A DNA stretch of 64,000 nucleotides, from positions 105,383-169,382 of the forward strand of contig JBAZSF010000001.1 in assembly GCA_041662525.1 (NCBI GenBank), read 5' to 3'. Source of the stretch: Minisyncoccota bacterium. Lineage in GTDB: Bacteria > Patescibacteriota > Minisyncoccia > Phycocordibacterales > UBA9973. The notes below the pieces were generated by a model that worked only from the letters and a program-made list of their open reading frames with translations, did not search any database and was not told the origin of the DNA. Position numbers and translations under genes: made by a program. Of this stretch, positions 1 to 64,000 are shown piece after piece (position 1 is the stretch's first letter; every line of letters begins with the position of its first letter).

Positions 1-1
1 A

Positions 2-409
2 ATGACTACTTCAAAAAATTATGATTCGATGGTCAATCAAGTTACAGAAATCTCAAGATCCTTAAAAAGCTTAGCTAAAGAATTAGACGTGCCGGTGCTA
101 GCTCTTTCTCAGCTTAGTCGTGCAGTAGAATCCCGCGGTGGCAAACCTCGCCTCTCTGACCTTCGCGACTCTGGTTCTATCGAACAGGATGCAGATGTCG
201 TAATGTTTATTCACCGCGAAGACAAAGGAAAAGATGAATCAGAAAAAACAAACATTGCTGAAATTTTAGTAGAAAAACACCGCAACGGTCCGACTGGAAA
301 AGTCGAACTTTATTTCGATGAAAAAACTACTACCTTCTTGAACCTTGAAAAAAGTAGTCTAAGCGAATTTGCCCCATCTAAAATAGGCGGAGGACTGGAT
401 GAATTCTAA
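2..409 (+). CDS. dnaB: Replicative DNA helicase DnaB, C-terminal fragment (gene continues upstream of window)
   Basis: Translation carries the conserved DnaB C-terminal RecA-fold motifs 'LSQLSR..E.R....[24 protein letters not shown]'. ORF is open to the window edge. Confidence 0.8.
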
Positions 410-1046
410 AATGGACATTATAGAAAAATTAACTGAAATTTTTAAAGAATTCCCCGGCATTGGAGAGAGACAAGCTAAACGCTTTGTTTATTTTCTGATG
501 TCTAGAAATCCTGCTTATGGTGAAAATTTAGCAGAATTGATAAAAGATTTAAAAAAAGAAACAGCCCAATGTAAAGAGTGTTATAGATTTTTTATTTTAA
601 ATTCCAAAAAAGATAACTTATGTAATAATTGCTCCAGTCCCAATACTGATGCTTCCACGTTAATGATTCTAGAAAAAGATTCTGATCTAGAAAGTATCAA
701 AAAAAGTGGTATCTATCATGGAAAATATTTCATCTTGGGCGGGCTAGTGCCAATAGTTGAAAAAACTACCAAAAGCCGAGTACGAATTGAAGAATTAAAA
801 AAGAAAATTTCTTTGGATAATGATTTAAAAGAAATAATTCTAGCTTTCTCTATAAGCCCACAAGGCAACCATACTGACCAATATGTCCGAGAACAATTAC
901 AGGATATTACAGAGAAATTAAACCCTTCGACTACACTCAGGGCAGGCATAAAAATATCTTCTTTAGGCAAAGGCCTCTCTACTGGCACCGAACTAGAATA
1001 CTCTGACAATGACACTCTCAAAAATGCGCTAAAAAATAGACAATAA
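399..1046 (+). CDS. recR: Recombination protein RecR
   Basis: N-terminal helix-hairpin-helix '[16 protein letters not shown]', C4 zinc finger 'CKEC...C..C', Toprim-like C-terminal region, ~200 aa. Overlaps dnaB stop by 11 nt. Confidence 0.85.
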
Positions 1047-1051
1047 AAAAA

Positions 1052-1069
1052 ATCACCGCAACTGGTGAT
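1052..1069. terminator. Bidirectional rho-independent terminator between convergent recR and rplU
   Basis: Hairpin atcacc-gcaact-ggtgat flanked by an A8 run upstream and a T8 run downstream. Confidence 0.5.
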
Positions 1070-1074
1070 TTTTT

Positions 1075-1401
1075 TTATTTTATAGAAGTAATCTTTACTT
1101 TAAAAAATGGTTGGCGGTGGCCGTTGCGTTTTAGATAGCGGGATTTTTGTTTGTATTTTACAACTAGAATTTTTCGGGCACGGCCGATTTCTGCAATTTC
1201 TCCTGCAACTGATGCGCCTTTGATATAAGGTGTGCCAATAGTGGTGTCTTTGCCATCGTCCACAAGTAAAACTTTATCAAAAGACAACTTGTCCCCCTTT
1301 TTATACTCAACCCCAGTTGTCTTTATTTTCTCAATAGAAACAAGGGTCCCCTCTGAGACTTTGTATTGTTTTCCTCCTGTTTGTATAACTGCAAATTCCA
1401 T
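1075..1401 (-). CDS. rplU: 50S ribosomal protein L21
   Basis: 'MEFAVIQTGGKQYKVSEG' start typical of L21, ~105 aa, basic C-terminus. Confidence 0.88.
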   Translation of the reverse strand: MEFAVIQTGGKQYKVSEGTLVSIEKIKTTGVEYKKGDKLSFDKVLLVDDGKDTTIGTPYIKGASVAGEIAEIGRARKILVVKYKQKSRYLKRNGHRQPFFKVKITSIK

Positions 1402-1454
1402 AAATTACATATTATATGAAATTTCACAAAAAAGCAAGACTTTGTTATACTTAA

Positions 1455-2468
1455 TTGCATATGCAACCAAAAACTATAGAAAAGTATTTTTTCTTCGGAT
1501 TCCTATTTATCATTTTATTTTTCGTTTTTTTAATTTTTCGACCTTTCTGGATTGTACTTGTATTAGGAGCCTCTTTTTCTATAATACTGTTTCCTATATA
1601 TGAATGGCTCAATAGAAAACTTCAAATTTCTTGGTTTGCTTCTCTTTTAACTTTACTCTTTTTCATCGCCGTACTTTGTGCTCCCCTTTTTGGTATTGGA
1701 TCTATAGTCTTTAATCAATCTCAAAATCTTTATCATTCTGTGATAAATAATGGAAATGCTATACCTATTATAAATTCTCTTGGAGAAAAAATTAATCAAA
1801 TATTACCAAGTGGCATAACTTTTGATATAAACGAAAAAATTTCAACTTTCGTTTCTTTTTTAACGAGTAATATTACAAGCATATTCACTTCTACTTTATC
1901 TGTTTTATTCTTATTTGTATTATTACTTTTATCTATTTTTTATTTTTTAAAAGATGGGAAAGAATGGAAGAAGGCAGTGATAAGACTAAGCCCACTTTCA
2001 GATACCGATGATGAAAAAATAATTAGCAAACTTTCACAAACAATAAATAGCGTAATGAAAGGAACTCTTTTTATTGCTCTTGTCCAAGGTATTTTAATGG
2101 GTCTAGGTCTTACTATTTTTGGTGTACAACATGCGGCAATATGGGGTGTAGTGGCAGCTATAACCTCACTGATACCATCTATCGGCACCGCAATGGTTTC
2201 TATCCCAGCTATAATTTTTCTTTTTGCCACAGATCACATCATCTCCGCTATTGGTCTTATGATATGGGCGATACTCGTAGTCGGAACAGTTGATAATTTC
2301 TTAACTCCATACATAATTGGAAAAAAAATAAACATTCCACCATTTATAATTCTTTTTTCTGTTTTAGGTGGAATTGCTCTCTTGGGTCCTGTTGGTATCT
2401 TGATAGGTCCACTTGCGGTGAGTTTACTCTATGTATTAATTGAAATATATCAAAACAAATTTGAGTAA
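1455..2468 (+). CDS. AI-2E family (PerM/UPF0118-like) transporter, multi-pass membrane protein
   Basis: 337 aa, ~8 predicted hydrophobic helices, size and topology of AI-2E family; family call from memory only. Confidence 0.55.
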   Translation: MHMQPKTIEKYFFFGFLFIILFFVFLIFRPFWIVLVLGASFSIILFPIYEWLNRKLQISWFASLLTLLFFIAVLCAPLFGIGSIVFNQSQNLYHSVINNGNAIPIINSLGEKINQILPSGITFDINEKISTFVSFLTSNITSIFTSTLSVLFLFVLLLLSIFYFLKDGKEWKKAVIRLSPLSDTDDEKIISKLSQTINSVMKGTLFIALVQGILMGLGLTIFGVQHAAIWGVVAAITSLIPSIGTAMVSIPAIIFLFATDHIISAIGLMIWAILVVGTVDNFLTPYIIGKKINIPPFIILFSVLGGIALLGPVGILIGPLAVSLLYVLIEIYQNKFE

Positions 2469-2490
2469 CAAGATAAATATAAGATAAATA

Positions 2491-3870
2491 ATGCCATTAA
2501 AATTTTACAACACTCTAACACGAGAAAAAGAAATCTTTACTCCGATTGATCAAAAAGAAGTTCGTATGTATTCCTGTGGTCCAACAGTTTACAATTATAC
2601 CCATATAGGTAATTTGCGTTCTTTCTTTTTTGCTGATCTAATACGTCGTGCTCTTCGATATGAAGGATTTAAAGTAAAGCAAATAATGAATATTACAGAT
2701 ATAGGACATCTCTCTAGTGATGCGGATTCTGGTGAAGATAAAATGACCAAAGGGCTTTTGCGCGAGGGAAAAGAATTAACTCTCGAAAATATGCGTGAGC
2801 TTGCCGAATTTTATACTGAAAGTTTTCGAGCAGATTTAAAAGCATTAAATATCGAAATACCTTCGGGAATGTATTTTGCTAGTGATTATGTAAAAGAAGA
2901 TATCGAACTAATCCAAAAATTAAAAGAAAGAGAATATGCCTATAGCACTAATGATGGTGTATATTTTGATATTTCAAAAATGCCAGACTATGGAGCGCTT
3001 TGGGGTGGTAAAAGAGATTGGAACAAAGAAGGTGCGCGGGTAAATGAAAATTCAGAGAAAAGAAATCCGGAAGATTTTGCTCTTTGGAAATTTAGCAACT
3101 CCATCGGCTTCGAATCCCCTTTTGGCAAGGGTTTCCCAGGTTGGCACATTGAATGTTCAGCTATGGGATTAAAATTTTTAGGAGAACAATTTGATATTCA
3201 CACTGGAGGGATCGATTTAGTTCCGACTCATCACACCAACGAAATAGCTCAATCAGAATGCGCAACGGGTAAAAAACCTTTTGTTAAATTTTGGATGCAC
3301 AGTGAATTTGTTGATACTGGAAATGAAAAAATGTCTAAATCAGCAAATAATTTTTTAAGATTAGATAGCTTGCTTGAAAAAAGCATAAACCCAATAACAT
3401 ATAGATTCTGGCTTTTAATGGCTAGCTACCGCACAAAGGTTAACTTTAGTTGGGAAGCACTAGAAGCATCTGAAACAGCCCTAAAACGCTTATATGGGCT
3501 ATATTTAGAGTTGGGTGATGAGCATGGGCACATACACAAAGAATACCAGAATAAATTCAAAGAATACCTGGAGGATGATCTAGATACCCCACGGGCATTG
3601 TCTTTATTGTGGGATGTTATGAAAGATAAAAACATGTCCGATGGTGATAAAAAAGCTACTATTCTTGATTTTGATAAAGTCCTCGGGCTTGGTTTTGAAA
3701 ATTTAAAAGAAGAAAAAATTCCTGAAGAAATTAAAAAGCTTGTAGATCTGCGTGAAGAAGCCCGTAATAATAAAGATTTTAAAAAATCTGATGAATTACG
3801 AGATAAAATAAATTCTCTTGGTTATGAAGTGAAAGATACTTCTGAAGGTCAAAAAGTTTCCAAGACTTAA
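2491..3870 (+). CDS. cysS: Cysteinyl-tRNA synthetase
   Basis: 'YSCGPTVYNYTHIGNLRSF' (HIGH region) and 'KMSKS' motif; 459 aa. Confidence 0.95.
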   Translation: MPLKFYNTLTREKEIFTPIDQKEVRMYSCGPTVYNYTHIGNLRSFFFADLIRRALRYEGFKVKQIMNITDIGHLSSDADSGEDKMTKGLLREGKELTLENMRELAEFYTESFRADLKALNIEIPSGMYFASDYVKEDIELIQKLKEREYAYSTNDGVYFDISKMPDYGALWGGKRDWNKEGARVNENSEKRNPEDFALWKFSNSIGFESPFGKGFPGWHIECSAMGLKFLGEQFDIHTGGIDLVPTHHTNEIAQSECATGKKPFVKFWMHSEFVDTGNEKMSKSANNFLRLDSLLEKSINPITYRFWLLMASYRTKVNFSWEALEASETALKRLYGLYLELGDEHGHIHKEYQNKFKEYLEDDLDTPRALSLLWDVMKDKNMSDGDKKATILDFDKVLGLGFENLKEEKIPEEIKKLVDLREEARNNKDFKKSDELRDKINSLGYEVKDTSEGQKVSKT

Positions 3871-4448
3871 TTTATTTTGAAAATCTTTTTACGGTAAATA
3901 CAAAAAGCTATTATTATATTTATTGCTATATTGTAAATTCCAAAAGAATAAATAGTAAAAATCCAATTCTTTATAATGAATAATCCTAAAATATTATTAA
4001 AAATGCCCGAAAAATAAACAGTAGACGTTTCGGTTTCCGGAAATTTCCAAGATTTTATAATAGTCGGAACAGCTGCCAAACCATCACTTAATATTGCAAA
4101 TAAAATTGAAATTCCAAGATTGTGAGTAAAGATATAAAAGACTAAAGCTAAAAAAGAAAGTATCCCACAAACTATGTCCAATCTATTTATTTCCCAAATA
4201 GAATTTTTCCTAAAAAGAGAAACGATTATCACTACCACAGGTCCAAACCCAGCTAAAAAAACTGGAAGTACAGAAAGACCAGCTCCGGCTTTAAGCTGAA
4301 AAAATACAGCAATAAGTGGAGCTAGTGCCCAAAGAATCCAAGAAACTAAATTCGGTTTAGTATTACCGTAAAATATATTTTTAAAATAAAAAAAGTACGC
4401 GATTAAGCTAACGATCACTCCGATATAAATAATATTTTCTGGAAGCAT
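3867..4448 (-). CDS. Hypothetical polytopic membrane protein
   Basis: 193 aa, ~6 hydrophobic segments, no recognisable motif. Confidence 0.4.
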   Translation of the reverse strand: MLPENIIYIGVIVSLIAYFFYFKNIFYGNTKPNLVSWILWALAPLIAVFFQLKAGAGLSVLPVFLAGFGPVVVIIVSLFRKNSIWEINRLDIVCGILSFLALVFYIFTHNLGISILFAILSDGLAAVPTIIKSWKFPETETSTVYFSGIFNNILGLFIIKNWIFTIYSFGIYNIAINIIIAFCIYRKKIFKIN

Positions 4449-4452
4449 TTTT

Positions 4453-5571
4453 TTAAATACCTTCTTTTTTAAGTTCTTCTATAATTTCTCTTGATTTGCG
4501 AGAAAGTTTTGATGGTAATTTGATGTTTAATTTTATTAATAAATCCCCTCTTTTGTTTTTTGCAAAAGGTACTCCTTTGCCACGCACACGTAAAATTTCA
4601 TTTATGGAAACTCCTTCTGGAATCGTTACTTCTATTTCTCCATCTAAAGTTTGGATAGGATATTTAACTCCGAGCAAGGCATCAGAAAGTTTTAAATTTA
4701 AATTCATTACTAGATCATTTCCCTCTCGTTTAAACACAGGATGCGGAGCTACATTTATTTTTATATAAAGATCTCCTGTGGTTCCTTTTGAAACTGCTTC
4801 ACCATAACCCGTCATCCGAATCATCTCACCATCACGGATGCCTGCAGGGATAGCAATAGAAACTTCTTCTTCGCGACGAAGCACTCCTTTGCCTTTGCAT
4901 TTATCACAAATTTCTTTTGGTACTTCACCTGCACCTAAACAAACTTCACAGATTTTTGTACTAGCAATATTGCCAAAAATTGTTCTTTTAGATTCACGAA
5001 TTTTCCCCTGACCATTGCAATGTTTGCAGGTTTCCATTTTAGTTCCAGCTTTCGCACCAGAGCCTCCACATGTCTGACATGTGGAAGTTTTAGTAATTAA
5101 AACTTTTCTAGTTATACCAAAAATAGAATCAGCAAAAGAAATCTGAATCTCGGTGGAAATATCTCTTCCTCGACGTGTTTCTTGTCTTCCTCCTCCCATT
5201 CCACCGCCGAAAAAATCACTAAAAATATCATTGAGATTACCCATATCAAAATCTGCCCCACCGTTTTGGAAACCTGAAAAGTCAAAACCTCCGAAACCTC
5301 CTTGCTGTTGTCCTCCACCATACCCTCCTTGTTGCCCCATATTTTCAAAACCTGATCCATACTGATCATATTTTGAGCGTTTAGTATCATCAGAAAGTAC
5401 TTGATAAGCTTCATTTGCTTGTTTAAATTTTGCTTCATTACCATCTTTTTTATCAGGATGATATTTTTGCGCCAACTTATAAAAAGCCTTCTTTATTTCT
5501 TCTTTGGAGGCAGTTTTATTTACACCTAAAATGTTATAATAGTCTTTGTTCATATGATTTTGCAAAATCAT
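4453..5571 (-). CDS. dnaJ: Chaperone DnaJ (Hsp40)
   Basis: J-domain '[32 protein letters not shown]', Gly/Phe-rich linker, four CxxCxGxG zinc-finger repeats. Only 39 nt downstream of ATPase-1 on the same strand. Confidence 0.95.
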
Positions 5572-5610
5572 GCCGCGTAATTGTCCTTTAAAACGTAGCT
5601 ATTTTGGCTA

Positions 5611-7113
5611 TTATATCATAGGTTCGGCCTCTTGTGAAGTTTTAGTTTTTATTTCAGAATCATCTTCTTTACTCTCTCCTTCCTCACTTGTTTCTTTTGA
5701 TTTTCTTTTAGCTCTTCCTTCAATAATCGCTTTTTCTTCTGCACTTCGAATAATAGTAGCTTCTTCTTCAGCAATGAGTTTCGCCGCATCACCTTTTGGT
5801 ATTGAATATTTCCTACGAGACGATGCTATAACCTCCTCTCTATAAGATGGATGTGTGGGTGGTAGAATTCGTAGAGTTTCCGCAGAAAATGGATCATAGG
5901 ATTCACCATCAATAGTCATTTTAATATAAAATTCTCCAACTGCGAGATTGATCATGTCTTTCACATCAAAAAGTGGCGCAAATTCTGGTTTCATTTTAAC
6001 TGCATCTTCACCACCAATACGAAAAGTAATAACACTTCCACAATTACCAAGCACGGCTTGATGAATTTTAGGTAAAATTTGCCCGACATACTGATGCGCC
6101 ATGGTTAAATTCAGCGCATATTTTCTCGCCTCTGATAAAATATTTTCAAAAGTCTGAGTAACTACATTTTGAAACTCATCTACGTATAAATAAAAGTCTG
6201 TACGATCTTTTTCTGGGATAGCGGCACGCTCCATGCCGGCTTGTTTTATTTTTGTCAAAAACATGGAACCAAGAAATGAAGAATTCTCTTCCCCCAGACG
6301 GCCCTTGGAAAGATTAATTAAAATAATTTTTTGTTCATTCATCAATTTACTAATATCAATCTTATTTTGCTTTTGTCCAAAAATATTTCGAAGCAATGGA
6401 TCAGATAAAAATTGCCCAAGCTTATTTACAAGCGGAATGATCGCGTCAGTGTCGAATTTCTCAGACCAATCAGCGAATTCAATAGCGAAGAATCTTTTAA
6501 CCATGTCATCTGTAATATATTCCACCACCTTCTGTCTGTAATTTCTGTCGGTCAACATTGAGATCATTCCTCGCATCGTAGCGTGCGGATAGTCGAGCAG
6601 GGCCAAACAAGTAAAACGAAAAACGTGTTCTAGGCGTGGTGTCCAGTTTGCTCCGAATTGTTTTTGAAAAACTTCGATCAATCCCTGTGTTAATTGAAAT
6701 TTAAATAATGGATCAACATTTGCTAAAGGATTGAAAGAAGCTGGGAAATCTAAATCTGTAGGGTCGATAATGCAAACATCTTCGATACGTTCTTTTGGGA
6801 TATAATCAAGAATTGCGTTTATTTCATCTCCGTGCGGATCAATCAAACAGATACCATGACCATAGGTAATATCTTGACGCATAAAAAGCTCAAGTAATTT
6901 ACTTTTTCCAACACCGGACTTTCCAATAATATAAAGATGCCTTCGGCGATCTACTCTTTTAATACCAAAAACAAATTTCTTTTCTTCTAATGAAGCGACA
7001 TAATTTGTTCGCCCAATAAAAGAAGCGTCCTCAGGGTTAACTTTACCAAAAACTGGTAATTCTGGTGGTGGTGGTCCGTATTTTATTATTTGCACTCGAT
7101 TCAGCTTGGACAT
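5611..7113 (-). CDS. Soluble TrwB/TraD/VirD4-like (type IV coupling protein family) P-loop ATPase, paralog 1, no TM anchor
   Basis: Walker A 'IGKSGVGKS', then 'LIDPHGDE...IIDPTD' (compare remembered TrwB 'GATGTGKS..VIVDPNGD..IILNPYD'), Walker B 'DFYLYVDEFQNV', 'TMAHQYVGQ'. No N-terminal hydrophobic helices; acidic Ser/Glu-rich C-terminal tail. Confidence 0.65.
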   Translation of the reverse strand: MSKLNRVQIIKYGPPPPELPVFGKVNPEDASFIGRTNYVASLEEKKFVFGIKRVDRRRHLYIIGKSGVGKSKLLELFMRQDITYGHGICLIDPHGDEINAILDYIPKERIEDVCIIDPTDLDFPASFNPLANVDPLFKFQLTQGLIEVFQKQFGANWTPRLEHVFRFTCLALLDYPHATMRGMISMLTDRNYRQKVVEYITDDMVKRFFAIEFADWSEKFDTDAIIPLVNKLGQFLSDPLLRNIFGQKQNKIDISKLMNEQKIILINLSKGRLGEENSSFLGSMFLTKIKQAGMERAAIPEKDRTDFYLYVDEFQNVVTQTFENILSEARKYALNLTMAHQYVGQILPKIHQAVLGNCGSVITFRIGGEDAVKMKPEFAPLFDVKDMINLAVGEFYIKMTIDGESYDPFSAETLRILPPTHPSYREEVIASSRRKYSIPKGDAAKLIAEEEATIIRSAEEKAIIEGRAKRKSKETSEEGESKEDDSEIKTKTSQEAEPMI

Positions 7114-7137
7114 ATATTAGTTATTTTAACATAAAAT

Positions 7138-8889
7138 CTAGTAAACCTCTTGCTGATAACATTTTTCGCAATACACTATTTCAGGGCGATCGGGAGCATA
7201 GCTCGTCTCAAACTCTATCTCGCACTTACTTGCTCCATGAGAATGATTTGGTTTAGTACACATACAAGACCTATGCCAGAGTTTCATAGGATTACGCATT
7301 TTCAACCTATTTTCATGACGACACAAAAAACATAACCTAGGTAAAGGTACTCCAAGTTTTCGATATAAATTTAATTCATCTATAGTAATTTTATAAGCCC
7401 CTCTACAATAATTACTGAATTTTCCTTTATTTCCACATCCAATAATTTCTTTTGTAATAGAATTTTTAACATCATCTAAATTATCAGGAAAATTTTTTGA
7501 TTCAATTGTTGTTTTATATTCATTTCCTGATCTTTCACGCCATCGATATCCCATTTTAAGTGCCTGTTCCTTCTCTATGGGAAAATAATCTTGTGCCTGA
7601 GTTTCATTGTAGCAAAAAGTAGAAAGTTCACTGGGAAAAAATTCTCCATATTTGTATATAATTCCTCTCTTGTCCACATAGGGTACTTCATTCATTTGTT
7701 CTTTGATTTTTGGAATTAATTTTTCATATTCTTCTTTAAAGTATTGTTTGTTTAAAATACAATATTTTTTATTTCGCACACCAATACAACCAAATAAATT
7801 TGAAGACCCGTGGCAATTAAAAGAATACTCAATATCATTTGAACCATAGATCACACTGCCAAAAAGATTGCGAAAACCGCCTATTCCTGTATCAAATACC
7901 TCATAAAGCATTTCGCCTTCCCCTACTCCAGGCCCAGAATCATAAGCATCTTTAAGACTTTTTACTGACCAATGTGAATATTTTGAATCTTCAATTTGTC
8001 CATTTGCATCAAAACAAATTTTGCAATTTTTTGTACCTTCTAAGTTATCACCTGTTGAATTTACCACCTTTATTTGAACAGCAAAGCGATGCAATGAATT
8101 AAGATATAATTCTTTAAACTTATTTTTAAGTTCTAAAATAGTTTTATAATCTTTAAGATTATATTCAGCTAATTTTCTGTGATATTCTTCCCTAGAAAGC
8201 TGTTCATTCCACATGCAATATGATTTATTGCGCAAATTAGTACAACCAAAACAATCTGTGCATCCTACGCAATCATAAAGAAAATATGAATCTACGCAAC
8301 TTTTACAATTCAGAGAATAAAGTAAATGATAACTGTCCGAACAAATTACATCTTCATAACAAAGCTCAGAACGATTGACAACATATAAATCTGCAGAATC
8401 TTTTGTCCCGGTAATTCTATTAGAATACAAAGTTCTTTCTATTCTCCATGAACCAGAACACATATAGCAGTCCTTGCTAGCTTCTGCGATATTACAATAA
8501 TCGCTATTTGTTGCATTTACATTTGAAAGGGCTTGGAGGGGAATATTATTTCTTAAATTTTTCCACTGTTCAAAAAAAGGTTTAGAAAAATCATATTCTT
8601 TGCCATAAGAAAGCGGATCCCAGCCATCTCCCCACCAAGCATCAGCACAATACACAGTAAGTTTTTCTTCTGGAGGTAAAAAAGAAATAAGCATTTCGTC
8701 ATGACCTGGCGCATCACATTTTCTTTTGAACAAAGACATCTCGTTACGCCAAGTTATACGTCTGATAGTTCTGCATTCCGGACAAAAAGTCGGAGGTGGA
8801 ACTTTCATCTTTTTATAAAAGTTAAAATCCTCTAGTTCGATGACAAAGTCTTGTTTACAATTTTGGCAATTTTTAGTTTCAGAATTCAT
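7138..8889 (-). CDS. Cysteine-rich (~33 Cys) internally duplicated zinc-ribbon protein, paralog 1 of a 3-member family of unknown function
   Basis: 583 aa. N-terminal ribbon 'CQNCKQDF..FNFYKKMKVPPPTFCPECR' and homologous C-terminal module 'LNLYRKLGVPLPRLCFLCR'. Two central Cys clusters each ending 'CFGC..LRNK.YC..N.Q.S.EEY'. Start is 1 nt after the ATPase-2 stop. Confidence 0.6.
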   Translation of the reverse strand: MNSETKNCQNCKQDFVIELEDFNFYKKMKVPPPTFCPECRTIRRITWRNEMSLFKRKCDAPGHDEMLISFLPPEEKLTVYCADAWWGDGWDPLSYGKEYDFSKPFFEQWKNLRNNIPLQALSNVNATNSDYCNIAEASKDCYMCSGSWRIERTLYSNRITGTKDSADLYVVNRSELCYEDVICSDSYHLLYSLNCKSCVDSYFLYDCVGCTDCFGCTNLRNKSYCMWNEQLSREEYHRKLAEYNLKDYKTILELKNKFKELYLNSLHRFAVQIKVVNSTGDNLEGTKNCKICFDANGQIEDSKYSHWSVKSLKDAYDSGPGVGEGEMLYEVFDTGIGGFRNLFGSVIYGSNDIEYSFNCHGSSNLFGCIGVRNKKYCILNKQYFKEEYEKLIPKIKEQMNEVPYVDKRGIIYKYGEFFPSELSTFCYNETQAQDYFPIEKEQALKMGYRWRERSGNEYKTTIESKNFPDNLDDVKNSITKEIIGCGNKGKFSNYCRGAYKITIDELNLYRKLGVPLPRLCFLCRHENRLKMRNPMKLWHRSCMCTKPNHSHGASKCEIEFETSYAPDRPEIVYCEKCYQQEVY

Positions 8890-8890
8890 G

Positions 8891-10894
8891 CTATTCCAAA
8901 ATTTTTCTTAAAACATCTTCGGGAACTTCCTTTGTTGCTGGTTTTTGAGGTATAGGAGTTGCCGAAGGTGAAGCCGTAGGTCCTGAGTTTGTCGAAGGAG
9001 TGATTTTTTCCTCAATCAAATCTTTTAATTTATTCATATCTTCTGCTGTGGCTGCACGATCTACGCCTATTGGACGAGCAGGTTTTTTTACTTCTTGCAT
9101 TTTATTTTTTAAAGAATCGAGCGAAATAGGAGTTGGGGTTGAAATAGGTGCTGGGGTAGATTTAGCTTCTACCACTACTTTATTTAAAACATCCTTTAAT
9201 GCTGAGGTATCCCTATTTATTGGATAAGTTGACTTGGGCCTGACTGGATAAGTAGGTGTAGGTTTAATTGGGGCTGGTTTGGTAAATACTTTTTTAAAAG
9301 TCTTAATTATTCCAGCAGGTTTTACAGGGGCGGTAGTTTGTTGAAATTCGATACCTAAATCAGCTAGTGGTTTATAAAATTTAGATTCATCATATTTGAT
9401 TTGATCTTGTCCCCTTTTTTCCACCTTTACTTCTCCGGATTTTATTTTTGCAATACATTCTTTACAATAAGCTGCTCGGCCCGGCTCAGGTTTAAAGGGC
9501 ACTGTTTTTTCTAGTTTACAAAGCGAACAAATTACTGGAAATTTTTCTATATTTCCATTGGTAGTATATGTATCACTACCTAATGACATTCCGCTCCATT
9601 CATTAATTTCTCGCTCCACTACCTCCCTAGACCTACAATAAATGGCACGGGAAGATTGTATTACTGCTTCTTCTATTTTTTTATCCCCAGACTTTACCAT
9701 GGGTGGTAAAGTCTTAGCGGAGAATGGACGGGATGTCACACCATCAATCATTAACTTTAAATAAATTTTATAGTTCGGCAAATTAACAATATCTCCCGGA
9801 GTAAATTCTGGATCAAATTCTTTTTCCAAAAAGTCTGCATCGTCCGAACCAACTCTAAAAACTATCATTGTACCTACGTTACCAAAGACAGCATCACGCA
9901 CCGCAGAGCTTTTATCCACCACGAGCTGTGCAGTATACTGATGCGCCACAGTTAGATTTAGTCTGTACTTTCTAGCTTCAGACAAAATACCAGCAAAAGC
10001 ATCTGTCACAAAGTTTTGGAATTCGTCCACATAGAGATAAAAATCTTTTCGATGTTCTTCGGGAATACGCACGCGTTCCATGGCGGCAAGTTGAATCTTA
10101 GTAATGATCATCCCACCCAAAAGCCCAGAATTGTCTTCACCGATGCGTCCTTTGGAAACGTTCACTAGAAATATCTTCCCATCATTCATAATATCAAAAA
10201 TATTAATAGTACTTTTAGATTGACCGACTACGTTTCGAATAATAGAAGTAGAAAGAAATTGTCCGACTTTATTTTGAATCGGAGCGATAGCTTCATTGCG
10301 AAATTTGTCTTGCCAAGCTTCATATTCATGCACCCAAAAAGCTTTGATCACGGGATCTTTTAAATTAGCAATTATTTTTTGACGATAATCCTTGTCCACC
10401 AGCATTCTAGGGATTCCCAAAAGCGTCGTCCCGGGAGTATCTAGCAATGCTAAAATACAATTATTCAAAATGTATTCCATTCGAGCACTCCAAGCATTCG
10501 CCCAGATTTTAGTAAAAATACCCATGAGTCCAGACGCCACTAAATGTTTATATTGCGGATCAATTAATTCTAAAACATTAAAACCAATATGGTAGTCCAC
10601 ATCTGCGGGATTAAAATAAACTACGTCTTTCATGCGCTCCGGCGGAATAGCAGACAAAACTCCTTCGACGAGTTCCCCGTGCGGATCAACCACACAAACA
10701 CCTTCACCGTTCTGAATATTCTGAATGATCATATTAAACATCAATACAGATTTACCCGAACCAGATTTTCCAAGAATATAAACATGCTGACGTCTGTCCT
10801 TGCGCTTGATACCAAAGAGCTGATTTTTATCACGAAAAGTTGTGAGCCCAAGATAAGTAATTTCTCTATTTATAGGTATTTCTGGAAGTTCCAT
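8891..10894 (-). CDS. Soluble TrwB/VirD4-like P-loop ATPase, paralog 2, with C-terminal CxxC..CxxC zinc ribbon and Pro/Thr-rich tail
   Basis: 'ILGKSGSGKS', 'VVDPHGE', 'FYLYVDEFQNFV', 'TVAHQY'. C-terminal 'CSLCKLEKTVPFKPEPGRAAYCKECI' followed by a P/T/S-rich low-complexity region (~230 aa). Confidence 0.65.
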   Translation of the reverse strand: MELPEIPINREITYLGLTTFRDKNQLFGIKRKDRRQHVYILGKSGSGKSVLMFNMIIQNIQNGEGVCVVDPHGELVEGVLSAIPPERMKDVVYFNPADVDYHIGFNVLELIDPQYKHLVASGLMGIFTKIWANAWSARMEYILNNCILALLDTPGTTLLGIPRMLVDKDYRQKIIANLKDPVIKAFWVHEYEAWQDKFRNEAIAPIQNKVGQFLSTSIIRNVVGQSKSTINIFDIMNDGKIFLVNVSKGRIGEDNSGLLGGMIITKIQLAAMERVRIPEEHRKDFYLYVDEFQNFVTDAFAGILSEARKYRLNLTVAHQYTAQLVVDKSSAVRDAVFGNVGTMIVFRVGSDDADFLEKEFDPEFTPGDIVNLPNYKIYLKLMIDGVTSRPFSAKTLPPMVKSGDKKIEEAVIQSSRAIYCRSREVVEREINEWSGMSLGSDTYTTNGNIEKFPVICSLCKLEKTVPFKPEPGRAAYCKECIAKIKSGEVKVEKRGQDQIKYDESKFYKPLADLGIEFQQTTAPVKPAGIIKTFKKVFTKPAPIKPTPTYPVRPKSTYPINRDTSALKDVLNKVVVEAKSTPAPISTPTPISLDSLKNKMQEVKKPARPIGVDRAATAEDMNKLKDLIEEKITPSTNSGPTASPSATPIPQKPATKEVPEDVLRKILE

Positions 10895-10928
10895 ATAGTA
10901 TATATTTTACAACAAAATCACAAAAACA

Positions 10929-10950
10929 AAAAGCCCCTTATGGGGCTTTT
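10929..10950. terminator. Rho-independent terminator downstream of dnaK (minus-strand sense)
   Basis: Hairpin aaagcccc-ttat-ggggcttt; on the minus strand it is followed by a T-run. Confidence 0.6.
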
Positions 10951-11043
10951 CAAAAAATTTAGAAAATAATTTTTTTGAACGGTCTGGCTGGGGTGGGACC
11001 CAGAGAACCGAGGACCTGAGAAAAAATTGATTTTCTAAATTTT

Positions 11044-12948
11044 TTACACCTTTGGTTCTTCGCCTTCGGGACCTTTTTCTTTAAATTCTGCGTCATGAAC
11101 TTCGGCTGGTTGTTCTTCAGGGGCACTAGCGGGAGGAGTTTCTGCTCCAGCTTTCGCCATCGCTTCCCCTATTTTTGACATTTCGGCAGAAAGCTCTTCG
11201 GTGGCTTTTTTAATTCCCTCACCATCAGTGCCATCTTTAACACCTCGCAAAGCAGTTATCTTTGCATTTACTTCATCTTTTAATTCTACAGGGATTTTTG
11301 CTTCATTATCCTTAAGAGCTTTTTCAGCAGTATAAATAATCATTTCTGCTGTATTTTTTACTTCTGCGTTCTCTTTTTTCTTCTTATCTTCCTCTGCGTG
11401 AAGCTCTGCATCAGCTTGCATTTTTTTGATATCTTCTTCTTTGAGTCCAGAGCTTGCTTCAATTTTAATTGATTGAGTTTTACCTGAGGCTTTATCTTTT
11501 GCGGAAACATTTAAGATTCCATTCACATCCACATCAAAAGCAACTTCAATCTGAGGCATCCCGCGAGGTGCTGGTGGAACTCCATCTAAAATAAATCGGC
11601 CGAGAGATTTATTGTCGGACGCCATAGGACGTTCTCCTTGCACGATGTGTATTTCAACAGAAGTCTGATTGTCTGCAGCGGTAGAAAATGTTTGAGACTT
11701 GCTTGATGGGATAGTGGTATTTCTTTCAATCAATTTTGTAGCCACTCCTCCTAAGGTTTCAATACCTAAAGATAGCGGTATTACATCAAGCAGTAAAACA
11801 TCTCGCACATCACCTTGTAACACGCCTGCCTGAACAGCTGCACCGAGTGCTACTACTTCGTCAGGATTAATGGACATATTTGGAGCTTTGCCGAAAAGTT
11901 CTTGCACTGCAGAAACTATCGCTGGCATTCTAGTCTGACCACCCACCATAATAATTTCATTAATTTCATTAATTTTAAATGGAGATGCGTCTAAAGCTCT
12001 TTTGGTAATCTTGATAGAAAGATCAATATACTCTTTGGCTAAAGATTCCAACATCGCTCGAGACATTTTTAGCAATAAATGTTTCGGCCCAGAAGCATCC
12101 GAAGTAATAAACGGAATATTTATTTCAGTTTCTGTCGTAGTGGAAAGTTCATGTTTAGCTTTTTCTGCAGCTTCTTTTAATCTTTGATGCGCTAGAGGGT
12201 CTTTGATCACATCAATACCAGACTCTTTTTTATACTCTTCAGCGATCCAAGAAATTATTTTTCTATCAATATCTCCTCCACCCATATGACTATCCCCATC
12301 AGTAGATTTAACTTCTATCACATCATCGCCTATTTCCAGCACAGACACGTCAAAGGTTCCCCCACCGAAATCGTAGACAACAATCTTTTCATTTTTCTTT
12401 TTATTGAATCCATAAGCAAGCGCAGCAGCAGTCGGCTCATTAATAATACGCTTCACATCCAGACCAGCAATTGCTCCTGCATCTTTGGTAGCTTTTCTTT
12501 GCGCATCATTAAAATATGCTGGTACGGTTATTATCGCTTCAGTAATTTTTTCTCCCAATTTCGCCTCAACATCAGCTTTTATTTTTTGCAAAGTCATTGC
12601 GGAAATTTCTTCTGGTCGATAAAATTTATCTGACATTTTTATTTTTACACCACCTCCTTCTCCTGCTTCAATTTTAAAAGATGCTGTCTCTCGATCTTTT
12701 TGCACTTCCGGATCATCAAATCGATGCCCCATATAACGCTTGATTTCAGCAATGGTATTTTCTGGATTTGTGACCGCTTGTCTTTTTGCAAGAAGACCGA
12801 CAATACGATCTCCATTTTTTGCAGTTGCCACGACAGAAGGTGTCGTACGATTACCTTCCACATTTTCTACTATCTTTGGTGCGCCACCTTCAATGATAGC
12901 GACTGCTGAATTTGTTGTACCTAAATCTATACCTATTATTTTTGACAT
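11044..12948 (-). CDS. dnaK: Chaperone DnaK (Hsp70)
   Basis: '[13 protein letters not shown]', '[10 protein letters not shown]', 634 aa, acidic C-terminus. Confidence 0.97.
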
Positions 12949-13047
12949 ATATTTTATAAGGTTAATTTATAATTTTTAATAATTTTACTAATATTTCGCG
13001 ACCACTAAAAACTTGTATAAACAGAGTATATATGATAGGATGCTTGC

Positions 13048-13563
13048 ATGTCAAGTAATAAAGATTATTCTAATAAAATACTTAAAATTTTAGGTAGAAA
13101 AAATGCTGTTTCTTTGCCAGAACTAAAAGAAAAAATTACTGGAGAAAAATATGCAATCACACGCTGTCTAAAAAATCTTAAAAATTCTGGATTGATAGAA
13201 CAAATACCCTCCCCACAAAATAATTATGCTCGCCTGACAAAACTTGGAAGAAAAAAAATGCATAGTTTAGAGTTGGATAGTGACACAACTCTTGTAAACA
13301 CTTCTTGGGATGGATTTTGGAGAATTATTCTACTTGATCTGCCTGAAAACAGAAAAAATGAACGGGAGTCTCTACGTTACCTTCTTAAAAAGGCTGGCTT
13401 CGTATGTCTAAAAAATTCCGCTTGGATATCCCCATTCCCCTTTGAACATTTATTTACGAATATTAAAAAAGACCTAGGACTTACCACTGAGATAATGATT
13501 ATCGTCACCGAAAATATAGATGAGGAAAGCAAAAAAGTTTTATTTGAAACTTTTGGAAAATAA
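13048..13563 (+). CDS. Short PaaX-like winged-helix transcriptional regulator
   Basis: N-terminal wHTH; C-terminal 'WDGFWRIILLDLPENRKNERESLRYLLKKAGFVCLKNSAWISP' matches the PaaX C-domain pattern 'WDG.W.lv.fd.pe..r..R..lr..L...Gf..l...vw..P'. Confidence 0.5.
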   Translation: MSSNKDYSNKILKILGRKNAVSLPELKEKITGEKYAITRCLKNLKNSGLIEQIPSPQNNYARLTKLGRKKMHSLELDSDTTLVNTSWDGFWRIILLDLPENRKNERESLRYLLKKAGFVCLKNSAWISPFPFEHLFTNIKKDLGLTTEIMIIVTENIDEESKKVLFETFGK

Positions 13564-13626
13564 TTAATAAACTTCCTGCTGATAACCCCGAACGAAAGCA
13601 AAGCTTCGTACAGGGTAGGCATTTTT

Positions 13627-15351
13627 CTAATAAATTTCTTGTTGATAACAACGTTCACAGTAAACTATTTCTGGTCGATCTGGCGCGTAACTAGTCTCAA
13701 ATTCTACTTCACATTTTTGTGTGCCATGTATGTGATTTTTTTTATCACACATACATTGCCTACGAAAAAAAAGAGGTAAATTTCGTAAGGTTAAACGTTC
13801 ATAATGCCGACAATTAATGCAAAAACGCGGTAATGGAAGATTCATTCTTTTTAAAAAATCAAGTTCTGATTTGATTATGCGAAAAGCCCCGGTGCATTCG
13901 TGTTCACAAGACTCATCGTGTGCACATTGAATAGCCTGATTAAGTATGTCATCACTTACATCATTGATATTATCTAAGATGTCTTTATTTTTTAAAGTAA
14001 ATTTATAATTTTGTTTTGTAGTTTCGTACCACGAAAACCCTTTCCTCTTTGCATCTTCTTTACCCAATGGAAAAAATTCGTAAGCAGTAGTTGCTTTGTA
14101 TGGAAAAAAAGAAAATTCACTTGGGAAAAATTCTCCATATTCTTTTGCTTGTTTCATATGTTCAATTATTTTGGGCACTAATTTTACATATTCTTCTTTT
14201 GTGTACTGTTTATTAAAAATACAATATTGCTTATTTCGAAGCGAAACACATCCAAAAAGATCTGATGAATTACTGCAAAAAACACAATAAGTTAAATTTT
14301 TTACATTTGTATAACAATAAGCACTAAATTTTATATTTGATCCCCCATTTCCAACAATAAGACTTTCGTAAATAAGTTCTACATTTTCTCCATAATTTGA
14401 ATAATCATAGCAATCCTTTACAGGTCCCATTAAAATATTTTGGACAAATTTGCTATCTTCCACCATCCTTACACGAAAACAATATTTTGCATTCTTAGAC
14501 CCATAAACATAATCACCAGAAACATTCACATTTTGACGATCGTGAATATATTTTTGCGGGTAATCAAGCCAATGTTTATATACCTCATCTTTTAATACTC
14601 TTAAGGCTTTATTAGAACCTAAATTTAATTCTTTAATATTTTTTAAATAATCTTCTCTAGAATATTGTTTATTAAAAATGCAATATGATTTATTGCGAAG
14701 ATTAATTGAACCAAAACAACTATTGCATCCAATACAATCTTTACACAAAATCATTTCCTGACAACTCTCACAATCAACAGAAAAAAATGTTTTATAACAA
14801 GCTGTAGTATTAATATTTCCATAACTCAATTCACATTGATTTGTCATATGGCTATCAAAGCATTGTTTAGAACCCTTATCCCAAATTAAATATGCAGAAT
14901 CTTCCGCATAAGAGACTCCTCCTCGAACCAAATAACAATTTTTTACATCATGCACATTAGTGCAATAGTAACAATTCACTAAATTATACATAGAATGCGC
15001 AGGTAGTGGCACCCTTAAAAGTAAACTTTTAAACTGTTCGAAAAATGTTTTTGTAAAATCAAAATCACGAGCATACTCAAGTGGATTCCAGGCATCAGAA
15101 ATCCAATAATCTCGATCATATATTTTATAAGGACTTTCTTCGGGAAAAAGTGAAAAAATTTCTTTTCCACCAAGAGCTTCCTTTTTCTTAAATAAATGCC
15201 AATCATTACGCCAGGCCATTCTTCGCTGCATCCTGCATTCCGGACAAAAAGTAGGCGGAGGTACTTTTATCTTTTCATAAAAATTAAAATCCTCCGGCTC
15301 TATGACAAATTCTTTCTTACAATTTTGGCAATTTTTTGTTTCAGATTTCAT
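13627..15351 (-). CDS. Cysteine-rich internally duplicated zinc-ribbon protein, paralog 2
   Basis: 574 aa. First ~45 and last ~30 residues are almost identical to paralog 1 ('MKSETKNCQNCKKEFVIEPEDFNFYEKIKVPPPTFCPECR' and 'KCEVEFETSYAPDRPEIVYCERCYQQEIY'); middle region divergent. Confidence 0.6.
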   Translation of the reverse strand: MKSETKNCQNCKKEFVIEPEDFNFYEKIKVPPPTFCPECRMQRRMAWRNDWHLFKKKEALGGKEIFSLFPEESPYKIYDRDYWISDAWNPLEYARDFDFTKTFFEQFKSLLLRVPLPAHSMYNLVNCYYCTNVHDVKNCYLVRGGVSYAEDSAYLIWDKGSKQCFDSHMTNQCELSYGNINTTACYKTFFSVDCESCQEMILCKDCIGCNSCFGSINLRNKSYCIFNKQYSREDYLKNIKELNLGSNKALRVLKDEVYKHWLDYPQKYIHDRQNVNVSGDYVYGSKNAKYCFRVRMVEDSKFVQNILMGPVKDCYDYSNYGENVELIYESLIVGNGGSNIKFSAYCYTNVKNLTYCVFCSNSSDLFGCVSLRNKQYCIFNKQYTKEEYVKLVPKIIEHMKQAKEYGEFFPSEFSFFPYKATTAYEFFPLGKEDAKRKGFSWYETTKQNYKFTLKNKDILDNINDVSDDILNQAIQCAHDESCEHECTGAFRIIKSELDFLKRMNLPLPRFCINCRHYERLTLRNLPLFFRRQCMCDKKNHIHGTQKCEVEFETSYAPDRPEIVYCERCYQQEIY

Positions 15352-15361
15352 AATCTTACCT

Positions 15362-15406
15362 TTTCCCCTTCTTCCCCTTCACCAGGTGAAGGGGAAGAAG
15401 GGGAAA
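15362..15406. repeat. 45-bp perfect palindrome (22-bp arms, 1-nt centre), GC-rich, between Cys-rich paralogs 3 and 2
   Basis: tttccccttcttccccttcacc a ggtgaaggggaagaaggggaaa, read directly; the two arms are exact reverse complements. Confidence 0.9.
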
Positions 15407-15408
15407 CT

Positions 15409-17097
15409 TTAATTTATATTTTGCTTGTAACATTCTTCACAGGCGATTTTTTGATATCCCCATTCTGGTAAATAATACGCTTCAATATCTTTTTTACAAT
15501 AAAAACATTTATATGAATACGCTTGCAAAACAGTTAAATATTTTAAACTATTTTTTATTCTCACATCAAAATGATAACGCGGGAGCGGTATATTATTTTC
15601 TTTATAAAAAGAAAGTTCATTTTGGGCAATATTAAAACGCCAACCTGTTTCTGGGCATAAAAGTGCCTGAGTGATAATAGTATCCGAAACATCTTTCACA
15701 TCATCAGGAAGTTCGTTTGTAGGCATCCCATCTGTCTGACCTTCTGTTGTATCTTCCCAATAACCACCAATCTTTAGCATATCTTCTTTTTTTGTGTTTG
15801 GAAAATAAAAAAACCCAGTAGAGAAATTAAATGGTCCAAGACTCATGGAATAAGGCAAAAATTTTCCATACTCACCTCTTTTTTTCATATCAGAAATAAT
15901 CTCATCCCGTAATTTTTCATATTCCTCTTTAGAATACTGCTTATTTAAAATACAATATTTCTTTTTCCTCAAACCCACACAACCAAAACAATATTCACAC
16001 TCAATACATAAATCTAAATATTCGGAATATCTAGAAGAAGACCAGCTAGAATATTTGAGAGCATAACCGCTGGGTTGGCAAGAACTACAATTCCCTGATA
16101 TTTCTAAATCCTGACAGCCGGTAATATCAATACAAGATTCCAATCCTCTACCCCTAATACAATTAGAACAATCTTCGGATTCTGAAATCGTAAAACAATT
16201 ATGACAATTTTTACAATCCAATAAATAATCTCCAAAAGAATTATGAACTTTTAAATTAAAATTAGGTCTATGCACTACTTCTTCTTGAACTATTTCTTCA
16301 AAATGTTTTTTATGCTTTTGGATAGAATCATAGGAACCAAGTTGAAATGATTTGATTTTTTTATCATATTCTTCTTTGGAGTATTGAACATTTTCTATGC
16401 AAAAAGATTTATTGCGAAGATTCCAGCACATAAAACAATCCTGACAATTCCGACAGTCATATAAAAAGTAAGAATTTATGCAATCTCGAGAATGTTTAGA
16501 GTAAAAAAGTTTATAAGAATGATGGCACTCAGAAGAGTCAAAACATTTTTCACTATTGTAACAAACTATCACATCAATAGAATTTTTTACATTGATGTTT
16601 CTATATGAATAAAATAAGTTTTCACAATCCACCATAGAACGTGAAAGATAACTATCTTTACAACTCCAAACATCATCGCACCAATCACATCCTGTGCTTT
16701 TACTACCATCTTGATGCGGACGAGGCACTTTTTCTTGGAGATTTTTTAATTGCTCAAAAAATGTTTTTTTCTCATCGTAATCTTCTCCATAATTCATTGC
16801 ATCCCATTTATCGCTGTACCATTCAGAAAGAGTGTAGATTGGATATCTGCTATTCTCCGGCAAAACTGTAATCAAACTTTCTCCAGAAAGATCAGATTTA
16901 CCTTTGCGAAATTTTCCAAATACCCAAAAAGACAAGTGCAATTTTACCCGACAGAAAAAACAAAGTGTCGGCAACTCTATATCAACTTTTTTATATAAAG
17001 ATAATTCTCCTTCTGTAATTAAAAAATTATTTCCACAATGCTCACAAATATTAGTTTGTTGGTTCTTTGTATTCATATACATTGACCCTCGCGGCAC
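15409..17097 (-). CDS. Cysteine-rich internally duplicated zinc-ribbon protein, paralog 3 (most divergent; start codon ambiguous, overlaps grpE 3' end)
   Basis: 562 aa. N-terminal 'CEHCGNNFLITEGELSLYKKVDIELPTLCFFCR', central 'CRNCQDCFMCWNLRNKSFC', 'CFGCVGLRKKKYCILNKQYSKEEY', C-terminal 'CFYCKK...CEECYKQ'. Alternative starts: MYMNT at 17082 or MNT at 17076. Confidence 0.55.
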   Translation of the reverse strand: MPRGSMYMNTKNQQTNICEHCGNNFLITEGELSLYKKVDIELPTLCFFCRVKLHLSFWVFGKFRKGKSDLSGESLITVLPENSRYPIYTLSEWYSDKWDAMNYGEDYDEKKTFFEQLKNLQEKVPRPHQDGSKSTGCDWCDDVWSCKDSYLSRSMVDCENLFYSYRNINVKNSIDVIVCYNSEKCFDSSECHHSYKLFYSKHSRDCINSYFLYDCRNCQDCFMCWNLRNKSFCIENVQYSKEEYDKKIKSFQLGSYDSIQKHKKHFEEIVQEEVVHRPNFNLKVHNSFGDYLLDCKNCHNCFTISESEDCSNCIRGRGLESCIDITGCQDLEISGNCSSCQPSGYALKYSSWSSSRYSEYLDLCIECEYCFGCVGLRKKKYCILNKQYSKEEYEKLRDEIISDMKKRGEYGKFLPYSMSLGPFNFSTGFFYFPNTKKEDMLKIGGYWEDTTEGQTDGMPTNELPDDVKDVSDTIITQALLCPETGWRFNIAQNELSFYKENNIPLPRYHFDVRIKNSLKYLTVLQAYSYKCFYCKKDIEAYYLPEWGYQKIACEECYKQNIN

Positions 17098-17671
17098 GGA
17101 TTACGCGTTCGCCTAGTTTATAGCCTTTTTGAATCACATTTGCGATAGTATGATCTTGTTCTTTTTTATTTGTTTCTACCATATCAATAGACTGATGAAT
17201 ATTGGGATCAAAACTCTCCCCCGTCTCCCCTATTGTTTTTACTCCGTATTCTTCAAAAATGGTATTCATCTGAGCGTAAATATATTCCACGCCTTTTCGC
17301 CAGTTTTCATCCACCTTTTCCCAAGCTTCCTTGTTCGCAAAAGCCATATTAAAACTATCAATCACAGAAAGAAAACGAGTTAAAATTCTCTCTCGCATCG
17401 CTTCTGAAAAAAGTGCTTTTCTATCTTCTTCCTGCTTACGATAATTAACAAAATCTGCTCGCTCTTTCTGCCAGCCAGTTAAATATTCTTCTTTTTCGGC
17501 TTTGCACACTTTTAGATCAGCTCTAAATTTCTTTAAAGTTTTCTTTAAATCTTCTTCTCCGTCTTCGTTAAATTCAAACTCTAAAACCTCAGACGAGTCA
17601 ACAGACTCGTCCCGAGCAGCCTCGAGGGAATCTTTTATTTCGGTATCAATTTTCTTTTCTTCATCTGACAT
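17051..17671 (-). CDS. grpE: Nucleotide exchange factor GrpE
   Basis: 206 aa, acidic N-terminus, coiled-coil 'FRADLKVCKAEKEEYLTGWQKERADFVNYRKQ', C-terminal beta domain 'ANVIQKGYKLGERVIRAARV'. Confidence 0.85.
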   Translation of the reverse strand: MSDEEKKIDTEIKDSLEAARDESVDSSEVLEFEFNEDGEEDLKKTLKKFRADLKVCKAEKEEYLTGWQKERADFVNYRKQEEDRKALFSEAMRERILTRFLSVIDSFNMAFANKEAWEKVDENWRKGVEYIYAQMNTIFEEYGVKTIGETGESFDPNIHQSIDMVETNKKEQDHTIANVIQKGYKLGERVIRAARVNVYEYKEPTN

Positions 17672-17687
17672 ATATTTATCTTAGCAT

Positions 17688-17717
17688 AAAAATACCCCTA
17701 TTTTCAAGGGGTATTTT
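17688..17717. terminator. Rho-independent terminator downstream of rpsI (minus sense)
   Basis: Hairpin aaatacccc-N9-ggggtattt followed by a T-rich run on the minus strand. Confidence 0.55.
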
Positions 17718-17721
17718 AGAA

Positions 17722-18168
17722 CTAACGCTTTGACCACTGAGGTGCCTTACGAGCTTTCTTGAGACCGAATTTTCTTCGTTCTTTAGCTCTCGGATCACGC
17801 TTTAGAAAACCTAATTTTTTCAAACTATCACGCAAAGTAATGTCTGATTCTATAAGAGCGCGGGCAAGCCCGTGGCGAACTGCTTCTGATTGAGAATGGA
17901 TTCCACCACCCGAAACATGCGCTTCTACTCCCCATTTTACATCTGACTTAGTTCCGCTAGTTGAAACTCCTTTTATCATTGGATCCAAAATTAAACGACG
18001 CTGATCTTCTGTTTTAAAATATTCTTTGGCATCTTTACCATTCACTATAAAATGAGCTTTGGTTACTTCTGTGATTCGCACTCTAGCAGTGGAAGTCTTT
18101 CTTCTTCCTACGGCTTCAATATATTTTCCTTTTTTTTCTGTGTCTTTATCCATATTTTTAGTCTTCAA
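17722..18168 (-). CDS. rpsI: 30S ribosomal protein S9
   Basis: C-terminal '...RKFGLKKARKAPQWSKR' signature of S9. Confidence 0.9.
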   Translation of the reverse strand: MKTKNMDKDTEKKGKYIEAVGRRKTSTARVRITEVTKAHFIVNGKDAKEYFKTEDQRRLILDPMIKGVSTSGTKSDVKWGVEAHVSGGGIHSQSEAVRHGLARALIESDITLRDSLKKLGFLKRDPRAKERRKFGLKKARKAPQWSKR

Positions 18169-18586
18169 TTGTTAAATTTTTCATCATAATTCTACGTAAT
18201 TTATTTCCTGGAAGCATTTGATATGTGGCAAGCTTGATTAATTCTTTTAATCCTTTTTTCTCAGCTGTTTCTGTACCTTTTAAAATACGAAGTCCACCAG
18301 GAATACCTGAATATCTAGTATGATAAATTTCAGCCAATTTTTTTGTGGTGATACGAAGCTTACTTGCATTGATTACTTTTACAGGAAAACCAGAGTAAAC
18401 ATTGCGTTCAAAGGTCGCTTTTGTTTTACCCATCAAAGACATCGCCACTTCTGACGCCACCCTGCCCAGGGTTCTACCGCTAGCATCAATTATTTTTACC
18501 TCTCTAACTTTTTTGGTTTCTTTGGTTTTGTTTTTTTCTGTTTTCATTATTTTTTTCAAAATTAATTCAAGATTGACTCTAGACAA
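18158..18586 (-). CDS. rplM: 50S ribosomal protein L13
   Basis: 'IIDASGRTLGRVASEVAMSLMGK' L13 N-terminal signature. Confidence 0.9.
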   Translation of the reverse strand: MSRVNLELILKKIMKTEKNKTKETKKVREVKIIDASGRTLGRVASEVAMSLMGKTKATFERNVYSGFPVKVINASKLRITTKKLAEIYHTRYSGIPGGLRILKGTETAEKKGLKELIKLATYQMLPGNKLRRIMMKNLTIED

Positions 18587-18932
18587 ATTCTATAATTGCC
18601 ATCTTAGCGCCATCCGACTTTCTAGCTCCTAATTTTAAAATTCTTGTATAGCCACCTTTTTTATCAGTATATCTTGGAGCTATCACATCAAAAAGTTTCT
18701 TAACTTCGGAACTGCGGTTTGAAAGCTTTGCAATTATAAGTCTGCGGGTGGCTAAACTACCTCCCTTTGCTCGAGTGACAAGCTTCTCCATGAAAGGTCG
18801 CAACTCACGCGCTTTAGGTTCAGTCGTTTTTATTTTTTCACGCACTATTAAATTGAGCGCTAAAGAATTTAAAAGTGCTTTCTTTTGTGTTTTATTTCTA
18901 CCAAATTTTCTAACGTTATTGTGGTGTCGCAT
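18579..18932 (-). CDS. rplQ: 50S ribosomal protein L17
   Basis: 'MRHHNNVRKFGRNKTQKKALLNSLA...TTEPKARELRPFMEKLVTRAK'. Confidence 0.9.
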   Translation of the reverse strand: MRHHNNVRKFGRNKTQKKALLNSLALNLIVREKIKTTEPKARELRPFMEKLVTRAKGGSLATRRLIIAKLSNRSSEVKKLFDVIAPRYTDKKGGYTRILKLGARKSDGAKMAIIEFV

Positions 18933-18937
18933 ATAAA

Positions 18938-19954
18938 TTATTCTTTTAAGTTCAGGCCAAATTTATTTAAAACTTTCTTTATCTCTGTGATACCTTTTTC
19001 TCCGATCCCCTCGATCTCAAGCAAATCTTCTCTTTTTTTGCGAGCCAATCCTCCTAAAGTTCGAATATTTGCAGAAGTAAGCGCATTCAATGTTCTGGTA
19101 GAAAGATCCAGACTATCTGTACGAGTCTTTAAAACATCAACAAAATCACCTCCTTTTTTATCTTCTGTTTCATCTTTTTCTTCTTCTTTGGAAATCTTTT
19201 TACTAATCTTCACTTCTTCTTCTGTTTCCTTGAAATCAATAATCGACTTCAATTGATTTATCATAATTTCAATAGAACGGGAGAGAGCTTCTCGAGCTGA
19301 AAGTGTACCATCTGTCTCAATGGAAATTCTTAAACGATTGTGGTTTGTTTTATCACCAACACGCATATTTTCAACTTCATAGGCAACTCTGCGAATCGGA
19401 GAAAAAATTGCGTCAACAGCAATAGTACCAACATCCACTTTTTCTTTTTGAAAAGCTTCTTTTGAAATAAAACCTAAACCTTTTTCAATCTTCATTTCTA
19501 TGTTTAAGTTTACTTTCCCAGTAACTTCAACTATATGAAGTTCAGGGTTTAAGATTTCTACTTGTCCACCAGTTTTTGTATCTCCCGCTAAAACATCCTT
19601 AGGACCTTTTACGGAGAGCGTAACTGTTTGAGGTTCATCAGAAATCATTTTGAAACGAATTTTTTTCAAGTTCAAAATCATTACAATAACATCTTCTTTG
19701 ATTCCATCCATAGTCTGAAACTCATGACTTACCCCATCAATCTTTATAGAAGTAATACTAGCACCTGGAAGAGAAGAAAGAATAATTCTTCTTAAGCTGT
19801 TCCCTAATGTATGACCATATCCAGGATAGAGACCATCTATTTCAAATATTCCTTTATTGCCTTCCTCTAAAACAACACGAGGTTTTGAAGGCATAATTAT
19901 TTTATATTCAGGCATAAAAATTTTTATAATTAATTTGTAATAATAATTGTCCAC
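18938..19954 (-). CDS. rpoA: DNA-directed RNA polymerase alpha subunit (true start probably an internal Met near 19894-19915)
   Basis: 'GHTLGNSLRRIILSSLPGASITSIKIDGVSHEF', C-terminal alpha-CTD-like region. Confidence 0.9.
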   Translation of the reverse strand: MDNYYYKLIIKIFMPEYKIIMPSKPRVVLEEGNKGIFEIDGLYPGYGHTLGNSLRRIILSSLPGASITSIKIDGVSHEFQTMDGIKEDVIVMILNLKKIRFKMISDEPQTVTLSVKGPKDVLAGDTKTGGQVEILNPELHIVEVTGKVNLNIEMKIEKGLGFISKEAFQKEKVDVGTIAVDAIFSPIRRVAYEVENMRVGDKTNHNRLRISIETDGTLSAREALSRSIEIMINQLKSIIDFKETEEEVKISKKISKEEEKDETEDKKGGDFVDVLKTRTDSLDLSTRTLNALTSANIRTLGGLARKKREDLLEIEGIGEKGITEIKKVLNKFGLNLKE

Positions 19955-19987
19955 CCTGCCCCATCTAACGAAGCAGAACGGAATAAT

Positions 19988-20590
19988 TTAACGACTATAA
20001 AATTCAAGAACGGCATTAATATTAAGAAAAGTTTCAATATTTTTTGGCTTAGCTAAAATGCGTCCTTCCATATTATTTAAATCAAAACTAACCCAAGTTG
20101 GCGCCGTATAGTCTTTTAATTTATCTGTAAGATTTTCAAAAATTTTCTTTACTTTACTTCCTTCACGAATCTTTATAATATCTCCGATTTTTACTTCAAA
20201 AGAAGGAACAGTTACTTTATGGTTATTTACAATAAAATGCCCATGGGAAACCATTTGTCTAGCTGCACGACGACTAGCACCAAGACCCATTCTGTAAATT
20301 ACATTATCAAGACGAGATTCAAGTCCTTCGTAAAGCTTATCGGCTGTTCCAGCACCTTTAATATTGGAAACTTTTTTAACATAATTAGAAAGTTGACGTT
20401 CTGATATTCCATATGAGAAACGTATTTTTTGCTTTTCAATAAGCTGTACCCCGTACTCAGTAGGAGCTTTTGGACGTTTGCCTCCAGGTAAGGTTTTTGT
20501 AGAAGAAGCTGAAAATTTGGTAGTTTGACATTTATCATAAACACCTGGGCCAAGTCTTCTACAAATTTTAAATTTTGGTTTTGATATCAT
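19988..20590 (-). CDS. rpsD: 30S ribosomal protein S4
   Basis: 'KICRRLGPGVYDKC', S4 domain, 200 aa. Confidence 0.9.
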   Translation of the reverse strand: MISKPKFKICRRLGPGVYDKCQTTKFSASSTKTLPGGKRPKAPTEYGVQLIEKQKIRFSYGISERQLSNYVKKVSNIKGAGTADKLYEGLESRLDNVIYRMGLGASRRAARQMVSHGHFIVNNHKVTVPSFEVKIGDIIKIREGSKVKKIFENLTDKLKDYTAPTWVSFDLNNMEGRILAKPKNIETFLNINAVLEFYSR

Positions 20591-20609
20591 AAATTTTTAT
20601 TCTTATTTT

Positions 20610-21047
20610 TTATACTCGTCTTGGCTTCTTAGCTTTTGGTCCATTGTGAGGCACTGGTGTCGCATCTAGTATAGAAGTAATCTCTATACCATGAGCCATA
20701 AAAGCTCTGACAGCAGGTTCCCGGCCGGACCCAACTCCCAAGATAACCACATCAGCATCTTTTACCCCAAGAGCTTCTGCTTTACCGCCAATAATATCCC
20801 CCACTTTTGATGCTGCGAAAGGAGTTCCCTTTTTTGCTCCTCTAAAACCCAAACTTCCAGCACTTGACCAAAATAATGTATTACCTAATTTATCTGAAAA
20901 AAGAACTTTTGTATTATTAAATGTAGCTTCAACGTGTAAAACACCAGAATTGATTTTCTTTTTTGCTGTTTTAGATGAAACTTTTTTTATTTCTTCTGTT
21001 CCAGCTTCCTCTTTATTTACTTCTTTTGTTATTTTATCTTTTGCCAT
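20610..21047 (-). CDS. rpsK: 30S ribosomal protein S11
   Basis: 'HVEATFNNTKVLFSDKLGNTLFWSSAGSLGFRGAKKGTPFAA'. Confidence 0.9.
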   Translation of the reverse strand: MAKDKITKEVNKEEAGTEEIKKVSSKTAKKKINSGVLHVEATFNNTKVLFSDKLGNTLFWSSAGSLGFRGAKKGTPFAASKVGDIIGGKAEALGVKDADVVILGVGSGREPAVRAFMAHGIEITSILDATPVPHNGPKAKKPRRV

Positions 21048-21080
21048 TTTTTATTTTAATTATTCTAGAAACTTTTTACT

Positions 21081-21461
21081 TTATGTCTTACTCTCTTTTC
21101 TCTTTCCTGAAGCCATTGTTTTTCTGACGTTACCTCTGATAGTTCTAGAATTCGTTTTGGTGCGCTGTCCGCGAACAGGCAATCTTTTCATATGACGCAC
21201 TCCTCGATAACTTTTTATGTCTTTTAATCTTTTTATATTGGAAGCTACTTCTCTTTTTAAATTTCCTTCAATTGATATTTTCTCCACAATCAAACGAATA
21301 TTGTTCTCTTCATCTAAAGTCAAATCTTTTGATTTTTTACCATAGTCAATACCGACTTGATCTAGAATTTTACGAGCAGAAGAAATACCAACACCGTATA
21401 GGCAGGTTAAACCAATTTCAAGTCTTTTTTCATTTGGTACTGTAATTCCTAATATTCTCAT
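21081..21461 (-). CDS. rpsM: 30S ribosomal protein S13
   Basis: 'MRILGITVPNEKRLEIGLTCLYGVG', basic C-terminus. Confidence 0.9.
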   Translation of the reverse strand: MRILGITVPNEKRLEIGLTCLYGVGISSARKILDQVGIDYGKKSKDLTLDEENNIRLIVEKISIEGNLKREVASNIKRLKDIKSYRGVRHMKRLPVRGQRTKTNSRTIRGNVRKTMASGKRKESKT

Positions 21462-21464
21462 AAA

Positions 21465-21575
21465 TTATTGTTTTTGTTTATGTTTAGGATTAGAGCAAAT
21501 TATCCTTAAATGTCTGGCTCTTTTAACCATTTTACAATTGGCACAAATTTTTTTTACTGCTGATTTTATTTTCAT
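21465..21575 (-). CDS. rpmJ: 50S ribosomal protein L36 (absent from the supplied ORF track; found by manual translation)
   Basis: Reverse-strand translation gives [36 protein letters not shown], a canonical L36 with C..C..C..H zinc ribbon, immediately upstream of rpsM. Confidence 0.85.
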
Positions 21576-21699
21576 AAAAAATTCTTATTCAAAACAAGAT
21601 AAAAGAAAAACAGGGAAAATACCCTTATTTTTCAATACTATAACTTTCTAAAAACTATAATTGATATAATACACTATTATTAAAAAAATTACAACCTAA

Positions 21700-21933
21700 T
21701 TACAATCTTTTGATTATTCTACCCTTTCCACCATACGGATCGAGTACCATTTCGACTGAATCCCCAATCAAAACTTTAATTCTATGCATGCGCATTTTTC
21801 CCCCGAGGTATGCTAAAATTTCTTTCTCGCCTTCTGTTTTGTCTTCTATTTTAACTCTGAATAAAGTAGACGGCAAAGCCTCAGTGACCACTCCTCGAGC
21901 TGTTGCTATTTTTTCTTTTCTTAAATCACTCAT
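21700..21933 (-). CDS. infA: Translation initiation factor IF-1
   Basis: 'GVVTEALPSTLFRVKIED...GGKMRMHRIKVLIGDSVEMVLDPYGGKGRI' S1-like OB fold of IF-1. Confidence 0.9.
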   Translation of the reverse strand: MSDLRKEKIATARGVVTEALPSTLFRVKIEDKTEGEKEILAYLGGKMRMHRIKVLIGDSVEMVLDPYGGKGRIIKRL

Positions 21934-22011
21934 GTATATATTATAACTATAGTAAAATTAGATAAAAGAGTCAATAGAAAATTGTTTAATTTATATCCTG
22001 CGTTAATAAAT

Positions 22012-23265
22012 TTATTTTAAATAATCTACAGTCACTTTTATATTTTTAATTTTACTAGGAAGAGATTGAATCCAGGGAGGATTTAATTTTACAAGAGTAG
22101 AATCAATGTTAGAATACTGTGACAAAATTTGGTTAAAATCTTTTTTTGGTTTATTTAATAAATCAACAGTAAATTTATCTATATCTAGTTTCCAAACTAT
22201 TTTAAGAGCACCTGATAAATTAAAATTTATATTCTTCACACTATCAAATAAAATATTTTCTTTATCAGAGAGAGAGAAAGTTAAATCTTTGATATTTGGT
22301 ATATAAACTTCACTTCCATCATATTTATCAATATTATCTTTTGCAATTTTTTGAGTTAGTTTTTGTTCATTAAAAATGATACCGTAAAGCGTTCCTTTTA
22401 GGGTTAAAACTACAGAACCAAGAGGAGATACTGGACCAATTATAAAATCATCAGTTTTTAAGGATGTAGCATTTTTGTATAATAAAAATCCTGGAATTTG
22501 ATTAGAAATTTCATTAAAAAGTTTATTTTCTAAAATTGTCTTTAATTCACGCTCTATTTCTATTTTTTGTAAGTCACTGACTTGATGAGACTTGCCAATA
22601 ATTCCACCAGCTATGTCCCCCACTGATCTGCCGTAAAACTTTTCATATTTAGTCGTTCCCTTAAAACCAGATATTTTAAAATCAAGCGGGGTACTATTAT
22701 AATCCGCTCCCTCTATCGCCGCATAAATACCGACACTGACTTGTCCTGGAGTACCATTTTTCTTCATACCTGGAATCACCACCCTTGTACTCGTTTTGTA
22801 CATTTTGCCATTAGACCCGTCTAGGCGTGTATCGATCGACAATATTTGAGAAGATGAACTAAATTTATTATAAAGAATAATTGAACCTTTAGCTTTTTCA
22901 TTAAAATCTTTTTCTTCTAAAGAAATAGTCTTTGATGCATCTCCAGAGATATGAGTGAGCTCAAAAGGCAAAACATCAACACCAGCATCAATACTGGCGG
23001 ATAAATTTTTATTTAAAACAATGTTTTTTGTTTTTAAAAATACTGAAACTTCAGCTTTTGAAAACAAAAATGAAAAGGCAAAAAAACAAAATATTATAGA
23101 CACCAATGCTACAAACCAAAGCATGTATCGATATTTATTTTTAGAATGTTTAATTTCTTCATCAACCAAATTAACAGAGCGCTCCATTTTTATTGGTTCT
23201 TTTTTAGGGATATACTTTTTATAGTTTTTTACCCTGACCATGTCTTCTAGGAGGTGTTTAGACAT
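22012..23265 (-). CDS. Hypothetical membrane-anchored protein (single N-terminal TM, large extracytoplasmic domain); possible PilN/PilO-like partner of the upstream actin-fold ATPase
   Basis: One TM 'YMLWFVALVSIIFCFFAFSFLF' after a ~45-aa cytoplasmic N-terminus; start is 3 nt after the stop of the PilM/FtsA-like gene. Confidence 0.35.
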   Translation of the reverse strand: MSKHLLEDMVRVKNYKKYIPKKEPIKMERSVNLVDEEIKHSKNKYRYMLWFVALVSIIFCFFAFSFLFSKAEVSVFLKTKNIVLNKNLSASIDAGVDVLPFELTHISGDASKTISLEEKDFNEKAKGSIILYNKFSSSSQILSIDTRLDGSNGKMYKTSTRVVIPGMKKNGTPGQVSVGIYAAIEGADYNSTPLDFKISGFKGTTKYEKFYGRSVGDIAGGIIGKSHQVSDLQKIEIERELKTILENKLFNEISNQIPGFLLYKNATSLKTDDFIIGPVSPLGSVVLTLKGTLYGIIFNEQKLTQKIAKDNIDKYDGSEVYIPNIKDLTFSLSDKENILFDSVKNINFNLSGALKIVWKLDIDKFTVDLLNKPKKDFNQILSQYSNIDSTLVKLNPPWIQSLPSKIKNIKVTVDYLK

Positions 23266-23267
23266 AA

Positions 23268-24467
23268 TTATGCTTGCCCCGATATAGTGGGGTAAATTAA
23301 AAAACGATTAATGTAAACAGAATCAATAATTAAAAAAGGTTCACGAAATACATTTTCCTTAAATGCTACAATTCCTTCAAGAAATTTTTCATTTAAAAAA
23401 ATAGTTTCAAACTTTGATTCTGTTAAAGTATATTGACTAAATTGTTCAGTTTTAATTGTTTCAGAGAAAAAATCTACTAAATCTTTATCAATAATTATAA
23501 AAATAGTTGATGGAATAGAAATGTCATTCGATAAATTAGCCAAGGAGTCTTGAAATTTCTTCAACCATTCGGTTCTTAATTTATTTAAAATTACTGTGAG
23601 TTTTTTAGCCATGGATTCTTCTGCATGTCCATCTCTAAAAAGAGAAATAAGAGATTCAGCCTCACCCAAGGTACAATTTAAATCTAAGGCAACTCCACGT
23701 GTTAAAAAATTACACCCAAGAGGAAAAGACACCGACTCACGCAAGGTATCCTTTTTTATCATAGATATATCCGTCACTTCTCCACCTATTTCTAATAAAA
23801 GAAAATTTTCTTGTTTTTTATATATATCCCGTACTGTTGTAAAAAAAGACAATAGAAAAGAAGAAAATCTTATTTGTTTAAAATGAAAATATTTACCTAT
23901 TGTATTCTCTATTTTTTTTAATATTTGTTCTCCACTCATAGAAACAAAAATATTCATTTCTAATTCTTTAATTTTTTTATTAAAGAACTCAGACGTTTCG
24001 TAACCATTTAGCATTATTTTAATATTTTTAAGTTCAATCATTCGAATTCTGTTATCAATATTACCATATTTCAATGTATGTTCTTCTTCGAAAAGTTTTA
24101 TTTCTTTTTGTATTAATTCATCAGCCAATTTTTCAGTAAATAAAAAGGGTGTATTTTTCTTTAAATTAATTATTCTTGTTTGAGAAATACACCAAGGAGA
24201 AGATAAAACGCAAAAAGTCTGGGAGGGTGTACCCAAGCCTGCTTTGTAAATTTTTTCAACAACAATATCTAGAGATTTTATTGTAGATAATAAAAAATTA
24301 TCAATATTAATCTTTTCTTCTATTTTTATAAACTCTTTAGTAGAAAAAATTATTTTAGGAATTCCAGAGCTTTGTGCCTCCAAAAGTGCTCCATCTACAG
24401 AAGAGGACCTAATATTAAAAACTAGCACTAACTCACTTTTTTCTTTAAATTTAGAAAAAATACTCAT
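23268..24467 (-). CDS. PilM/FtsA-like actin-fold ATPase (start probably ATG at 24467; track start 24503 is a TTG inside a conserved noncoding element)
   Basis: 'LVLVFNIRSSSVDGALLE' (phosphate-1-like) and 'LLLEIGGEVTDISMIKKDTLRESVSFPLGCNFLTRGVALDLNCTLGEAESL' resembling the FtsA/PilM 'DiGggtTDi...ipiGG..it.dIa' motif. Confidence 0.5.
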   Translation of the reverse strand: MSIFSKFKEKSELVLVFNIRSSSVDGALLEAQSSGIPKIIFSTKEFIKIEEKINIDNFLLSTIKSLDIVVEKIYKAGLGTPSQTFCVLSSPWCISQTRIINLKKNTPFLFTEKLADELIQKEIKLFEEEHTLKYGNIDNRIRMIELKNIKIMLNGYETSEFFNKKIKELEMNIFVSMSGEQILKKIENTIGKYFHFKQIRFSSFLLSFFTTVRDIYKKQENFLLLEIGGEVTDISMIKKDTLRESVSFPLGCNFLTRGVALDLNCTLGEAESLISLFRDGHAEESMAKKLTVILNKLRTEWLKKFQDSLANLSNDISIPSTIFIIIDKDLVDFFSETIKTEQFSQYTLTESKFETIFLNEKFLEGIVAFKENVFREPFLIIDSVYINRFLIYPTISGQA

Positions 24468-24486
24468 GTAATAATTATAACAACAA

Positions 24487-24554
24487 ACGAGGAGCATAAA
24501 CAAGTTTATTTGTTTAATGTCCGAGTGCCGTTGTTATATGGTAATCCATATAGC
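24487..24554. promoter_or_regulatory. Conserved ~70-bp promoter/operator module, copy 1: 18-bp palindrome TATATGG-N4-CCATATA plus AAACAA..TTGTTT palindrome, then TATAAT just upstream of the pilM/ftsA-like gene
   Basis: Near-identical to 39620-39688 upstream of clpB (sequences compared directly). Confidence 0.55.
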
Positions 24555-24573
24555 ATAAACAAAAACCAAAAAA

Positions 24574-26214
24574 CTACAGAAGCACAGCTTTTATGCGTCG
24601 TATTCCATGCGCTACTGCCTCTTCTTTTTGAATTTTAAATATACCCAATTCTGAAGTATTGGAAACATGCGGACCACCGCAAAATTCTCTACTAAAATAT
24701 CCAGTTTTTTCATCCCCTATGGAATAAACCTTAACCATATCGCCATATTTTTCATTAAAAGAATGTGTGGCTATTTTTTCTGCATCCACTTTAGACATTT
24801 CCATAAAACCAACTGGTAATTTTTCAGCGATTTTATCATTTACGATTTCTTCTACTTTTTTCTTTTCCTCTTCAGTCATCTTTTGTGAATGGGTAAAATC
24901 AAAACGTAATCGCTCTCCAGTAATATTGCTTCCCTTTTGCATGACATGATTACCGAGCACTTGCCTGAGAGCAGCATTTAATAAATGCGTAGCGGTGTGC
25001 AATTTTTTGGCTTCTTCTCCCCCATCTGCCAATCCTCCCTTAAACATTCCGACCGAAGCTGTTTGAGATAATTTTTGATGATCTGCCATTTTTTTATTAA
25101 AATCATCTAAATCAATTTCTTTTCCTTTTTCTTTCGCTAATTCTTGAGTAAGCTCTATCGGAAAACCATAAGTAGTAAATAAAATAAATGGATCTATCCC
25201 TCTTTCAAATTCTTTTAAACCTTTTGCAAGTGTTTCTCTAAACTTAGTTTCTTCTTTTTCTATTTCTTCTTTGTCATCAAGAATATATACTTCTTTGTAA
25301 ATTTTTTTTATTTTTTCAATTTCTTGTCTTAAAGAATATTTAGAAAATCTAACCGCTCGTCTAATTAATCTTCGAAGAACATATCCTGCACCAGTGTTAG
25401 AGGGAGTAATACCATCTGAAATAATAAAAAGAGCAGCTTTTACATGATCAGCAACAATACGTTCCTCTCTATTTTCTTCATTACTAAAAACGTCAGTACC
25501 ATAAACACTTTTCTTTTTTTGAACAGTGGCAACTAATCGCTCGAAGCCCATCCCTGTATCTATTCCCAAAATATCTAATTTTTTCAAAGTTGCTTCACCT
25601 TTATCTAATTTCTCGCGCGAGCCATCACAAAAATATTCATTAAAAACTATGTTCCAAATTTCAACATCTTGACCGGTATCATTTTTACAATAAATTTCTG
25701 TTGTTGGACCACAGGGACCACAATCTCCCGTAGGCCCCCAAAAAACATCACTGCCCTCTTCACGGATGTCTTTCATCCCTAATTCTTTCCAAATTTTTTC
25801 AGATTCATTATCTCTCGGAACATTTTCACTTCCTTCATAAATTGTGACATACGAAATTTCCAAATTCATTTCTTTAGTAATAAATTCATAAGCGTATTTA
25901 ATTGCCTCTTTTCTTCCATAGCCGCCAAAAGAGAAATTTCCAAGCATTTCAAAAAATGTTAAGTGTGTAGAATCACCAACTTCGTCTATATCTCCAGTAC
26001 GGATACATTTTTGAGCCGTAGTAATATTTCTATTCCCAAAATCTTTATCAGCACTAGCTGGATTAGTATAGTACGGCTTAAACTGTTGCATTCCTGCAGT
26101 CGTAAAAAGCACCGATGGATCATTCTCTGGTACCAGTGAAGCTGAAGGAATTATTTTATGTCCTCTGTTCTCAAAAAATTTTAAAAATTTTAATCTAATT
26201 TCATCTGATTGCAT
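24574..26214 (-). CDS. alaS: Alanyl-tRNA synthetase, short form (546 aa; catalytic and editing motifs present, C-terminal domains absent)
   Basis: 'FLKFFENRGHKIIPSASLVPENDPSVLFTTAGMQQFKPYY' class II catalytic N-terminus; editing-site 'HTATHLLNAAL...CGGPHV'. Confidence 0.85.
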   Translation of the reverse strand: MQSDEIRLKFLKFFENRGHKIIPSASLVPENDPSVLFTTAGMQQFKPYYTNPASADKDFGNRNITTAQKCIRTGDIDEVGDSTHLTFFEMLGNFSFGGYGRKEAIKYAYEFITKEMNLEISYVTIYEGSENVPRDNESEKIWKELGMKDIREEGSDVFWGPTGDCGPCGPTTEIYCKNDTGQDVEIWNIVFNEYFCDGSREKLDKGEATLKKLDILGIDTGMGFERLVATVQKKKSVYGTDVFSNEENREERIVADHVKAALFIISDGITPSNTGAGYVLRRLIRRAVRFSKYSLRQEIEKIKKIYKEVYILDDKEEIEKEETKFRETLAKGLKEFERGIDPFILFTTYGFPIELTQELAKEKGKEIDLDDFNKKMADHQKLSQTASVGMFKGGLADGGEEAKKLHTATHLLNAALRQVLGNHVMQKGSNITGERLRFDFTHSQKMTEEEKKKVEEIVNDKIAEKLPVGFMEMSKVDAEKIATHSFNEKYGDMVKVYSIGDEKTGYFSREFCGGPHVSNTSELGIFKIQKEEAVAHGIRRIKAVLL

Positions 26215-26220
26215 ATATCT

Positions 26221-26691
26221 TTAATTCTTTATTTGATCTATCCCTTCAGAAATTTTCCTAATAGGTTTTTCAATAATATTTATTAAAATCAATATAAGGA
26301 GTACTAATATAGTGACAAAAATAGATAAACTAAAAAATCCAAAACCAGCAGCCATACCAATACCGGCAGTCACCCAAAGCCCACCAGCAGTAGTAAGACC
26401 TCTAAGCTGTGAACCATAAAGCATTATGGAACCAGCTCCTAAGAAACCAATACCTACTACGATTTGGGAAGGGATCATTGTAGGACTTAAACCTGGAAAA
26501 TTTATGTATTTTTGCACCATCGCTTCTGAAATTAATACAAAAACCGCCGAGCCTAAAGAAACAAGGGCATGTGTTTTCATCCCTGCATCCTTATGAACAA
26601 AAAATCTTTCTGCCCCTACCAAGAGTCCCAGCCCTACTGCTACCACTAATTTTAAAATTATTTCACTATTTTGTATAAAAAATTGTTCCAT
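26221..26691 (-). CDS. MgtC/SapB family membrane protein
   Basis: 'GLLVGAERFF...AGMKTHALVSLGSAVFVLIS' MgtC signature, 156 aa, 4-5 TM. Confidence 0.65.
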   Translation of the reverse strand: MEQFFIQNSEIILKLVVAVGLGLLVGAERFFVHKDAGMKTHALVSLGSAVFVLISEAMVQKYINFPGLSPTMIPSQIVVGIGFLGAGSIMLYGSQLRGLTTAGGLWVTAGIGMAAGFGFFSLSIFVTILVLLILILINIIEKPIRKISEGIDQIKN

Positions 26692-26698
26692 AGATTAA

Positions 26699-27889
26699 TC
26701 ATACAACGACTCCACCACCTAAGCAAATATCACCATCATAAATAACACAAGATTGGCCAGAAGCAACCAAAATCGGTTTTTTAAAAAACACTGTTGCCCT
26801 TCGACTACGTTCAGGGCCTTCGGCGACTTTGATTGTACAAGGTAGAAATTCTCCATGATAACGAATTTGCGCTGTGTAAGTTTTATTTGATTCTGGAATC
26901 TTGTTAATCCAATTTATATTTTCTAGATTTATTTTAGAATCAAATTCAACCCCCCTTAATCCCCCCTTATCAGGGGGAAGCTGGGACACATATAAAATAT
27001 TTTTCTTTATATTTTTACCAAATACATAATAAGCCCCATCCGTTGGCATTTTTTTTGTAATGGTAAAACCATGCCTTTCTCCTAGAGTATAAAAAACTAC
27101 TCCATCATGATAGCCGATTTCTTCCCCTTTTTCGTTTAACACTTTACCTTTTTTTTCTTTTATGTAATGTTTCAAAAATTCTTTTAAATCAACTGCTCCT
27201 AAAAAACAAATACCTTGGCTATCTTTTTTTTCTGAAACTGGAAGATTGAATTTTTTAGCAAATTTTCTAACTTCAGTTTTTTTAAAACCTCCAATAGGAA
27301 ATAAAATTTTCTTTAACTGTTCTTGTTTTAGTGTCCATAAAAAATAACTTTGGTCTTTTGTAGGATCATTACCTTTCATTAAAAAACTCAAAGCAGTGCT
27401 TTCTGCGACATTCGCAACCAAAGCTCGGTCAGTCATGTTCAAGATAGAGTGCGAGTCGCAAGAAAGTACCTGATTTGAGTTTTTTGCATAATGTCCTGTA
27501 GCCACAAAAATCTCCGCCGAAGGACGGACAAGCGCACCCAGCAAAAGAGCTTTTTTAAGAAAGGCTCCAAATTTCACCTCTTTATTGCACATCACATCTG
27601 GATTTGGTGTCCTTCCGAGCTTGTATTCTCGAATCATATAATCAGCCACTTCTTTTTTGTACACGTCCTCAAGATCAAAAGTAAGAAATGGGATGTCTAA
27701 AGATGCCGCTACACGCATCGCATCCATCCGTTCTTCTTCTTCATTACAAACTAGAAAATCCGGATGCCAAGTTTTAATAAAAACCCCCACGACTTCATAT
27801 CCTTGTTTTTTAAGCAAAGTAGCCGAAACAGCGCTATCTACACCACCAGACAAACCTACAAAAACTATTTTTTTCTTAATGTTAGTCAT
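26699..27889 (-). CDS. mnmA: tRNA-specific 2-thiouridylase MnmA (with in-frame GC-rich palindromic mini-insertion)
   Basis: PP-loop 'IVFVGLSGGVDSAVSA', 396 aa; insertion encodes 'PPDKGGLRG'. Confidence 0.88.
   Translation of the reverse strand: MTNIKKKIVFVGLSGGVDSAVSATLLKKQGYEVVGVFIKTWHPDFLVCNEEEERMDAMRVAASLDIPFLTFDLEDVYKKEVADYMIREYKLGRTPNPDVMCNKEVKFGAFLKKALLLGALVRPSAEIFVATGHYAKNSNQVLSCDSHSILNMTDRALVANVAESTALSFLMKGNDPTKDQSYFLWTLKQEQLKKILFPIGGFKKTEVRKFAKKFNLPVSEKKDSQGICFLGAVDLKEFLKHYIKEKKGKVLNEKGEEIGYHDGVVFYTLGERHGFTITKKMPTDGAYYVFGKNIKKNILYVSQLPPDKGGLRGVEFDSKINLENINWINKIPESNKTYTAQIRYHGEFLPCTIKVAEGPERSRRATVFFKKPILVASGQSCVIYDGDICLGGGVVV
26944..26980. repeat. C-run/G-run hairpin mini-element (attcaaccccccttaatccccccttatcagggggaag), copy 1, in-frame inside mnmA
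   Basis: Second copy at 45342-45379 (attcaacccccttcttttcccccttatcaggggggaat); ~60% GC in a ~33% GC genome. Confidence 0.8.
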
Positions 27890-27900
27890 AAGATTTTAAA

Positions 27901-28014
27901 CTATAGAATCAAAAAATTCTCTAAAAAGCCCGCATAATTTTCTGCTGAAAATTTGCTTAGACTTCGGCTCGTCAGCCTCCGTATGACTTTTTATAGAACA
28001 TTTTGATTCTATAG
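27901..28014. repeat. MITE-like intergenic element: perfect 14-bp terminal inverted repeats (ctatagaatcaaaa / ttttgattctatag) flanking a core (27933-27981) that recurs inverted at 44454-44506
   Basis: TIRs read directly. Core has 24-nt and 18-nt blocks matching the reverse complement of 44454-44506 (18/18 on cggctcgtcagcctccg). Confidence 0.7.
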
Positions 28015-28536
28015 TTGCATCAGCTTTTTGTAAAGCTCAAAAGTTGCACGCGCATCCGAGAGAGCACTATGAGGGTGCTTATTTTTTATACCAAAATGCA
28101 AACACAATTCACGTAAAGAAAAATGTTCAAAATCTTTATCTTGATGAAATCCTGCCCAAGCGATAGAGATAGTATCTAGTTTGTGATAATGCATAGTATT
28201 CGCAATTCCTGTTTTATTAAAAACATATTCTAAAAACCCAGCATCAAAAGCAACATTGTGGCCAACCATAATACAACTTTTTACTTTTTTAGAAAAAATT
28301 TCTATTGCTTCTTTTAAACTAATTGCATTTTCCCAATCTTGAATATTGAAATGATTCACTTTAATGGCAGCCGGATCAGCATTTTCAATATGTTCTGGCT
28401 TAATTTTTAATTCAAATTCTTCAATCACTTCTAAAGAAGGTGACGTGAGTACACAGCCGATCTCAATAATCTCATGCTTAAGCAAATTAAGACCAGTAGT
28501 TTCTATATCAATAAAAGCAAAATTGTGTTTTCTCAT
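28009..28536 (-). CDS. DnaQ-like DEDDh 3'-5' exonuclease (DNA polymerase III epsilon-like)
   Basis: Exo I 'FAFIDIETTGL', Exo II 'VGHNVAFDAGFL', Exo III 'HSALSDARATFELY'. Confidence 0.8.
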   Translation of the reverse strand: MRKHNFAFIDIETTGLNLLKHEIIEIGCVLTSPSLEVIEEFELKIKPEHIENADPAAIKVNHFNIQDWENAISLKEAIEIFSKKVKSCIMVGHNVAFDAGFLEYVFNKTGIANTMHYHKLDTISIAWAGFHQDKDFEHFSLRELCLHFGIKNKHPHSALSDARATFELYKKLMQL

Positions 28537-28541
28537 GATTT

Positions 28542-29420
28542 TTATTTCAGGTATTTTTTTATATTTTGCTTATGTTCAGAAAAAGTTTTTGCATAATATA
28601 TATTACCATCTTTATCATGAAGATAATAAAGATAAGGAGAATTTTGTGGATGAATAGCAGAAAGTATAGCTACAAGACCAGGGTTCCCGATTGGACTCTT
28701 TGGCAATCCTTTTATTTTATAGGTACTAGGAGCAGCATCTACTTGAAGTGGCATCCCTATTGATATTCTTTTCCATAAAATTCCAGAAATGACTTCTCTG
28801 TCTGTATCTCCTTTTGATTCTTTTTCAATAACTGAAGCCATTATAATGATATCTTTTTCAGATTTACCAGATGAAGCAATCTCAGGAAGGACAGGAAGAA
28901 TTTTTTTCTCAAAATTATTACTCATGGATTTTATTACATCTGTTTCATTTGCATTAGTAAAGAAAAAATAAGTATCTGGAAAAAGATATCCCTCTAAGTC
29001 TTTGGCTTTAATCATAAATTCAGTCTTATTAAAATTTTCCAATTTTGAAACAGCAACATCTGCAATTTGATTAATATCAAAACCTTCTGGAATCGTTATC
29101 ACTACAGGCGCAATATTATGCTCGCCTCCAGTAATACGTCTAGCAATTTCAAAAACAGGTAATTTTTTTTCAAATAAATAATTATTAGATATAATATGCT
29201 TTTCTCCCCCATAGATCATCACAAAAGTTTCAAATATCTGTCTTGAATAAATTACATGCTTCTGTTTTAGTTGCAAGGATACTGTTCGTAAATTCATCCC
29301 AGTTTCTATTTTTATAGTGCTATTAACTGGAAAATCGAATGGCGCGCTTAAAAATAATAAGTAAAAAAATATTAAAAATATAATAACACTTAATATATAA
29401 AAAATATTTTTGTTCTGCAT
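28542..29420 (-). CDS. mltG: Endolytic murein transglycosylase MltG/YceG-like
   Basis: N-terminal TM, C-terminal 'YLYYLHDKDGNIYYAKTFSEHKQNIKKY' YceG signature. Confidence 0.75.
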   Translation of the reverse strand: MQNKNIFYILSVIIFLIFFYLLFLSAPFDFPVNSTIKIETGMNLRTVSLQLKQKHVIYSRQIFETFVMIYGGEKHIISNNYLFEKKLPVFEIARRITGGEHNIAPVVITIPEGFDINQIADVAVSKLENFNKTEFMIKAKDLEGYLFPDTYFFFTNANETDVIKSMSNNFEKKILPVLPEIASSGKSEKDIIIMASVIEKESKGDTDREVISGILWKRISIGMPLQVDAAPSTYKIKGLPKSPIGNPGLVAILSAIHPQNSPYLYYLHDKDGNIYYAKTFSEHKQNIKKYLK

Positions 29421-29429
29421 CGTTTATGT

Positions 29430-30773
29430 TTATATTGGCAAGTTTGTAGGAGGAGAAGCTTCTTTGGATTCAATACGTTCAAGCGTAGGAACTTTCAAGA
29501 TCTGACCTGGGAAGTGCCAAATAGTCGCAAGCTCTTCAACATTTAAAACATAAGTAAAATGATGAGCATATGCGTTTATAATGCCATCAAAAGGAAATTT
29601 CCAAAGATGCTTGGAAAAAAGATGATGGCGAAGAGGTAAATGAAAGAAAGCTCTTTCTTGATACTCATGCAACATTCTATTCGCCAGCATCATTACTGTT
29701 TCTGTAGATGCGGAAAAAATACCACTATAAAAATCTGCCTGAGCTGAATTCGTACGGTAAAATTCATTACAGTCCGGCTTTGCATACTGACGAAACAAAA
29801 GACGCATGTTTCTTCTATTGCTTAGGTTATAAACTTCTTTTTTTGCTATATACATTATTCGAACACCAGTTTCAAAACCTACCTTTGAAGTCTTGGCAGA
29901 TATTGCTGTAATTATATTTTTATAAACATCAGGGGTACGAATTTCTATACGTGCTCCATCATCTTTTACGGCAGTAAAAGGCTTTAATATTTTGAATATT
30001 TCTTTTTTAGACTCTTCTACCCAACTATGTGGAACATCGTCAGTACTTGGTTTTGGCGTAATAACAATCTGAATCCAGGCCTGCTCCCCTTTCTTGAGCG
30101 AGCCAAAAAATTCCACCACCGGAGAGATGGGATCAACTTTAAATTCTTCTTTCGGGTCTTTGTCCAAGCCGAAATCAACGTATGTTTTAATAGGATAAGC
30201 CTGATGTTTTGTCAGTTTAAATTCACACCCCCAGCCATTCCAAGCACTTTTAGGACTAATCTCATCCACTCCTAAAGTATAGTCTTCAACCACTTTTACT
30301 TGAGCCTGAGGATATTGTGCGTACATTTGAGTCTCAATGAGATCTCTGATACGAGTAGGCGTCCTAATATAAAAATGCACTTGTCCTTCGAGAGAGACAA
30401 TCTCCAATGAAAACCAAAGCCAAACGGCTCCTTGCCACCACTCTTCCTTGCCACCTTTTATACTCCAGTGATAAAGAGCATTGGTAAAAAATAGCTCCAT
30501 CGCTTTTGGACTTCGCAACACTTCGCGCGGAGGCACTATTTCAAGCAAGACGTAATCTATGCCGGAGATAAAATCCTGCTGTACATAGTGAAGCCAAAGT
30601 TTCCAAGCAAGCCACCCTAAAAATATTGTTCCAGCTAAAGCCAAAACTCCTATTACAAGATTATATTTCCACACAAAATAACCTAGAATTATAACTACAA
30701 TCCCAATCCAAGATTCTTTTATAAAATTAAAAAATTTTTCCTCAATGCTAGGTTCTGCTTTTACTTCCGCCAT
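29430..30773 (-). CDS. Hypothetical membrane protein (2 N-terminal TM helices plus large soluble domain)
   Basis: 447 aa, no recognisable motif. Confidence 0.4.
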   Translation of the reverse strand: MAEVKAEPSIEEKFFNFIKESWIGIVVIILGYFVWKYNLVIGVLALAGTIFLGWLAWKLWLHYVQQDFISGIDYVLLEIVPPREVLRSPKAMELFFTNALYHWSIKGGKEEWWQGAVWLWFSLEIVSLEGQVHFYIRTPTRIRDLIETQMYAQYPQAQVKVVEDYTLGVDEISPKSAWNGWGCEFKLTKHQAYPIKTYVDFGLDKDPKEEFKVDPISPVVEFFGSLKKGEQAWIQIVITPKPSTDDVPHSWVEESKKEIFKILKPFTAVKDDGARIEIRTPDVYKNIITAISAKTSKVGFETGVRIMYIAKKEVYNLSNRRNMRLLFRQYAKPDCNEFYRTNSAQADFYSGIFSASTETVMMLANRMLHEYQERAFFHLPLRHHLFSKHLWKFPFDGIINAYAHHFTYVLNVEELATIWHFPGQILKVPTLERIESKEASPPTNLPI

Positions 30774-30791
30774 CCATATATTTTAATATGT

Positions 30792-31823
30792 TTACGCTAT
30801 AGAGTAAAGCCCTTTTTTGTCCTTCTTAAAATATTTTGAATTAGCAAGATTTACCAAAATAGTATTTTTTTTGAAGTATCTTTCTTTCATAACTCTTTTG
30901 ATTATTTCATCCTTTGACAATGGCTCTCCTTCTTTTTTAAGAATGTCCTGTATTACTTCACGAGCAATACCTGCCTTATATCCCCATTCAGCAAGAGCAT
31001 ATATTCCCCTGCCAACTAAAATGAATCGGGAATCTTTGATGAGTTCGTTGTGACAAGTGGCGTAATGTATTTTCTTACCAAAAGTTTTAGAAATAGAATC
31101 TGCCACTTCTTTAAAATGCATTGGGGAACCATGGCGTCTCATCACTAGAAAAGCATAATCTTTCACTCCACGAGTGCGAATGTTTGGCGAAGAAGCCTTA
31201 CCCCATTCTCCTAATTCATTTTTTGAAATAGTTTTAGAAATAGAAAGCCATCTTTTTGCCATCTCTGTATCTCTATATTTCTCGGAAACATCTTTCATTT
31301 GGTCAAAAAATCTCTTAATCATTTCTGTTTCTGGGATAAGATCTTCATCCTTTAAACTTATATAAAGTTTTCGAAGAGCTTCGTGAACTTTTTCAGCCAT
31401 ATCATCATCTACACTATAACGAGTATGAAAATGTTCATCTTCACGATGTTTTTTAAAAACATCAGCTAGTACTAAGAAAAAATTAACATGATTTTGAGTA
31501 TTTTTATCTTTAGAAATATAAGGCAAAAATTCATGTTCAGCAACAATAGATCCTAGATTGTGCACTATTTGTTTTAATTCATCAAAAACAGCCTGCTCAT
31601 TTTTGTAGGCATCAGACTTTTTAATAAGATTAATAGCTGCCTCTTCAACTTGACGAACACGTTCTCTTGTAATTTTATATTTTTTCCCAATCTCTTCGAG
31701 AGTCTTTTTCTTTCCATCAGCAGTTAGACCAAAACGGTTCATTACGACGTCTAGAGTACGACTAGGTAAATGCGATGTTATTCTTTTAGTTATTTTTTGA
31801 GGTTTAAAAGTTATTGTTGCCAT
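30792..31823 (-). CDS. DNA-binding protein with N-terminal sigma-70 region-4-like HTH and C-terminal HARE-HTH-like domain
   Basis: 'TLEEIGKKYKITRERVRQVEEAAINLI' (sigma r4 pattern) and 'MRRHGSPMHFKEVADSI...HNELIKDSRFILVGRGIYALAEWGY' (HARE-HTH pattern). Confidence 0.45.
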   Translation of the reverse strand: MATITFKPQKITKRITSHLPSRTLDVVMNRFGLTADGKKKTLEEIGKKYKITRERVRQVEEAAINLIKKSDAYKNEQAVFDELKQIVHNLGSIVAEHEFLPYISKDKNTQNHVNFFLVLADVFKKHREDEHFHTRYSVDDDMAEKVHEALRKLYISLKDEDLIPETEMIKRFFDQMKDVSEKYRDTEMAKRWLSISKTISKNELGEWGKASSPNIRTRGVKDYAFLVMRRHGSPMHFKEVADSISKTFGKKIHYATCHNELIKDSRFILVGRGIYALAEWGYKAGIAREVIQDILKKEGEPLSKDEIIKRVMKERYFKKNTILVNLANSKYFKKDKKGLYSIA

Positions 31824-31866
31824 ATTATTTTCTTACCCCGTAGTGAGCCTTGCTCTACTACTGGGA

Positions 31867-33711
31867 TTATCTCTTTGATTTAGCTCTCTCTATTTCAGTT
31901 AAATATCTTTTGCGAAGTCTAACAGATTTTGGTGTAATTTCTAAATATTCATCTCCATTCATAACCTCCAATCCTCGTTCAATACTTAAAATAAAAGTAG
32001 GATTCAAAGTTATGGCTTCATCAGTACCAGAAGCTCGCATGTTAGTAAGTTGTTTGCCTTTTGTAGGATTAACAGACATGTCTTCTCCTTTCAAAACATT
32101 ACCAACAACCATACCTTCATACACATCTGTACCGTGACCTATATACAGTATACCACGTTCTTGTAAGTTTGCAAGAGAAAAAGCGACTGCTTTACCAGAA
32201 ACCATTGAAGACATAGAACCATATTCCCTCTTTTTTATTTCTCCAGCGTATTCTCTAAAACCAGTAACCCTTGAACTCATTATGCCTTCTCCTTTAGTGT
32301 CTATAATAAATTCACTGCGATACCCTAAAAGTCCGCGTGTTGGTATATCAAAAATAATCCTAGCAATACCTTCCTTTTCCACCATATCTTTCATAATGCC
32401 ACGTCTTTTACCAATTTTTTCAATGACACTTCCAGAAAATTCCATTGGAACATCGATGACTAACTCTTCATATGGTTCTGTCTTCACTCCATCGTGCTCT
32501 TTTATAATAACTTCTGGCTGAGAAACTTGCATTTCAAAACCTTCTCTTCTCATATTTTCAAGCAGTATCGCAATATGAAGTTCTCCTCGGCCATATACTT
32601 TAAAAAATGAAGGACCTGATTTATCTTCTTGAACTGGGGAAAAATCAACTTTTAATCCAACGTTTATCTCTAATTCTTTTTCCAATCTTTCTTTGATTTG
32701 TCTGGAGGTAACAAACTTGCCTTCAAGGCCAGCAAAAGGAGAATCATTTACTAAAAAATTAAGCGAAAGAGTCGGCTCATCAATAGCAATGTGTGGCAAT
32801 ATCTCTACGCTCTCGTCTTCGCAAATTGTTTCTCCGATATAAATATCTGGAATTCCAGCCAAAAGAACGATATCCCCCGAAGAGGCAGAATCTGTTTCTT
32901 TTCTGTTTATGCCTTCAAATATAAAAAGCTTTGTAATTTTTCCTTTTCTTGTACCACTCTCGCCTTTTATAAAAACCTGACTACCAGATGTTATTTTTCC
33001 AGAATAAATCCTAGCCACTGCCATTCTGCCTAGAAAATTATCATAACCCAAATTAAAAACTTGCGAGGACATTTTTCCTTCCTCATTAATAGAAGCAGGT
33101 GGAACTTTTTCTAATATTAAATCCAATAAAGGTGAAAGGCCTGCACTGAGCGAAGTCGAAGTGTCTGTAGACTCATCACCTAAATTTTTAAATGCTTTTC
33201 CTTGTCGCCCAATTGCATAGATTGTTTCAAAATTTGCTTGCTCTTCATTTGCGCCTAATTCAAAAAATAATTCCAAAATTTCTTCATGTACTCTATGCGG
33301 ATCAGCTGCCGGCTTATCAATTTTATTAATGACCACTATTGGTTTAAGACCTAATTCTAAAGATTTTTTCAAAACAAATCTAGTTTGTGGCATTGGCCCT
33401 TCTACCGCATCCACCAATAAAAGCACAGAATCTATGGCACGCAAAACACGCTCTACTTCAGAACCGAAATCCGCATGGCCAGGAGTATCCACGATATTTA
33501 TCTTCGTTGCGGGACGTCCTGAGTCTTTCGAAGGATAGTAAATAGAAGTATTTTTAGAATAAATAGTAATACCACGTTCTTTTTCTAGATCGTTTGAATC
33601 CATGGAAAGTCCTTCATCTTGAAGACCACCATTTTGCTTCATTAATGCATCAGTCAAGGTTGTCTTGCCATGATCCACGTGAGCTATTATTGCTATATTT
33701 CTAATTTCCAT
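31867..33711 (-). CDS. typA: Translational GTPase TypA/BipA
   Basis: 'IRNIAIIAHVDHGKTTLTDALM', 'DTPGHADF', 614 aa with BipA-specific C-terminal domain. Confidence 0.9.
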   Translation of the reverse strand: MEIRNIAIIAHVDHGKTTLTDALMKQNGGLQDEGLSMDSNDLEKERGITIYSKNTSIYYPSKDSGRPATKINIVDTPGHADFGSEVERVLRAIDSVLLLVDAVEGPMPQTRFVLKKSLELGLKPIVVINKIDKPAADPHRVHEEILELFFELGANEEQANFETIYAIGRQGKAFKNLGDESTDTSTSLSAGLSPLLDLILEKVPPASINEEGKMSSQVFNLGYDNFLGRMAVARIYSGKITSGSQVFIKGESGTRKGKITKLFIFEGINRKETDSASSGDIVLLAGIPDIYIGETICEDESVEILPHIAIDEPTLSLNFLVNDSPFAGLEGKFVTSRQIKERLEKELEINVGLKVDFSPVQEDKSGPSFFKVYGRGELHIAILLENMRREGFEMQVSQPEVIIKEHDGVKTEPYEELVIDVPMEFSGSVIEKIGKRRGIMKDMVEKEGIARIIFDIPTRGLLGYRSEFIIDTKGEGIMSSRVTGFREYAGEIKKREYGSMSSMVSGKAVAFSLANLQERGILYIGHGTDVYEGMVVGNVLKGEDMSVNPTKGKQLTNMRASGTDEAITLNPTFILSIERGLEVMNGDEYLEITPKSVRLRKRYLTEIERAKSKR

Positions 33712-33744
33712 ATTTTTTTATTTTTATTTTTGTATTAACGAAAC

Positions 33745-33766
33745 AAAAAAGCCCTAGGGCTTTTTT
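33745..33766. terminator. Rho-independent terminator (hairpin gccc-ta-gggc between A6 and T6 runs)
   Basis: aaaaaagccctagggctttttt. Confidence 0.55.
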
Positions 33767-33841
33767 GTAATCCATTTTATAATAACATAGTTTTTAAAAA
33801 ACAACAAGTTTAAAGAATTAGATTGGTTATTTTTTAATTTT

Positions 33842-34267
33842 TTAAATATTAATATTTTTTGTAACTATTTTTACTGTTTTAGCAGTTAGAATATTTGTTG
33901 TTTTATCTAAATTCCCAACGACAATTACTTTTTCCCCAACCAAAAGATCGGTGGCTAAAGATGAAATTCCATCTTTTTTATATGCAGTTAATGTATTTGT
34001 TACAATATCTACTGAGGAGGTTACTTTAGTTCTTGAATTTTTTATATTTACTGTAAAACCCGTATTAGTTAAAGCATAAACAATTCCCACTACTGTATTA
34101 TTTTGTTTTTTAGGTTCCTTTTTTCTTTTATCTTTATTTTGTTTTTGGTAAGTTGAATGTACATTTTTAATCCCTAAATCTTGTGGTGTTGAAGCAAAAA
34201 TACTAGAACCAGACACTAATAATGATATAGTTAACGCCCCAGTTGCTATATGTTTTTTGTATTTCAT
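33842..34267 (-). CDS. Hypothetical secreted beta-rich protein
   Basis: Signal peptide 'ALTISLLVSGSSIFAS', Lys-rich linker, Thr/Val-rich strands. Confidence 0.4.
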   Translation of the reverse strand: MKYKKHIATGALTISLLVSGSSIFASTPQDLGIKNVHSTYQKQNKDKRKKEPKKQNNTVVGIVYALTNTGFTVNIKNSRTKVTSSVDIVTNTLTAYKKDGISSLATDLLVGEKVIVVGNLDKTTNILTAKTVKIVTKNINI

Positions 34268-34296
34268 ACTAATAATAATATAAATACTAGATGAAT

Positions 34297-35376
34297 TTAT
34301 TGTGAAGAAATAGGTAAACCTGTCTGCGCAGGCAGAGAAATTATCACATTTGTGCCTTTATTTTCTTGACTTTTTATAGAAATCGAACCTCCATGATTTT
34401 CAATAATCTTTTTTGACAAAGTAAGTCCCAACCCTGCACCACTTGTGCTTCGAGACACATCCCCTCGGAAAAAAGGATCGAATATTTTGTTTAAAACATC
34501 TTTTTGAATACCAATACCATTATCACTAATAGTCAATACATAATTATTCAAAATAATTTTATCTGATATTATTATCGTTCCATCTGGTGGAGTATACTTT
34601 ATAGCATTATCTAAAATATTAAAAAATACACGACTTAATTCTATTTGATTACCTTGTATGATTACTGAAATTTCCCTCGGCTGTAGCTCATCTGTGGGTG
34701 AAGCTAATTTTGTTTCAATGTTTATATTTTTTACATTAGCTAAATTTCTATTTTTTTCTACAATAGATTTTACTAACTCATTGATATGTACGGGCTGATA
34801 TCCTATTTGTATCGATGTTGTATCGTATTTTGATAGATCAAGTAAACTATTGCTAAGTTTTGAAAATTCTATCATCTCATCCAATGTATTTTCTAATGTT
34901 TTTTTAGCTCCAAGAAGATCCAATTTTTTATTATTAAGACTAACCTCGAGACCAGAAATAATTACTGCGATAGGAGTACGAAGCTCATGAGACGCATCAG
35001 CGATAAATCTTTTTTGTTTTTGCATGTTAGATTTGATCGGTTCCAATGTTTTATAAGTAAGTAAAAATCCTAAAATAATCACAAAAAATATTATGATGGC
35101 ATCTATCATCAAAAAACGACTGAGTAATATATCCTGGGTTCTGCTGATAATTAATTGAGAAATTTGTGGATCAAGTATCCTTTCTTCTAAGATTGACTGT
35201 GAAAAATTTGAAAGAATTACATTATAAAGTACGATACTAGAACTACCTAAAATCACTATTGCTGTGATTGAATAATAAAAAGTAAGTCTAAGTCGGGCTG
35301 CAAAAAATCCATCATTTTTGCGATTAGCCTTCCATTTTATAACCAACTCCTCTAATTGTTCGTATGATTTTTCCAT
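34297..35376 (-). CDS. Sensor histidine kinase (HisKA + HATPase_c)
   Basis: H-box 'FIADASHELRTPIAV', N/G boxes 'DNAIKYTPPDG', 'DNGIGI', 'GLGL'; 2 TM. Confidence 0.85.
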   Translation of the reverse strand: MEKSYEQLEELVIKWKANRKNDGFFAARLRLTFYYSITAIVILGSSSIVLYNVILSNFSQSILEERILDPQISQLIISRTQDILLSRFLMIDAIIIFFVIILGFLLTYKTLEPIKSNMQKQKRFIADASHELRTPIAVIISGLEVSLNNKKLDLLGAKKTLENTLDEMIEFSKLSNSLLDLSKYDTTSIQIGYQPVHINELVKSIVEKNRNLANVKNINIETKLASPTDELQPREISVIIQGNQIELSRVFFNILDNAIKYTPPDGTIIISDKIILNNYVLTISDNGIGIQKDVLNKIFDPFFRGDVSRSTSGAGLGLTLSKKIIENHGGSISIKSQENKGTNVIISLPAQTGLPISSQ

Positions 35377-35992
35377 TATCTTTAATTTTTTTTCTTAAAT
35401 TTTTTATATGCACATCGACAGTATTACTAAAAGAAGAATCTGCAAAATCCCAGGCATGAGAGTAAAGTTCATCTCGAGTAATTACTTTATTTTTATTACG
35501 TATTAGATACTCGAGCACCATGAATTCTTTGAGCGTAAGAGAAATAATTTTATTTTTATAAGTGACTATTCTACTTGTTGTGTTAATGCTGAGATCTCCT
35601 AAAATAAGTATATCAGGAAAAGATTGTTTTGGACGCCGAAGCAGAGCATGGATACGGGCAAGGAGTTCTTTAAAAGCAAAAGGTTTTGATAGATAGTCAT
35701 CTGCCCCAGCATCAAGACCAGTAACTTTATCATCAATAGTATCAAGAGCGGTAAGCATTAACACAGGGATTACAATACCATTTTCTCGCCAATTATTACA
35801 AATTAAAACTCCGTCTTTCCCAGGAAGCATTCTATCTAGAACCACAAGATCATATTCATCACGATTAAACAATATACGATTTTCTGCAACCAAGCCATCT
35901 CCTATCACATCAACAACATAACCCTCTTGAGTAAGGCCCTGTTTCAAATTTTCAGCTAATTTTTTATTATCTTCAACGACTAATATCTTCAT
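35324..35992 (-). CDS. OmpR-family response regulator
   Basis: Receiver 'MKILVVEDNKKLAE...DLVVLDRMLPGKDG', winged-helix C-terminus 'IRTIRGVGYK'. Confidence 0.88.
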   Translation of the reverse strand: MKILVVEDNKKLAENLKQGLTQEGYVVDVIGDGLVAENRILFNRDEYDLVVLDRMLPGKDGVLICNNWRENGIVIPVLMLTALDTIDDKVTGLDAGADDYLSKPFAFKELLARIHALLRRPKQSFPDILILGDLSINTTSRIVTYKNKIISLTLKEFMVLEYLIRNKNKVITRDELYSHAWDFADSSFSNTVDVHIKNLRKKIKDNGKIIRTIRGVGYKMEG

Positions 35993-36079
35993 ATATCTCT
36001 ATGATAACACTTTAAAAGTGAAATCTTCATGAAGCATTCCCCTATCCCAGAAATAAAATTTTACTCTTTACTTTAGACA

Positions 36080-36454
36080 TTATGAAAGATATAGCTTACT
36101 GTCTTTACTCAAAAGACGATGTGTTTCATTTATTAAATCTTTAAATTCACTTTCCTCGTTTTCCTTCAGAGAATTAATCTCTTTCACAATTTGATTGAGC
36201 CGAGACATTTTTTGAGGATAAGTTTTAAATTCAGTTTGTTTTTGTTTATAATCATCTTTAACTTTAGTGTTTGGATTATTTAAATATTCTTCAGTTGTTA
36301 TTATTGGATTATGTTTTAAATCCCTTAATACTTCATTGAAATTAATACCATTTTTAAAAGTTAAAGCAAAACCAATAAATTCATTAAAATAATCCTCAAA
36401 CTTAAAATCATCTGGCACTGAATATATATCTTCTTTTGGAGCTTTTTCGTTCAT
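36080..36454 (-). CDS. Hypothetical protein
   Basis: 124 aa ORF with coherent coding signal, no motif. Confidence 0.35.
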   Translation of the reverse strand: MNEKAPKEDIYSVPDDFKFEDYFNEFIGFALTFKNGINFNEVLRDLKHNPIITTEEYLNNPNTKVKDDYKQKQTEFKTYPQKMSRLNQIVKEINSLKENEESEFKDLINETHRLLSKDSKLYLS

Positions 36455-36525
36455 GTTTTGTATTATAACAGTTCCAACGTCTACTACACCAGCAAGAATA
36501 AATCTTTTAAATTAAGGCTCTAAAA

Positions 36526-36546
36526 TTTGTGCGCCGGGAAGGAATT
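36526..36546 (-). repeat. Duplicated tRNA-Tyr 3'-end fragment (ttgtgcgccgggaagga), same orientation as the tRNA
   Basis: 17/17 match to the tRNA-Tyr acceptor/T-arm 3' end at 36701-36730. Confidence 0.7.
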
Positions 36547-36631
36547 TCTCCCTCGACTAAATTTTTGCCGTCGCAAAAATTTGTCTGGGCACCGACTCAT
36601 AAAATTTTCTACTAAAAATTTATATTCCGTC

Positions 36632-36649
36632 GTTCGAATCCTTCCCGCG
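36632..36649 (+). repeat. Second tRNA-Tyr T-loop/acceptor fragment (gttcgaatccttcccgcg), inverted relative to the tRNA
   Basis: Matches the sense sequence GGTTCGAATCCTTCCCGGCG but lies on the opposite strand; followed by a 9-bp hairpin gcgagcaaa/tttgctcgc. Confidence 0.6.
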
Positions 36650-36709
36650 AGCAAAGCAGTTTGCTCGCTCCTTTACACAAAACAAAAATCCCTTTCGGGA
36701 TTTGTTTTG

Positions 36710-36792
36710 TGCGCCGGGAAGGATTCGAACCTTCGTAGCCCGAAGGCGAGGGATTTACAGTCCCTTGTATTTGACCGCTCTACCACCGACGC
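36710..36792 (-). tRNA. tRNA-Tyr (anticodon GTA), class II with long variable arm, CCA not encoded
   Basis: Manual fold: acceptor GCGUCGG/CCGGCGC, D-arm GGTAGAGCGG, anticodon loop CUGUAAA, long variable arm, T-loop GGTTCGAATCC. Confidence 0.85.
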
Positions 36793-36846
36793 GTAAATAC
36801 AAAATATCACAAAATTATATTTTTTGCATCTTTTACCTCCTTACTT

Positions 36847-39579
36847 TTAAACCGAAGATCGAGATCGCACACGAATTGAGCTTTTTATTTTTCTTGCCCG
36901 TCCTCCGGCGGGGCCTTTTTTTGTTTCAACAACAATTTCGTTATTTTTCTCAGAAACAAATACAGTGTCCCCTTTGGATACTTTGTTTGAAATAATATAA
37001 GACGCAACTGAATTCAAAATCTTATTCTGAATCAAACGGTTCAGTGGTCTCGCTCCATAATGTGGGTTATATCCTTCTTTTGCTAAATAAGAAAGTGCTC
37101 CATCAGAAATCTCAAAATTTATTCCTTTGGCTTTCAGACGATCAACTACAACCTTGATACGCAAATTGACTATTTCTTTTAGAGCAATTTCCGACAAAAC
37201 ATCAAAGACAATAATCTCATCTAAGCGATTCAAAAATTCTGGACGAAAATTATCTTTTAACGCTTCTGTCACTTTTTCTTTCATACTACCATAATCTTGT
37301 TTTTGAGAATTATTAGAAAATCCAATTGATTCCATCTTTTCTACAAATTGTGAACCGATATTAGAAGTCAAAATTATAATAGTATTTTTGAAATTTACTA
37401 CTCTTCCTTTACCATCAGTCAGTCGCCCTTCATCAATAACCTGCAGAAGCATGTTAAAAACTTCTGGATGAGCTTTTTCAATTTCATCAAAGAGAATCAC
37501 CGCATATGGACGATGCCGAACAGCTTCAGTCAATTGACCAGCCTCATCGTATCCCACATATCCTGGCGGAGACCCAATGAGCTTGGACATAGAATGTCTC
37601 TCTGTATATTCAGACATATCCACCCGAATAATCGCACTCTCATCATTAAACATAAATTGCCCAAGTGCCTTTGTGAGTTCAGTCTTACCGACACCTGATG
37701 GACCTAGAAAAATAAAAGAACCGATTGGTCGATTTGGATCTCCGATACCAGCACGAGAACGACGAATAACATCAGCCACGCGCCCGATAGCAGCGTCCTG
37801 ACCCACCACTCTCTTTTTTAGTTCAACCTCCATCTTTTCAAGCTTTTCACGTTCTTCTTCAAGCATCTTTGTGAGTGGTATTCCCGTCCAACGAGCCACC
37901 ACCTCGGCGATATCTTCAGCAGTGATTTCTTCTTTTAAAATTCTACGAGATTTTTGCAATTTCTTTAATCGTGCGAGTTTTATATCGAGCTCTTTCTGAA
38001 GGGTAGGTATTTTCCCATAACGTAATTCAGCAGCTAAAGTAAGATCCGCTTTCATTTCTGCATCTTCGGCTTCCAAACGAATACTTTCGAGTTCTTTCTT
38101 AATACCTCTGATTTCTAATACGATTGTTTTTTCGTTCTGCCATTTTAATTCCAATTCTTTTGTCTTCTCAGACAAATTACCTATTTCTTTGTCTATTTCT
38201 TTAATTCTATTTTTTATTTCATTATTTTTTCCTTGTACTTTTTCTTTTTGTTTTTCTTCTCCACTCGAAGAACTGATCTCTTTTTTGAGAGCTTCTTTTT
38301 CGATTTCTAAACGCATTGTTTTTTTGTTCGCATCTTCTAAAATCGGTGGCTTATTTTCAAGCATTATCTTTAATGAAGAAGAAGCTTCATCAATCAAGTC
38401 CACAGCTTTGTCTGGTAAAAATCTGTTTGTAATATAACGAGAAGACAGATTGACCGCAGACACGATAGCATCATCAGTAATTCTGATACCATGGAAAAGT
38501 TCATACTTTTCTTTAAGCCCACGAAGAATTGTAATGGTATCTTCTATGCTAGGTTCATCGATATAAACAGGCTGGAAACGGCGTGCTAATGCAGGGTCTT
38601 TCTCAATATGTTTTTGATATTCTCGCAAGGTAGTGGCGCCAATAGCTCGAAGTTCTCCACGAGAAAGCGCTGGCTTCAACATATTTGAAGCATCCATTGT
38701 GCCTTCGGCTCCGCCTGCACCGACAATAGTGTGGATCTCATCAATAAAAAGAATTATTTTTCCAGCAGATCGTTCGATCTCTTTCATAATGCCTTTCAAT
38801 CTTTCTTCAAATTCTCCACGGTATTTTGTACCGGCCACAAGCATTCCTAAATCAAGAGAAACAATTTCTTTATCTTTTAAAGATTCAGGAACATTATTTT
38901 TTGCAATCAATTGGGCTAGCCCTTCCACTACAGCAGTTTTTCCAGTCCCCGCCTCCCCTATCAAAATAGGATTATTTTTTGTTCGACGTGAGAGAATCTG
39001 CATTATGCGAGTGATTTCACTATCCCGACCAATGACTGGATCTAATTTATCTTCTTTAGCCAACTTTGTTAAATTGCGAGTATATTTTACCAATAATTTA
39101 AATTTCTTTGGCTCGGAAACATCTGTGATATTTTGACTACGGAGTTCTCCTAAAACTTTCATTACTTGATCTTTGTGAATCCTAAATCTAGCCAAAGTCT
39201 CACGTGCTTCACTTGTGACTTCGAGAATTGAGATAAAGAGATGTTCTGTTGAAACAAAATCATCTTTCATAAACTCTGCCAGTTTAGCTGACTGTTCTAT
39301 AACTTGTGCTAAATCAGGATTGAGATAAATCTGATACGAAGGTGAGATGGTGCTACGTGCTTCTGGTAATTCAATTAATTCTAAAACAGAATCAGTCAAA
39401 AGCATTGTATCGATTTCCAATTTATCTAAAATAGAGTTCACCATAGATTCCTCTTGTAGTAAAAGTGCACCGAGCAAATGCAATGAAGAAACATGGTTCA
39501 TACCACGTTCGATAGCCAGCTCATGGGCTTTTTTAATGGCATCTTTGGCTTTAGTTGTAAATTTATTTAATGGTGGCAT
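36847..39579 (-). CDS. clpB: ClpB disaggregase (two AAA+ modules with coiled-coil middle domain)
   Basis: Clp-N repeats, Walker A 'GEAGTGKT' and 'GPSGVGKT', long coiled-coil M domain between NBD1 and NBD2, 910 aa. Confidence 0.9.
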
Positions 39580-39619
39580 ATTTTTTTAATTTAAATTATA
39601 TATTTATATTATAGCAATA

Positions 39620-39688
39620 AATGAGGAGCAGAAACAAATTTATTTGTTTAATGTCCGAATGTAGTTGCTATATGGTAATCCATATACA
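39620..39688. promoter_or_regulatory. Conserved ~70-bp promoter/operator module, copy 2, upstream of clpB (TATATGG-N4-CCATATA palindrome at 39669-39686)
   Basis: aatgaggagcagaaacaaatttatttgtttaatgtccgaatgtagttgctatatggtaatccatata is ~85% identical to 24487-24554; followed on the minus strand by a TATAAT-like box and the clpB ATG. Confidence 0.55.
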
Positions 39689-39711
39689 CTACGTGTCAAG
39701 TATATGAAGTT

Positions 39712-40500
39712 TTACTGAAGTTTAGATGAAGAAATATCTGTCTTTGTAGAATTTCCTGCTCCTAAAACATCATTAATAGTTTTGATTGAAACAAAATTTG
39801 TCACATCACTAAAGAGAGCAATACCGAGGGCTTCCCCATTTAAGTTAAGAACTAGTCCTCCAGCATTTGATTTTGTAACATTAATATCAATATTCTTATT
39901 TCCTTCATAAATAGAAGAGGAAATGTTACTACCTAAAACTAAAACTTTTTGTCCCTCTTTCATTTTACTTAAATCTCCAAAAACTGGTACCGTAAAAGAT
40001 AATTTATTCTTCTCATCGAGCGGAGATCCTATTTTAAGAAAAGAAAATCCAGACTTGTCAGTTGATATAAAATCCGCTTTAAATTTTCCACTATCATTTT
40101 TTACATAATAAACTTCTTTATCAAGAATAAATGTTGAATCGGTTACAATAATTCCATCAGTAGAAATAGCAAATCCTCGCCCAGCCCCTATTTCAATAGT
40201 TTTAAGATCCGCATCTTGTGCTTCCTTCGTTATAGAAAATACAGATGATTTATTTTTAGCAATTGCGTCTACTACTAAATCTTCTTCTTTAATAATTACT
40301 GTTTGAACTGTAGTTTTTCCTTCGACTTGCTCTATTTTTTCAATTGTTTGTTGAACAACACGATTAATCGGTGTAGTAAAAGACGCTGGTGCTTGTTGCA
40401 TCAAAGTCACAGTCGTTATACCTGTAGCTATAGAAGTGACAAAGCTAAGCAAAATAGCGAGTAATATAAGTTGGGTTTTATTTAATTCCTTAATATCCAT
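39712..40500 (-). CDS. Membrane-anchored HtrA/S1C trypsin-fold homolog lacking the catalytic triad (pseudo-protease)
   Basis: N-terminal TM. 'GAGRGFAISTDGIIVTDSTFI' where HtrA has 'GSGfii..dGyIvTNnHVv' (His lost); 'SGFSFLKI' for 'sDlAvlKi' (Asp lost); 'SNAGGLVLNLNGEALGI' for 'GNSGGPLvNl.GevIGI' (Ser to Ala). Confidence 0.5.
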   Translation of the reverse strand: MDIKELNKTQLILLAILLSFVTSIATGITTVTLMQQAPASFTTPINRVVQQTIEKIEQVEGKTTVQTVIIKEEDLVVDAIAKNKSSVFSITKEAQDADLKTIEIGAGRGFAISTDGIIVTDSTFILDKEVYYVKNDSGKFKADFISTDKSGFSFLKIGSPLDEKNKLSFTVPVFGDLSKMKEGQKVLVLGSNISSSIYEGNKNIDINVTKSNAGGLVLNLNGEALGIALFSDVTNFVSIKTINDVLGAGNSTKTDISSSKLQ

Positions 40501-40503
40501 ATT

Positions 40504-41745
40504 CTAATCATACCATTTTTTTAATTTAGTCAAAATTTTTGATAAAACTTTTACAGTATAGTCTATATCCTTTTTAGTTGTATCTCTACCTAAAGAAAAA
40601 CGTACTCCGCCCAACTCGTCATTTACCAAGGGTTCCCCTTGGTATTGCACTTGACGAATTGCTTTAATGACATCTGAGCCTCCGCTTTCTCCGCTTTTGC
40701 AAGCGCTTTTAGCTGAAGCCATAATTCCCTTATCAGAAAGCTCAATAACCAAAAGATCACTCGGGATATTGGCAAATGTTACGTTTACATTATTCGGCAA
40801 TCTATTTACTAAATCGCCATTTACTATACAGTTATTCGGACGTTGGACGTCCGAAATTCGGACGTCCAACGTCCGAAAAAAATAATCTCGCAACTTAATC
40901 AAACGTTTTACTTCTTTTTCTTTTATTTTTTGTACTGATTTCAATGCTCGAGAAAACTTTAAAATCTCCGGCAAATTTTCTGTCCCTGGACGAATTCCCC
41001 CTTCTTGATCTCCCCCACCAAACACCTTCGCAAGATTAACTGTTTTCTTTTTATAAAGAATTCCGACCCTGCCGGCTCCTTCTATTTTTGAACCAGAAAG
41101 TGAAAGCAAATCTACCCCTAATTTTTCAACATTCAGACCTAAATAATTTACCGCTTGCACTGCATCAGTATGGAAAATAGGAAAAAGAGTTAAGTTTATT
41201 TTTTTATAATATCTAATTATCTTTGCAATTTCCTTTATGGGTTGAATTGTGCCGATTTCATTATTCACATACATTACTGAAACAAGCACAGTATTTTTTT
41301 TAATTTCCTTTTTTATTTTTTGGGGATCTACTATTCCATTTGCTTCCACTGGTACGATAGTTATTTCTGCTAGTTTTCTTTTTGCTAATAATTTATAAGT
41401 CTCAAGAACGGATGGATGTTCTATGTTCGTCGTTATGATATGTGGTAAAACTTTTCCTTGCCAATTTAAAACCACCCCTTGAATTGCGAGATTATTACTC
41501 TCCGTTCCGCCACTGGTAAAAATAATTTCTTCTGGCCTAGCACCTAAAATATCAGAAACTTCTCTCCGCGCAATTTGAAGTTTAATTTTTGCCTCTACTC
41601 CAGCAGAATGCACAGAACTAGGGTTTGCTCTCGCGCTAGCGGCATAATCAAAATAGATATATTTATTTGGTTTTTTATTTGAGCTGTTATTTGATTTGGG
41701 CATAAAAATAGTATATATTGAAAATACATGAACACAAAGCTTCAA
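40504..41745 (-). CDS. Cysteine desulfurase (NifS/IscS-like, class V aminotransferase) carrying an in-frame 43-bp palindromic insertion
   Basis: 'IYFDYAASARANPSSVHSAG', PLP-Lys region 'SLSGSKIEGAG', active-site Cys 'SAKSACKSGESG'; 413 aa. Confidence 0.85.
   Translation of the reverse strand: MKLCVHVFSIYTIFMPKSNNSSNKKPNKYIYFDYAASARANPSSVHSAGVEAKIKLQIARREVSDILGARPEEIIFTSGGTESNNLAIQGVVLNWQGKVLPHIITTNIEHPSVLETYKLLAKRKLAEITIVPVEANGIVDPQKIKKEIKKNTVLVSVMYVNNEIGTIQPIKEIAKIIRYYKKINLTLFPIFHTDAVQAVNYLGLNVEKLGVDLLSLSGSKIEGAGRVGILYKKKTVNLAKVFGGGDQEGGIRPGTENLPEILKFSRALKSVQKIKEKEVKRLIKLRDYFFRTLDVRISDVQRPNNCIVNGDLVNRLPNNVNVTFANIPSDLLVIELSDKGIMASAKSACKSGESGGSDVIKAIRQVQYQGEPLVNDELGGVRFSLGRDTTKKDIDYTVKVLSKILTKLKKWYD
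40835..40877. repeat. 43-bp near-perfect GC-rich palindrome ttcggacgttggacgtccgaa-a-ttcggacgtccaacgtccgaa (four alternating CGGACGT/ACGTCCG units) inside the cysteine desulfurase ORF
   Basis: Read directly; encodes 'FFRTLDVRISDVQRP', about 7 aa longer than the remembered IscS 'LWNGIKDIEEVYLNGD' segment. Confidence 0.85.
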
Positions 41746-42183
41746 ATTGCTTTTTTTATTCTCTATGGAATTGCTATCCTAATTGGCGCTATCTGGATTA
41801 TTATTACCGAAAAGCGTCTAAAAAAATTTTTTCTTGGTAAAAAAGCCAAAGATCTAGAAGATACTATTATTTCATTAGAAAATAGTATTGTTGAATTAAG
41901 TAGAACAAAGAACTCTATGCAAAAAGATATTACCATAATAAATGGTAAACTTAAAAAAAGTATTCGTGGACTTGAGACAATCCGCTTCAATCCTTTTCCT
42001 GATCAGGGTAGCAACCAAAGTTTTGCAATTGGAATGCTAAATGAAGAAAATGACGGTTTAGTAATTTCAAGTTTATATTCTCGTGAACGAATGAGCGTCT
42101 TTGCTAAACCTATCAAAGGTGGAAAATCTGAATACGAGCTCACTGCTGAAGAAAAAGAGGTTTTGAAAAAAATTCAAATATAA
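41728..42183 (+). CDS. Small membrane protein, DUF4446-like
   Basis: N-terminal TM, coiled-coil, 'RFNPFPDQGSNQSFAIGMLNEENDGLVISSLYSRERMSVFAK'; family call from memory. Confidence 0.4.
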   Translation: MNTKLQIAFFILYGIAILIGAIWIIITEKRLKKFFLGKKAKDLEDTIISLENSIVELSRTKNSMQKDITIINGKLKKSIRGLETIRFNPFPDQGSNQSFAIGMLNEENDGLVISSLYSRERMSVFAKPIKGGKSEYELTAEEKEVLKKIQI

Positions 42184-43703
42184 TGGAAAAAAATAAACAA
42201 AAAGAAAATATAATAAATCGGCCGCCAGTTGTGGTGGTCATGGGTCATATCGATCATGGTAAATCAACCTTACTTGATTACATAAGAAAGACGACTATCA
42301 CAGAAAAAGAAACTGGAGGAATAACACAAAAAATTTCTGCTTATGAGGTTGTCCATCAAAATAAAAAGATAACCTTCTTGGACACCCCCGGACACGAAGC
42401 TTTTTCAAAAATGCGCGAACGTGGTGCCAAGATAGCCGACATTGCTATCTTAGTCGTCTCGGCAGAAGATGGTGTAAAACCACAAACAATTGAAGCTTGG
42501 AAAACTATTGTAGAATCAAACACTCCATGCATTGTCGCTATAAATAAAATAGATAAACCAAGCGCTAATATAGAAAAAACAAAAACAGAATTAGCAGAAA
42601 ATGAAATCTATTTAGAAAATTATGGGGGCAAAATTCCTTTTGTAGAAATTTCTGCAAAAACTGGTATAGGAATAGAGGACCTTCTCTCCCTTATTTTAAT
42701 CCTAGCAGAGATGGAAAATTTAATTGGAGATAGCTCACTTCTTGCTTCTGGTTTTGTGATTGAAGTAAATCTGGATTCTAAGCGTGGAATACTAGCAACC
42801 TTAATTATAAAAAATGGGTCTATAAAAAATGGGATGACCGTCACAGTCGCAAATGCTATGTGCTCCACCCGGATAATAGAAAATTTCTTAGGAAAAACAA
42901 TAAACGAAGCTACTTTCTCTTCCCCTATCCGCATAGTCGGTTTTGATAAAATGCCTAAAGTGGGTGCGCCATTTAAAACTTTTCAAAACAAAATAGATGC
43001 TGTAAAATTTATAGAAAAATTACCCCTTAGTCCTACAGGCACTCTCCCCCACCAAGAAGAAGATTTTGGAATTGGTAAAAAAATTATACCTATAATATTA
43101 AAAGCTGATGTCTCCGGCTCAATTGAAGCAATTGAAAAAGAAATTTCTAAAATAAATTCCAAACTCGGCGTCACTTCAAATAAAAATGCAGAATTCAGAA
43201 TTGTCGGAAAAGGCATCGGACCTATTTCTGAATCTGATATAAAAGGAGTATCCTCTGGCGCAGATGCTATCGTTATAGGATTTAATGTAAAAGCTGACAA
43301 AAGTGCTATCAACACCGCCCAAAACAGAGGTATCACAATTTCTTTCTTTGATATTATTTATAAAATGACAGAATGGCTAGAAGTACAGATGGAAGAAAGA
43401 AGACCTAGAGTTGAGACCTTGGAAACAACAGGCCGCGCAAAGATCATTCGAGCATTTAGTCGCACCAAAGAACGTCAAATATTGGGAGGCAAAGTTGTAG
43501 AAGGACAAATCAATATAAATAGCACCATTAGAATAATGCGCCGAGAATTTGAAATTGGCCGTGCCAAAATAGTTAATCTAGAAAAAAATAAAGTAAAAAC
43601 TAGTGAGATTTCAGAAGGTTCTGAATTCGGAATGATGATTGAATCAAAAATAGAAGTTGTCGCTGGAGATATATTAGAATCTTTTTCCATAACCCAAAAA
43701 TGA
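42183..43703 (+). CDS. infB: Translation initiation factor IF-2 (short form, 506 aa)
   Basis: G-domain 'VVVVMGHIDHGKSTLLD', 'DTPGHEAF', 'NKIDK', followed by beta-barrel domains; start overlaps stop of upstream gene. Confidence 0.88.
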   Translation: MEKNKQKENIINRPPVVVVMGHIDHGKSTLLDYIRKTTITEKETGGITQKISAYEVVHQNKKITFLDTPGHEAFSKMRERGAKIADIAILVVSAEDGVKPQTIEAWKTIVESNTPCIVAINKIDKPSANIEKTKTELAENEIYLENYGGKIPFVEISAKTGIGIEDLLSLILILAEMENLIGDSSLLASGFVIEVNLDSKRGILATLIIKNGSIKNGMTVTVANAMCSTRIIENFLGKTINEATFSSPIRIVGFDKMPKVGAPFKTFQNKIDAVKFIEKLPLSPTGTLPHQEEDFGIGKKIIPIILKADVSGSIEAIEKEISKINSKLGVTSNKNAEFRIVGKGIGPISESDIKGVSSGADAIVIGFNVKADKSAINTAQNRGITISFFDIIYKMTEWLEVQMEERRPRVETLETTGRAKIIRAFSRTKERQILGGKVVEGQININSTIRIMRREFEIGRAKIVNLEKNKVKTSEISEGSEFGMMIESKIEVVAGDILESFSITQK

Positions 43704-44032
43704 CCGAAAAAAATCAGCGAAATGAAAAAGTCGCGAAGGAAATAAAAGAACTCTCCGCCCAATTTTTAGGACGTGAAAATAATAGAACTTCGCTTATCAC
43801 CGTCACGGGAGCTAACACCTCCCCTGATCTTAAAAGGGCCACCATCCTCATCACAGTGCTTCCAAACTCTAAAGAAAAGTCTGCCTTGGATTTTGTAAAA
43901 CGAAGACTTAAAGATTTACGAGAATATTTGAAAAAAAATATGCCCATAAAAATAATCCCTTTCCTTGATGTTGCCATAGATCTAGGAGAAAAAAATAGAC
44001 AAAAAATTGACGAATTGCTTCGAAATAGTTAG
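43700..44032 (+). CDS. rbfA: Ribosome-binding factor A
   Basis: 110 aa directly after infB; 'RNEKVAKEIKELSAQFL...SLITVTGANTSPDLKRATILITVL' KH-like RbfA pattern. Confidence 0.75.
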   Translation: MTEKNQRNEKVAKEIKELSAQFLGRENNRTSLITVTGANTSPDLKRATILITVLPNSKEKSALDFVKRRLKDLREYLKKNMPIKIIPFLDVAIDLGEKNRQKIDELLRNS

Positions 44033-44043
44033 ATTGTTTGTAT

Positions 44044-44115
44044 GGCCTGGTAGCCAAGTGGTAAGGCATTCCTCTGCAAAAGGAATATACGGCGGTTCGA
44101 TTCCGCCCCAGGCCT
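44044..44115 (+). tRNA. tRNA-Cys (GCA)
   Basis: Manual fold: acceptor GGCCUGG/CCAGGCC, D-loop AGCCAAGUGGUAAGGC, anticodon loop CUGCAAA, T-loop GGTTCGATTCC. Confidence 0.85.
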
Positions 44116-44237
44116 CAAAAAATTAAATAGTTTTAATTTTTTGCTGATTTGCTGAAAGCAAAATTGCCGATGTGAGACAAAGTCGAACAGGCAATAAGAA
44201 AAGAAGTATGTTAAAATATTTTAGGATAAATAAAATT

Positions 44238-44319
44238 GCCCGAGTGGCGGAACTGGTATACGCGCACGACTTAAAATCGTGTCTCGTAAGGGATGTGGGT
44301 TCGATTCCCACCTCGGGCA
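44238..44319 (+). tRNA. tRNA-Leu (TAA), class II
   Basis: Acceptor GCCCGAG/CUCGGGC, anticodon loop CUUAAAA, long variable arm, T-loop GGTTCGATTCC. Confidence 0.85.
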
Positions 44320-44353
44320 CAATGCGTTAGGCAAGGCCTAACGCAAAAGTTTT

Positions 44354-44426
44354 GCGCCCTTAGCTCAGCTGGTAGAGCAGATCCCTCTTAAGGATAAGGT
44401 CGAAGGTTCGATCCCTTCAGGGCGCA
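44354..44426 (+). tRNA. tRNA-Lys (CTT)
   Basis: Acceptor GCGCCCU/AGGGCGC, D-arm TAGCTCAGCTGGTAGAGC, anticodon loop CUCUUAA, T-loop GGTTCGATCCC. Confidence 0.8.
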
Positions 44427-44453
44427 CAAAGTGCAAGGGCACTTTGTGCGAGC

Positions 44454-44506
44454 CGGAGGCTGACGAGCCGAGGCGGGGTCGCGCAAAAATTCAGCAGAAT
44501 TTTATG
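44454..44506. repeat. Inverted copy of the ~50-bp repeat core also found at 27933-27981
   Basis: cggaggctgacgagccg...gcaaaaattcagcagaattttatg is the reverse complement of cataattttctgctgaaaatttgc...cggctcgtcagcctccg. Confidence 0.7.
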
Positions 44507-44529
44507 TGTGACCACAAGTTTATAAATTT

Positions 44530-44611
44530 GCCGGGATGGCGGAATTGGTATACGCGCTAGTCTTAGGAACTAGTGGGGCAACCCTTGGGAGTTCGAGTCT
44601 CCCTCCCGGCA
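44530..44611 (+). tRNA. tRNA-Leu (TAG), class II
   Basis: Acceptor GCCGGGA/UCCCGGC, anticodon loop CUUAGGA, long variable arm, T-loop GGTTCGAGTCC. Confidence 0.85.
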
Positions 44612-44655
44612 CAAAATATATGGGTATTAGGCACACTTGACATTTATATTGATAA

Positions 44656-45342
44656 GTGCTATACTACACATGTATGAATAAAACAAACTACAAATCAATA
44701 TTTTTTGGCTTATCAATGTTAGCTTTTAGTTTATGGGTCACACCCGTAAAAGTTCTTGCTACAGCTGGTTATGTTGATAATCCAACCCCTTATATTACAT
44801 ACATCACCCCAAATTCTAGTAATGGTAATATTGGATCAAACTTAGTCATTGCGATTACAGGAAATGGATTTATTCCAAGCTCAATCGTTAGAGTCAATGG
44901 TTCTGATCGCAAAACAACTTTTATAGATTACTCCCATATTCTAGTTAGAATAAATCCAAATGATACCTACAACACTGATGGATTCTACATTAATATTTTC
45001 AATGGATTTCCTGGAGGAGGATATTCTAATTCAGCATTATTTACCATAAATAATAACAACAATGACTCCTCTACTATAACCAGAACTAATACGAACACAG
45101 GAAACAATACCTATAACTCAAACAGCACTTATTCAAATACAAATCAAACAGATACTACTAATACAAATTCAGACTCTAGCAACCTCGCTTCCGCAGCTAT
45201 TTTCGGATCAAATAACTTCCTCCCTTCCGGCTTGATCCAGTGGATATTGTTTGCCATAGTAATTCTACTTATCGTCATCCTTGCAAGAAAAGTTTTCGGG
45301 GCTACAGCAAAATACAACGAAGCACCGATGAAGACTCCGTAA
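44656..45342 (+). CDS. Cell-surface protein: signal peptide, Ig-like (IPT/TIG-like) domain, Asn/Thr/Ser-rich low-complexity stalk, C-terminal TM anchor
   Basis: 'ITYITPNSSNGNIGSNLVIAITGNGFIPSSIVRVNGS', then 'NNNNNDSSTITRTNTNTGNNTYNSNSTYSNTNQTDTTNTNSDSS', then C-terminal 'IQWILFAIVILLIVILARKVF'. Confidence 0.45.
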   Translation: MLYYTCMNKTNYKSIFFGLSMLAFSLWVTPVKVLATAGYVDNPTPYITYITPNSSNGNIGSNLVIAITGNGFIPSSIVRVNGSDRKTTFIDYSHILVRINPNDTYNTDGFYINIFNGFPGGGYSNSALFTINNNNNDSSTITRTNTNTGNNTYNSNSTYSNTNQTDTTNTNSDSSNLASAAIFGSNNFLPSGLIQWILFAIVILLIVILARKVFGATAKYNEAPMKTP

Positions 45343-45379
45343 TTCAACCCCCTTCTTTTCCCCCTTATCAGGGGGGAAT
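45342..45379. repeat. C-run/G-run hairpin mini-element, copy 2 (intergenic, starts at stop codon of the surface-protein gene)
   Basis: attcaacccccttcttttcccccttatcaggggggaat; see copy 1 at 26944-26980. Confidence 0.8.
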
Positions 45380-45570
45380 TAACAAAAAACGGAAGCCTTG
45401 CTTTCGTTTTTTGTGCTTGACTTTTTCATATTAGGTGTGGTATAATAAGTGTTGAAAAATTCGTTGAAAAAAGAATAGGAAATAAAGACGAAGGGTTTCT
45501 CTTCGTTAAAGAATATAGAGGATTTTTCCTCTAAAAATTTTGAAAGCGCTTCAGCGCAAGGAGAAGAAAA

Positions 45571-46566
45571 ATGATAGAAATAGGATTATTTTTTTTGGTG
45601 ATATTAATGCTATTCCCATTCACAGCGTATTCACTCTCAACTCTTGATGTTTTTTTTACCCGCCTAGAAAGCGGTAGCATTAAGTTTATTAAAACTGGGG
45701 ATGGACTCCGGGAGATAATCTATAATACCCCTGGATACAAACTAGTGGATGGAAAATCTGGAATAAAAGAATTCCAGCCCACAGACGAAAAACAAAAACG
45801 TCCATGGTTGGGACTATACTGGATTGGGTTGCCACCTTTTGCAAAAGTGCATAAATTCAAAATAACAAAGGAGACCGAAAATCCAACGGGGAAAACACCA
45901 GAAGATTGGATTCTGGGAGGCAAAGAAGAGTTCATTGTAGATAGCCTTAGATTTATTTTTCCACGGCCTTATGTATTGAAGGCAGTGGAACTGAAAGACA
46001 GAACATCGGTTGATGTTCTGGTATTAGCGAAGTTTGAAGTTGTAAGACCTTTCGTTCCTGTTTTTTATTTCAAAGGCAAATTTTTTGAAAACGCGGGGGC
46101 TGACATTAGGGCCACTATAATAGACATTCTCAAGGAATATACTCTTGAGAAGTTTGTTACAGAAGCAAAAAAAGGAGAAGAGGGAGGGGTTCTTGCTGTA
46201 ATGAAAGAACCTAATGGAATTTTCAATAAAACCCTAATAGAGCAAGTTGGACTTCGTATTACTGGGATTTCGATCCCACAATACGACCCATCTGACAAAG
46301 CATTAAGGGAAGCTATGAACGCCCGGACTATTGCTAAAGAGCAGGGTCAGGCAATAATAGCAACAGCGAACGCAAACGCGGAAGCACAAGAGCGTCTTGC
46401 GATTGCTCAAAGAATTCAAATTAAAGAAATGGTTGAGGGCTTTGGTGGAGACACCAAAGCTACAGCAGAAGTTATGAGAGCACAAGCGCTCGCAGGAGGG
46501 AGTATAACAACACTGGTAGACGGTAAAGCGTCAGCTGTTGTGCCTGTAGGGGGTGAAAAATCATGA
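45571..46566 (+). CDS. SPFH/band-7 (stomatin/flotillin-like) membrane protein
   Basis: N-terminal TM, SPFH body, C-terminal Ala/Glu-rich coiled coil 'AKEQGQAIIATANANAEAQERLAIAQ'. Confidence 0.65.
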   Translation: MIEIGLFFLVILMLFPFTAYSLSTLDVFFTRLESGSIKFIKTGDGLREIIYNTPGYKLVDGKSGIKEFQPTDEKQKRPWLGLYWIGLPPFAKVHKFKITKETENPTGKTPEDWILGGKEEFIVDSLRFIFPRPYVLKAVELKDRTSVDVLVLAKFEVVRPFVPVFYFKGKFFENAGADIRATIIDILKEYTLEKFVTEAKKGEEGGVLAVMKEPNGIFNKTLIEQVGLRITGISIPQYDPSDKALREAMNARTIAKEQGQAIIATANANAEAQERLAIAQRIQIKEMVEGFGGDTKATAEVMRAQALAGGSITTLVDGKASAVVPVGGEKS

Positions 46567-47132
46567 TTCATCTGATTTGGATCATCCCGATAGGGATGAT
46601 AATATTTATCATCGCGTCCACTAAGTGGCGCCCACGAATTCCCAATATCCCGCACTTTCATTGGGGATGGCTTGTACCAATTGTGATAGTAGTAGTGGTT
46701 GTAGTTGGTTACTACCTCTACTCATCACATAAGGCAACAGCAAAAGTGGATAAAAAGCAAATGAAAAACGTCCTCGTGTGCAAAGACGAGGAGACCGAAA
46801 AGTGGGTGAAAATCCCACCAGGTTTTTACAAGGAAGGGGGTTCGGGAGAGTGTGTCGAGGGCACACCTCCGCCGCCTCCGGCACGGGCAACCAGAACTGC
46901 AGGAAAACATAAAACACTTTATGTTTTCCTGCCTGATGGGTGTATCACAAAACACCTTTCGGGAAATTGGGAAAGGTATCCCAAGGGAGGAGCAATAAAA
47001 TTCCTAAACTCCCAAGGGAAAGTAGTCTTGATTGACGAACCAGGTACTTATGTACCCTCGTCATTACCTGCAGGAGAGTACAAGATCTGCAAGGTAAGCC
47101 TCGATGCATGGGGCGTCGAGATCTGGGAATAA
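46563..47132 (+). CDS. Membrane protein translationally coupled (ATGA overlap) to the SPFH gene; candidate short NfeD-like partner
   Basis: 2 N-terminal TM helices, Pro-rich linker 'GTPPPPPARA', C-terminal beta-rich domain; GC content (~50%) clearly above genome average. Confidence 0.4.
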   Translation: MIHLIWIIPIGMIIFIIASTKWRPRIPNIPHFHWGWLVPIVIVVVVVVGYYLYSSHKATAKVDKKQMKNVLVCKDEETEKWVKIPPGFYKEGGSGECVEGTPPPPPARATRTAGKHKTLYVFLPDGCITKHLSGNWERYPKGGAIKFLNSQGKVVLIDEPGTYVPSSLPAGEYKICKVSLDAWGVEIWE

Positions 47133-47197
47133 AAACCGCCTGACCAGCGGAAAAGAGGCAAAAGGAGGTAAGGCCACAATCGCGCTGGCCACGCACA

Positions 47198-47231
47198 AAG
47201 GGCAGTCTCGTTTACGAGACTGCCCTTTCTT
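47198..47231. terminator. Strong bidirectional terminator (14-bp stem aaagggcagtctcg-ttta-cgagactgcccttt)
   Basis: Read directly, followed by a T-run. Confidence 0.65.
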
Positions 47232-47251
47232 AGTTCTTTTTAATTATTTGA

Positions 47252-47548
47252 TTACCTCAATTGCACTTTACTATTCTTTGGATCTATTTGATCTGATATT
47301 CCTAAAGTATTCAATACAATACTGAGAATAGTCCAAACTCCCATCATAATAGTAATACCGATAATTCCCCAGATCATATGACTTTTACCAGTTGTCTTTT
47401 TCTCTTCATTTTCTTGATTGGAAAGAAATTCAAACATTCCATAAAGAAAATACACAATAGCTAAAGCAAAAAGAAGTCCGATAAGTGGGTTTATGATCAT
47501 GTTATCAACATTCCGAATAAATTCATTTAAGCTAGTGGCTTGAAACAT
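47252..47548 (-). CDS. VirB2/TrbC-like (T4SS pilin-type) small membrane protein, no cleavable signal peptide
   Basis: Two hydrophobic helices separated by a charged loop 'SNQENEEKKTTGKSHMIWGIIGITIMMGVW'; same module as four neighbouring genes. Confidence 0.45.
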   Translation of the reverse strand: MFQATSLNEFIRNVDNMIINPLIGLLFALAIVYFLYGMFEFLSNQENEEKKTTGKSHMIWGIIGITIMMGVWTILSIVLNTLGISDQIDPKNSKVQLR

Positions 47549-47592
47549 AAACTATTTTTGTAGACAAAAAATCCATATTATAATTTAATTTA

Positions 47593-47976
47593 TTACTGTT
47601 GTATTGTCGGCAAAATAATACTTGAATCATTAGTCCCTGTAAGATTAAAAGTATTAGTTAAAATATTTACAAGCCCCCACAAAGCTACAATAACAGCTAA
47701 ACCAATAACGCCGTAAATTATTCTGTCTCTACCTTTTGACTTTGCTTCTTCATCATCAGAGATTACATAACTGACAACTCCCCACACAAAGAAAACTACT
47801 GCTAAAGCAATTAAAACTGGAACAACAGCATTAAGAAGCTGACCAATTTTACATAATACTCCTCCTAAATTTTCAATTGGTCCTGCATTACAAGTAGCAC
47901 CAGTAGTAGCTGCTAATGCAGCAATAGGCATAAAGCTTAAAACAAAACCTGACAATACAATTAATTTCTTTTTCAT
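47593..47976 (-). CDS. VirB2/TrbC-like pilin-type protein (signal peptide + 2 TM with charged loop)
   Basis: 'MKKKLIVLSGFVLSFMPIAALAA', two Cys in the mature N-terminus, 'VVFFVWGVVSYVISDDEEAKSKGRDRIIYGVIGLAVIVALWGLVNIL'. Confidence 0.5.
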   Translation of the reverse strand: MKKKLIVLSGFVLSFMPIAALAATTGATCNAGPIENLGGVLCKIGQLLNAVVPVLIALAVVFFVWGVVSYVISDDEEAKSKGRDRIIYGVIGLAVIVALWGLVNILTNTFNLTGTNDSSIILPTIQQ

Positions 47977-47978
47977 AA

Positions 47979-48040
47979 TTGATTTTACGAAATCATGTCG
48001 CGCAATCGTCCATTAAAGCGCGACTTAAACTAATAATAAA
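47979..48040. promoter_or_regulatory. Conserved 5' leader/promoter element of pilin-like genes, copy 1 (contains GTCGCGC...GCGCGAC inverted repeat ~25 nt upstream of ATG)
   Basis: ttgattttacgaaatcatgtcgcgcaatcgtccattaaagcgcgac... is ~90% identical to 49691-49755. Confidence 0.6.
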
Positions 48041-48107
48041 AGCGACCTTATAATAATAAACTAATAATGTTCTTTAATTATACCCCCTCCAAAAAATCAA
48101 AGCAAAT

Positions 48108-48917
48108 TTATTGAGGAGGAATAACTTTTGGAAGAACGTTCATGCCACTAATACCAAAAGTACTTCCCAATATTCCTACTAATCCCCAGACAGACAACAT
48201 CACTGCCAAGGCAATAATCCCCCAGATCATAAATTGCTTGCCTTGTTCCCTCTTTGCCTCTTCATCAGCATTAATAATAAAAAATTGCACTACACCCCAA
48301 ACAAACATCACGGTAGCTAAAGCAAAAATCAAAGGAATAATTGAATCATTGATAATTTTAGTGATATAACACAATACATCTTGAAATTTTGGTTCACCAG
48401 CGAGACTGCAAGTGGTGCCATTCCCCCCAGTCACAGCTAAAGTAGAAATAGATGGAGGAGTAGCGCCACTAAGACCGAAAGTATTTACGACAATATTCAC
48501 TAAACCCCACAAACCAACGACAACCGCAAAGCCGATAATACCGTAAATTATCCTGTCTTTCCCTTTTTCCTTTGCCGCTTCTTCGTCAGAGATGACGTAT
48601 TGCACTACCCCCCAGACAAAATAAACCACTCCCAAAGCAATCAAAACTGGAAGAATAGAATTTAGAAGTTGCTTTAATTGACATATTATTTTTCCAAGAC
48701 CAGTTAAAGCATTACAAGATGAAGACAATTGTCCTGATGGTATACATGGTTGATTTGTAGCTATATTAGTTATAGGATCCACGATACAAGATTCATTAGG
48801 ATTAGGTACAGAAGCGTGAATTCCAAAAATTGGAATAAATAACCCAAAAAGTATAACTAATATAGTAATACCAAAACTAAATTTAAATATTTTTTTCTTC
48901 ATAAATTTACAATGCAA
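48108..48917 (-). CDS. Tandem-fused double pilin-like protein (two VirB2-like modules in one polypeptide); start probably MKKKIF at 48902
   Basis: Module 1 '...VLIALGVVYFVWGVVQYVISDEEAAKEKGKDRIIYGIIGFAVVVGLWGLVNIV'; module 2 '...LIFALATVMFVWGVVQFFIINADEEAKREQGKQFMIWGIIALAVMLSVWGLVGIL'. Confidence 0.5.
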   Translation of the reverse strand: MHCKFMKKKIFKFSFGITILVILFGLFIPIFGIHASVPNPNESCIVDPITNIATNQPCIPSGQLSSSCNALTGLGKIICQLKQLLNSILPVLIALGVVYFVWGVVQYVISDEEAAKEKGKDRIIYGIIGFAVVVGLWGLVNIVVNTFGLSGATPPSISTLAVTGGNGTTCSLAGEPKFQDVLCYITKIINDSIIPLIFALATVMFVWGVVQFFIINADEEAKREQGKQFMIWGIIALAVMLSVWGLVGILGSTFGISGMNVLPKVIPPQ

Positions 48918-49272
48918 GCACTGTCGCTGATATCATTTTAGCGATAGCCCATGATCCTAATAATATTCCTGCACCGACTATAGTCCAAGTAAGAGCGTCT
49001 TTGGCTTTGGTAATTGCTTCTGGATTACCTCTCGCCGACACAAAAAGAAAACCACAGTAAATAATAGCTAGAGCTATGATAGGTATGCTGATTTTTAGCG
49101 CACCTTCTAAGATAGTTTGAATAAGGCCTGGAATTGAAGTAAAACGACCTTCTCCTAATGGATTAACAATTTTGCCTTGAGTAGGATCAGAATTGGGACC
49201 ATCAGCAAAAGAAATAATAGGAACGATAAACACATAAACAATTAAAACTAATTTCTGCCAATTTTTTTTCAT
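48907..49272 (-). CDS. VirB2/TrbC-like pilin-type protein (start trimmed to MKKNWQKL signal peptide)
   Basis: 'MKKNWQKLVLIVYVFIVPIISFA' then 'IPIIALAIIYCGFLFVSARGNPEAITKAKDALTWTIVGAGILLGSWAIAKMI'. Confidence 0.5.
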   Translation of the reverse strand: MKKNWQKLVLIVYVFIVPIISFADGPNSDPTQGKIVNPLGEGRFTSIPGLIQTILEGALKISIPIIALAIIYCGFLFVSARGNPEAITKAKDALTWTIVGAGILLGSWAIAKMISATVLAL

Positions 49273-49288
49273 AAAATTTATAATTATA

Positions 49289-49690
49289 TTATATACCATC
49301 TGATAAAGGATTAAAACCAAGCCAACTACCTTCATAACCCAAGATTGATAATACTGTCCGAATAATTAAAAAAGCAGCTACCGCGATGATCAACCCAAAG
49401 ACTGCATTAAAAAAGATACCTTTTGCTTTTGTTCTAGCGCCTGCTACCTCCCCACCTGCTGTTATTAAAAGAAAACCAGCATAAGCAAACATTATAGCTG
49501 CTATAGGTATAACCAGATTAAAAAGAATAAAATGAATGACTTTATTTATTAGTGCCATAAAGGCATTAAAGTCACAAAGTTTTTCAGCTGAATTATCACA
49601 GGGAACTAAACCATCTGCTAAAGAAAGAGCTGGCACGATAAGAATTAAAAATATTAAGATTGAGATTATAATTTTTTTTGTTTTTTGCAT
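49289..49690 (-). CDS. VirB2/TrbC-like pilin-type protein
   Basis: Signal peptide 'ILIFLILIVPALSLA', 2 Cys, 'IPIAAIMFAYAGFLLITAGGEVAGARTKAKGIFFNAVFGLIIAVAAFLII'. Confidence 0.5.
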   Translation of the reverse strand: MQKTKKIIISILIFLILIVPALSLADGLVPCDNSAEKLCDFNAFMALINKVIHFILFNLVIPIAAIMFAYAGFLLITAGGEVAGARTKAKGIFFNAVFGLIIAVAAFLIIRTVLSILGYEGSWLGFNPLSDGI

Positions 49691-49755
49691 TTGATTTTAC
49701 GAAATCATGTCGCGCAATCGTCCACTAAAGCGTGACGCTATTTAAATAATAAAAG
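49691..49755. promoter_or_regulatory. Conserved 5' leader/promoter element of pilin-like genes, copy 2 (overlaps 3' end of the solute-binding-protein gene)
   Basis: ttgattttacgaaatcatgtcgcgcaatcgtccactaaagcgtgacg... matches 47979-48040. Confidence 0.6.
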
Positions 49756-51024
49756 ACTCAATTTGGTGTTTGCATCTTTGATCGCATCTGCTACCGACAT
49801 ATTGTTAGAAATCACTGCATTGATCATTTCACTAAAAATAGTATCAGTATTTTTAGATGCTGGGTCAAGCCAACTCTTTGCATATAGTGCTGAATCGTAA
49901 AAAATAGGAGAGTATGCATCTTGTGGTTTAATAGCAAGCAAATCTCTGCGTGCGGGAGGCATACCTGTTACCGTCGAAAATTTTGAAGCAAAATCCCCCG
50001 TAGCCATCAAGCTCGCAGCGAGAAAAGCTGTGCTGATATTTTTAGAAAAAGAAGAAATAGCAACTCCGGTCACTCTGGCTCCAGTTACTTTAGCAGTAGA
50101 ATTCTTAATTTGAGGCATAGGGGCAACAAAGAAATTTTGATTAGGATTTCTTTTTACCATAGATTGAAGTTCAGATGCATATCCAAAGTAGAAAGCTAAA
50201 TCCTCCCTTGAAAAAGCGTCATTGGAATTTGGGAAAGATCTATTCCAGGAATACACTGCATTGTTTGGATTGGCAAAATCTGTATAGAATTTTAACATTG
50301 AAGGAAGGTTAAAGCTTCCAATAGACGAACCTAAAGTCGAACTCAAAACTCCATCTTTTTCTTTTACTATAGGGTTACCTGCCTGCATAAAAAGAGTAGC
50401 GAGTATGTCTTTGAAATGAACTATGTTTGAAGAATATCCAAATGCTAATGCGCTTTTTGTTATTTTGTTTGAATCATCTTTTTTGGTAAGAGTAGGCACG
50501 ATATTTACCATCTCTTCCCAAGAAGATGGAGGATAAATAATTCCATTTGCATCAAGGATGCTCCTATTGTAATACATCATAAGCGGATCAATAGAGATTG
50601 GGAAAGCTAAAATACCGCTACCAGTTAGAAACACTTCTCCCGCGCCTGCAAAATTATTCTTAAATGAGGTCAAAGAATAACTCTGATACGGAATAGTAAA
50701 AATTTTATTAGTGTAATGAAAAACTAAATCATCAGACAAGAAAAACATATCTGGTCCTGTCCCAGAAGCAGAAGCTTCTAGTAGGTCTTGGTCAAAAGTG
50801 TCGGCAGATTTTTGTACATAAGTGACAACAAAAGTAGGATTAGCATTATTAAAATCCCTCATTACGTTAGATATTGTTGCATTTGGTACTGTTCCCCATA
50901 AAACTACTTTACCGAGACTCCCTGTACTAGTCTTCCCGACTGGGATTGCGCCAGAAAAAACCAAAACACCCAAAATAGCTGCAGCAATAAATATAACCAA
51001 AAAGATTATTTGAAAATTCTTCAT
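49738..51024 (-). CDS. Extracellular solute-binding protein (ABC-transporter SBP family 1-like), N-terminally membrane-anchored
   Basis: N-terminal TM 'IIFLVIFIAAAILGVLVF', 428 aa; weak family-level call. Confidence 0.45.
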   Translation of the reverse strand: MKNFQIIFLVIFIAAAILGVLVFSGAIPVGKTSTGSLGKVVLWGTVPNATISNVMRDFNNANPTFVVTYVQKSADTFDQDLLEASASGTGPDMFFLSDDLVFHYTNKIFTIPYQSYSLTSFKNNFAGAGEVFLTGSGILAFPISIDPLMMYYNRSILDANGIIYPPSSWEEMVNIVPTLTKKDDSNKITKSALAFGYSSNIVHFKDILATLFMQAGNPIVKEKDGVLSSTLGSSIGSFNLPSMLKFYTDFANPNNAVYSWNRSFPNSNDAFSREDLAFYFGYASELQSMVKRNPNQNFFVAPMPQIKNSTAKVTGARVTGVAISSFSKNISTAFLAASLMATGDFASKFSTVTGMPPARRDLLAIKPQDAYSPIFYDSALYAKSWLDPASKNTDTIFSEMINAVISNNMSVADAIKDANTKLSLLLFK

Positions 51025-51536
51025 TCCTTAATTAATATCATACCATAATGATGCTCTCCTGCATCAATTTCTCTATCCACAACAAAACCTTTTTTCTGAA
51101 ACATCTCTAAGGATTTATCTTTAGAGATAATAGTAGTGCCACTCATGATCGAAGACTCGGACCAGTCAATCAACAATATTTTCCCTTTTGGTTTCAATAT
51201 TCTTTTTATCTCTTCAATAAACTTTTCTTTATTTTCCACTTGAAAAAGTATATTTGAAGCGATAACTGCATCTGCTATGCCATCACCGATTTTTGTCCCA
51301 CCCAGCTTCTCCACATCTCCTAAAATAATTTCAACATTATCTAGATGGAGCTCCGATATTTTTCTTTTAATAGTATCTAAAAAATCTTTTTGTAATTCAA
51401 CTGCATACACTTTTCCTTTTGGTACAAGCTCTCCCAGTGCAACAGAGTAATACCCAGTCCCCGCTCCTAAATCCGCCACGATACTATCCTCTCTTAATCC
51501 AAAAGCTTTTAAATTTTTTACAGGATTAGTGAACAT
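51021..51536 (-). CDS. Class I SAM-dependent methyltransferase
   Basis: Motif I 'VADLGAGTGYYSVAL', acidic motif II 'YAVELQ', 171 aa. Confidence 0.7.
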   Translation of the reverse strand: MFTNPVKNLKAFGLREDSIVADLGAGTGYYSVALGELVPKGKVYAVELQKDFLDTIKRKISELHLDNVEIILGDVEKLGGTKIGDGIADAVIASNILFQVENKEKFIEEIKRILKPKGKILLIDWSESSIMSGTTIISKDKSLEMFQKKGFVVDREIDAGEHHYGMILIKE

Positions 51537-51545
51537 GATTGTATT

Positions 51546-54020
51546 TTAAACACAAGCCAAAGAAGCAATGCCGTCGCCAGCGCGCAAACGCATTATCGTC
51601 ACCCCTTGAGTCTGGCGACCAAGAGAGGAAATATCTTTTAAGGCTGTCCTGATAACTTGCCCTTTTTTAGACATGGCGATTAATTCCACTTCTTCTCCCG
51701 TTAAAACTTTTGCCACAATGAGTTTACCGGTTTTAGAAGTTACTTTGGCCGTTTTCACACCCGAACCACCACGTTTTTGTACTTTATATTCTTTTAAGCT
51801 TGTCTTTTTACCAAAACCATTTGCACTCATTGTAAGAAATGCACCTGTCTCGCCACCTTTTTTCTGACTATTCTTTATGACATCAACCCCTATTACTTCG
51901 TCAGCTTTACTAAGTCTAATACCACTGACCCCTCCAGCCGTCCTGCCCATTTCACGTACATCAGACTCTTTAAATCTAATTGATTGGCCATTCGTCGTGG
52001 CAATCATGACTTCATCACCTTTCTCTACGGAAAGTGCTGAAATGAGTTGATCGTCTTTATCTAGACGAATAGCTATGATACCGCTCCTACGTACATCTTT
52101 GAAACTTTCAGAAGACATTTTTTTTGCTGTACCATTTTTAGTAACCAGCATAAGTGAAGAAGAAGTTTTAGTTAAATCTTTCGGCATGGCAAGAATTGAG
52201 GTCACTTTTTCCTCTCCAGAAAGCGCCAAAAAATTCATTATTGATTTCCCCTTAGTTGCTCTACGGCCTTCAGGGATATCATACATTTTCATTTGATAAA
52301 CTTTACCAAGGTTTGTAAAGAAAAGCAGATTGCTATGAGTAGAACCAGAAACAAGCATCGTGACAAAATCTTCTTCCTTGGTTTCAAGATCAACCACTCC
52401 GACTCCTCCTCTTTTTTGAGCGCGATATTCAGATGGGTCTGTGCATTTTACATACCCTCCAGCTGTGAGCACGAGCATTGTCTCTTTTTCTGGAATCAAA
52501 TCCTCATCAGAAATTTCTTTCACTCCGCCTTTGACTATCCTCGTTCGACGTTCATCTGCATATTTCTCTCGGATTTCTTTTAATTCATCAGCGATCACTT
52601 TTAATATTTTTTTTGAACTAGAAAGCAAATCTTTCATTGATGCAATAAATTTTTGTTTTTCGGCAAGCTCGTCTTCCACTGCTTTTCTCTCCAGTCCGGC
52701 CAATTTGGCCAATTTCATTTCCAAAATAGCAGTCGCCTGTAAATCTGAAAATTTAAATTCTTTTATTAAATTTAATTTAGCAATTTGAGAATTCTTGGAT
52801 CCACGGATAATAGTAATAACACGATCTATCTTGTCTAATGCTTTTTTCAAGCCAAGTAAAATATGTTCACGCTCCTCGGCTTTTCTCAGATCATAAGCAG
52901 TCCTTCTTTTTACAACCTCTTTTCTATGCTCGATAAATAAAGCTAAGATGGATTTCAAGGACAAAGTTTGCGGTACTCCATCCACCAAAGCAACCATATT
53001 AAAATTGAAATTGGATTCGAGTTGAGTATTTTTATAAATATAATTTAAAACTTTTTCAGGATGAGCGCTTGGTTTTAAATCAATCACTACCCTAATATCT
53101 TTTGTAGACTCATCCCGAAGCCCCTTGATACCTTCAAGCTTTTTTTCTTGAACTAATTCTGCAATACTGATTATTAAATTAGCTTTATTTACCCTAAAAG
53201 GAATAGAAGTAATGATGATAGAAAAATTACCATCTTTTTGTTCTACTATTTCCGCTTCACCTCGACAGACTACTCCACCCCTACCTGATCCGTATGCGTG
53301 AAGCATGTCTTTGTATCCATAAGCAATTCCACCAGTCGGAAAATCTGGACCTTTGACAAATTGCATTAGATCTTCAGTCGTCGCATCACTGTTTTCGATT
53401 AAATAATTTGTCGCATCTAAAATTTCTGCCAAGTTGTGCGAAGGAATATTTGTCGCCATACCGACAGCGATACCGAGCGTACCGTTCAAAAGTAAAGCCG
53501 GAACAGCTGACGGTAAGACTATTGGCTCTTTGCGAGTTTGATCATAGTTTGGACGAAAATCGACAGTTTCTTTTTCTAAATCTCTTAACAATTCGTTTGA
53601 AATCTTCATCATCTTTGCCTCCGTATAACGCATAGCAGCTGCATTATCTCCATCGATGGAACCAAAGTTCCCTTGTCCCCAAATCAAAGGGTAACGATAA
53701 GAAAATTCTTGCGCCATGCCAACCATCGTATCGTAAACAGCCGTATCTCCGTGTGGATGATATTTTCCGAGCACATCTCCGACAATCGCGGCTGACTTTC
53801 TAAAACGTGCCGAGGAAGTAAGCCCCATTTCGTTCATACCAAATAAAATCCTGCGATGCACAGGCTTTAAACCATCTCGGACATCTGGTAAAGCACGGGA
53901 AGTAATAACCGTCATAGCATAGGCGATATAAGATTCTTTCATTTCCGCTACGATATCAATGGGCAGAATTGTATCTGTTTTTATTTCTTCATTTGATTCT
54001 GATGTAGATTTTTTTGCCAT
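51546..54020 (-). CDS. gyrA: DNA gyrase subunit A
   Basis: '[27 protein letters not shown]' catalytic-Tyr region, C-terminal beta-pinwheel repeats, 824 aa. Confidence 0.95.
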
Positions 54021-54021
54021 C

Positions 54022-54231
54022 TTATTGCCCAGTTAGATTATCTTTTAATATAGAAAGTGGTTTTAAATCCTGACTTATTTTTGCTCGAGTGTCTATATTC
54101 GTCAAAGTTGTTCCTAGAGAATAAATCCAAAACAAAAATAAAATAACTGCGCAGATGATTATGGCAATATGTAAAATATGTCTCTTGATGTGTTCAGGCT
54201 GTTTTCTAATATGATGAATCGCTTTTCTCAT
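54022..54231 (-). CDS. Small hypothetical membrane protein
   Basis: 69 aa, one TM, tightly packed between gyrA and the MBL hydrolase gene. Confidence 0.35.
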
Positions 54232-54878
54232 GTTGTTTTTAATATTATTACTTCTCCTTCTTTGTTGTCTAAATCTTTTCTCTTTAGGGTTAATTTATCT
54301 ACTACCTCCGCTTTTTCTTCTCCTATTTCTTTCAAAAATACTTTCAATGTATTCTCATCATAATCCATTGGAATTATTAATTTCGGCTCAAGTGATGATG
54401 CTAGCTTGGCTGCAGTTTTAGCGTCTAGTAAACCTGTCTCCTTTCCACCTATTGGAATAAAAAGAATGTCTGGACTACTTAATGCTTCACGTGATTCTTT
54501 AGATAATTCTCCTTCAGACAACGCTCCTAAAAATAAAATATCAATATTATCAACCGACAAAGAATAAATAGTATTAATGTGTTTTTTACCGGCAATCAAT
54601 GAATGCGACAAAAGTCCTTTAATAAAAATTTCTTTTATTTCGTAATCCCCTGGTCCATTAATAACAAAAGGAGCTCGCTCGCCATGGCTCAGTTGTTCAA
54701 TTCCATTATAATCAGGATGGTTTGTAGTTACTAAAGCAATATCTGCACCAAAGTGTGCTCCCATGCCATTTTTAGAACTCTTGCTCTCTTTGCTTATGGG
54801 ATTAAAAGCGAGAACCATCTCGCCTTGTTGTATTTTAAAAAATTGTTTACCGAAATATGTGATTATCATTATTTGCAT
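54228..54878 (-). CDS. Metallo-beta-lactamase-fold hydrolase (UPF0173-like)
   Basis: MBL-type motifs 'HFGADIALVTTNHPDYNG', 'ILFIPIGG'; 216 aa. Confidence 0.6.
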   Translation of the reverse strand: MQIMIITYFGKQFFKIQQGEMVLAFNPISKESKSSKNGMGAHFGADIALVTTNHPDYNGIEQLSHGERAPFVINGPGDYEIKEIFIKGLLSHSLIAGKKHINTIYSLSVDNIDILFLGALSEGELSKESREALSSPDILFIPIGGKETGLLDAKTAAKLASSLEPKLIIPMDYDENTLKVFLKEIGEEKAEVVDKLTLKRKDLDNKEGEVIILKTT

Positions 54879-55001
54879 TCTAGCATATTTTTTGTTAGAG
54901 TAAAAGTATTAAAAGCAGTATTTAGGGTAACCCTATTGAGTGTAAGTCCCTCCTTAGAACCTAAACCTTATATCCGCTTTAAGGCGGATGTTTTAATTAT
55001 T

Positions 55002-56078
55002 ATGGAAAATGAAGAAATAAAAGAAAATTTAGTTTTAAGCTCGATAGTAGATAGAAGCACAAATAAACCAGAAATTGATTCTCTGGTAGAAGGTCCAGTA
55101 ATTTTGATAGAAAAATCTTCCGTATATTTAGACCTAGCACCCTTTGGTATAGGTATTATTTATGGCCGAGAATTTATCAATGCAAAAGATGTCATAAACA
55201 ATATTAGTCTAGGTGATATCATCAAAGCAAAAATTGTTGAAACAGAAAACGAAGATGGTTATACCGAACTTTCCTTAAAAGAAGCTAGACAAGCTCTCGC
55301 TTGGAGTGAAGCTGAGAAAGCAATCAAAGCAAAAACAATTTTAAATTTAGAAGTAAAAGATGCGAACAAAGGAGGCCTCATCTTGGAATGGCAAGGTATC
55401 CAAGGATTTCTCCCTGCTTCACAACTCAAATCTGATCATTATCCTCGAGTATTAGATTCAGACAAAGATAAGATATTAAAGGAACTAAAAAAACTTATTG
55501 GGGAACACATTTCTGTGATGATTATTTCCACCCTTCCAAAAGAAGGAAAATTAATCTTTTCTGAAAAAGACAATAATCCTGAAGAGAAAAAGGAAATTTT
55601 AAGCAAATATAATGTTGGTGACAATCTAGATTGTACTGTTGCAGGCATAGTTGATTTTGGAATATTCTTGAAACTAGAAGACGGATTGGAAGGGCTTGTT
55701 CATATTTCTGAGCTTGATTGGGGATTAGTAGAAGACCCAAGAAATATTTTTAAAGTTGGAGATAAAATAAAAGCTAAAGTAATTGAAATAAAAGATGGAA
55801 AAATATCTCTTTCCGTTAAAGCCCTCAAAGAAAATCCATGGAAAGAATTTGAAGGAAAATTAAAGAAAGGAGATATCATCAAAGGTGTAGTCATCAAATA
55901 CAATAAACACGGAGCTCTCGTATCTATCAAAGAAGGTGTGGCTGGACTTGTACACAATTCCACCTTCGCTTCTGAAGCAAAGCTTCGCGAGAAATTAGAG
56001 CTTGGAAAGAATTATAATTTCCAGATCACTTTGTTTGAACCAAAAGATCAAAAGATGACATTGATACATTTGGAATAA
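55002..56078 (+). CDS. rpsA: 30S ribosomal protein S1, short 4xS1-domain form (track ORF 54753-56078 starts too early, overlapping the divergent MBL gene)
   Basis: From 'MENEEIKEN': four S1 OB repeats ('GDIIKAKIVE', 'LNLEVKDANKGGLILEW', 'NLDCTVAGIVDFGIFLKLEDGLEGLVHISEL', 'GDIIKGVVIKYNKHGALVSIKEGVAGLVH'). Confidence 0.75.
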   Translation: MENEEIKENLVLSSIVDRSTNKPEIDSLVEGPVILIEKSSVYLDLAPFGIGIIYGREFINAKDVINNISLGDIIKAKIVETENEDGYTELSLKEARQALAWSEAEKAIKAKTILNLEVKDANKGGLILEWQGIQGFLPASQLKSDHYPRVLDSDKDKILKELKKLIGEHISVMIISTLPKEGKLIFSEKDNNPEEKKEILSKYNVGDNLDCTVAGIVDFGIFLKLEDGLEGLVHISELDWGLVEDPRNIFKVGDKIKAKVIEIKDGKISLSVKALKENPWKEFEGKLKKGDIIKGVVIKYNKHGALVSIKEGVAGLVHNSTFASEAKLREKLELGKNYNFQITLFEPKDQKMTLIHLE

Positions 56079-56100
56079 ATAAACTAAACAAAAAAAATCC

Positions 56101-56132
56101 CGCATAATGCGGGATTTTTTTTGTTTATGTAG
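56101..56132. terminator. Bidirectional rho-independent terminator (aaaaaaatcccgcat-aa-tgcgggatttttttt)
   Basis: Perfect 10-bp GC-containing stem flanked by A-run and T-run. Confidence 0.7.
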
Positions 56133-56727
56133 TTGAATTTTTAGGAGTCACCGCCAAGTCTGTGTCTACCTCTCCAATGTTATCCATAATAGATATTACC
56201 TGTTCTGCATATTTAGGAATAATAGAAGGTGGATTGTAGGCATGGAGAATTCCTTTAGTGGTTTTATCATCATAATGTTTTGCTGTCTTTGGATTATTCC
56301 CGCCCAAATTTCTAGCTACAGTTTCGATAGCGCCATCAATTGACTTAAAGCCTATCTTGCATGAACCCCAGCCGAAAGGATTATTTTTTACTCTTTTACA
56401 AGCAAATTTCCCTCCAGTGGATTCTCGCACAGCAATAGCTGGCAACAAACGCCAGTCAAGGTCGTTCTTTTCCGCCTCTTCTACCATTTTCATACCAGTT
56501 CCTTTAAGTGGCATACCGCGTTCAGAAAAATATGCATCAATAGCATCAGCCTTTGATTTTAGAGTTTGGTCAATTTGCTGATCATCTACTGGGGCAATAA
56601 ATGAAACTTGTGGTTGATTTACCACATTAAGACCAGTATTCGGAAAAGTTCCGAAAGGGGTCATCATTGTCATTATTGGTAAAATAATAAACGACTCCAC
56701 GAACCTTATTGTTTTTGTTTTTTTCAT
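56125..56727 (-). CDS. Secreted peptidoglycan hydrolase, glucosaminidase (FlgJ/muramidase-like) domain
   Basis: Signal peptide, 'LLPAIAVRESTGGKFACKRVKNNPFGWGSCKIGF' resembling the glucosaminidase 'ESgwG.S.la...NN.FGik' motif. Confidence 0.5.
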   Translation of the reverse strand: MKKTKTIRFVESFIILPIMTMMTPFGTFPNTGLNVVNQPQVSFIAPVDDQQIDQTLKSKADAIDAYFSERGMPLKGTGMKMVEEAEKNDLDWRLLPAIAVRESTGGKFACKRVKNNPFGWGSCKIGFKSIDGAIETVARNLGGNNPKTAKHYDDKTTKGILHAYNPPSIIPKYAEQVISIMDNIGEVDTDLAVTPKNSTT

Positions 56728-56974
56728 AATAAGCGGTTATGCTCCGCCAAACCAAAAACTGTGTAAAAACTAAAAAACCCTTACATAATAAGCTTTCGCC
56801 TATACTGTAAGGATGTACTAAAATAGTATCATATTTAATTACAAAAGTCAATAGTTATACAACATTTTTACTATATGTCAAACTAAAAAAAGCTTGTAAA
56901 ATAAGGTTATTTTAACACATACCTATTGACAACTGAGACTAAAAATAGAATAATAATGAGCTTGGGGATAAATC

Positions 56975-58318
56975 CTAAACAAGTTTAAATACTTCTTCAG
57001 CTACCTTATATGCTTCCCCTGCTCCCATCGTTATAAATACGTCTTTTTCACCTAATTTTAGATTCCTAACATAGTCTTCAGCTGTCTCGAAATCTTTAAA
57101 AGCAGTGGCTTCCCCTTTATGATTCCTTATGGCAGTAGCTAATTTATCACTGGAGATATCTGGATCAGGATTTTCACGAGCAAAAAAGATTGGTAATAGA
57201 AAAACATTATCCGCATCATCAAAACAAGTCACAAATTCATCAAAAAGAGCTTTGGTTCGGCTATACAGATGTGGCTGAAAAAGAACAGTAATATTTTTAT
57301 CTCCTTTTGGGTAAAGTTCTCGCAAAGCTTCTAGGCTTGCTTTTACTTCAGTCGGATGATGAGCATAGTCATCATAAACAATAGCCCCCTCTTTGGTAAC
57401 TCCTTTTTTCTCCAATCTACGCCAAGTGCCAGAAAATTCACTCAGTGCTTTTTGAGCAACTTCTTCTTCGATATTTAAAATATCAGCCACAGCCATAGCA
57501 CAAGCAGCATCCATTCGGTTATGAACTCCAGGCACAGAAAGCTGTGGAACTTTTTCTAAATATTCTAAATAATTCACAACTTTTGCTCTGTATTTCTCCT
57601 TTGATTCTTTTTTTAATATATTAGAAGTCGCAACATCGCTCAAATTGCAAACTATAAAATCATCAGTCTGCATTGCCATATCTCTAAAAGCGGATTCTAT
57701 GTCAGCTAGGTCTTTGTAATAATCCAAATGATCTGCCTCTATGTTCGTAATAACTAAAATTTTTGGCTTTATGTTTAAAAAAGATCTTTCATATTCGCAA
57801 GCTTCAACCACAAAATACTCACTTTTACCAACTATTAAATTTGATTTAGATTCTTTTAATAAAGAACCGACAATTACAGAGGGATCTTTATTTGCTTCAA
57901 TTAAAACCTTGCCAATCATCGCCGTAGTCGTGGTCTTGCCGTGGGTGCCAGAGACTGCAATAGTATATTTATTTGCTGTTACAATCCCCAAAGTTTCTGG
58001 ATAACTTAACATCTGAATATTTGAGTTTTGTAATTTTTTAAAAAATTCTGGGTCATATTTAGTAATTGAAATAGAATAAATAACTAGCTCAATATCTTTT
58101 GGAATCAATTCCATCGCTTGTCCTAACACTATTTTTGCCCCAAGCTTTTCTAGCTCGTCAGTTATTCCACTCATAGAAATATCGGACCCAAAAACCTCTT
58201 TCCCCTCGAGGAGCATCATTCGAGCAATAGCGGAGATACCGATCCCCCCAATTCCGACAAAGAAAACTTTTTTAATTTTTGATAAATCTAGATTCACCAT
58301 TAAGCTAATATACCACAA
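56975..58318 (-). CDS. murC: UDP-N-acetylmuramate--L-alanine ligase
   Basis: 'VFFVGIGGIGISAIARMM', 'VSGTHGKTTTTAMI', 447 aa. Confidence 0.9.
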   Translation of the reverse strand: MWYISLMVNLDLSKIKKVFFVGIGGIGISAIARMMLLEGKEVFGSDISMSGITDELEKLGAKIVLGQAMELIPKDIELVIYSISITKYDPEFFKKLQNSNIQMLSYPETLGIVTANKYTIAVSGTHGKTTTTAMIGKVLIEANKDPSVIVGSLLKESKSNLIVGKSEYFVVEACEYERSFLNIKPKILVITNIEADHLDYYKDLADIESAFRDMAMQTDDFIVCNLSDVATSNILKKESKEKYRAKVVNYLEYLEKVPQLSVPGVHNRMDAACAMAVADILNIEEEVAQKALSEFSGTWRRLEKKGVTKEGAIVYDDYAHHPTEVKASLEALRELYPKGDKNITVLFQPHLYSRTKALFDEFVTCFDDADNVFLLPIFFARENPDPDISSDKLATAIRNHKGEATAFKDFETAEDYVRNLKLGEKDVFITMGAGEAYKVAEEVFKLV

Positions 58319-58343
58319 AGACTTAATATGCTAAACTACAGAA

Positions 58344-59180
58344 ATGAAAATTGGAATTTTTGATTCAGGATTGGGAGGACTTATTATCACTCAAGCTATC
58401 CGTAAAACAATGCCCGAATATGACTATGTATATTTCGGGGATACGAAAAGATTACCTTATGGAAATAAATCACACGAAGCAATATATGAATTCACAGAAA
58501 ACGCTGTGAATTATCTTTTTCGTAAAGAAAATTGCGCTATTGTAATAATCGCTTGTAATACAGCTTCTGCTAGAGCCTTACGAGAATTACAACAGAAATA
58601 TTTACCCGCCTTGAATCGCATTGGGCGAGGCAGGCCGAAAAATTTTAAAGACAGGAAAATACTTGGGGTTTTAATTCCAACCGCTGAAATAGCTTCAAAT
58701 TATAAAAAAGTTGGTATATTAGCAACGTTGGGCACAGTAGCTTCAAACACTTGGGTAGAAGAAATAAAAAAAATAAATAATCAAACAAAAGTTTTCCAAA
58801 ACCCTGCACCAATGCTCGTACCACTTATAGAAGCAGGAGAAAATACAATGACAAAACCATTTCTTTTAAAATATCTAAGACCTTTGAAAAATAAAAAATT
58901 AAATGCGCTAGTTTTAGGATGTACTCACTACCCTATCTTAAAAAATGAAATAAGAAAAATTATTTCTAAAGATATAAAAATAATTTCTCAAGATGAAATA
59001 GTTCCTAAAAAGTTAAAAGAATACATGGAAAGGCATCCAGAAATTACTGATAAGTTATCAAAAAATAAAACTATGAAAATATTAGTTACTGATCAGACAC
59101 AAAATATAAATATAATGGTCAAGAAATGGTTCGGCAAAACCAAAATAAATGTTATTTCAGACTCTTCACTATCTTTGTGA
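58344..59180 (+). CDS. murI: Glutamate racemase
   Basis: 'IGIFDSGLGGLII', 'DYVYFGDTKRLPYGNKS', 'IACNTASA', 'LGCTHYP'. Confidence 0.9.
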   Translation: MKIGIFDSGLGGLIITQAIRKTMPEYDYVYFGDTKRLPYGNKSHEAIYEFTENAVNYLFRKENCAIVIIACNTASARALRELQQKYLPALNRIGRGRPKNFKDRKILGVLIPTAEIASNYKKVGILATLGTVASNTWVEEIKKINNQTKVFQNPAPMLVPLIEAGENTMTKPFLLKYLRPLKNKKLNALVLGCTHYPILKNEIRKIISKDIKIISQDEIVPKKLKEYMERHPEITDKLSKNKTMKILVTDQTQNINIMVKKWFGKTKINVISDSSLSL

Positions 59181-60543
59181 ACTTATCTCCTCTGTCATAT
59201 TCATTAGAAAAATATTTTCCAAAAGAAGAAAATGCTGGACTGTATAAAATAGTTTCCCCTTTTTTTGCCACAGAAAATGCTCTTTTGACAGTATTAGAAA
59301 GACCTTCCTCTTCATAAACATCAAGCCCTTTTTTCTTAAATTCAAATACTTTTGCGCGGATAAGATCAGTACCTCTTTCTTTAAACAAAACAACTTTAGA
59401 GCAAAATTTAGGAATTTCAAGAAGCAATTTAGACATATCTAAGAATTTTTTATCACCTCCAATTATTAAAACCACATTGCGTTTCTTTGTATTACCTACT
59501 GCTTGCAACGCTGCAATAGTAGCCTCGGGAGTTGTCGAACTGTTATCATTATAAATTTTTATTCCATTTATGTTACGTAAAAATTCAAGTCTACCTGATA
59601 AAGGAGCAAAGGTTGTTAAAGATTTTTTTATTTTTATATCTGATATAGATAATGCTCTAGCAACTTCGACTGCAAGTTCTGCATTATATTCATTGTGAGC
59701 CCCGGGCAAATTGAATTTCCAACGCTTATTTTTTAATTTGGACAGTCTTTCTTCTGGAACAATTATTTTACTTTTTATCTTTTCTTTATTTTCTTTTTGC
59801 CATTTTTTAATAAAAAATAATGCTTGCTTACCAATAATCAATATGTCTTCTTTTTTTTGATATTTAAAAATATTAGCTTTATCTGAAAAATATTTCTTCA
59901 TCGCTTTGCCTGTGGTGAGCGTAGCCGAACCATAGTAATTCATATGATCTCCAAAAAAAGTGGTAAAAACAGAAATATTGGGAGAAATTTTACCATCACC
60001 AAATCCTTGAAGTTGCCACGAATCTAATTCTAGGACTGCCACTTCTTTATTCTTTACTTGTTTTAATAGTTGAAGATTGGAAACACCTCGCACGTTTCCT
60101 CCTAAAATAACTTTTTTACCAACAAATTCAAGAATATGCGCAATCATATGTGTCACCGAAGATTTTCCACGTGTTCCAGTTACAGCTATTATCGGAACAC
60201 CAGCAAGTTTAGAAAAAAGTGATGCACTCATTTCAATTGGAATTTTATTTTTTACAGCTTCTTTTACATAGATTGAATCAAGTGATACTCCCGCAGCTTT
60301 CAAAATAAAATCACAATTTCTAAAATCTTCTAATCTGTGTTCACCCAAAACATATTCTATATCTTTAAATTTTTTTAATTTATTTAAAGATTCTTTTAAT
60401 TGTTCTTCGGTTTTTAAATCTGTAATAGTTAGTTTCGCTCCACATTCTGCCAAAAACATAGCATCCCCAACCCCTCTTCCAAGCAAACCAAGCCCCATCA
60501 CAGTTACCCTCTTATCTTTAAAAATTTCTTTATAATTAACCAT
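59152..60543 (-). CDS. murD: UDP-N-acetylmuramoylalanine--D-glutamate ligase
   Basis: 'VTVMGLGLLGRGV', 'AVTGTRGKSSVTHMI', 463 aa. Confidence 0.88.
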   Translation of the reverse strand: MVNYKEIFKDKRVTVMGLGLLGRGVGDAMFLAECGAKLTITDLKTEEQLKESLNKLKKFKDIEYVLGEHRLEDFRNCDFILKAAGVSLDSIYVKEAVKNKIPIEMSASLFSKLAGVPIIAVTGTRGKSSVTHMIAHILEFVGKKVILGGNVRGVSNLQLLKQVKNKEVAVLELDSWQLQGFGDGKISPNISVFTTFFGDHMNYYGSATLTTGKAMKKYFSDKANIFKYQKKEDILIIGKQALFFIKKWQKENKEKIKSKIIVPEERLSKLKNKRWKFNLPGAHNEYNAELAVEVARALSISDIKIKKSLTTFAPLSGRLEFLRNINGIKIYNDNSSTTPEATIAALQAVGNTKKRNVVLIIGGDKKFLDMSKLLLEIPKFCSKVVLFKERGTDLIRAKVFEFKKKGLDVYEEEGLSNTVKRAFSVAKKGETILYSPAFSSFGKYFSNEYDRGDKFTKIVKSLK

Positions 60544-60563
60544 AAAACCATACTATCACAAAA

Positions 60564-61811
60564 TCACAAAAAAGCTTTTTGAAATTCTTCCATATCATTA
60601 AAATGATGTTTTATGCCTTTTATTTCTTGATAATCTTCGTGTCCTTTGCCGGCGCAAAGAATTATGTCTCCTTTTTGCGCTATTTTAACTGCTTCTAATA
60701 TCGCTTCATGACGGCTGGTAATAGCTTTTACTTTTTTCAAAACTTCAATAGACAAACCTTCTTTCATTTGATCAATAATTTTATCTGGGTCTTCACTTCG
60801 AGGATTATCTGAAGTAAAGATTGCAAAATCAGAAAAAGTCGCGCCAATATGACCCATGATTTTTCTTTTCATAGGATCTCTATCTCCTCCACAACCAAAA
60901 ACAGAAATTATTTTACTATTTTCTTTTTTTATCTCTTTGATAGCCATCAAGATTTTTTCTAAAGCATCTGGGGTATGAGCATAATCCACAATAACTAAAA
61001 CTCCATTAGAAGACATAAAATGTTCAAAACGTCCACGAGGAGGCTCAATATTTTCTAAAATATTTTTTACTTTGTCCATATCAAAGCCAAGTAATTCACA
61101 AGCGCTCCAGACTGCGAGTAAATTATAAGCATTGAACTTGCCGAGAAGTTTTGAATTAACTTCTATGCCATTAAAATTCAAAACTAATCCTGAAAAATCA
61201 AGCCTAATAATTTCGGCATGAAAATCCTCTCCACCATTAAACCCATAAGACACTCTTCCTGTTTTAATTTCTTCAAGCATTTTTCCACCGTATTCATCAT
61301 CCGTATTAGAAAGCGCGAAAGCATGCAAAGGAAGCATTTTAAAGAATTTCTTTTTCGCTCCAAAATAATTCTCAAAATTTTTATGATAATCCAAGTGATC
61401 ATGTGTAAGATTCGTAAAAATTCCTCCAGTAAAATTTATTCCCGCCACTCGATTTTGATCCAGGGCATGCGAACTCACTTCCATAAAAACATATTCGCAA
61501 CCCTTCTCCATCATTTCATTTAATAATTTATACAGATTTATAGGGTCAGGTGTTGTACCTGGAACTGGTCTACCCTCTTTTGTAAGAACCACTTCTCCAT
61601 TTATTATATTTTCTACAGTGCTTATAAGACCAGCTTTATACCCAAGACCTATCGCAATTTTATAAAGAAGTGTAGCTGTCGTTGTTTTTCCGTTTGTCCC
61701 TGTCACCCCGACAATTTTGATTTTTTTTGATGGATTGCCAAAAAAATGCATCCCAGCCAACAACACGATCCCTCGTCTTTTGAGTTTAAGATTTTTAATT
61801 ATTTTTTGCAT
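60564..61811 (-). CDS. murE: UDP-MurNAc-tripeptide ligase MurE (DNPR motif suggests meso-DAP adding), N-terminally short (415 aa)
   Basis: 'VGVTGTNGKTTTATLL', C-terminal 'FTSDNPRSEDP' (DNPR signature). Confidence 0.8.
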   Translation of the reverse strand: MQKIIKNLKLKRRGIVLLAGMHFFGNPSKKIKIVGVTGTNGKTTTATLLYKIAIGLGYKAGLISTVENIINGEVVLTKEGRPVPGTTPDPINLYKLLNEMMEKGCEYVFMEVSSHALDQNRVAGINFTGGIFTNLTHDHLDYHKNFENYFGAKKKFFKMLPLHAFALSNTDDEYGGKMLEEIKTGRVSYGFNGGEDFHAEIIRLDFSGLVLNFNGIEVNSKLLGKFNAYNLLAVWSACELLGFDMDKVKNILENIEPPRGRFEHFMSSNGVLVIVDYAHTPDALEKILMAIKEIKKENSKIISVFGCGGDRDPMKRKIMGHIGATFSDFAIFTSDNPRSEDPDKIIDQMKEGLSIEVLKKVKAITSRHEAILEAVKIAQKGDIILCAGKGHEDYQEIKGIKHHFNDMEEFQKAFL

Positions 61812-62043
61812 TGGGCTTTATTAAAATTTCTTGTTCTACTTTTTTAAATCTTTCTATTTCTTTTCCGTCTAAAATAATACTTTCCAAAAACATATGTTTG
61901 GGTCTAACCCAAATACCGCCATCTTCTAAATGCATATAAATAACTAAATGATCTTGAGTCTCGCTATCTTTAGCTTCAAAAAGAACCTTTACCTTAGTCC
62001 CTTTATAATGTTTATAAATTTCTCCGATTTCTAAACTTTTCAT
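61795..62043 (-). CDS. DUF1653-like small protein
   Basis: 'GEIYKHYKGTKVKVLFEAKDSETQDHLVIYMHLEDGGIWVRPKHMF' matches the remembered DUF1653 pattern 'YRHYKG..Y.V...A.hsEt.E..VvY...W.RP..mF'. Confidence 0.5.
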   Translation of the reverse strand: MKSLEIGEIYKHYKGTKVKVLFEAKDSETQDHLVIYMHLEDGGIWVRPKHMFLESIILDGKEIERFKKVEQEILIKPNAKNN

Positions 62044-62056
62044 TTTTTTAAATTTT

Positions 62057-62419
62057 CTAAATTAGATTTTCACTTTTTTTATTTTCTCTTGGAAGAATAT
62101 TATAATGTTTATTTATATATAAAAGATCACTCATAACTTTACGGATAGATGTAAGTTGTAATTCTCGCATTTCAGAAGTTACATTTTCATTTTTTATAGT
62201 TTCTTCAAAAAAACGTAAAATACTTGTAAGGGTTGTTGTGTAATCTCCGGCCTCTAAATGAAAAATTAGACTCTTGTGATCAGAGGCTTGCTCTAATTCA
62301 AGAGAGTATACGTTGGCTGACCCATCTTTTATAAGCAAATATTTAGAGAGATTTACACCATGTGATTGATTTTCCATATTTTTTAATTGTATATTAGACC
62401 CTTCGTTTTCTATGTGCAT
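62057..62419 (-). CDS. Hypothetical protein
   Basis: 120 aa, no motif. Confidence 0.3.
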   Translation of the reverse strand: MHIENEGSNIQLKNMENQSHGVNLSKYLLIKDGSANVYSLELEQASDHKSLIFHLEAGDYTTTLTSILRFFEETIKNENVTSEMRELQLTSIRKVMSDLLYINKHYNILPRENKKSENLI

Positions 62420-62442
62420 AACTTTTGTTTAATAAATATATT

Positions 62443-63999
62443 TTAATTCACCAAAGATTTTCTATGCTGAGGTGCGTTGATCATTCCACATTTCTTCCAT
62501 TTATAGCATTCACCTGTAGCTGGATTGATCGCTCCACAAGGACAAGGATCATTTCTTCCAATCCCTGTTCCATTTACAGATAAATCCTTTTCCCCTGCCT
62601 GCGCAGACAGACCTCCAAATTCACCTAGTTCTTCCTGACTAGTAATTAAAGTTTGTTTTGATGTATTTTCTTCTGCTTTTATATTTACAACGTTATCGGT
62701 GTTTATGTTATTTATAAGTGAAAAAACCTGCTCTTTAAAAGCTTCTTCCATTTCTTTAAACATCGCTAAGCCATCTTTTTTGTATTCTACGATAGGTTCA
62801 CGTTGCCCATAAGCTCGCAAATTCACCGATGAACGCAAATAATCCATCGCCTCCAAATGTTCCATCCAAAGCATATCATTTGCGTAAAAAGCAATCCTTC
62901 TAGCAGTTTCAAAAAATGCCTCGTCGCCAAGTTTCGTTCTTTTTTCTTCTAAAATTTTATCGAAACCTTCTCTGGTCACTGATATATTTTTGAGCAAAAC
63001 TTCAATTTCTGTTTTATCTGCTCGTAACATTTTTTGTCTTCTTTCGTAAATTATCTTGCGTTGATGGTTCATCACATCGTCATATTCAAGAGTATTTTTT
63101 CTTGCATCAAAATGGAAACCTTCAATTTTAGCTTGGGCTCCTTCTAAGGTCTTACTAATAAAACGATTTTCTATCGGCTGGTCCTCTGCTATACCGAAAC
63201 GCCCCATCATTGTTTTAATTTTTTCTGAACCGAACACTCGCATTAAATCATCGTCTAGTGAAACATAAAATTGTGTAGCACCCGGATCACCCTGTCTACC
63301 AGCACGTCCCCTTAGCTGGTTATCAATTCTTCTTGCTTCATGTCTCTCTGTCCCTAAAACGAAAAGCCCTCCAACACTTTTTACAAATTCATATTCTTCT
63401 GCAACTTGTGGATTACCTCCGAGTTTAATATCTATTCCGCGTCCAGCCATATTTGTAGCGATAGTCACTGCTCCCCTGCGACCCGCTTGAGCAATTATTT
63501 CACCTTCTTTCTCATGATTCTTTGCATTCAAAATCGTGTGTTGCACACCTTCTTGTTTTAAATACATAGAAAGCAATTCATTTTTCTCGATAGAAATAGT
63601 ACCGATCAGCACAGGCTCTCCTTTTGAATTTAATTCTTTTACTTTTCTGGCAATTGCTTGAAATTTACCTTTTTCTGTTTGAAAAATTAAATCACTATGA
63701 TCCATACGAACAACAGGACTATTTGTAGGAATCACAATAACATCTAGTCCGTAAACTTTTAAAAATTCTTCAGCTGAAGTTGCTGCTGTACCAGTCATAC
63801 CGGAAAGCTTTTTATAAAATCTAAAATAATTTTGAAAAGTAATAGAACCAGATGAGCGAGTTTCTTTTTCAATCTTTACGCCTTCTTTTGCTTCGATTGC
63901 TTGATGAATACCTTCACTCCAACGCCTACCTGGCTGTAGACGTCCAGTAAAAGGGTCCACGATGATGACTTCTCCTTCTTTCACGACATAATCCTTGTC
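62443..63999 (-). CDS. secA: Protein translocase ATPase SecA, C-terminal ~520 aa (N-terminus lies beyond the window end)
   Basis: 'GMTGTAATSAEEF', 'TNMAGRGIDIKLGG', helical scaffold/wing, C-terminal zinc-binding 'CPCGAINPATGECYKWKKCG'. ORF remains open to position 64000. Confidence 0.9.
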   Translation of the reverse strand, partial: DKDYVVKEGEVIIVDPFTGRLQPGRRWSEGIHQAIEAKEGVKIEKETRSSGSITFQNYFRFYKKLSGMTGTAATSAEEFLKVYGLDVIVIPTNSPVVRMDHSDLIFQTEKGKFQAIARKVKELNSKGEPVLIGTISIEKNELLSMYLKQEGVQHTILNAKNHEKEGEIIAQAGRRGAVTIATNMAGRGIDIKLGGNPQVAEEYEFVKSVGGLFVLGTERHEARRIDNQLRGRAGRQGDPGATQFYVSLDDDLMRVFGSEKIKTMMGRFGIAEDQPIENRFISKTLEGAQAKIEGFHFDARKNTLEYDDVMNHQRKIIYERRQKMLRADKTEIEVLLKNISVTREGFDKILEEKRTKLGDEAFFETARRIAFYANDMLWMEHLEAMDYLRSSVNLRAYGQREPIVEYKKDGLAMFKEMEEAFKEQVFSLINNINTDNVVNIKAEENTSKQTLITSQEELGEFGGLSAQAGEKDLSVNGTGIGRNDPCPCGAINPATGECYKWKKCGMINAPQHRKSLVN

Positions 64000-64000
64000 A

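Follow-up and report, generated by a model that had tools for sequence, protein, structure and literature searches.

A conserved chromosomal array of putative VirB2-like pilin genes, one of them a fused double pilin, in a Nomurabacteria-like genome

Introduction

What do five adjacent genes for small hydrophobic proteins encode in a chromosomal region of housekeeping genes, in a Nomurabacteria-like MAG of Candidatus Paceibacterota, and which machine might they serve? A preliminary description of the 64-kb stretch of DNA analysed here (the window) took them for a tandem array of VirB2/TrbC-like T4SS pilins. Among the few machines with a demonstrated essential role in the epibiotic lifestyle of Patescibacteria is the T4SS, and its putative pilus in these bacteria would have no precedent among monoderm T4SSs. 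It may serve import or export, with DNA, protein or nutrients as possible cargo. Of 1,948 Patescibacteria assemblies, 1,135 have VirB2-like genes in the vicinity of virB4, with 441 arrays of 2-11 pilins reported (PMC12102498), and the pilin array within the T4SS cluster of Southlakia epibionticum is essential (PMC10633639; PMC12857230). Arrays of this kind in Patescibacteria have already been published (2023-2025), and the locus described here is an ordinary further example; its fused double pilin is a less-described detail.

Five genes encode six pilin-like modules

The five consecutive minus-strand ORFs of 98-269 aa described at 47252-49690 are all present (Table 1), with intergenic gaps of -47 to +131 nt. 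Published arrays were defined as 2-11 pilin genes in tandem, or with one non-pilin gene between them (PMC12102498); here five lie side by side. The proposed layout of an optional signal peptide followed by helix, loop and helix appears in a hydropathy scan of all five proteins. The two modules fused in p3 bring the total to six rather than the five first described, in the order 1-1-2-1-1 along the genes.

Table 1. Features of the pilin locus. Positions are those of the window; E-values are given in brackets after the bit scores.
Feature	Position	Strand	Length	PF18895 (bits)	NF045849 (bits)	Remarks
Stem-loop	47197..47228	.	14 bp, perfect			Between convergent p1 and the gene for a 189-aa membrane protein; terminator scan
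p1, pilin paralogue	47252..47548	-	98 aa	38.7 (1.1e-9)	39.6	NF045849 cut-off 40
p2, pilin paralogue	47593..47976	-	127 aa	48.2 (1.1e-12)	34.7
Leader element, second copy	47979..48026	-				Abuts the p2 start codon
p3, fused double pilin (WC671_00850)	48108..48917	-	269-aa ORF	73.1 (2e-20)	45.9	PF18895 matches two stretches; NF045849 score is the sum of two modules
p4, pilin paralogue	48907..49335	-	142-aa ORF	35.7 (8.9e-9)	29.1
p5, pilin paralogue (WC671_00860)	49289..49690	-	133 aa	24.8 (2.3e-5)	9.7
Leader element	49691..49738	-	~48 nt			Abuts the p5 start: 7-bp hairpin/palindrome, then ATGATTTCGTAAAATCAA, then ATG
SBP_bac_1 homologue (SBP), membrane-anchored	49738..51024	-	428 aa			Directly upstream, same orientation; Pfam E 4e-15

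Each module is a hairpin, its two hydrophobic helices connected through a short loop of mixed charge, [S/N]-D/E-E-E-A-K-x-K-G-K/R, and the loop peptides quoted earlier (SDDEEAKSKGRDRI, NADEEAKREQGKQF and SARGNPEAITKAKD) were located in the array proteins. The 'W.L' end also ascribed to the module is found in p2 and p3 (LWGLV) and loosely in p1 and p4, and is missing from p5. A Cys pair just ahead of helix 1 is conserved in p2, in both modules of p3 and in p5 (Cys31/Cys39). In the scan, p2, p4 and p5 each show an N-terminal helix resembling a signal peptide, followed by two hydrophobic helices; p3 shows a signal helix plus four helices, and p1 two helices with no signal peptide. Sec-type signal peptides, called by a heuristic reading of hydropathy and sequence, are present in p2 to p5, with a Lys n-region, an h-region and an AXA-like site (ALA/AT, IHA/S, SFA/DG and SLA/DG, respectively, ending at the slash).

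In p2 and p5 the signal peptide leads through the Cys pair to the hairpin, while in p3 it is followed by a Cys-rich linker, module 1, a linker of ~30 aa with a Cys pair, and module 2; p2 and module 1 of p3 share 63 % identity. AF2 models agree with this layout, placing two hairpins in p3 (H69-104/H108-141 and H173-210/H215-248) and a signal helix plus one hairpin in p5 (H41-77/H83-117; pLDDT 74). The modelled hairpins have pLDDT values of about 75-90, and the helices about 80.

Some of the ORFs are longer than the probable proteins. The start of p3 is most likely the ATG at 48902, giving 264 aa, as annotated in public assemblies. Because orthologue N-termini agree there, p4 probably begins at the internal MKKNWQ (about 49272), which would give a protein of 121 aa with the signal peptide listed above. 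For p1, sequence comparison revealed a frameshift: its orthologues carry an N-terminal extension (MDFxSTKIAy) that is out of frame here, with a remnant ATG at ~47576.

Operon signals and the neighbouring SBP

The stem-loop downstream of p1 probably ends the pilin operon as a terminator acting in both directions. At the other end, p5 is preceded by a leader element. The window contains exactly two copies of its 33-nt core (0 expected); in other genomes the conserved element precedes pilin, SBP and pre-gyrA genes and shows 3 compensatory pairs. The position of the second copy suggests two expression units, p5-p4-p3 and p2-p1. A sigma-70 promoter scan was uninformative on operon structure. The SBP, for which an N-terminal TM segment is predicted, is a conserved neighbour of the array, and its membership in the pilin system is uncertain. 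A profile scan of the neighbourhood found no gene for a partner ABC permease or ATPase.

The proteins belong to a T4SS pilin family

All five proteins have PF18895 (T4SS_pilin; gathering score 26.6 bits) as their best Pfam match; four exceed its gathering score, and the matches span almost the entire 71-position model. The exception, p5, lies just under the cut-off. Its orthologues match PF18895 in 40/40 cases at E<=0.01 (best 2.9e-9) and TrbC in 24/40, and an hhalign comparison of the p5 and p3 families gave a probability of 96.7 % (E 3e-10); on the strength of these orthologue matches and the profile-profile comparison, we place p5 in the PF18895 family. Among NCBIfam models, NF045849 (Mycoplasma ICE pilin-like; cut-off 40 bits) is the top match for all five, although for p5 only at E 0.67; p3 alone exceeds the cut-off, with the scores of its two modules added together. 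An HMM made from the array modules matches just these five ORFs across the window.

The relationship to classical VirB2/TrbC proteins (PF04956, including the Agrobacterium T-pilin and RP4 TrbC) is more distant. Both groups have a signal peptide, two helices and a short polar loop, and full-length TrbC matches were found for p4 (25.4 bits, E 1.7e-5, profile positions 9-98 of 98), p5 (19.5 bits, E 1.2e-3) and p2 (17.0 bits). None of the five proteins reaches the PF04956 gathering score of 27.9 bits, however, and p1 and p3 gave no match. These scores are consistent with a superfamily relationship rather than family membership. We know of no Cys pair before helix 1 and no multi-module fusion as features of classical VirB2.

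Short hydrophobic proteins can obtain inflated HMM scores, and weak matches to many membrane families do appear lower in the lists. Could the five proteins then be unrelated small two-TM proteins, such as holins or bacteriocin immunity proteins, that match the pilin model by hydrophobic composition alone? We consider this highly improbable. The PF18895 matches rank first for all five, run to nearly full model length and reach E-values of 2e-20, and the loop motif and the invariant Trp, Gly and Pro positions are specific to the pilin family. No holin or immunity family was significant and none outranked the pilin families in the profile searches, so that the two-TM families named in advance as a possible refutation of the VirB2/TrbC-like assignment did not displace it. 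The locus also lies on the core chromosome rather than in a prophage. A holin, an immunity protein and a prophage origin were rejected as candidates for want of a supporting profile match and given the housekeeping context.

Other searches added little to the assignment as T4SS pilins. Sequence-profile searches of the PDB, run with alignments of the p3 and p5 families, gave no relatives. Fold searches were uninformative, since thousands of unrelated structures resemble a helical hairpin. A tblastn search of p4 against 72,556 plasmids gave no match, probably owing to low-complexity masking.

The array is conserved across about 80 species

Relatives of these proteins are encoded by 191 species genomes, from which 80 loci were retrieved. 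About 80 species-level genomes share the block gyrA-methyltransferase-SBP-p5-p4-p3-p2-p1, with gene order and linkage kept; the stretch from gyrA to p3 is syntenic in nearly all retrieved loci, and the order SBP-p5-p4-p3 is found in 75 of 81. The same array is complete in at least 73 loci of other species. Five genes are present in 52 of 73 complete arrays, the exact 1-1-2-1-1 order in 46, and a multi-module gene occupies the p3 position in 69.

Each paralogue is nearer to its positional orthologue than to its neighbours. Within the array, paralogues mostly share 22-37 % identity (the published mean for the tandem, likewise divergent paralogues of other Patescibacteria arrays is about 25 %), whereas positional orthologues share 63-81 % in two close genomes and have medians of 56-62 % over about 80 species, with an overall span of 45-86 %. 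The medians of the neighbouring genes in the same comparison are close to these values (SBP 65 %, methyltransferase 68 %). The array thus appears to be an old, fixed and vertically inherited set that does not vary antigenically. Of the two explanations first offered for multiple divergent pilins, antigenic or functional diversification, the data favour the second, with a distinct fixed role probable for each paralogue.

Tandem virB2 arrays also occur in Bartonella and Anaplasma, where they are thought to give antigenic or host-range variation. A comparable role here, with the paralogues as interchangeable versions of one pilin, would fit their low identity to one another, and the same possibility has been raised as speculation for Patescibacteria arrays (PMC12102498). 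Yet the likeness ends with the tandem amplification: the paralogues here are ancient and individually conserved, each position having its own orthologue across the species compared. They evolve about as slowly as the adjoining SBP and methyltransferase genes, their number and order are almost fixed, and we noticed no silent cassettes, repeats or signs of recombination. Interchangeable variants are therefore improbable, and positional orthology appears already to have largely refuted them. Where variation has been raised for published arrays, positional orthology here argues for fixed roles; in the Nomurabacteria/Paceibacteria clade each pilin paralogue is a conserved core gene in its own right, which points to distinct structural roles and against antigenic variation. 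An antigenic-variation cassette was accordingly rejected as a candidate, as was a mobile conjugative element, given that the window contains no relaxase or integrase and the synteny is held across about 80 species.

The array lies away from any T4SS gene cluster

Profile scans covering 47 kb to one side of the array and about 25 kb to the other found no VirB4, VirB3, VirB6, VirB8 or VirB11. In the window, Pfam was run on ORFs of at least 110 aa, excepting nested and overlapping ones, and selected ORFs were also compared with NCBIfam; this agrees with the preliminary finding that the window holds no VirB4, VirB6 or VirB11 and that the T4SS machine of the array is not identifiable there. A walk that started at SecA, in the source MAG and in two relatives, extended the view by ~10 kb and met housekeeping genes and no VirB4. 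One contig of this walk ends at a LAGLIDADG ORF. Published arrays of this type were described for genomes that also encode VirB4 or a T4SS, often within 20 CDS of the pilins (PMC12102498). As no VirB components lie within the range scanned, the physical T4SS linkage that defines many arrays is missing here.

The window does contain two ORFs that had been described as VirD4-like ATPases (5611-7113 and 8891-10894). They have T4CP-type matches (Pfam T4SS-DNA_transf and TrwB_AAD_bind, just above gathering scores), but these are weak; all NCBIfam T4CP models score far under their cut-offs, and with no TM segment predicted the two ORFs lack what would identify a T4CP.

Published data bear on the rest of the genome. 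In a published Table S1, VirB4 is recorded in 5 of 6 Nomurabacteria relatives carrying the same syntenic array; the VirB4-negative relative has an incomplete genome. In Paceibacteria, virB4 has been located near dnaA/dnaN. Given these two observations, a genome with no T4SS components elsewhere, which would have spoken against pilins, is unlikely. In this clade the pilin paralogues can be encoded far from virB4.

Comparison with known systems

The arrays of other Patescibacteria (Southlakia epibionticum ML1, Nanosynbacter lyticus TM7x and the 441 of Quinonero-Coronel et al. 2025) likewise belong to PF18895 and are chromosomal with no relaxase nearby, as here. That of Nanosynbacter lyticus TM7x was published as a 'Sec-secreted array', and the essential array of Ca. 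Southlakia epibionticum ML1 has six pilins, against six modules here. Unlike the published arrays, ours lies away from the virB4 cluster, between gyrA-methyltransferase-SBP and housekeeping genes, and one of its genes is a fused double pilin. The lineage also differs, being Paceibacteria/Nomurabacteria, whereas published arrays are most abundant in Microgenomatia and Saccharimonadia.

Other systems are less close. Unlike the host of a classical Gram-negative T4SS, the host here is monoderm, and VirB5, VirB7, VirB9 and VirB10 partners are missing. In classical systems PF04956 pilins polymerise into an extracellular pilus, which contains phospholipid, and some of them are cyclised. The Mycoplasma ICE proteins Mbov_0395 and MMCAP2_0565 (NF045849) are also small two-helix proteins of a monoderm MPF-FATA-type system, but they are leaderless, of 80 aa, and serve conjugation from a mobile element, whereas here five paralogues, mostly with signal peptides, lie on the core chromosome.

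Possible function of the array

Taken together, we read the locus as a chromosomal, vertically inherited operon of VirB2-like T4SS pilin paralogues (PF18895) in a Nomurabacteria-like member of the Paceibacterota, with a probability of about 0.65. Its products are most likely Sec-exported two-helix pilins serving a Patescibacteria-type T4SS. The pro-pilins would be inserted via Sec/YidC and lose their leader to signal peptidase I, leaving membrane-embedded mature hairpins whose two termini face outward and whose loop faces inward, a topology that would permit head-to-tail fusion of modules as in p3. A Patescibacteria-type (MPF-FATA-like) VirB4 T4SS encoded elsewhere in the genome could then extract the pilins and assemble them into a pilus-like filament or an extracellular conduit for host-cell contact. 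In such a structure, the five fixed paralogues would hold distinct and non-redundant positions (e.g. shaft, base, tip or adaptor) rather than act as interchangeable variants. No visualisation of a pilus of PF18895 proteins was found in the literature searched.

Observations counted against the pilin reading include the missing virB4 linkage, the one VirB4-negative relative, the weak and soluble VirD4-like ATPases, the sub-threshold TrbC scores, the PDB and fold searches that gave no support, and the leaderless p1.

It is also conceivable, though rather unlikely, that the hairpins form a fixed hetero-oligomer independent of any T4SS, such as a ring or channel, which might act with the co-oriented orphan SBP in uptake or in envelope organisation. 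Any virB4 is at least 25-47 kb away, the invariably linked SBP lacks a neighbouring ABC permease or ATPase, and a fixed set of paralogues with covalently fused modules fits a defined stoichiometry. The nearest Foldseek match, although not significant, is the hairpin of the ATP-synthase c-subunit. However, all profile evidence leads to conjugation or T4SS pilin families, most Patescibacteria have the same family beside virB4, and the SBP linkage could be mere conserved gene order in a reduced genome.

Returning to T4SS pilins, archaeal Ced/Ted DNA-import pili, with the VirB2-like CedA1/TedC, are a chromosomal and non-conjugative T4SS derivative (PMC9905601). They offer a precedent for import over export, although they are archaeal and are not known as a multi-paralogue array.

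Fused and multi-module pilins

Fused multi-module pilins are widespread, and fusion goes well beyond p3: we found 'polypilins' with 2, 3, 6, at least 9 and at least 12 VirB2-like modules per polypeptide in metagenomes. The literature searched held no description of fused multi-module VirB2-like pilins. Tentatively, and with the odds against it, we suggest that Nomurabacteria have a fixed six-module kit, with five genes including one fused double pilin, apart from virB4 and always co-oriented with an orphan SBP, and that this kit may assemble into a heteromeric filament or conduit with a defined composition, which might serve uptake from the host; the fusion in p3 would be one extreme of a broader range that includes the polypilins. 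Multi-module polypeptides imply that pilus subunits are chained covalently or that a polyprotein precursor is cleaved between its modules. Fused pilins also constrain the geometry of assembly, which has to allow a link between the N-terminus of one subunit and the C-terminus of its neighbour.

A conserved array of T4SS-pilin-type proteins

The coordinates of five consecutive minus-strand genes, p5 (most upstream) to p1, described beforehand as a VirB2/TrbC-like pilin array, were confirmed exactly (see table). The ORFs match public gene calls on identical DNA except at the start of p3, which is publicly placed at the ATG at 48902 (264 aa). WC671_00850 and WC671_00860, encoded on a 173,859-bp contig of a 'Candidatus Paceibacterota bacterium' MAG, have the same sequences as p3 and p5, respectively. 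Orthologue N-termini suggest that the true p4 start is MKKNWQ, at ~49272. In a hydropathy scan, p2, p4 and p5 each have a signal-like N-terminal helix followed by two hydrophobic helices; p3 has four helices behind its signal helix, and p1 has two helices without a leader. AlphaFold2 models of p3 and p5 are long helical hairpins (helix pLDDT ~75-90). A profile derived from the hairpin modules matched only the five array ORFs across the 64-kb window.

In Pfam, all five proteins matched PF18895 (T4SS_pilin) best, scoring 38.7, 48.2, 73.1, 35.7 and 24.8 bits for p1 to p5 (cut-off 26.6 bits, so that p5 falls slightly under), with the domain present twice in p3. All 40 sampled p5 orthologues also match PF18895 (best E 2.9e-9), 24 of them match TrbC/VirB2 as well, and profile-profile comparison links the p5 and p3 families (96.7 % probability, E 3e-10). 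The classical TrbC/VirB2 model (PF04956) matched p4 (25.4 bits), p5 and p2 over their full length, always below threshold. The closest NCBIfam family was the Mycoplasma ICE 'Mbov_0395 pilin-like conjugal transfer protein' (p5 at only E 0.67; cut-off exceeded by p3 alone), with weaker matches to IncI1 TraQ and other conjugation proteins. PDB sequence-profile searches found no sequence-related solved structure, and structure searches did not discriminate, the helical hairpin fold being too generic. It is hardly credible that these are unrelated two-TM proteins: PF18895 ranks first for each, and no holin or immunity family, the competitors anticipated in the preliminary description, rivals it in the profile searches.

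The p1 start conserved among orthologues (ATG GAT TTT TTG TCT ACA AAA ..., MDFLSTKI...) is also present. Its ATG lies 28 nt upstream of that used by p1 and is therefore out of frame with it, the reading frame ending at TAG; either p1 has lost a short N-terminal extension here, or a homopolymer indel at this point is an assembly error.

Features of the pilin array and its surroundings (median identities are to the window proteins, across ~80 species)
Feature	Coordinates	Strand	Length (aa)	Median identity (%)	Remarks
VirD4-like protein 1	5611-7113				weak match, no predicted TM segment
VirD4-like protein 2	8891-10894				weak match, no predicted TM segment; CxxC-x17-CxxC finger
Zinc-motif paralogues (three)	7138-8889, 13627-15351, 15409-17097	-	560-583		soluble
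Leader copy before dnaJ	5554-5601	-			diverged third copy, abuts start codon
Surface protein	44656-45342	+	228		signal peptide, C-terminal TM anchor
Band_7-like and two-TM proteins	45571-47132	+	331 and 189		convergent with array
Hairpin	47197-47228				perfect, 14 bp
p1	47252-47548	-	98	62
Orthologue-type p1 start	47549-47576	-
p2	47593-47976	-	127	58
Leader copy before p2	47979-48026	-			abuts start codon
p3	48108-48917	-	269	60
p4	48907-49335	-	142	57
p5	49289-49690	-	133	56
Leader copy before p5	49691-49738	-			abuts start codon
SBP	49738-51024	-		65	SBP_bac_1 solute-binding-protein homologue
Methyltransferase				68
GyrA				87

Positional conservation and module fusion

Scanning one genome per GTDB species revealed relatives in 191 genomes, the nearest labelled Candidatus Nomurabacteria or Paceibacterota, and we fetched 80 loci. 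The order gyrA-methyltransferase-SBP-p5-p4-p3-p2-p1 is kept in nearly all of these, and genes for a TIG/CoaZ surface protein and for IF-2 follow downstream. Five genes make up 52 of the 73 complete arrays and six genes another 20; the exact 1-1-2-1-1 module architecture seen here occurs in 46/73, and a multi-module gene in 69/73. In two close genomes, same-position proteins are 63-81 % identical to the window paralogues, whereas neighbouring paralogues in the window share 22-37 %, the exception being p2 and the first module of p3 (63 %). Because positional orthologues are far closer than neighbours, the paralogues are core genes, ancient and each conserved individually, and the array is not a rapidly diversifying cassette. 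This positional orthology favours roles that are fixed and non-redundant. The preliminary interpretation is supported except for antigenic diversification, offered there as an option: variant pilins are very improbable when each position has its own conserved orthologue across ~80 species (medians 56-62 %).

Within this clade a fused double pilin is the norm, and multi-module pilins are frequent across the family. With p2 as query, a full scan covering 1.84 billion representatives gave 7,226 relatives at E<=1e-3; two modules were counted in 46 and three in 11 of the top 150, shares that are biased upward since module scores add up and rank such proteins higher. Three metagenomic relatives carry tandem VirB2-like hairpin modules: at least 12 in P0455 (1775 aa), at least 9 in P0461 (966 aa) and 6 in P0491 (552 aa), with a Cys pair in every linker of these 'polypilins'. 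The predicted topology, in which each hairpin begins and ends outside the membrane, would explain how modules can be fused. We found no description of multi-module pilin fusions in the literature searched; together with the fixed six-module kit, they deserve a second look from specialists.

A shared leader element

A leader element of ~48 nt with an identical 33-nt core lies directly upstream of both p5 and p2 (two occurrences of the core in the window vs 0 expected by chance). Its consensus is GCGTCGCGC-TTTAATGGACGATT-GCGCGAC-ATGATTTCGTAAAATCAA, then 0-5 nt, then ATG, with TAAAAT 3-5 nt ahead of the ATG. A 7-bp hairpin or palindrome within it is paired in 91.6 % of cells across 17 copies, with compensatory changes at 3 pairs. 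Other Nomurabacteria genomes carry the leader before p5, p3, p2, the SBP gene or a small pre-gyrA gene; Rfam gave no match. It may act as an operator or as a promoter of near-leaderless mRNAs, or form a structure in the 5'-UTR. The copies ahead of p5 and p2 suggest two expression units, p5-p4-p3 and p2-p1, and the 14-bp hairpin probably closes the operon.

Genomic context and possible function

Pilin arrays of the PF18895/VirB2-like type have been published in Patescibacteria, so this kind of feature is already known and ours is one further instance. Quinonero-Coronel et al. 2025 (PMC12102498) applied PF18895 and PF04956 to 3,035 Patescibacteria genomes. VirB2-like genes were present in 1,948 VirB4-positive assemblies, in 1,135 cases close to virB4, and 441 arrays of 2-11 pilin genes were identified (mean identity ~25 %); the authors speculated that the arrays give versatility in host range or antigenicity. 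Southlakia epibionticum has an essential series of predicted pilins within its T4SS cluster (Wang et al. 2023, PMC10633639); a 2025 review calls its six pilins 'structurally conserved but sequence-divergent' and considers that a monoderm might possess a pilus conduit (PMC12857230).

Unlike in Southlakia, the array here stands apart from virB4. The window is ordinary chromosome (DnaB, RecR, CysRS, DnaJ/DnaK/GrpE, ribosomal proteins, RpoA, AlaRS, ClpB, IF-2, GyrA, Mur ligases, SecA), and profile searches of its non-overlapping ORFs of at least 110 aa found no relaxase, integrase or VirB8 and, as noted beforehand, no VirB4, VirB6 or VirB11. Outward beyond SecA we met only housekeeping genes. In this clade at least 25-47 kb separate the array from any virB4, which in Paceibacteria typically lies near dnaA/dnaN. 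Of six Nomurabacteria genomes in which we found this syntenic array, five are listed with VirB4 (Table S1, PMC12102498), the sixth being a smaller scaffold-level assembly.

Beyond the family membership, signal peptides, hairpin modules, conservation and synteny shown above, we consider it probable (roughly 65 %) that the proteins are pilins assembled by a VirB4-dependent T4SS into a host-interface filament or conduit. By analogy with pilins of the VirB2/TrbC/TraA kind, and following what is published on Patescibacteria, Sec/YidC would insert them, the leader would be cleaved, and a membrane pool of hairpins with cytoplasm-facing loops would supply VirB4-dependent extraction and polymerisation, and the five paralogues would occupy different structural positions. 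The distance from virB4 would also fit a T4SS-independent membrane complex, possibly cooperating with SBP, an orphan membrane-anchored protein that lacks a neighbouring ABC permease or ATPase gene and is encoded directly upstream of the array in 75/81 loci; this seems unlikely, as the profile matches are to T4SS and conjugation pilin families.

Other features of the region

In the 228-aa surface protein, an Asn/Thr-rich linker accompanies a 'choice-of-anchor Z' PGGG repeat or TIG-like domain; the protein is kept near the array in 62 loci. Between it and the array are a divergent SPFH/Band_7-like membrane protein (22.9 bits, slightly under cut-off) and a 189-aa two-TM protein; relatives carry Band_7 genes at the same position, with low sequence conservation.

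The two VirD4-like ATPases of the preliminary description are real, albeit weak, far below NCBIfam cut-offs and apparently soluble. Such a pair is consistent with a published count of ~two T4CP homologues in each Patescibacteria genome, most of them distant from virB4 and perhaps exapted. One of three paralogues sharing an N-terminal zinc-ribbon or treble-clef motif (KNCQNCK...FCPECR), with no match to another known domain, sits between them (7138-8889).

Many assemblies have a contig that stops on the gyrA side of the array, 10-30 kb past it. In GCA_028718635.1 the last ORF, at the end of a 671,958-bp contig, is a LAGLIDADG homing endonuclease (592-1023 of L088, the stretch fetched), which suggests that an intron-containing rRNA operon or another repeat breaks assemblies there.

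Follow-up and report, generated by a model that had tools for sequence, protein, structure and literature searches.

A start-codon-adjacent cassette of about 50 nucleotides with 2 covarying hairpins upstream of unrelated genes in Candidatus Nomurabacteria and relatives

The window analyzed here, a stretch of 64,000 nucleotides from the genome of a Minisyncoccota bacterium (contig JBAZSF010000001.1), contains a cluster of 5 paralogous genes for T4SS-type pilins, as well as a gene for a solute-binding protein (SBP). Immediately upstream of 2 of the pilin genes are 2 copies, c1 and c2, of a short sequence element that we refer to as the cassette (Table 1), and the other 3 pilin paralogues in the cluster lack it. 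Both copies and all of the genes around them are located on the minus strand. The pilin locus linked to c1 was also present in an ENA assembly.

Table 1. Positions of the 3 cassette copies and of the adjacent genes and promoter elements in the window.
Feature	Position	Strand	Description
c1 cassette	47977..48024	-	Covariance model, 80.1 bits, E=3e-15
c1 hairpin 1	48024-47997	-	GTCGCGC-N14-GCGCGAC; 5' arm 48024-48018, 3' arm 48003-47997
c1 hairpin 1 loop	48017-48004	-	UUUAAUGGACGAUU
c1 linker	47996	-	A
c1 hairpin 2	47995-47980	-	UGAUUU-CGUA-AAAUCA; arms 47995-47990 and 47985-47980, loop 47989-47986
c1 spacer	47979-47977	-	AUU, followed by ATG 47976-47974
Sigma-70-like promoter 5' of c1	48077..48105	-	TTGCTT 48105-48100, 17-bp spacer, TATAAT 48082-48077; read from sequence
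T4SS-type pilin gene directly 3' of c1	47593..47976	-	127 aa; PF18895, E=1e-12
T4SS-pilin paralogues between c2 and c1	48108-48902, 48907-49272	-	Both without cassette
c2 cassette	49691..49740	-	Covariance model, 84.7 bits
c2 5' end	49740-49738	-	UAG, the stop codon of the SBP gene, followed by C
c2 hairpin 1	49736-49709	-	GUCACGC...GCGCGAC; A.C mismatch at pair 4
c2 linker	49708	-	A
c2 hairpin 2	49707-49692	-
c2 spacer	49691	-	A, followed by ATG 49690-49688
T4SS/TrbC-like pilin gene 3' of c2	49289..49690	-	133 aa; PF18895 2e-5, PF04956 1e-3, both weak
SBP gene 5' of c2	49738..51024	-	PF01547
c3 cassette, diverged	5554..5602	-	Repeat search and covariance model, 68 bits, E=2e-12
c3 5' end		-	UAG, C, followed by hairpin 1
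c3 hairpin 1	5599-5572	-	GCUACGU...ACGCGGC
c3 linker	5571	-	A
c3 hairpin 2	5570-5555	-	UGAUUU-UGCA-AAAUCA
c3 spacer	5554	-	U
dnaJ start codon 3' of c3	5553-5551	-	ATG; DnaJ domains
Extended -10 near c3	5618-5610	-	TGATATAAT

The sequences of c1 and c2 are identical at 45 of 47 positions (2 differences) from hairpin 1 through the end of hairpin 2, and share an exact 32-mer for which 0 chance matches are expected (100 shuffles). This is in line with a preliminary description of the region, in which the copies were reported as duplicates with about 90% identity in front of 2 pilin-like start codons, and both downstream genes match T4SS-pilin families in Pfam. It had also been claimed that c2 overlaps the 3' end of the SBP gene, which is correct for the AT-rich flank but not for hairpin 1, which starts 2 nt past the stop codon. 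The 2 pilin-linked sequences belong to a clade-specific cassette about 50 nt in length, of which the window contains 3 copies, the third (c3) being located at the start of dnaJ. The preliminary description had overlooked c3, the second hairpin next to the ATG, and the pilin paralogues that lack the cassette.

The family consensus, (A)AUAGC GYCGCGC UUUAAUGGACGRUU GCGCGRC A UGAUUU CGYN AAAUCA N AUG, folds into a stable 7-bp GC hairpin (hairpin 1) and a weak 6-bp AU hairpin (hairpin 2) with one A between them. The loop of hairpin 1 is 13 to 14 nt long and has a conserved GGACGRUU half; hairpin 2 spans positions -18 to -2 and has the loop CGYN. An analysis of structure and covariation, as proposed in the preliminary description, identified covariation in both helices and in one loop-loop pair. 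Compensatory changes were observed at all 7 pairs of hairpin 1, in which 94% of the cells pair, and the inverted repeat that had been noted earlier is thus meaningful. Hairpin 2 was near-invariant in the copies selected by pattern, and about 20 nucleotides of the cassette were invariant, but these estimates of conservation are inflated because the copies were found either by a sequence pattern or by a model built from such copies. In the copies that were found by the model without the search pattern, 5 of the 6 pairs in hairpin 2 covaried, with variants such as CGUUUU/AAAACG, UGGUUU/AAACCA, and UGAUUC/GAAUCG. The values observed for the helices were reached in 0 of 500 shuffles, and the signal was lost when the partners were slid. 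The helices are thus under selection. The predicted stability is about -11 kcal/mol for hairpin 1, and -3.3 kcal/mol at 37 C and -6.8 kcal/mol at 15 C for hairpin 2. The z-scores from single-sequence folding were unremarkable, ranging from -0.4 to -1.8.

It was also noted that the G of the GACGRUU motif in loop 1 varies with the first base of loop 2 (GC 123, AU 9, GU 3, AC 3; Fisher p=1e-9), with the AU cases distributed over 9 gene contexts and 7 stem variants. Together with an adjacent invariant C:G, this gives a predicted loop-loop contact of 2 to 3 bp (C-G/G-C), which would make the fold compact and pseudoknot-like. The covariation between the loops could equally be accounted for by an alternative helix, ACGR/UCGY, in competition with both hairpins; loop 1 invariably contained ACGR, as either ACGA (101) or ACGG (37). 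Among the non-Watson-Crick cells of hairpin 1 on the sense strand, there were 36 A.C (19 of which were at pair 4) versus 20 G.U. A purely sense-RNA reading is therefore weakened, since the sense strand displays no G.U bias.

The cassette was also examined for coding potential. An antisense mini-ORF on the plus strand (M[SP]RN[RC]PLKR.., with third-codon-like changes) was rejected because the compensatory stem variants alter the peptide (L032 and L042). Likewise, an internal upstream AUG with a mini-ORF (AUG AUU UCG UAA) was rejected as a coupling device, as no in-frame enrichment was observed among the variants without the stop codon. The internal AUG was fused in frame with the downstream gene in 53 cases, terminated 5 to 13 nt (mostly 6) before the ATG in 45 cases, overlapped with it in 7 cases, and was out of frame in 14 cases.

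A search for further copies, which the preliminary description had recommended, yielded c3 and, in genomes and metagenomes together, at least about 140 copies beyond the window. A scan of one genome per species with the exact pattern matched 51 loci, 47 of which were true copies, nearly all from Ca. Nomurabacteria, Paceibacterota, and Patescibacteria. With a looser pattern, at least 120 loci were matched in metagenomes, and there were at least about 95 true copies among the matches listed. A covariance-model search of the flanks identified more copies that were invisible to the patterns. Six pattern matches in phage contigs were all due to chance and lacked hairpin 1. Rfam 15 identified only 5 tRNAs in the whole window and no family match for the cassette, and at E<=10 the c1 region gave 4 chance matches of 13 to 15 bits, compared with thresholds of 45 to 100. 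A tRNA-like or known-ribozyme identity was rejected given that a match to any such Rfam family was absent, and no leader or repeat of this kind from Candidate Phyla Radiation (CPR) bacteria was found described in the literature. The cassette is an undescribed element of ultra-small groundwater bacteria, namely Candidatus Nomurabacteria and their relatives.

The proteins encoded downstream of the cassette copies were confirmed by Pfam. The hosts included genes for ribosomal proteins (S5, S12, S14, S18, S19, L2, L11, L24, and L35), translation (EF-Tu, ribosome recycling factor, and the Tyr- and Arg-tRNA synthetases), RNA metabolism, transcription, and secretion (PNPase, RpoC, RpoD, SecY, and SecE), and chaperones or folding (DnaK, DnaJ, GrpE, and cyclophilin). 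Other hosts were genes for metabolic and other functions (RecA, CTP synthase, H+-pyrophosphatase, superoxide dismutase, and glycolytic enzymes), an R3H-domain protein, type IV pilin-like proteins, and T4SS-type pilins. The host genes are unrelated and mostly code for abundant proteins. The biggest single host family was the T4SS-type pilins, but since these account for only 18 of 123 unique copies among diverse hosts, the link to pilins is an enrichment and not a specificity. The orthologues of the c2-linked pilin gene at L010, L061, and L159 are each preceded by a copy.

These results bear on the suggestion in the preliminary description that the element is a promoter, operator, or RNA leader specific to pilin genes and coordinating the paralogues, and on a variant in which the palindromes are the DNA operator of a dimeric regulator. 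Both c1 and c2 precede pilin genes, both hairpins are palindromic, and pilins are the most common hosts. However, pilin-specific control is contradicted by the copy at dnaJ, by the copies at the unrelated genes (more than 100) listed above, and by the 3 pilin paralogues in the cluster that do without it. The preliminary description had itself regarded copies at many unrelated loci as evidence against pilin specificity, and such copies were found. Furthermore, pair 2 of hairpin 1 was UA in 81 copies and CG in 48, with only 10 mixed; the arms change jointly and not as independent half-sites, and their correlated changes therefore reflect base pairing and not protein half-sites. We consider a pilin-specific element of any of these kinds extremely improbable.

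The position of the cassette relative to the start codon was highly regular. The 3' end was located 1 nt from the ATG in 43 of the 58 scored copies (74%) and 0 to 3 nt from it in about 88%, while the distance was 5 to 12 nt in 12%. About 97% of the copies were in sense orientation and start-adjacent, and none was seen between convergent genes. An open reading frame starting on the same strand on the 3' side was lacking for only about 5 of the roughly 150 copies. The exceptions were a tandem orphan pair, an orphan after fusA, a copy in a GC-richer contig, and a copy inside trmD (L134), which is read through in frame. The 5' edge was commonly located 0 to 10 nt past the stop codon of an upstream gene in the same orientation, or otherwise at a predicted transcription start. 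The UAG often belongs to the cassette, with TAG as the left flank in only about 55% of the copies.

The lack of a Shine-Dalgarno (SD) sequence at c1 and c2, which had been pointed out previously, is real but applies to the window as a whole, in which an SD-like motif was identified in only 6 of 61 genes. Many of the window genes instead have an extended -10 element (TGnTAnnnT) 6 to 9 nt before the ATG, an arrangement that characterizes leaderless mRNAs. At 12 or more of the cassette loci, an intact extended -10 promoter was located 5 to 8 nt 5' of hairpin 1, from which transcription would start at about the first base of this hairpin. The S12 and S19 loci contained a full sigma-70-type promoter, followed by a small hairpin with a U tract and then the cassette. 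Upstream promoters were kept in orthologues with the cassette (filled) and without it (empty), as exemplified by TGGTATGAT at the SBP gene. In the window, the sigma-70-like promoter upstream of c1 would give rise to a leader of about 95 nt containing c1. This promoter was not listed by the consensus scan because its -35 element matches at only 3 of 6 positions; an extended -10 at the matching position was kept in orthologous pilin loci (TGGTATAAT in L042). The functional-looking promoters 5' of the cassette show, as judged from their sequences, that it would be transcribed from ordinary upstream promoters as an mRNA leader. Of the shared regulatory element proposed in the preliminary description, the structured 5' leader has been retained, whereas a promoter or operator is at odds with the intact upstream promoters and with the covariation of the helix that resembles a -10 element.

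The same observations argue against a portable promoter, for example of the ECF-like type GGAC-N18-CGT, that would initiate transcription at the A of the ATG while hairpin 1 serves as a terminator or insulator against upstream transcription. Such a promoter would fit with the GAC/TTGAC-like loop motif and the CG located 18 nt further downstream, about 11 nt before the ATG, and the fixed distance to the ATG suits a leaderless transcription start. There is also a precedent in the near-identical upstream sequences that have been reported before non-homologous genes and are shared across genera (PMC3575422). However, intact sigma-70-type promoters have been kept just 5' of many copies, including those at S12 and S19, no internal -35/-10 pair is spaced at 16 to 18 bp, and the TAAAAT motif is only 3 to 4 nt from the ATG. 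Moreover, the putative -10 is part of the covarying helix and can become CGTTTT/AAAACG. Internal promoters of the sigma-70, sigma-54, and ECF-like types were rejected on these grounds of spacing, intact upstream promoters, and covariation. An efficient terminator at the 5' side would abort the mRNA of the promoter-proximal gene itself, and the terminator scan of positions 47400-50000 detected zero terminator-like sites. An intrinsic terminator was also rejected in view of the loop of 13 to 14 nt and the AUGAUUU tail, and as incompatible with copies located directly after a promoter. A portable promoter is in our judgment very unlikely.

To follow the cassette at individual sites, orthologous starts were compared in relatives with 82% to 98% protein identity. 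The cassette was present at 5 and absent from 2 of the S12 starts, and the corresponding numbers of filled and empty starts were 4 and 1 for S5, 4 and 3 for S19, 1 and 2 for L2, and 1 and 3 for SecY. In a fourth relative, the same place at SecY was occupied by a different palindrome. The starts of the SBP and DnaK genes are empty in the window, but the former is filled in the orthologues at L071 and L113 and the latter in other contigs. The cassette is thus dispensable, as close relatives do without it at orthologous starts. Its removal restores the usual -10-N6-9-ATG spacing, and an empty L23/L2 junction consists of an overlapping TAATG; some of the empty sites resemble deletion remnants. At 2 diverged loci (L064 and L150), the loop of one copy contained a second, nested copy in full, immediately 5' of GACGRUU. 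Filled and empty orthologous starts, together with the nested copies, show that the cassette has been gained and lost as a unit. It was also observed that a ribosomal-protein operon (L029) contained other palindromic inserts at the same kind of site.

Orthologous cassettes were 88% to 100% identical in sequence, a range in which decayed copies would have been counted as empty, although the fourfold sites of the adjacent coding sequences were saturated, with identities of only 0.32 to 0.49. Such identity at saturated synonymous divergence points to a probable in situ, position-specific constraint on the cassettes that have been retained. A clade-specific, sense-oriented cassette at the start codons of unrelated genes, gained and lost as a unit, is very probably the correct description of these data.

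The presence/absence patterns raise the possibility that the cassette is a selfish small mobile repeat, similar to MIRUs, REPs, or MITEs, with hairpins that function in transposition, for example in the form of single-stranded DNA, and with no function for the host. Copies would then survive only where they are harmless, that is, in sense orientation immediately before start codons. The polymorphic sites at S5, S12, S19, L2, SecY, SBP, and DnaK, the regained promoter spacing, the nested copies, and the other palindromic inserts would all be expected from such a repeat, as would the in-frame trmD copy, the orphan and tandem copies, and the absence of a sense-strand G.U bias. Also, insertion of MIRUs at start codons, with minimal impact on the host genes, has been reported (PMC12548453). 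On the other hand, a selfish repeat does not readily account for the position-specific constraint on the orthologues, nor for a placement that is almost exclusively sense and start-adjacent and never seen between convergent genes. The cassette has no terminal inverted repeats, clear target duplication, or conserved flank, and its internal mini-ORF is without the coupling of the MIRU type. A tblastn search with an IS200 TnpA query gave no match to an IS200-like transposase in 1.1 Mb of flanking sequence, which is a weak test. Taken together, we find a purely selfish origin somewhat unlikely; it is the main rival of the explanation preferred below.

Comparisons with described elements point in the same directions. 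Like the cassette, MIRUs are short dispersed repeats between co-oriented genes that have been described as mobile, in a host that is also rich in leaderless genes. The cassette shares with them the sense position at start codons and between cistrons as well as the presence/absence polymorphism. MIRUs differ in that they form tandem arrays and rely on translational coupling, at -4 nt, of an internal ORF to the start that follows, whereas the cassette occurs as single copies in an unrelated phylum, lacks the coupling at -4 nt, and has an uncoupled internal AUG, 2 covarying hairpins, and a loop-loop pair. REP, BIME, and REPIN elements, which are associated with RAYT transposases, are also short, GC-rich, multi-copy palindromes that are co-transcribed, show compensatory stem variation, and form long-lived populations. 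However, REPs are mostly located after genes, in both orientations and often as inverted pairs, unlike the cassette with its sense orientation (about 97%) and its position next to the start codon. The weak test of the flanks mentioned above showed no RAYT. The ends of the cassette (UAGCGYCGCG... and ...CGYAAAAUCA) do not form inverted repeats and no consistent duplication was found, which sets it apart from MITEs. Correia, ERIC, and BOX elements and putative mobile promoters likewise place near-identical sequences upstream of non-homologous genes and can alter the expression of their neighbors. They are 100 to 150 bp long with terminal inverted repeats, or carry promoters, whereas the cassette is about 50 nt long, has no internal sigma-70-type promoter, and keeps a fixed distance of 1 nt to the ATG. 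The palindromic elements of Rickettsia resemble the trmD copy in that the palindrome can be located in frame in a coding gene, but in-gene insertion is the rule for these elements and was observed for 1 of about 150 cassette copies.

Among RNA elements, the cassette is a structured cis-acting mRNA leader in the generic sense, being located upstream of open reading frames, predicted to be transcribed, and built from covarying helices. The Guanidine-II (mini-ykkC) riboswitch similarly has 2 small hairpins before the start codon, the loops of which make contact through the C-G pairs of ACGR. In the cassette, however, loop 2 is (U)CGY, loop 1 has 13 to 14 nt and is not a tetraloop, the host genes are unrelated to guanidine, and the Rfam model for Guanidine-II did not match it. 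By analogy only, a leader element shared by the mRNAs of the translation apparatus is reminiscent of the 5' TOP motif found on eukaryotic mRNAs for ribosomal proteins and elongation factors, which is also 5'-terminal but belongs to another domain of life and differs in sequence and mechanism. A permutation test of pairing between the variable loop half and the start region of each gene was null.

The explanation that we tentatively prefer, with slightly less than even confidence, is that the cassette is an mRNA leader that folds by itself, spreads by copy-and-paste, and acts at the step of translation initiation in a host poor in SD sequences. It would be a self-contained initiation leader or operator in a host with leaderless-type promoters. 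Hairpin 1 may cap the 5' end and keep both upstream RNA and terminating ribosomes from interfering with the start region, while the docked hairpin 2 may tune the exposure of the AU-rich 18 nt before the AUG. The invariant letters of loop and helix could be read by a hypothetical trans-acting factor, such as a protein, the ribosome, or an RNase, which would set or co-regulate the output of pilins, ribosomal proteins, EF-Tu, and chaperones. The cassette would have spread by rare copy-and-paste events and been kept where it was useful or harmless.

That the cassette represents a new bacterial RNA device, a portable leader module that serves either as punctuation cleaved at the 3' edge or as a TOP-like handle for a regulon, seems unlikely to us. 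In the regulon version, a single factor would control ribosomal proteins, EF-Tu, chaperones, and pilins through the cassette. In the punctuation version, self-cleavage or a dedicated RNase would act at the 3' edge and produce leaderless mRNAs, for which the tRNA punctuation of mitochondria is an analogue. As a processing signal of this kind, the RNA itself or a structure-specific RNase would generate mRNAs that start at or next to the AUG, and the downstream gene, internal cistrons included, would be translated by the leaderless pathway. The fixed 1-nt gap between the 3' boundary and the ATG would then be explained, in a host with leaderless-type promoters and almost no SD sequences, as would the tolerance of insertions into the TAATG-type overlap at L23/L2 and into leaderless starts. 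Sense orientation and in situ conservation are also expected if the loss of the cut killed expression, and the compact pseudoknot-like fold with its invariant nucleotides is compatible with such a role. However, Rfam gave no match to a ribozyme or RNase-substrate family, even at E<=10, the copies located 5 to 12 nt from the ATG do not have the fixed gap, and the in-frame copy in trmD would cut an essential mRNA. A processing signal is for these reasons quite improbable, and a leader that acts on translation initiation continues to be our preferred explanation for the cassette.

CPR bacteria are uncultured, and to our knowledge almost nothing is known about how gene expression is controlled in them. 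Here, the starts of genes for the most abundant components of the cell are marked by a single cassette that measures about 50 nt and is conserved in many species. Whatever its role, it has been missed by the current gene callers and catalogues of RNA motifs. If the cassette is selfish DNA, it would be the first dispersed-repeat family described in Ca. Nomurabacteria and relatives, with an insertion niche at start codons that parallels that of the mycobacterial MIRUs in an unrelated phylum. If it acts on the mRNA, it would be of interest for engineering as a leader that is compact and independent of context, and would offer a direct, testable route into translation start and its coordination in hosts with few SD sequences.

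Hairpin 1 of the cassette, the 7-bp GC hairpin of the ~50-nt leader element that mostly lies 1 nt before the ATG of many unrelated genes, contained an A.C mismatch at its central pair (pair 4) in 19 of 141 copies, including the window copies c2, before a pilin gene, and c3, the diverged copy before dnaJ. A G.U pair was present at this position in one or two copies, and compensation was towards A-U. The bias for A.C over G.U is the reverse of that predicted for an RNA helix on the sense strand.

Several cassettes were located in other contexts at the loci from Ca. Nomurabacteria/Paceibacteria genomes and metagenomes (L-numbers). The trmD gene in L134 contained a near-intact cassette at 570-636, which was read through in frame and encoded ~18 extra residues (KISSANRTVARHDFAKSK) between conserved TrmD motifs. 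In L064 (801-900) and L150 (2632-2728), the loop of one copy contained a second, diverged copy in full, including both hairpins, directly 5' of GACGRUU. The 2 loci shared this architecture although their sequences were very different, and the arrangement represents either self-insertion or a three-hairpin variant. Downstream of the nested copies in L150 there was a terminator but no ORF, and this arrangement looks like a small RNA. Orphan copies were also identified: 2 cassettes in tandem with no ORF downstream at L037:257-396 (identical to L086:10236-10375), and a single cassette past fusA at L048:1160-1260, which was followed directly by an intrinsic terminator and occupied the place of tuf in relatives. 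Furthermore, at L089:72-135 and in L118, the cassette preceded a conserved lysine-rich ORF of ~20 codons (MAKGNSHPKKEAKKPKKAKK and MAKGDGHRKEKKKPKKVKAK), which may encode an unannotated small protein.

The ribosomal-protein operon in L029 contained 2 other insertions, both long perfect palindromes (see table). The shorter of these started with GTAG, ended with CTAC, occupied exactly the same site as the cassette before secY in the relative L045, and had AUAGCGC..UUUAG in common with the cassette. The S12 and S19 leaders each comprised, in order, a promoter, a conserved small hairpin (for example GAGUC-UUCG-GACUC) and a U tract, which was followed by either the cassette or the start codon. The small hairpin showed covariation across loci and could act either in attenuation or in stabilization of the 5' end.

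A second duplicated upstream region in the window contained the palindromes TATATGG-ATTA-CCATATA and AAACAA-N6-TTGTTT, and its 3' end was an extended -10 (TGTTATAAT and TGCTATAAT in the 2 copies). One copy was located upstream of clpB (start 39579) and the other upstream of a gene for an actin/FtsA-like ATPase, the true start of which is probably the ATG 6 nt past the extended -10. The region may be a heat-shock-type promoter and operator common to both genes.

The largest direct-repeat families of the window were derived from 3 paralogous genes for CxxC-repeat proteins; the cassette was present at their homologs in L093 and L104 but absent at the window paralogs. The sigma-70 region 4 and HARE-HTH domains of another window protein constitute an unusual sigma-like architecture. 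In this CPR genome, the VirD4/TraG-like gene and the pilin cluster belong to a type IV secretion-like apparatus.

Features of the window and of the cassette-bearing loci
Feature	Location	Strand	Description
VirD4/TraG-like coupling-protein gene	window 5611-7113		adjoins dnaJ
Cysteine-rich (CxxC-repeat) protein genes	window 7138-8889, 13627-15351, 15409-17082		three paralogs
Duplicated upstream region, second pair	window 24474-24552 and 39608-39686	minus	79 nt, 89% identical
Sigma-70 region 4 and HARE-HTH protein	window 30792-31823		343 aa
T4SS/TrbC-type pilin cluster	window 47252-49690		five paralogs
Long perfect palindrome	L029:2466-2526		61 nt, between L14 and L24
Long perfect palindrome	L029:6053-6105		44 nt, GTAGATAGCGC...GCGCTATCTAC, between operon genes
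S12 leaders	L084, L101, L140, L157, L149, L069		own sigma-70-type promoter
S19 leaders	L024, L102, L162, L165, L084, L016		own sigma-70-type promoter
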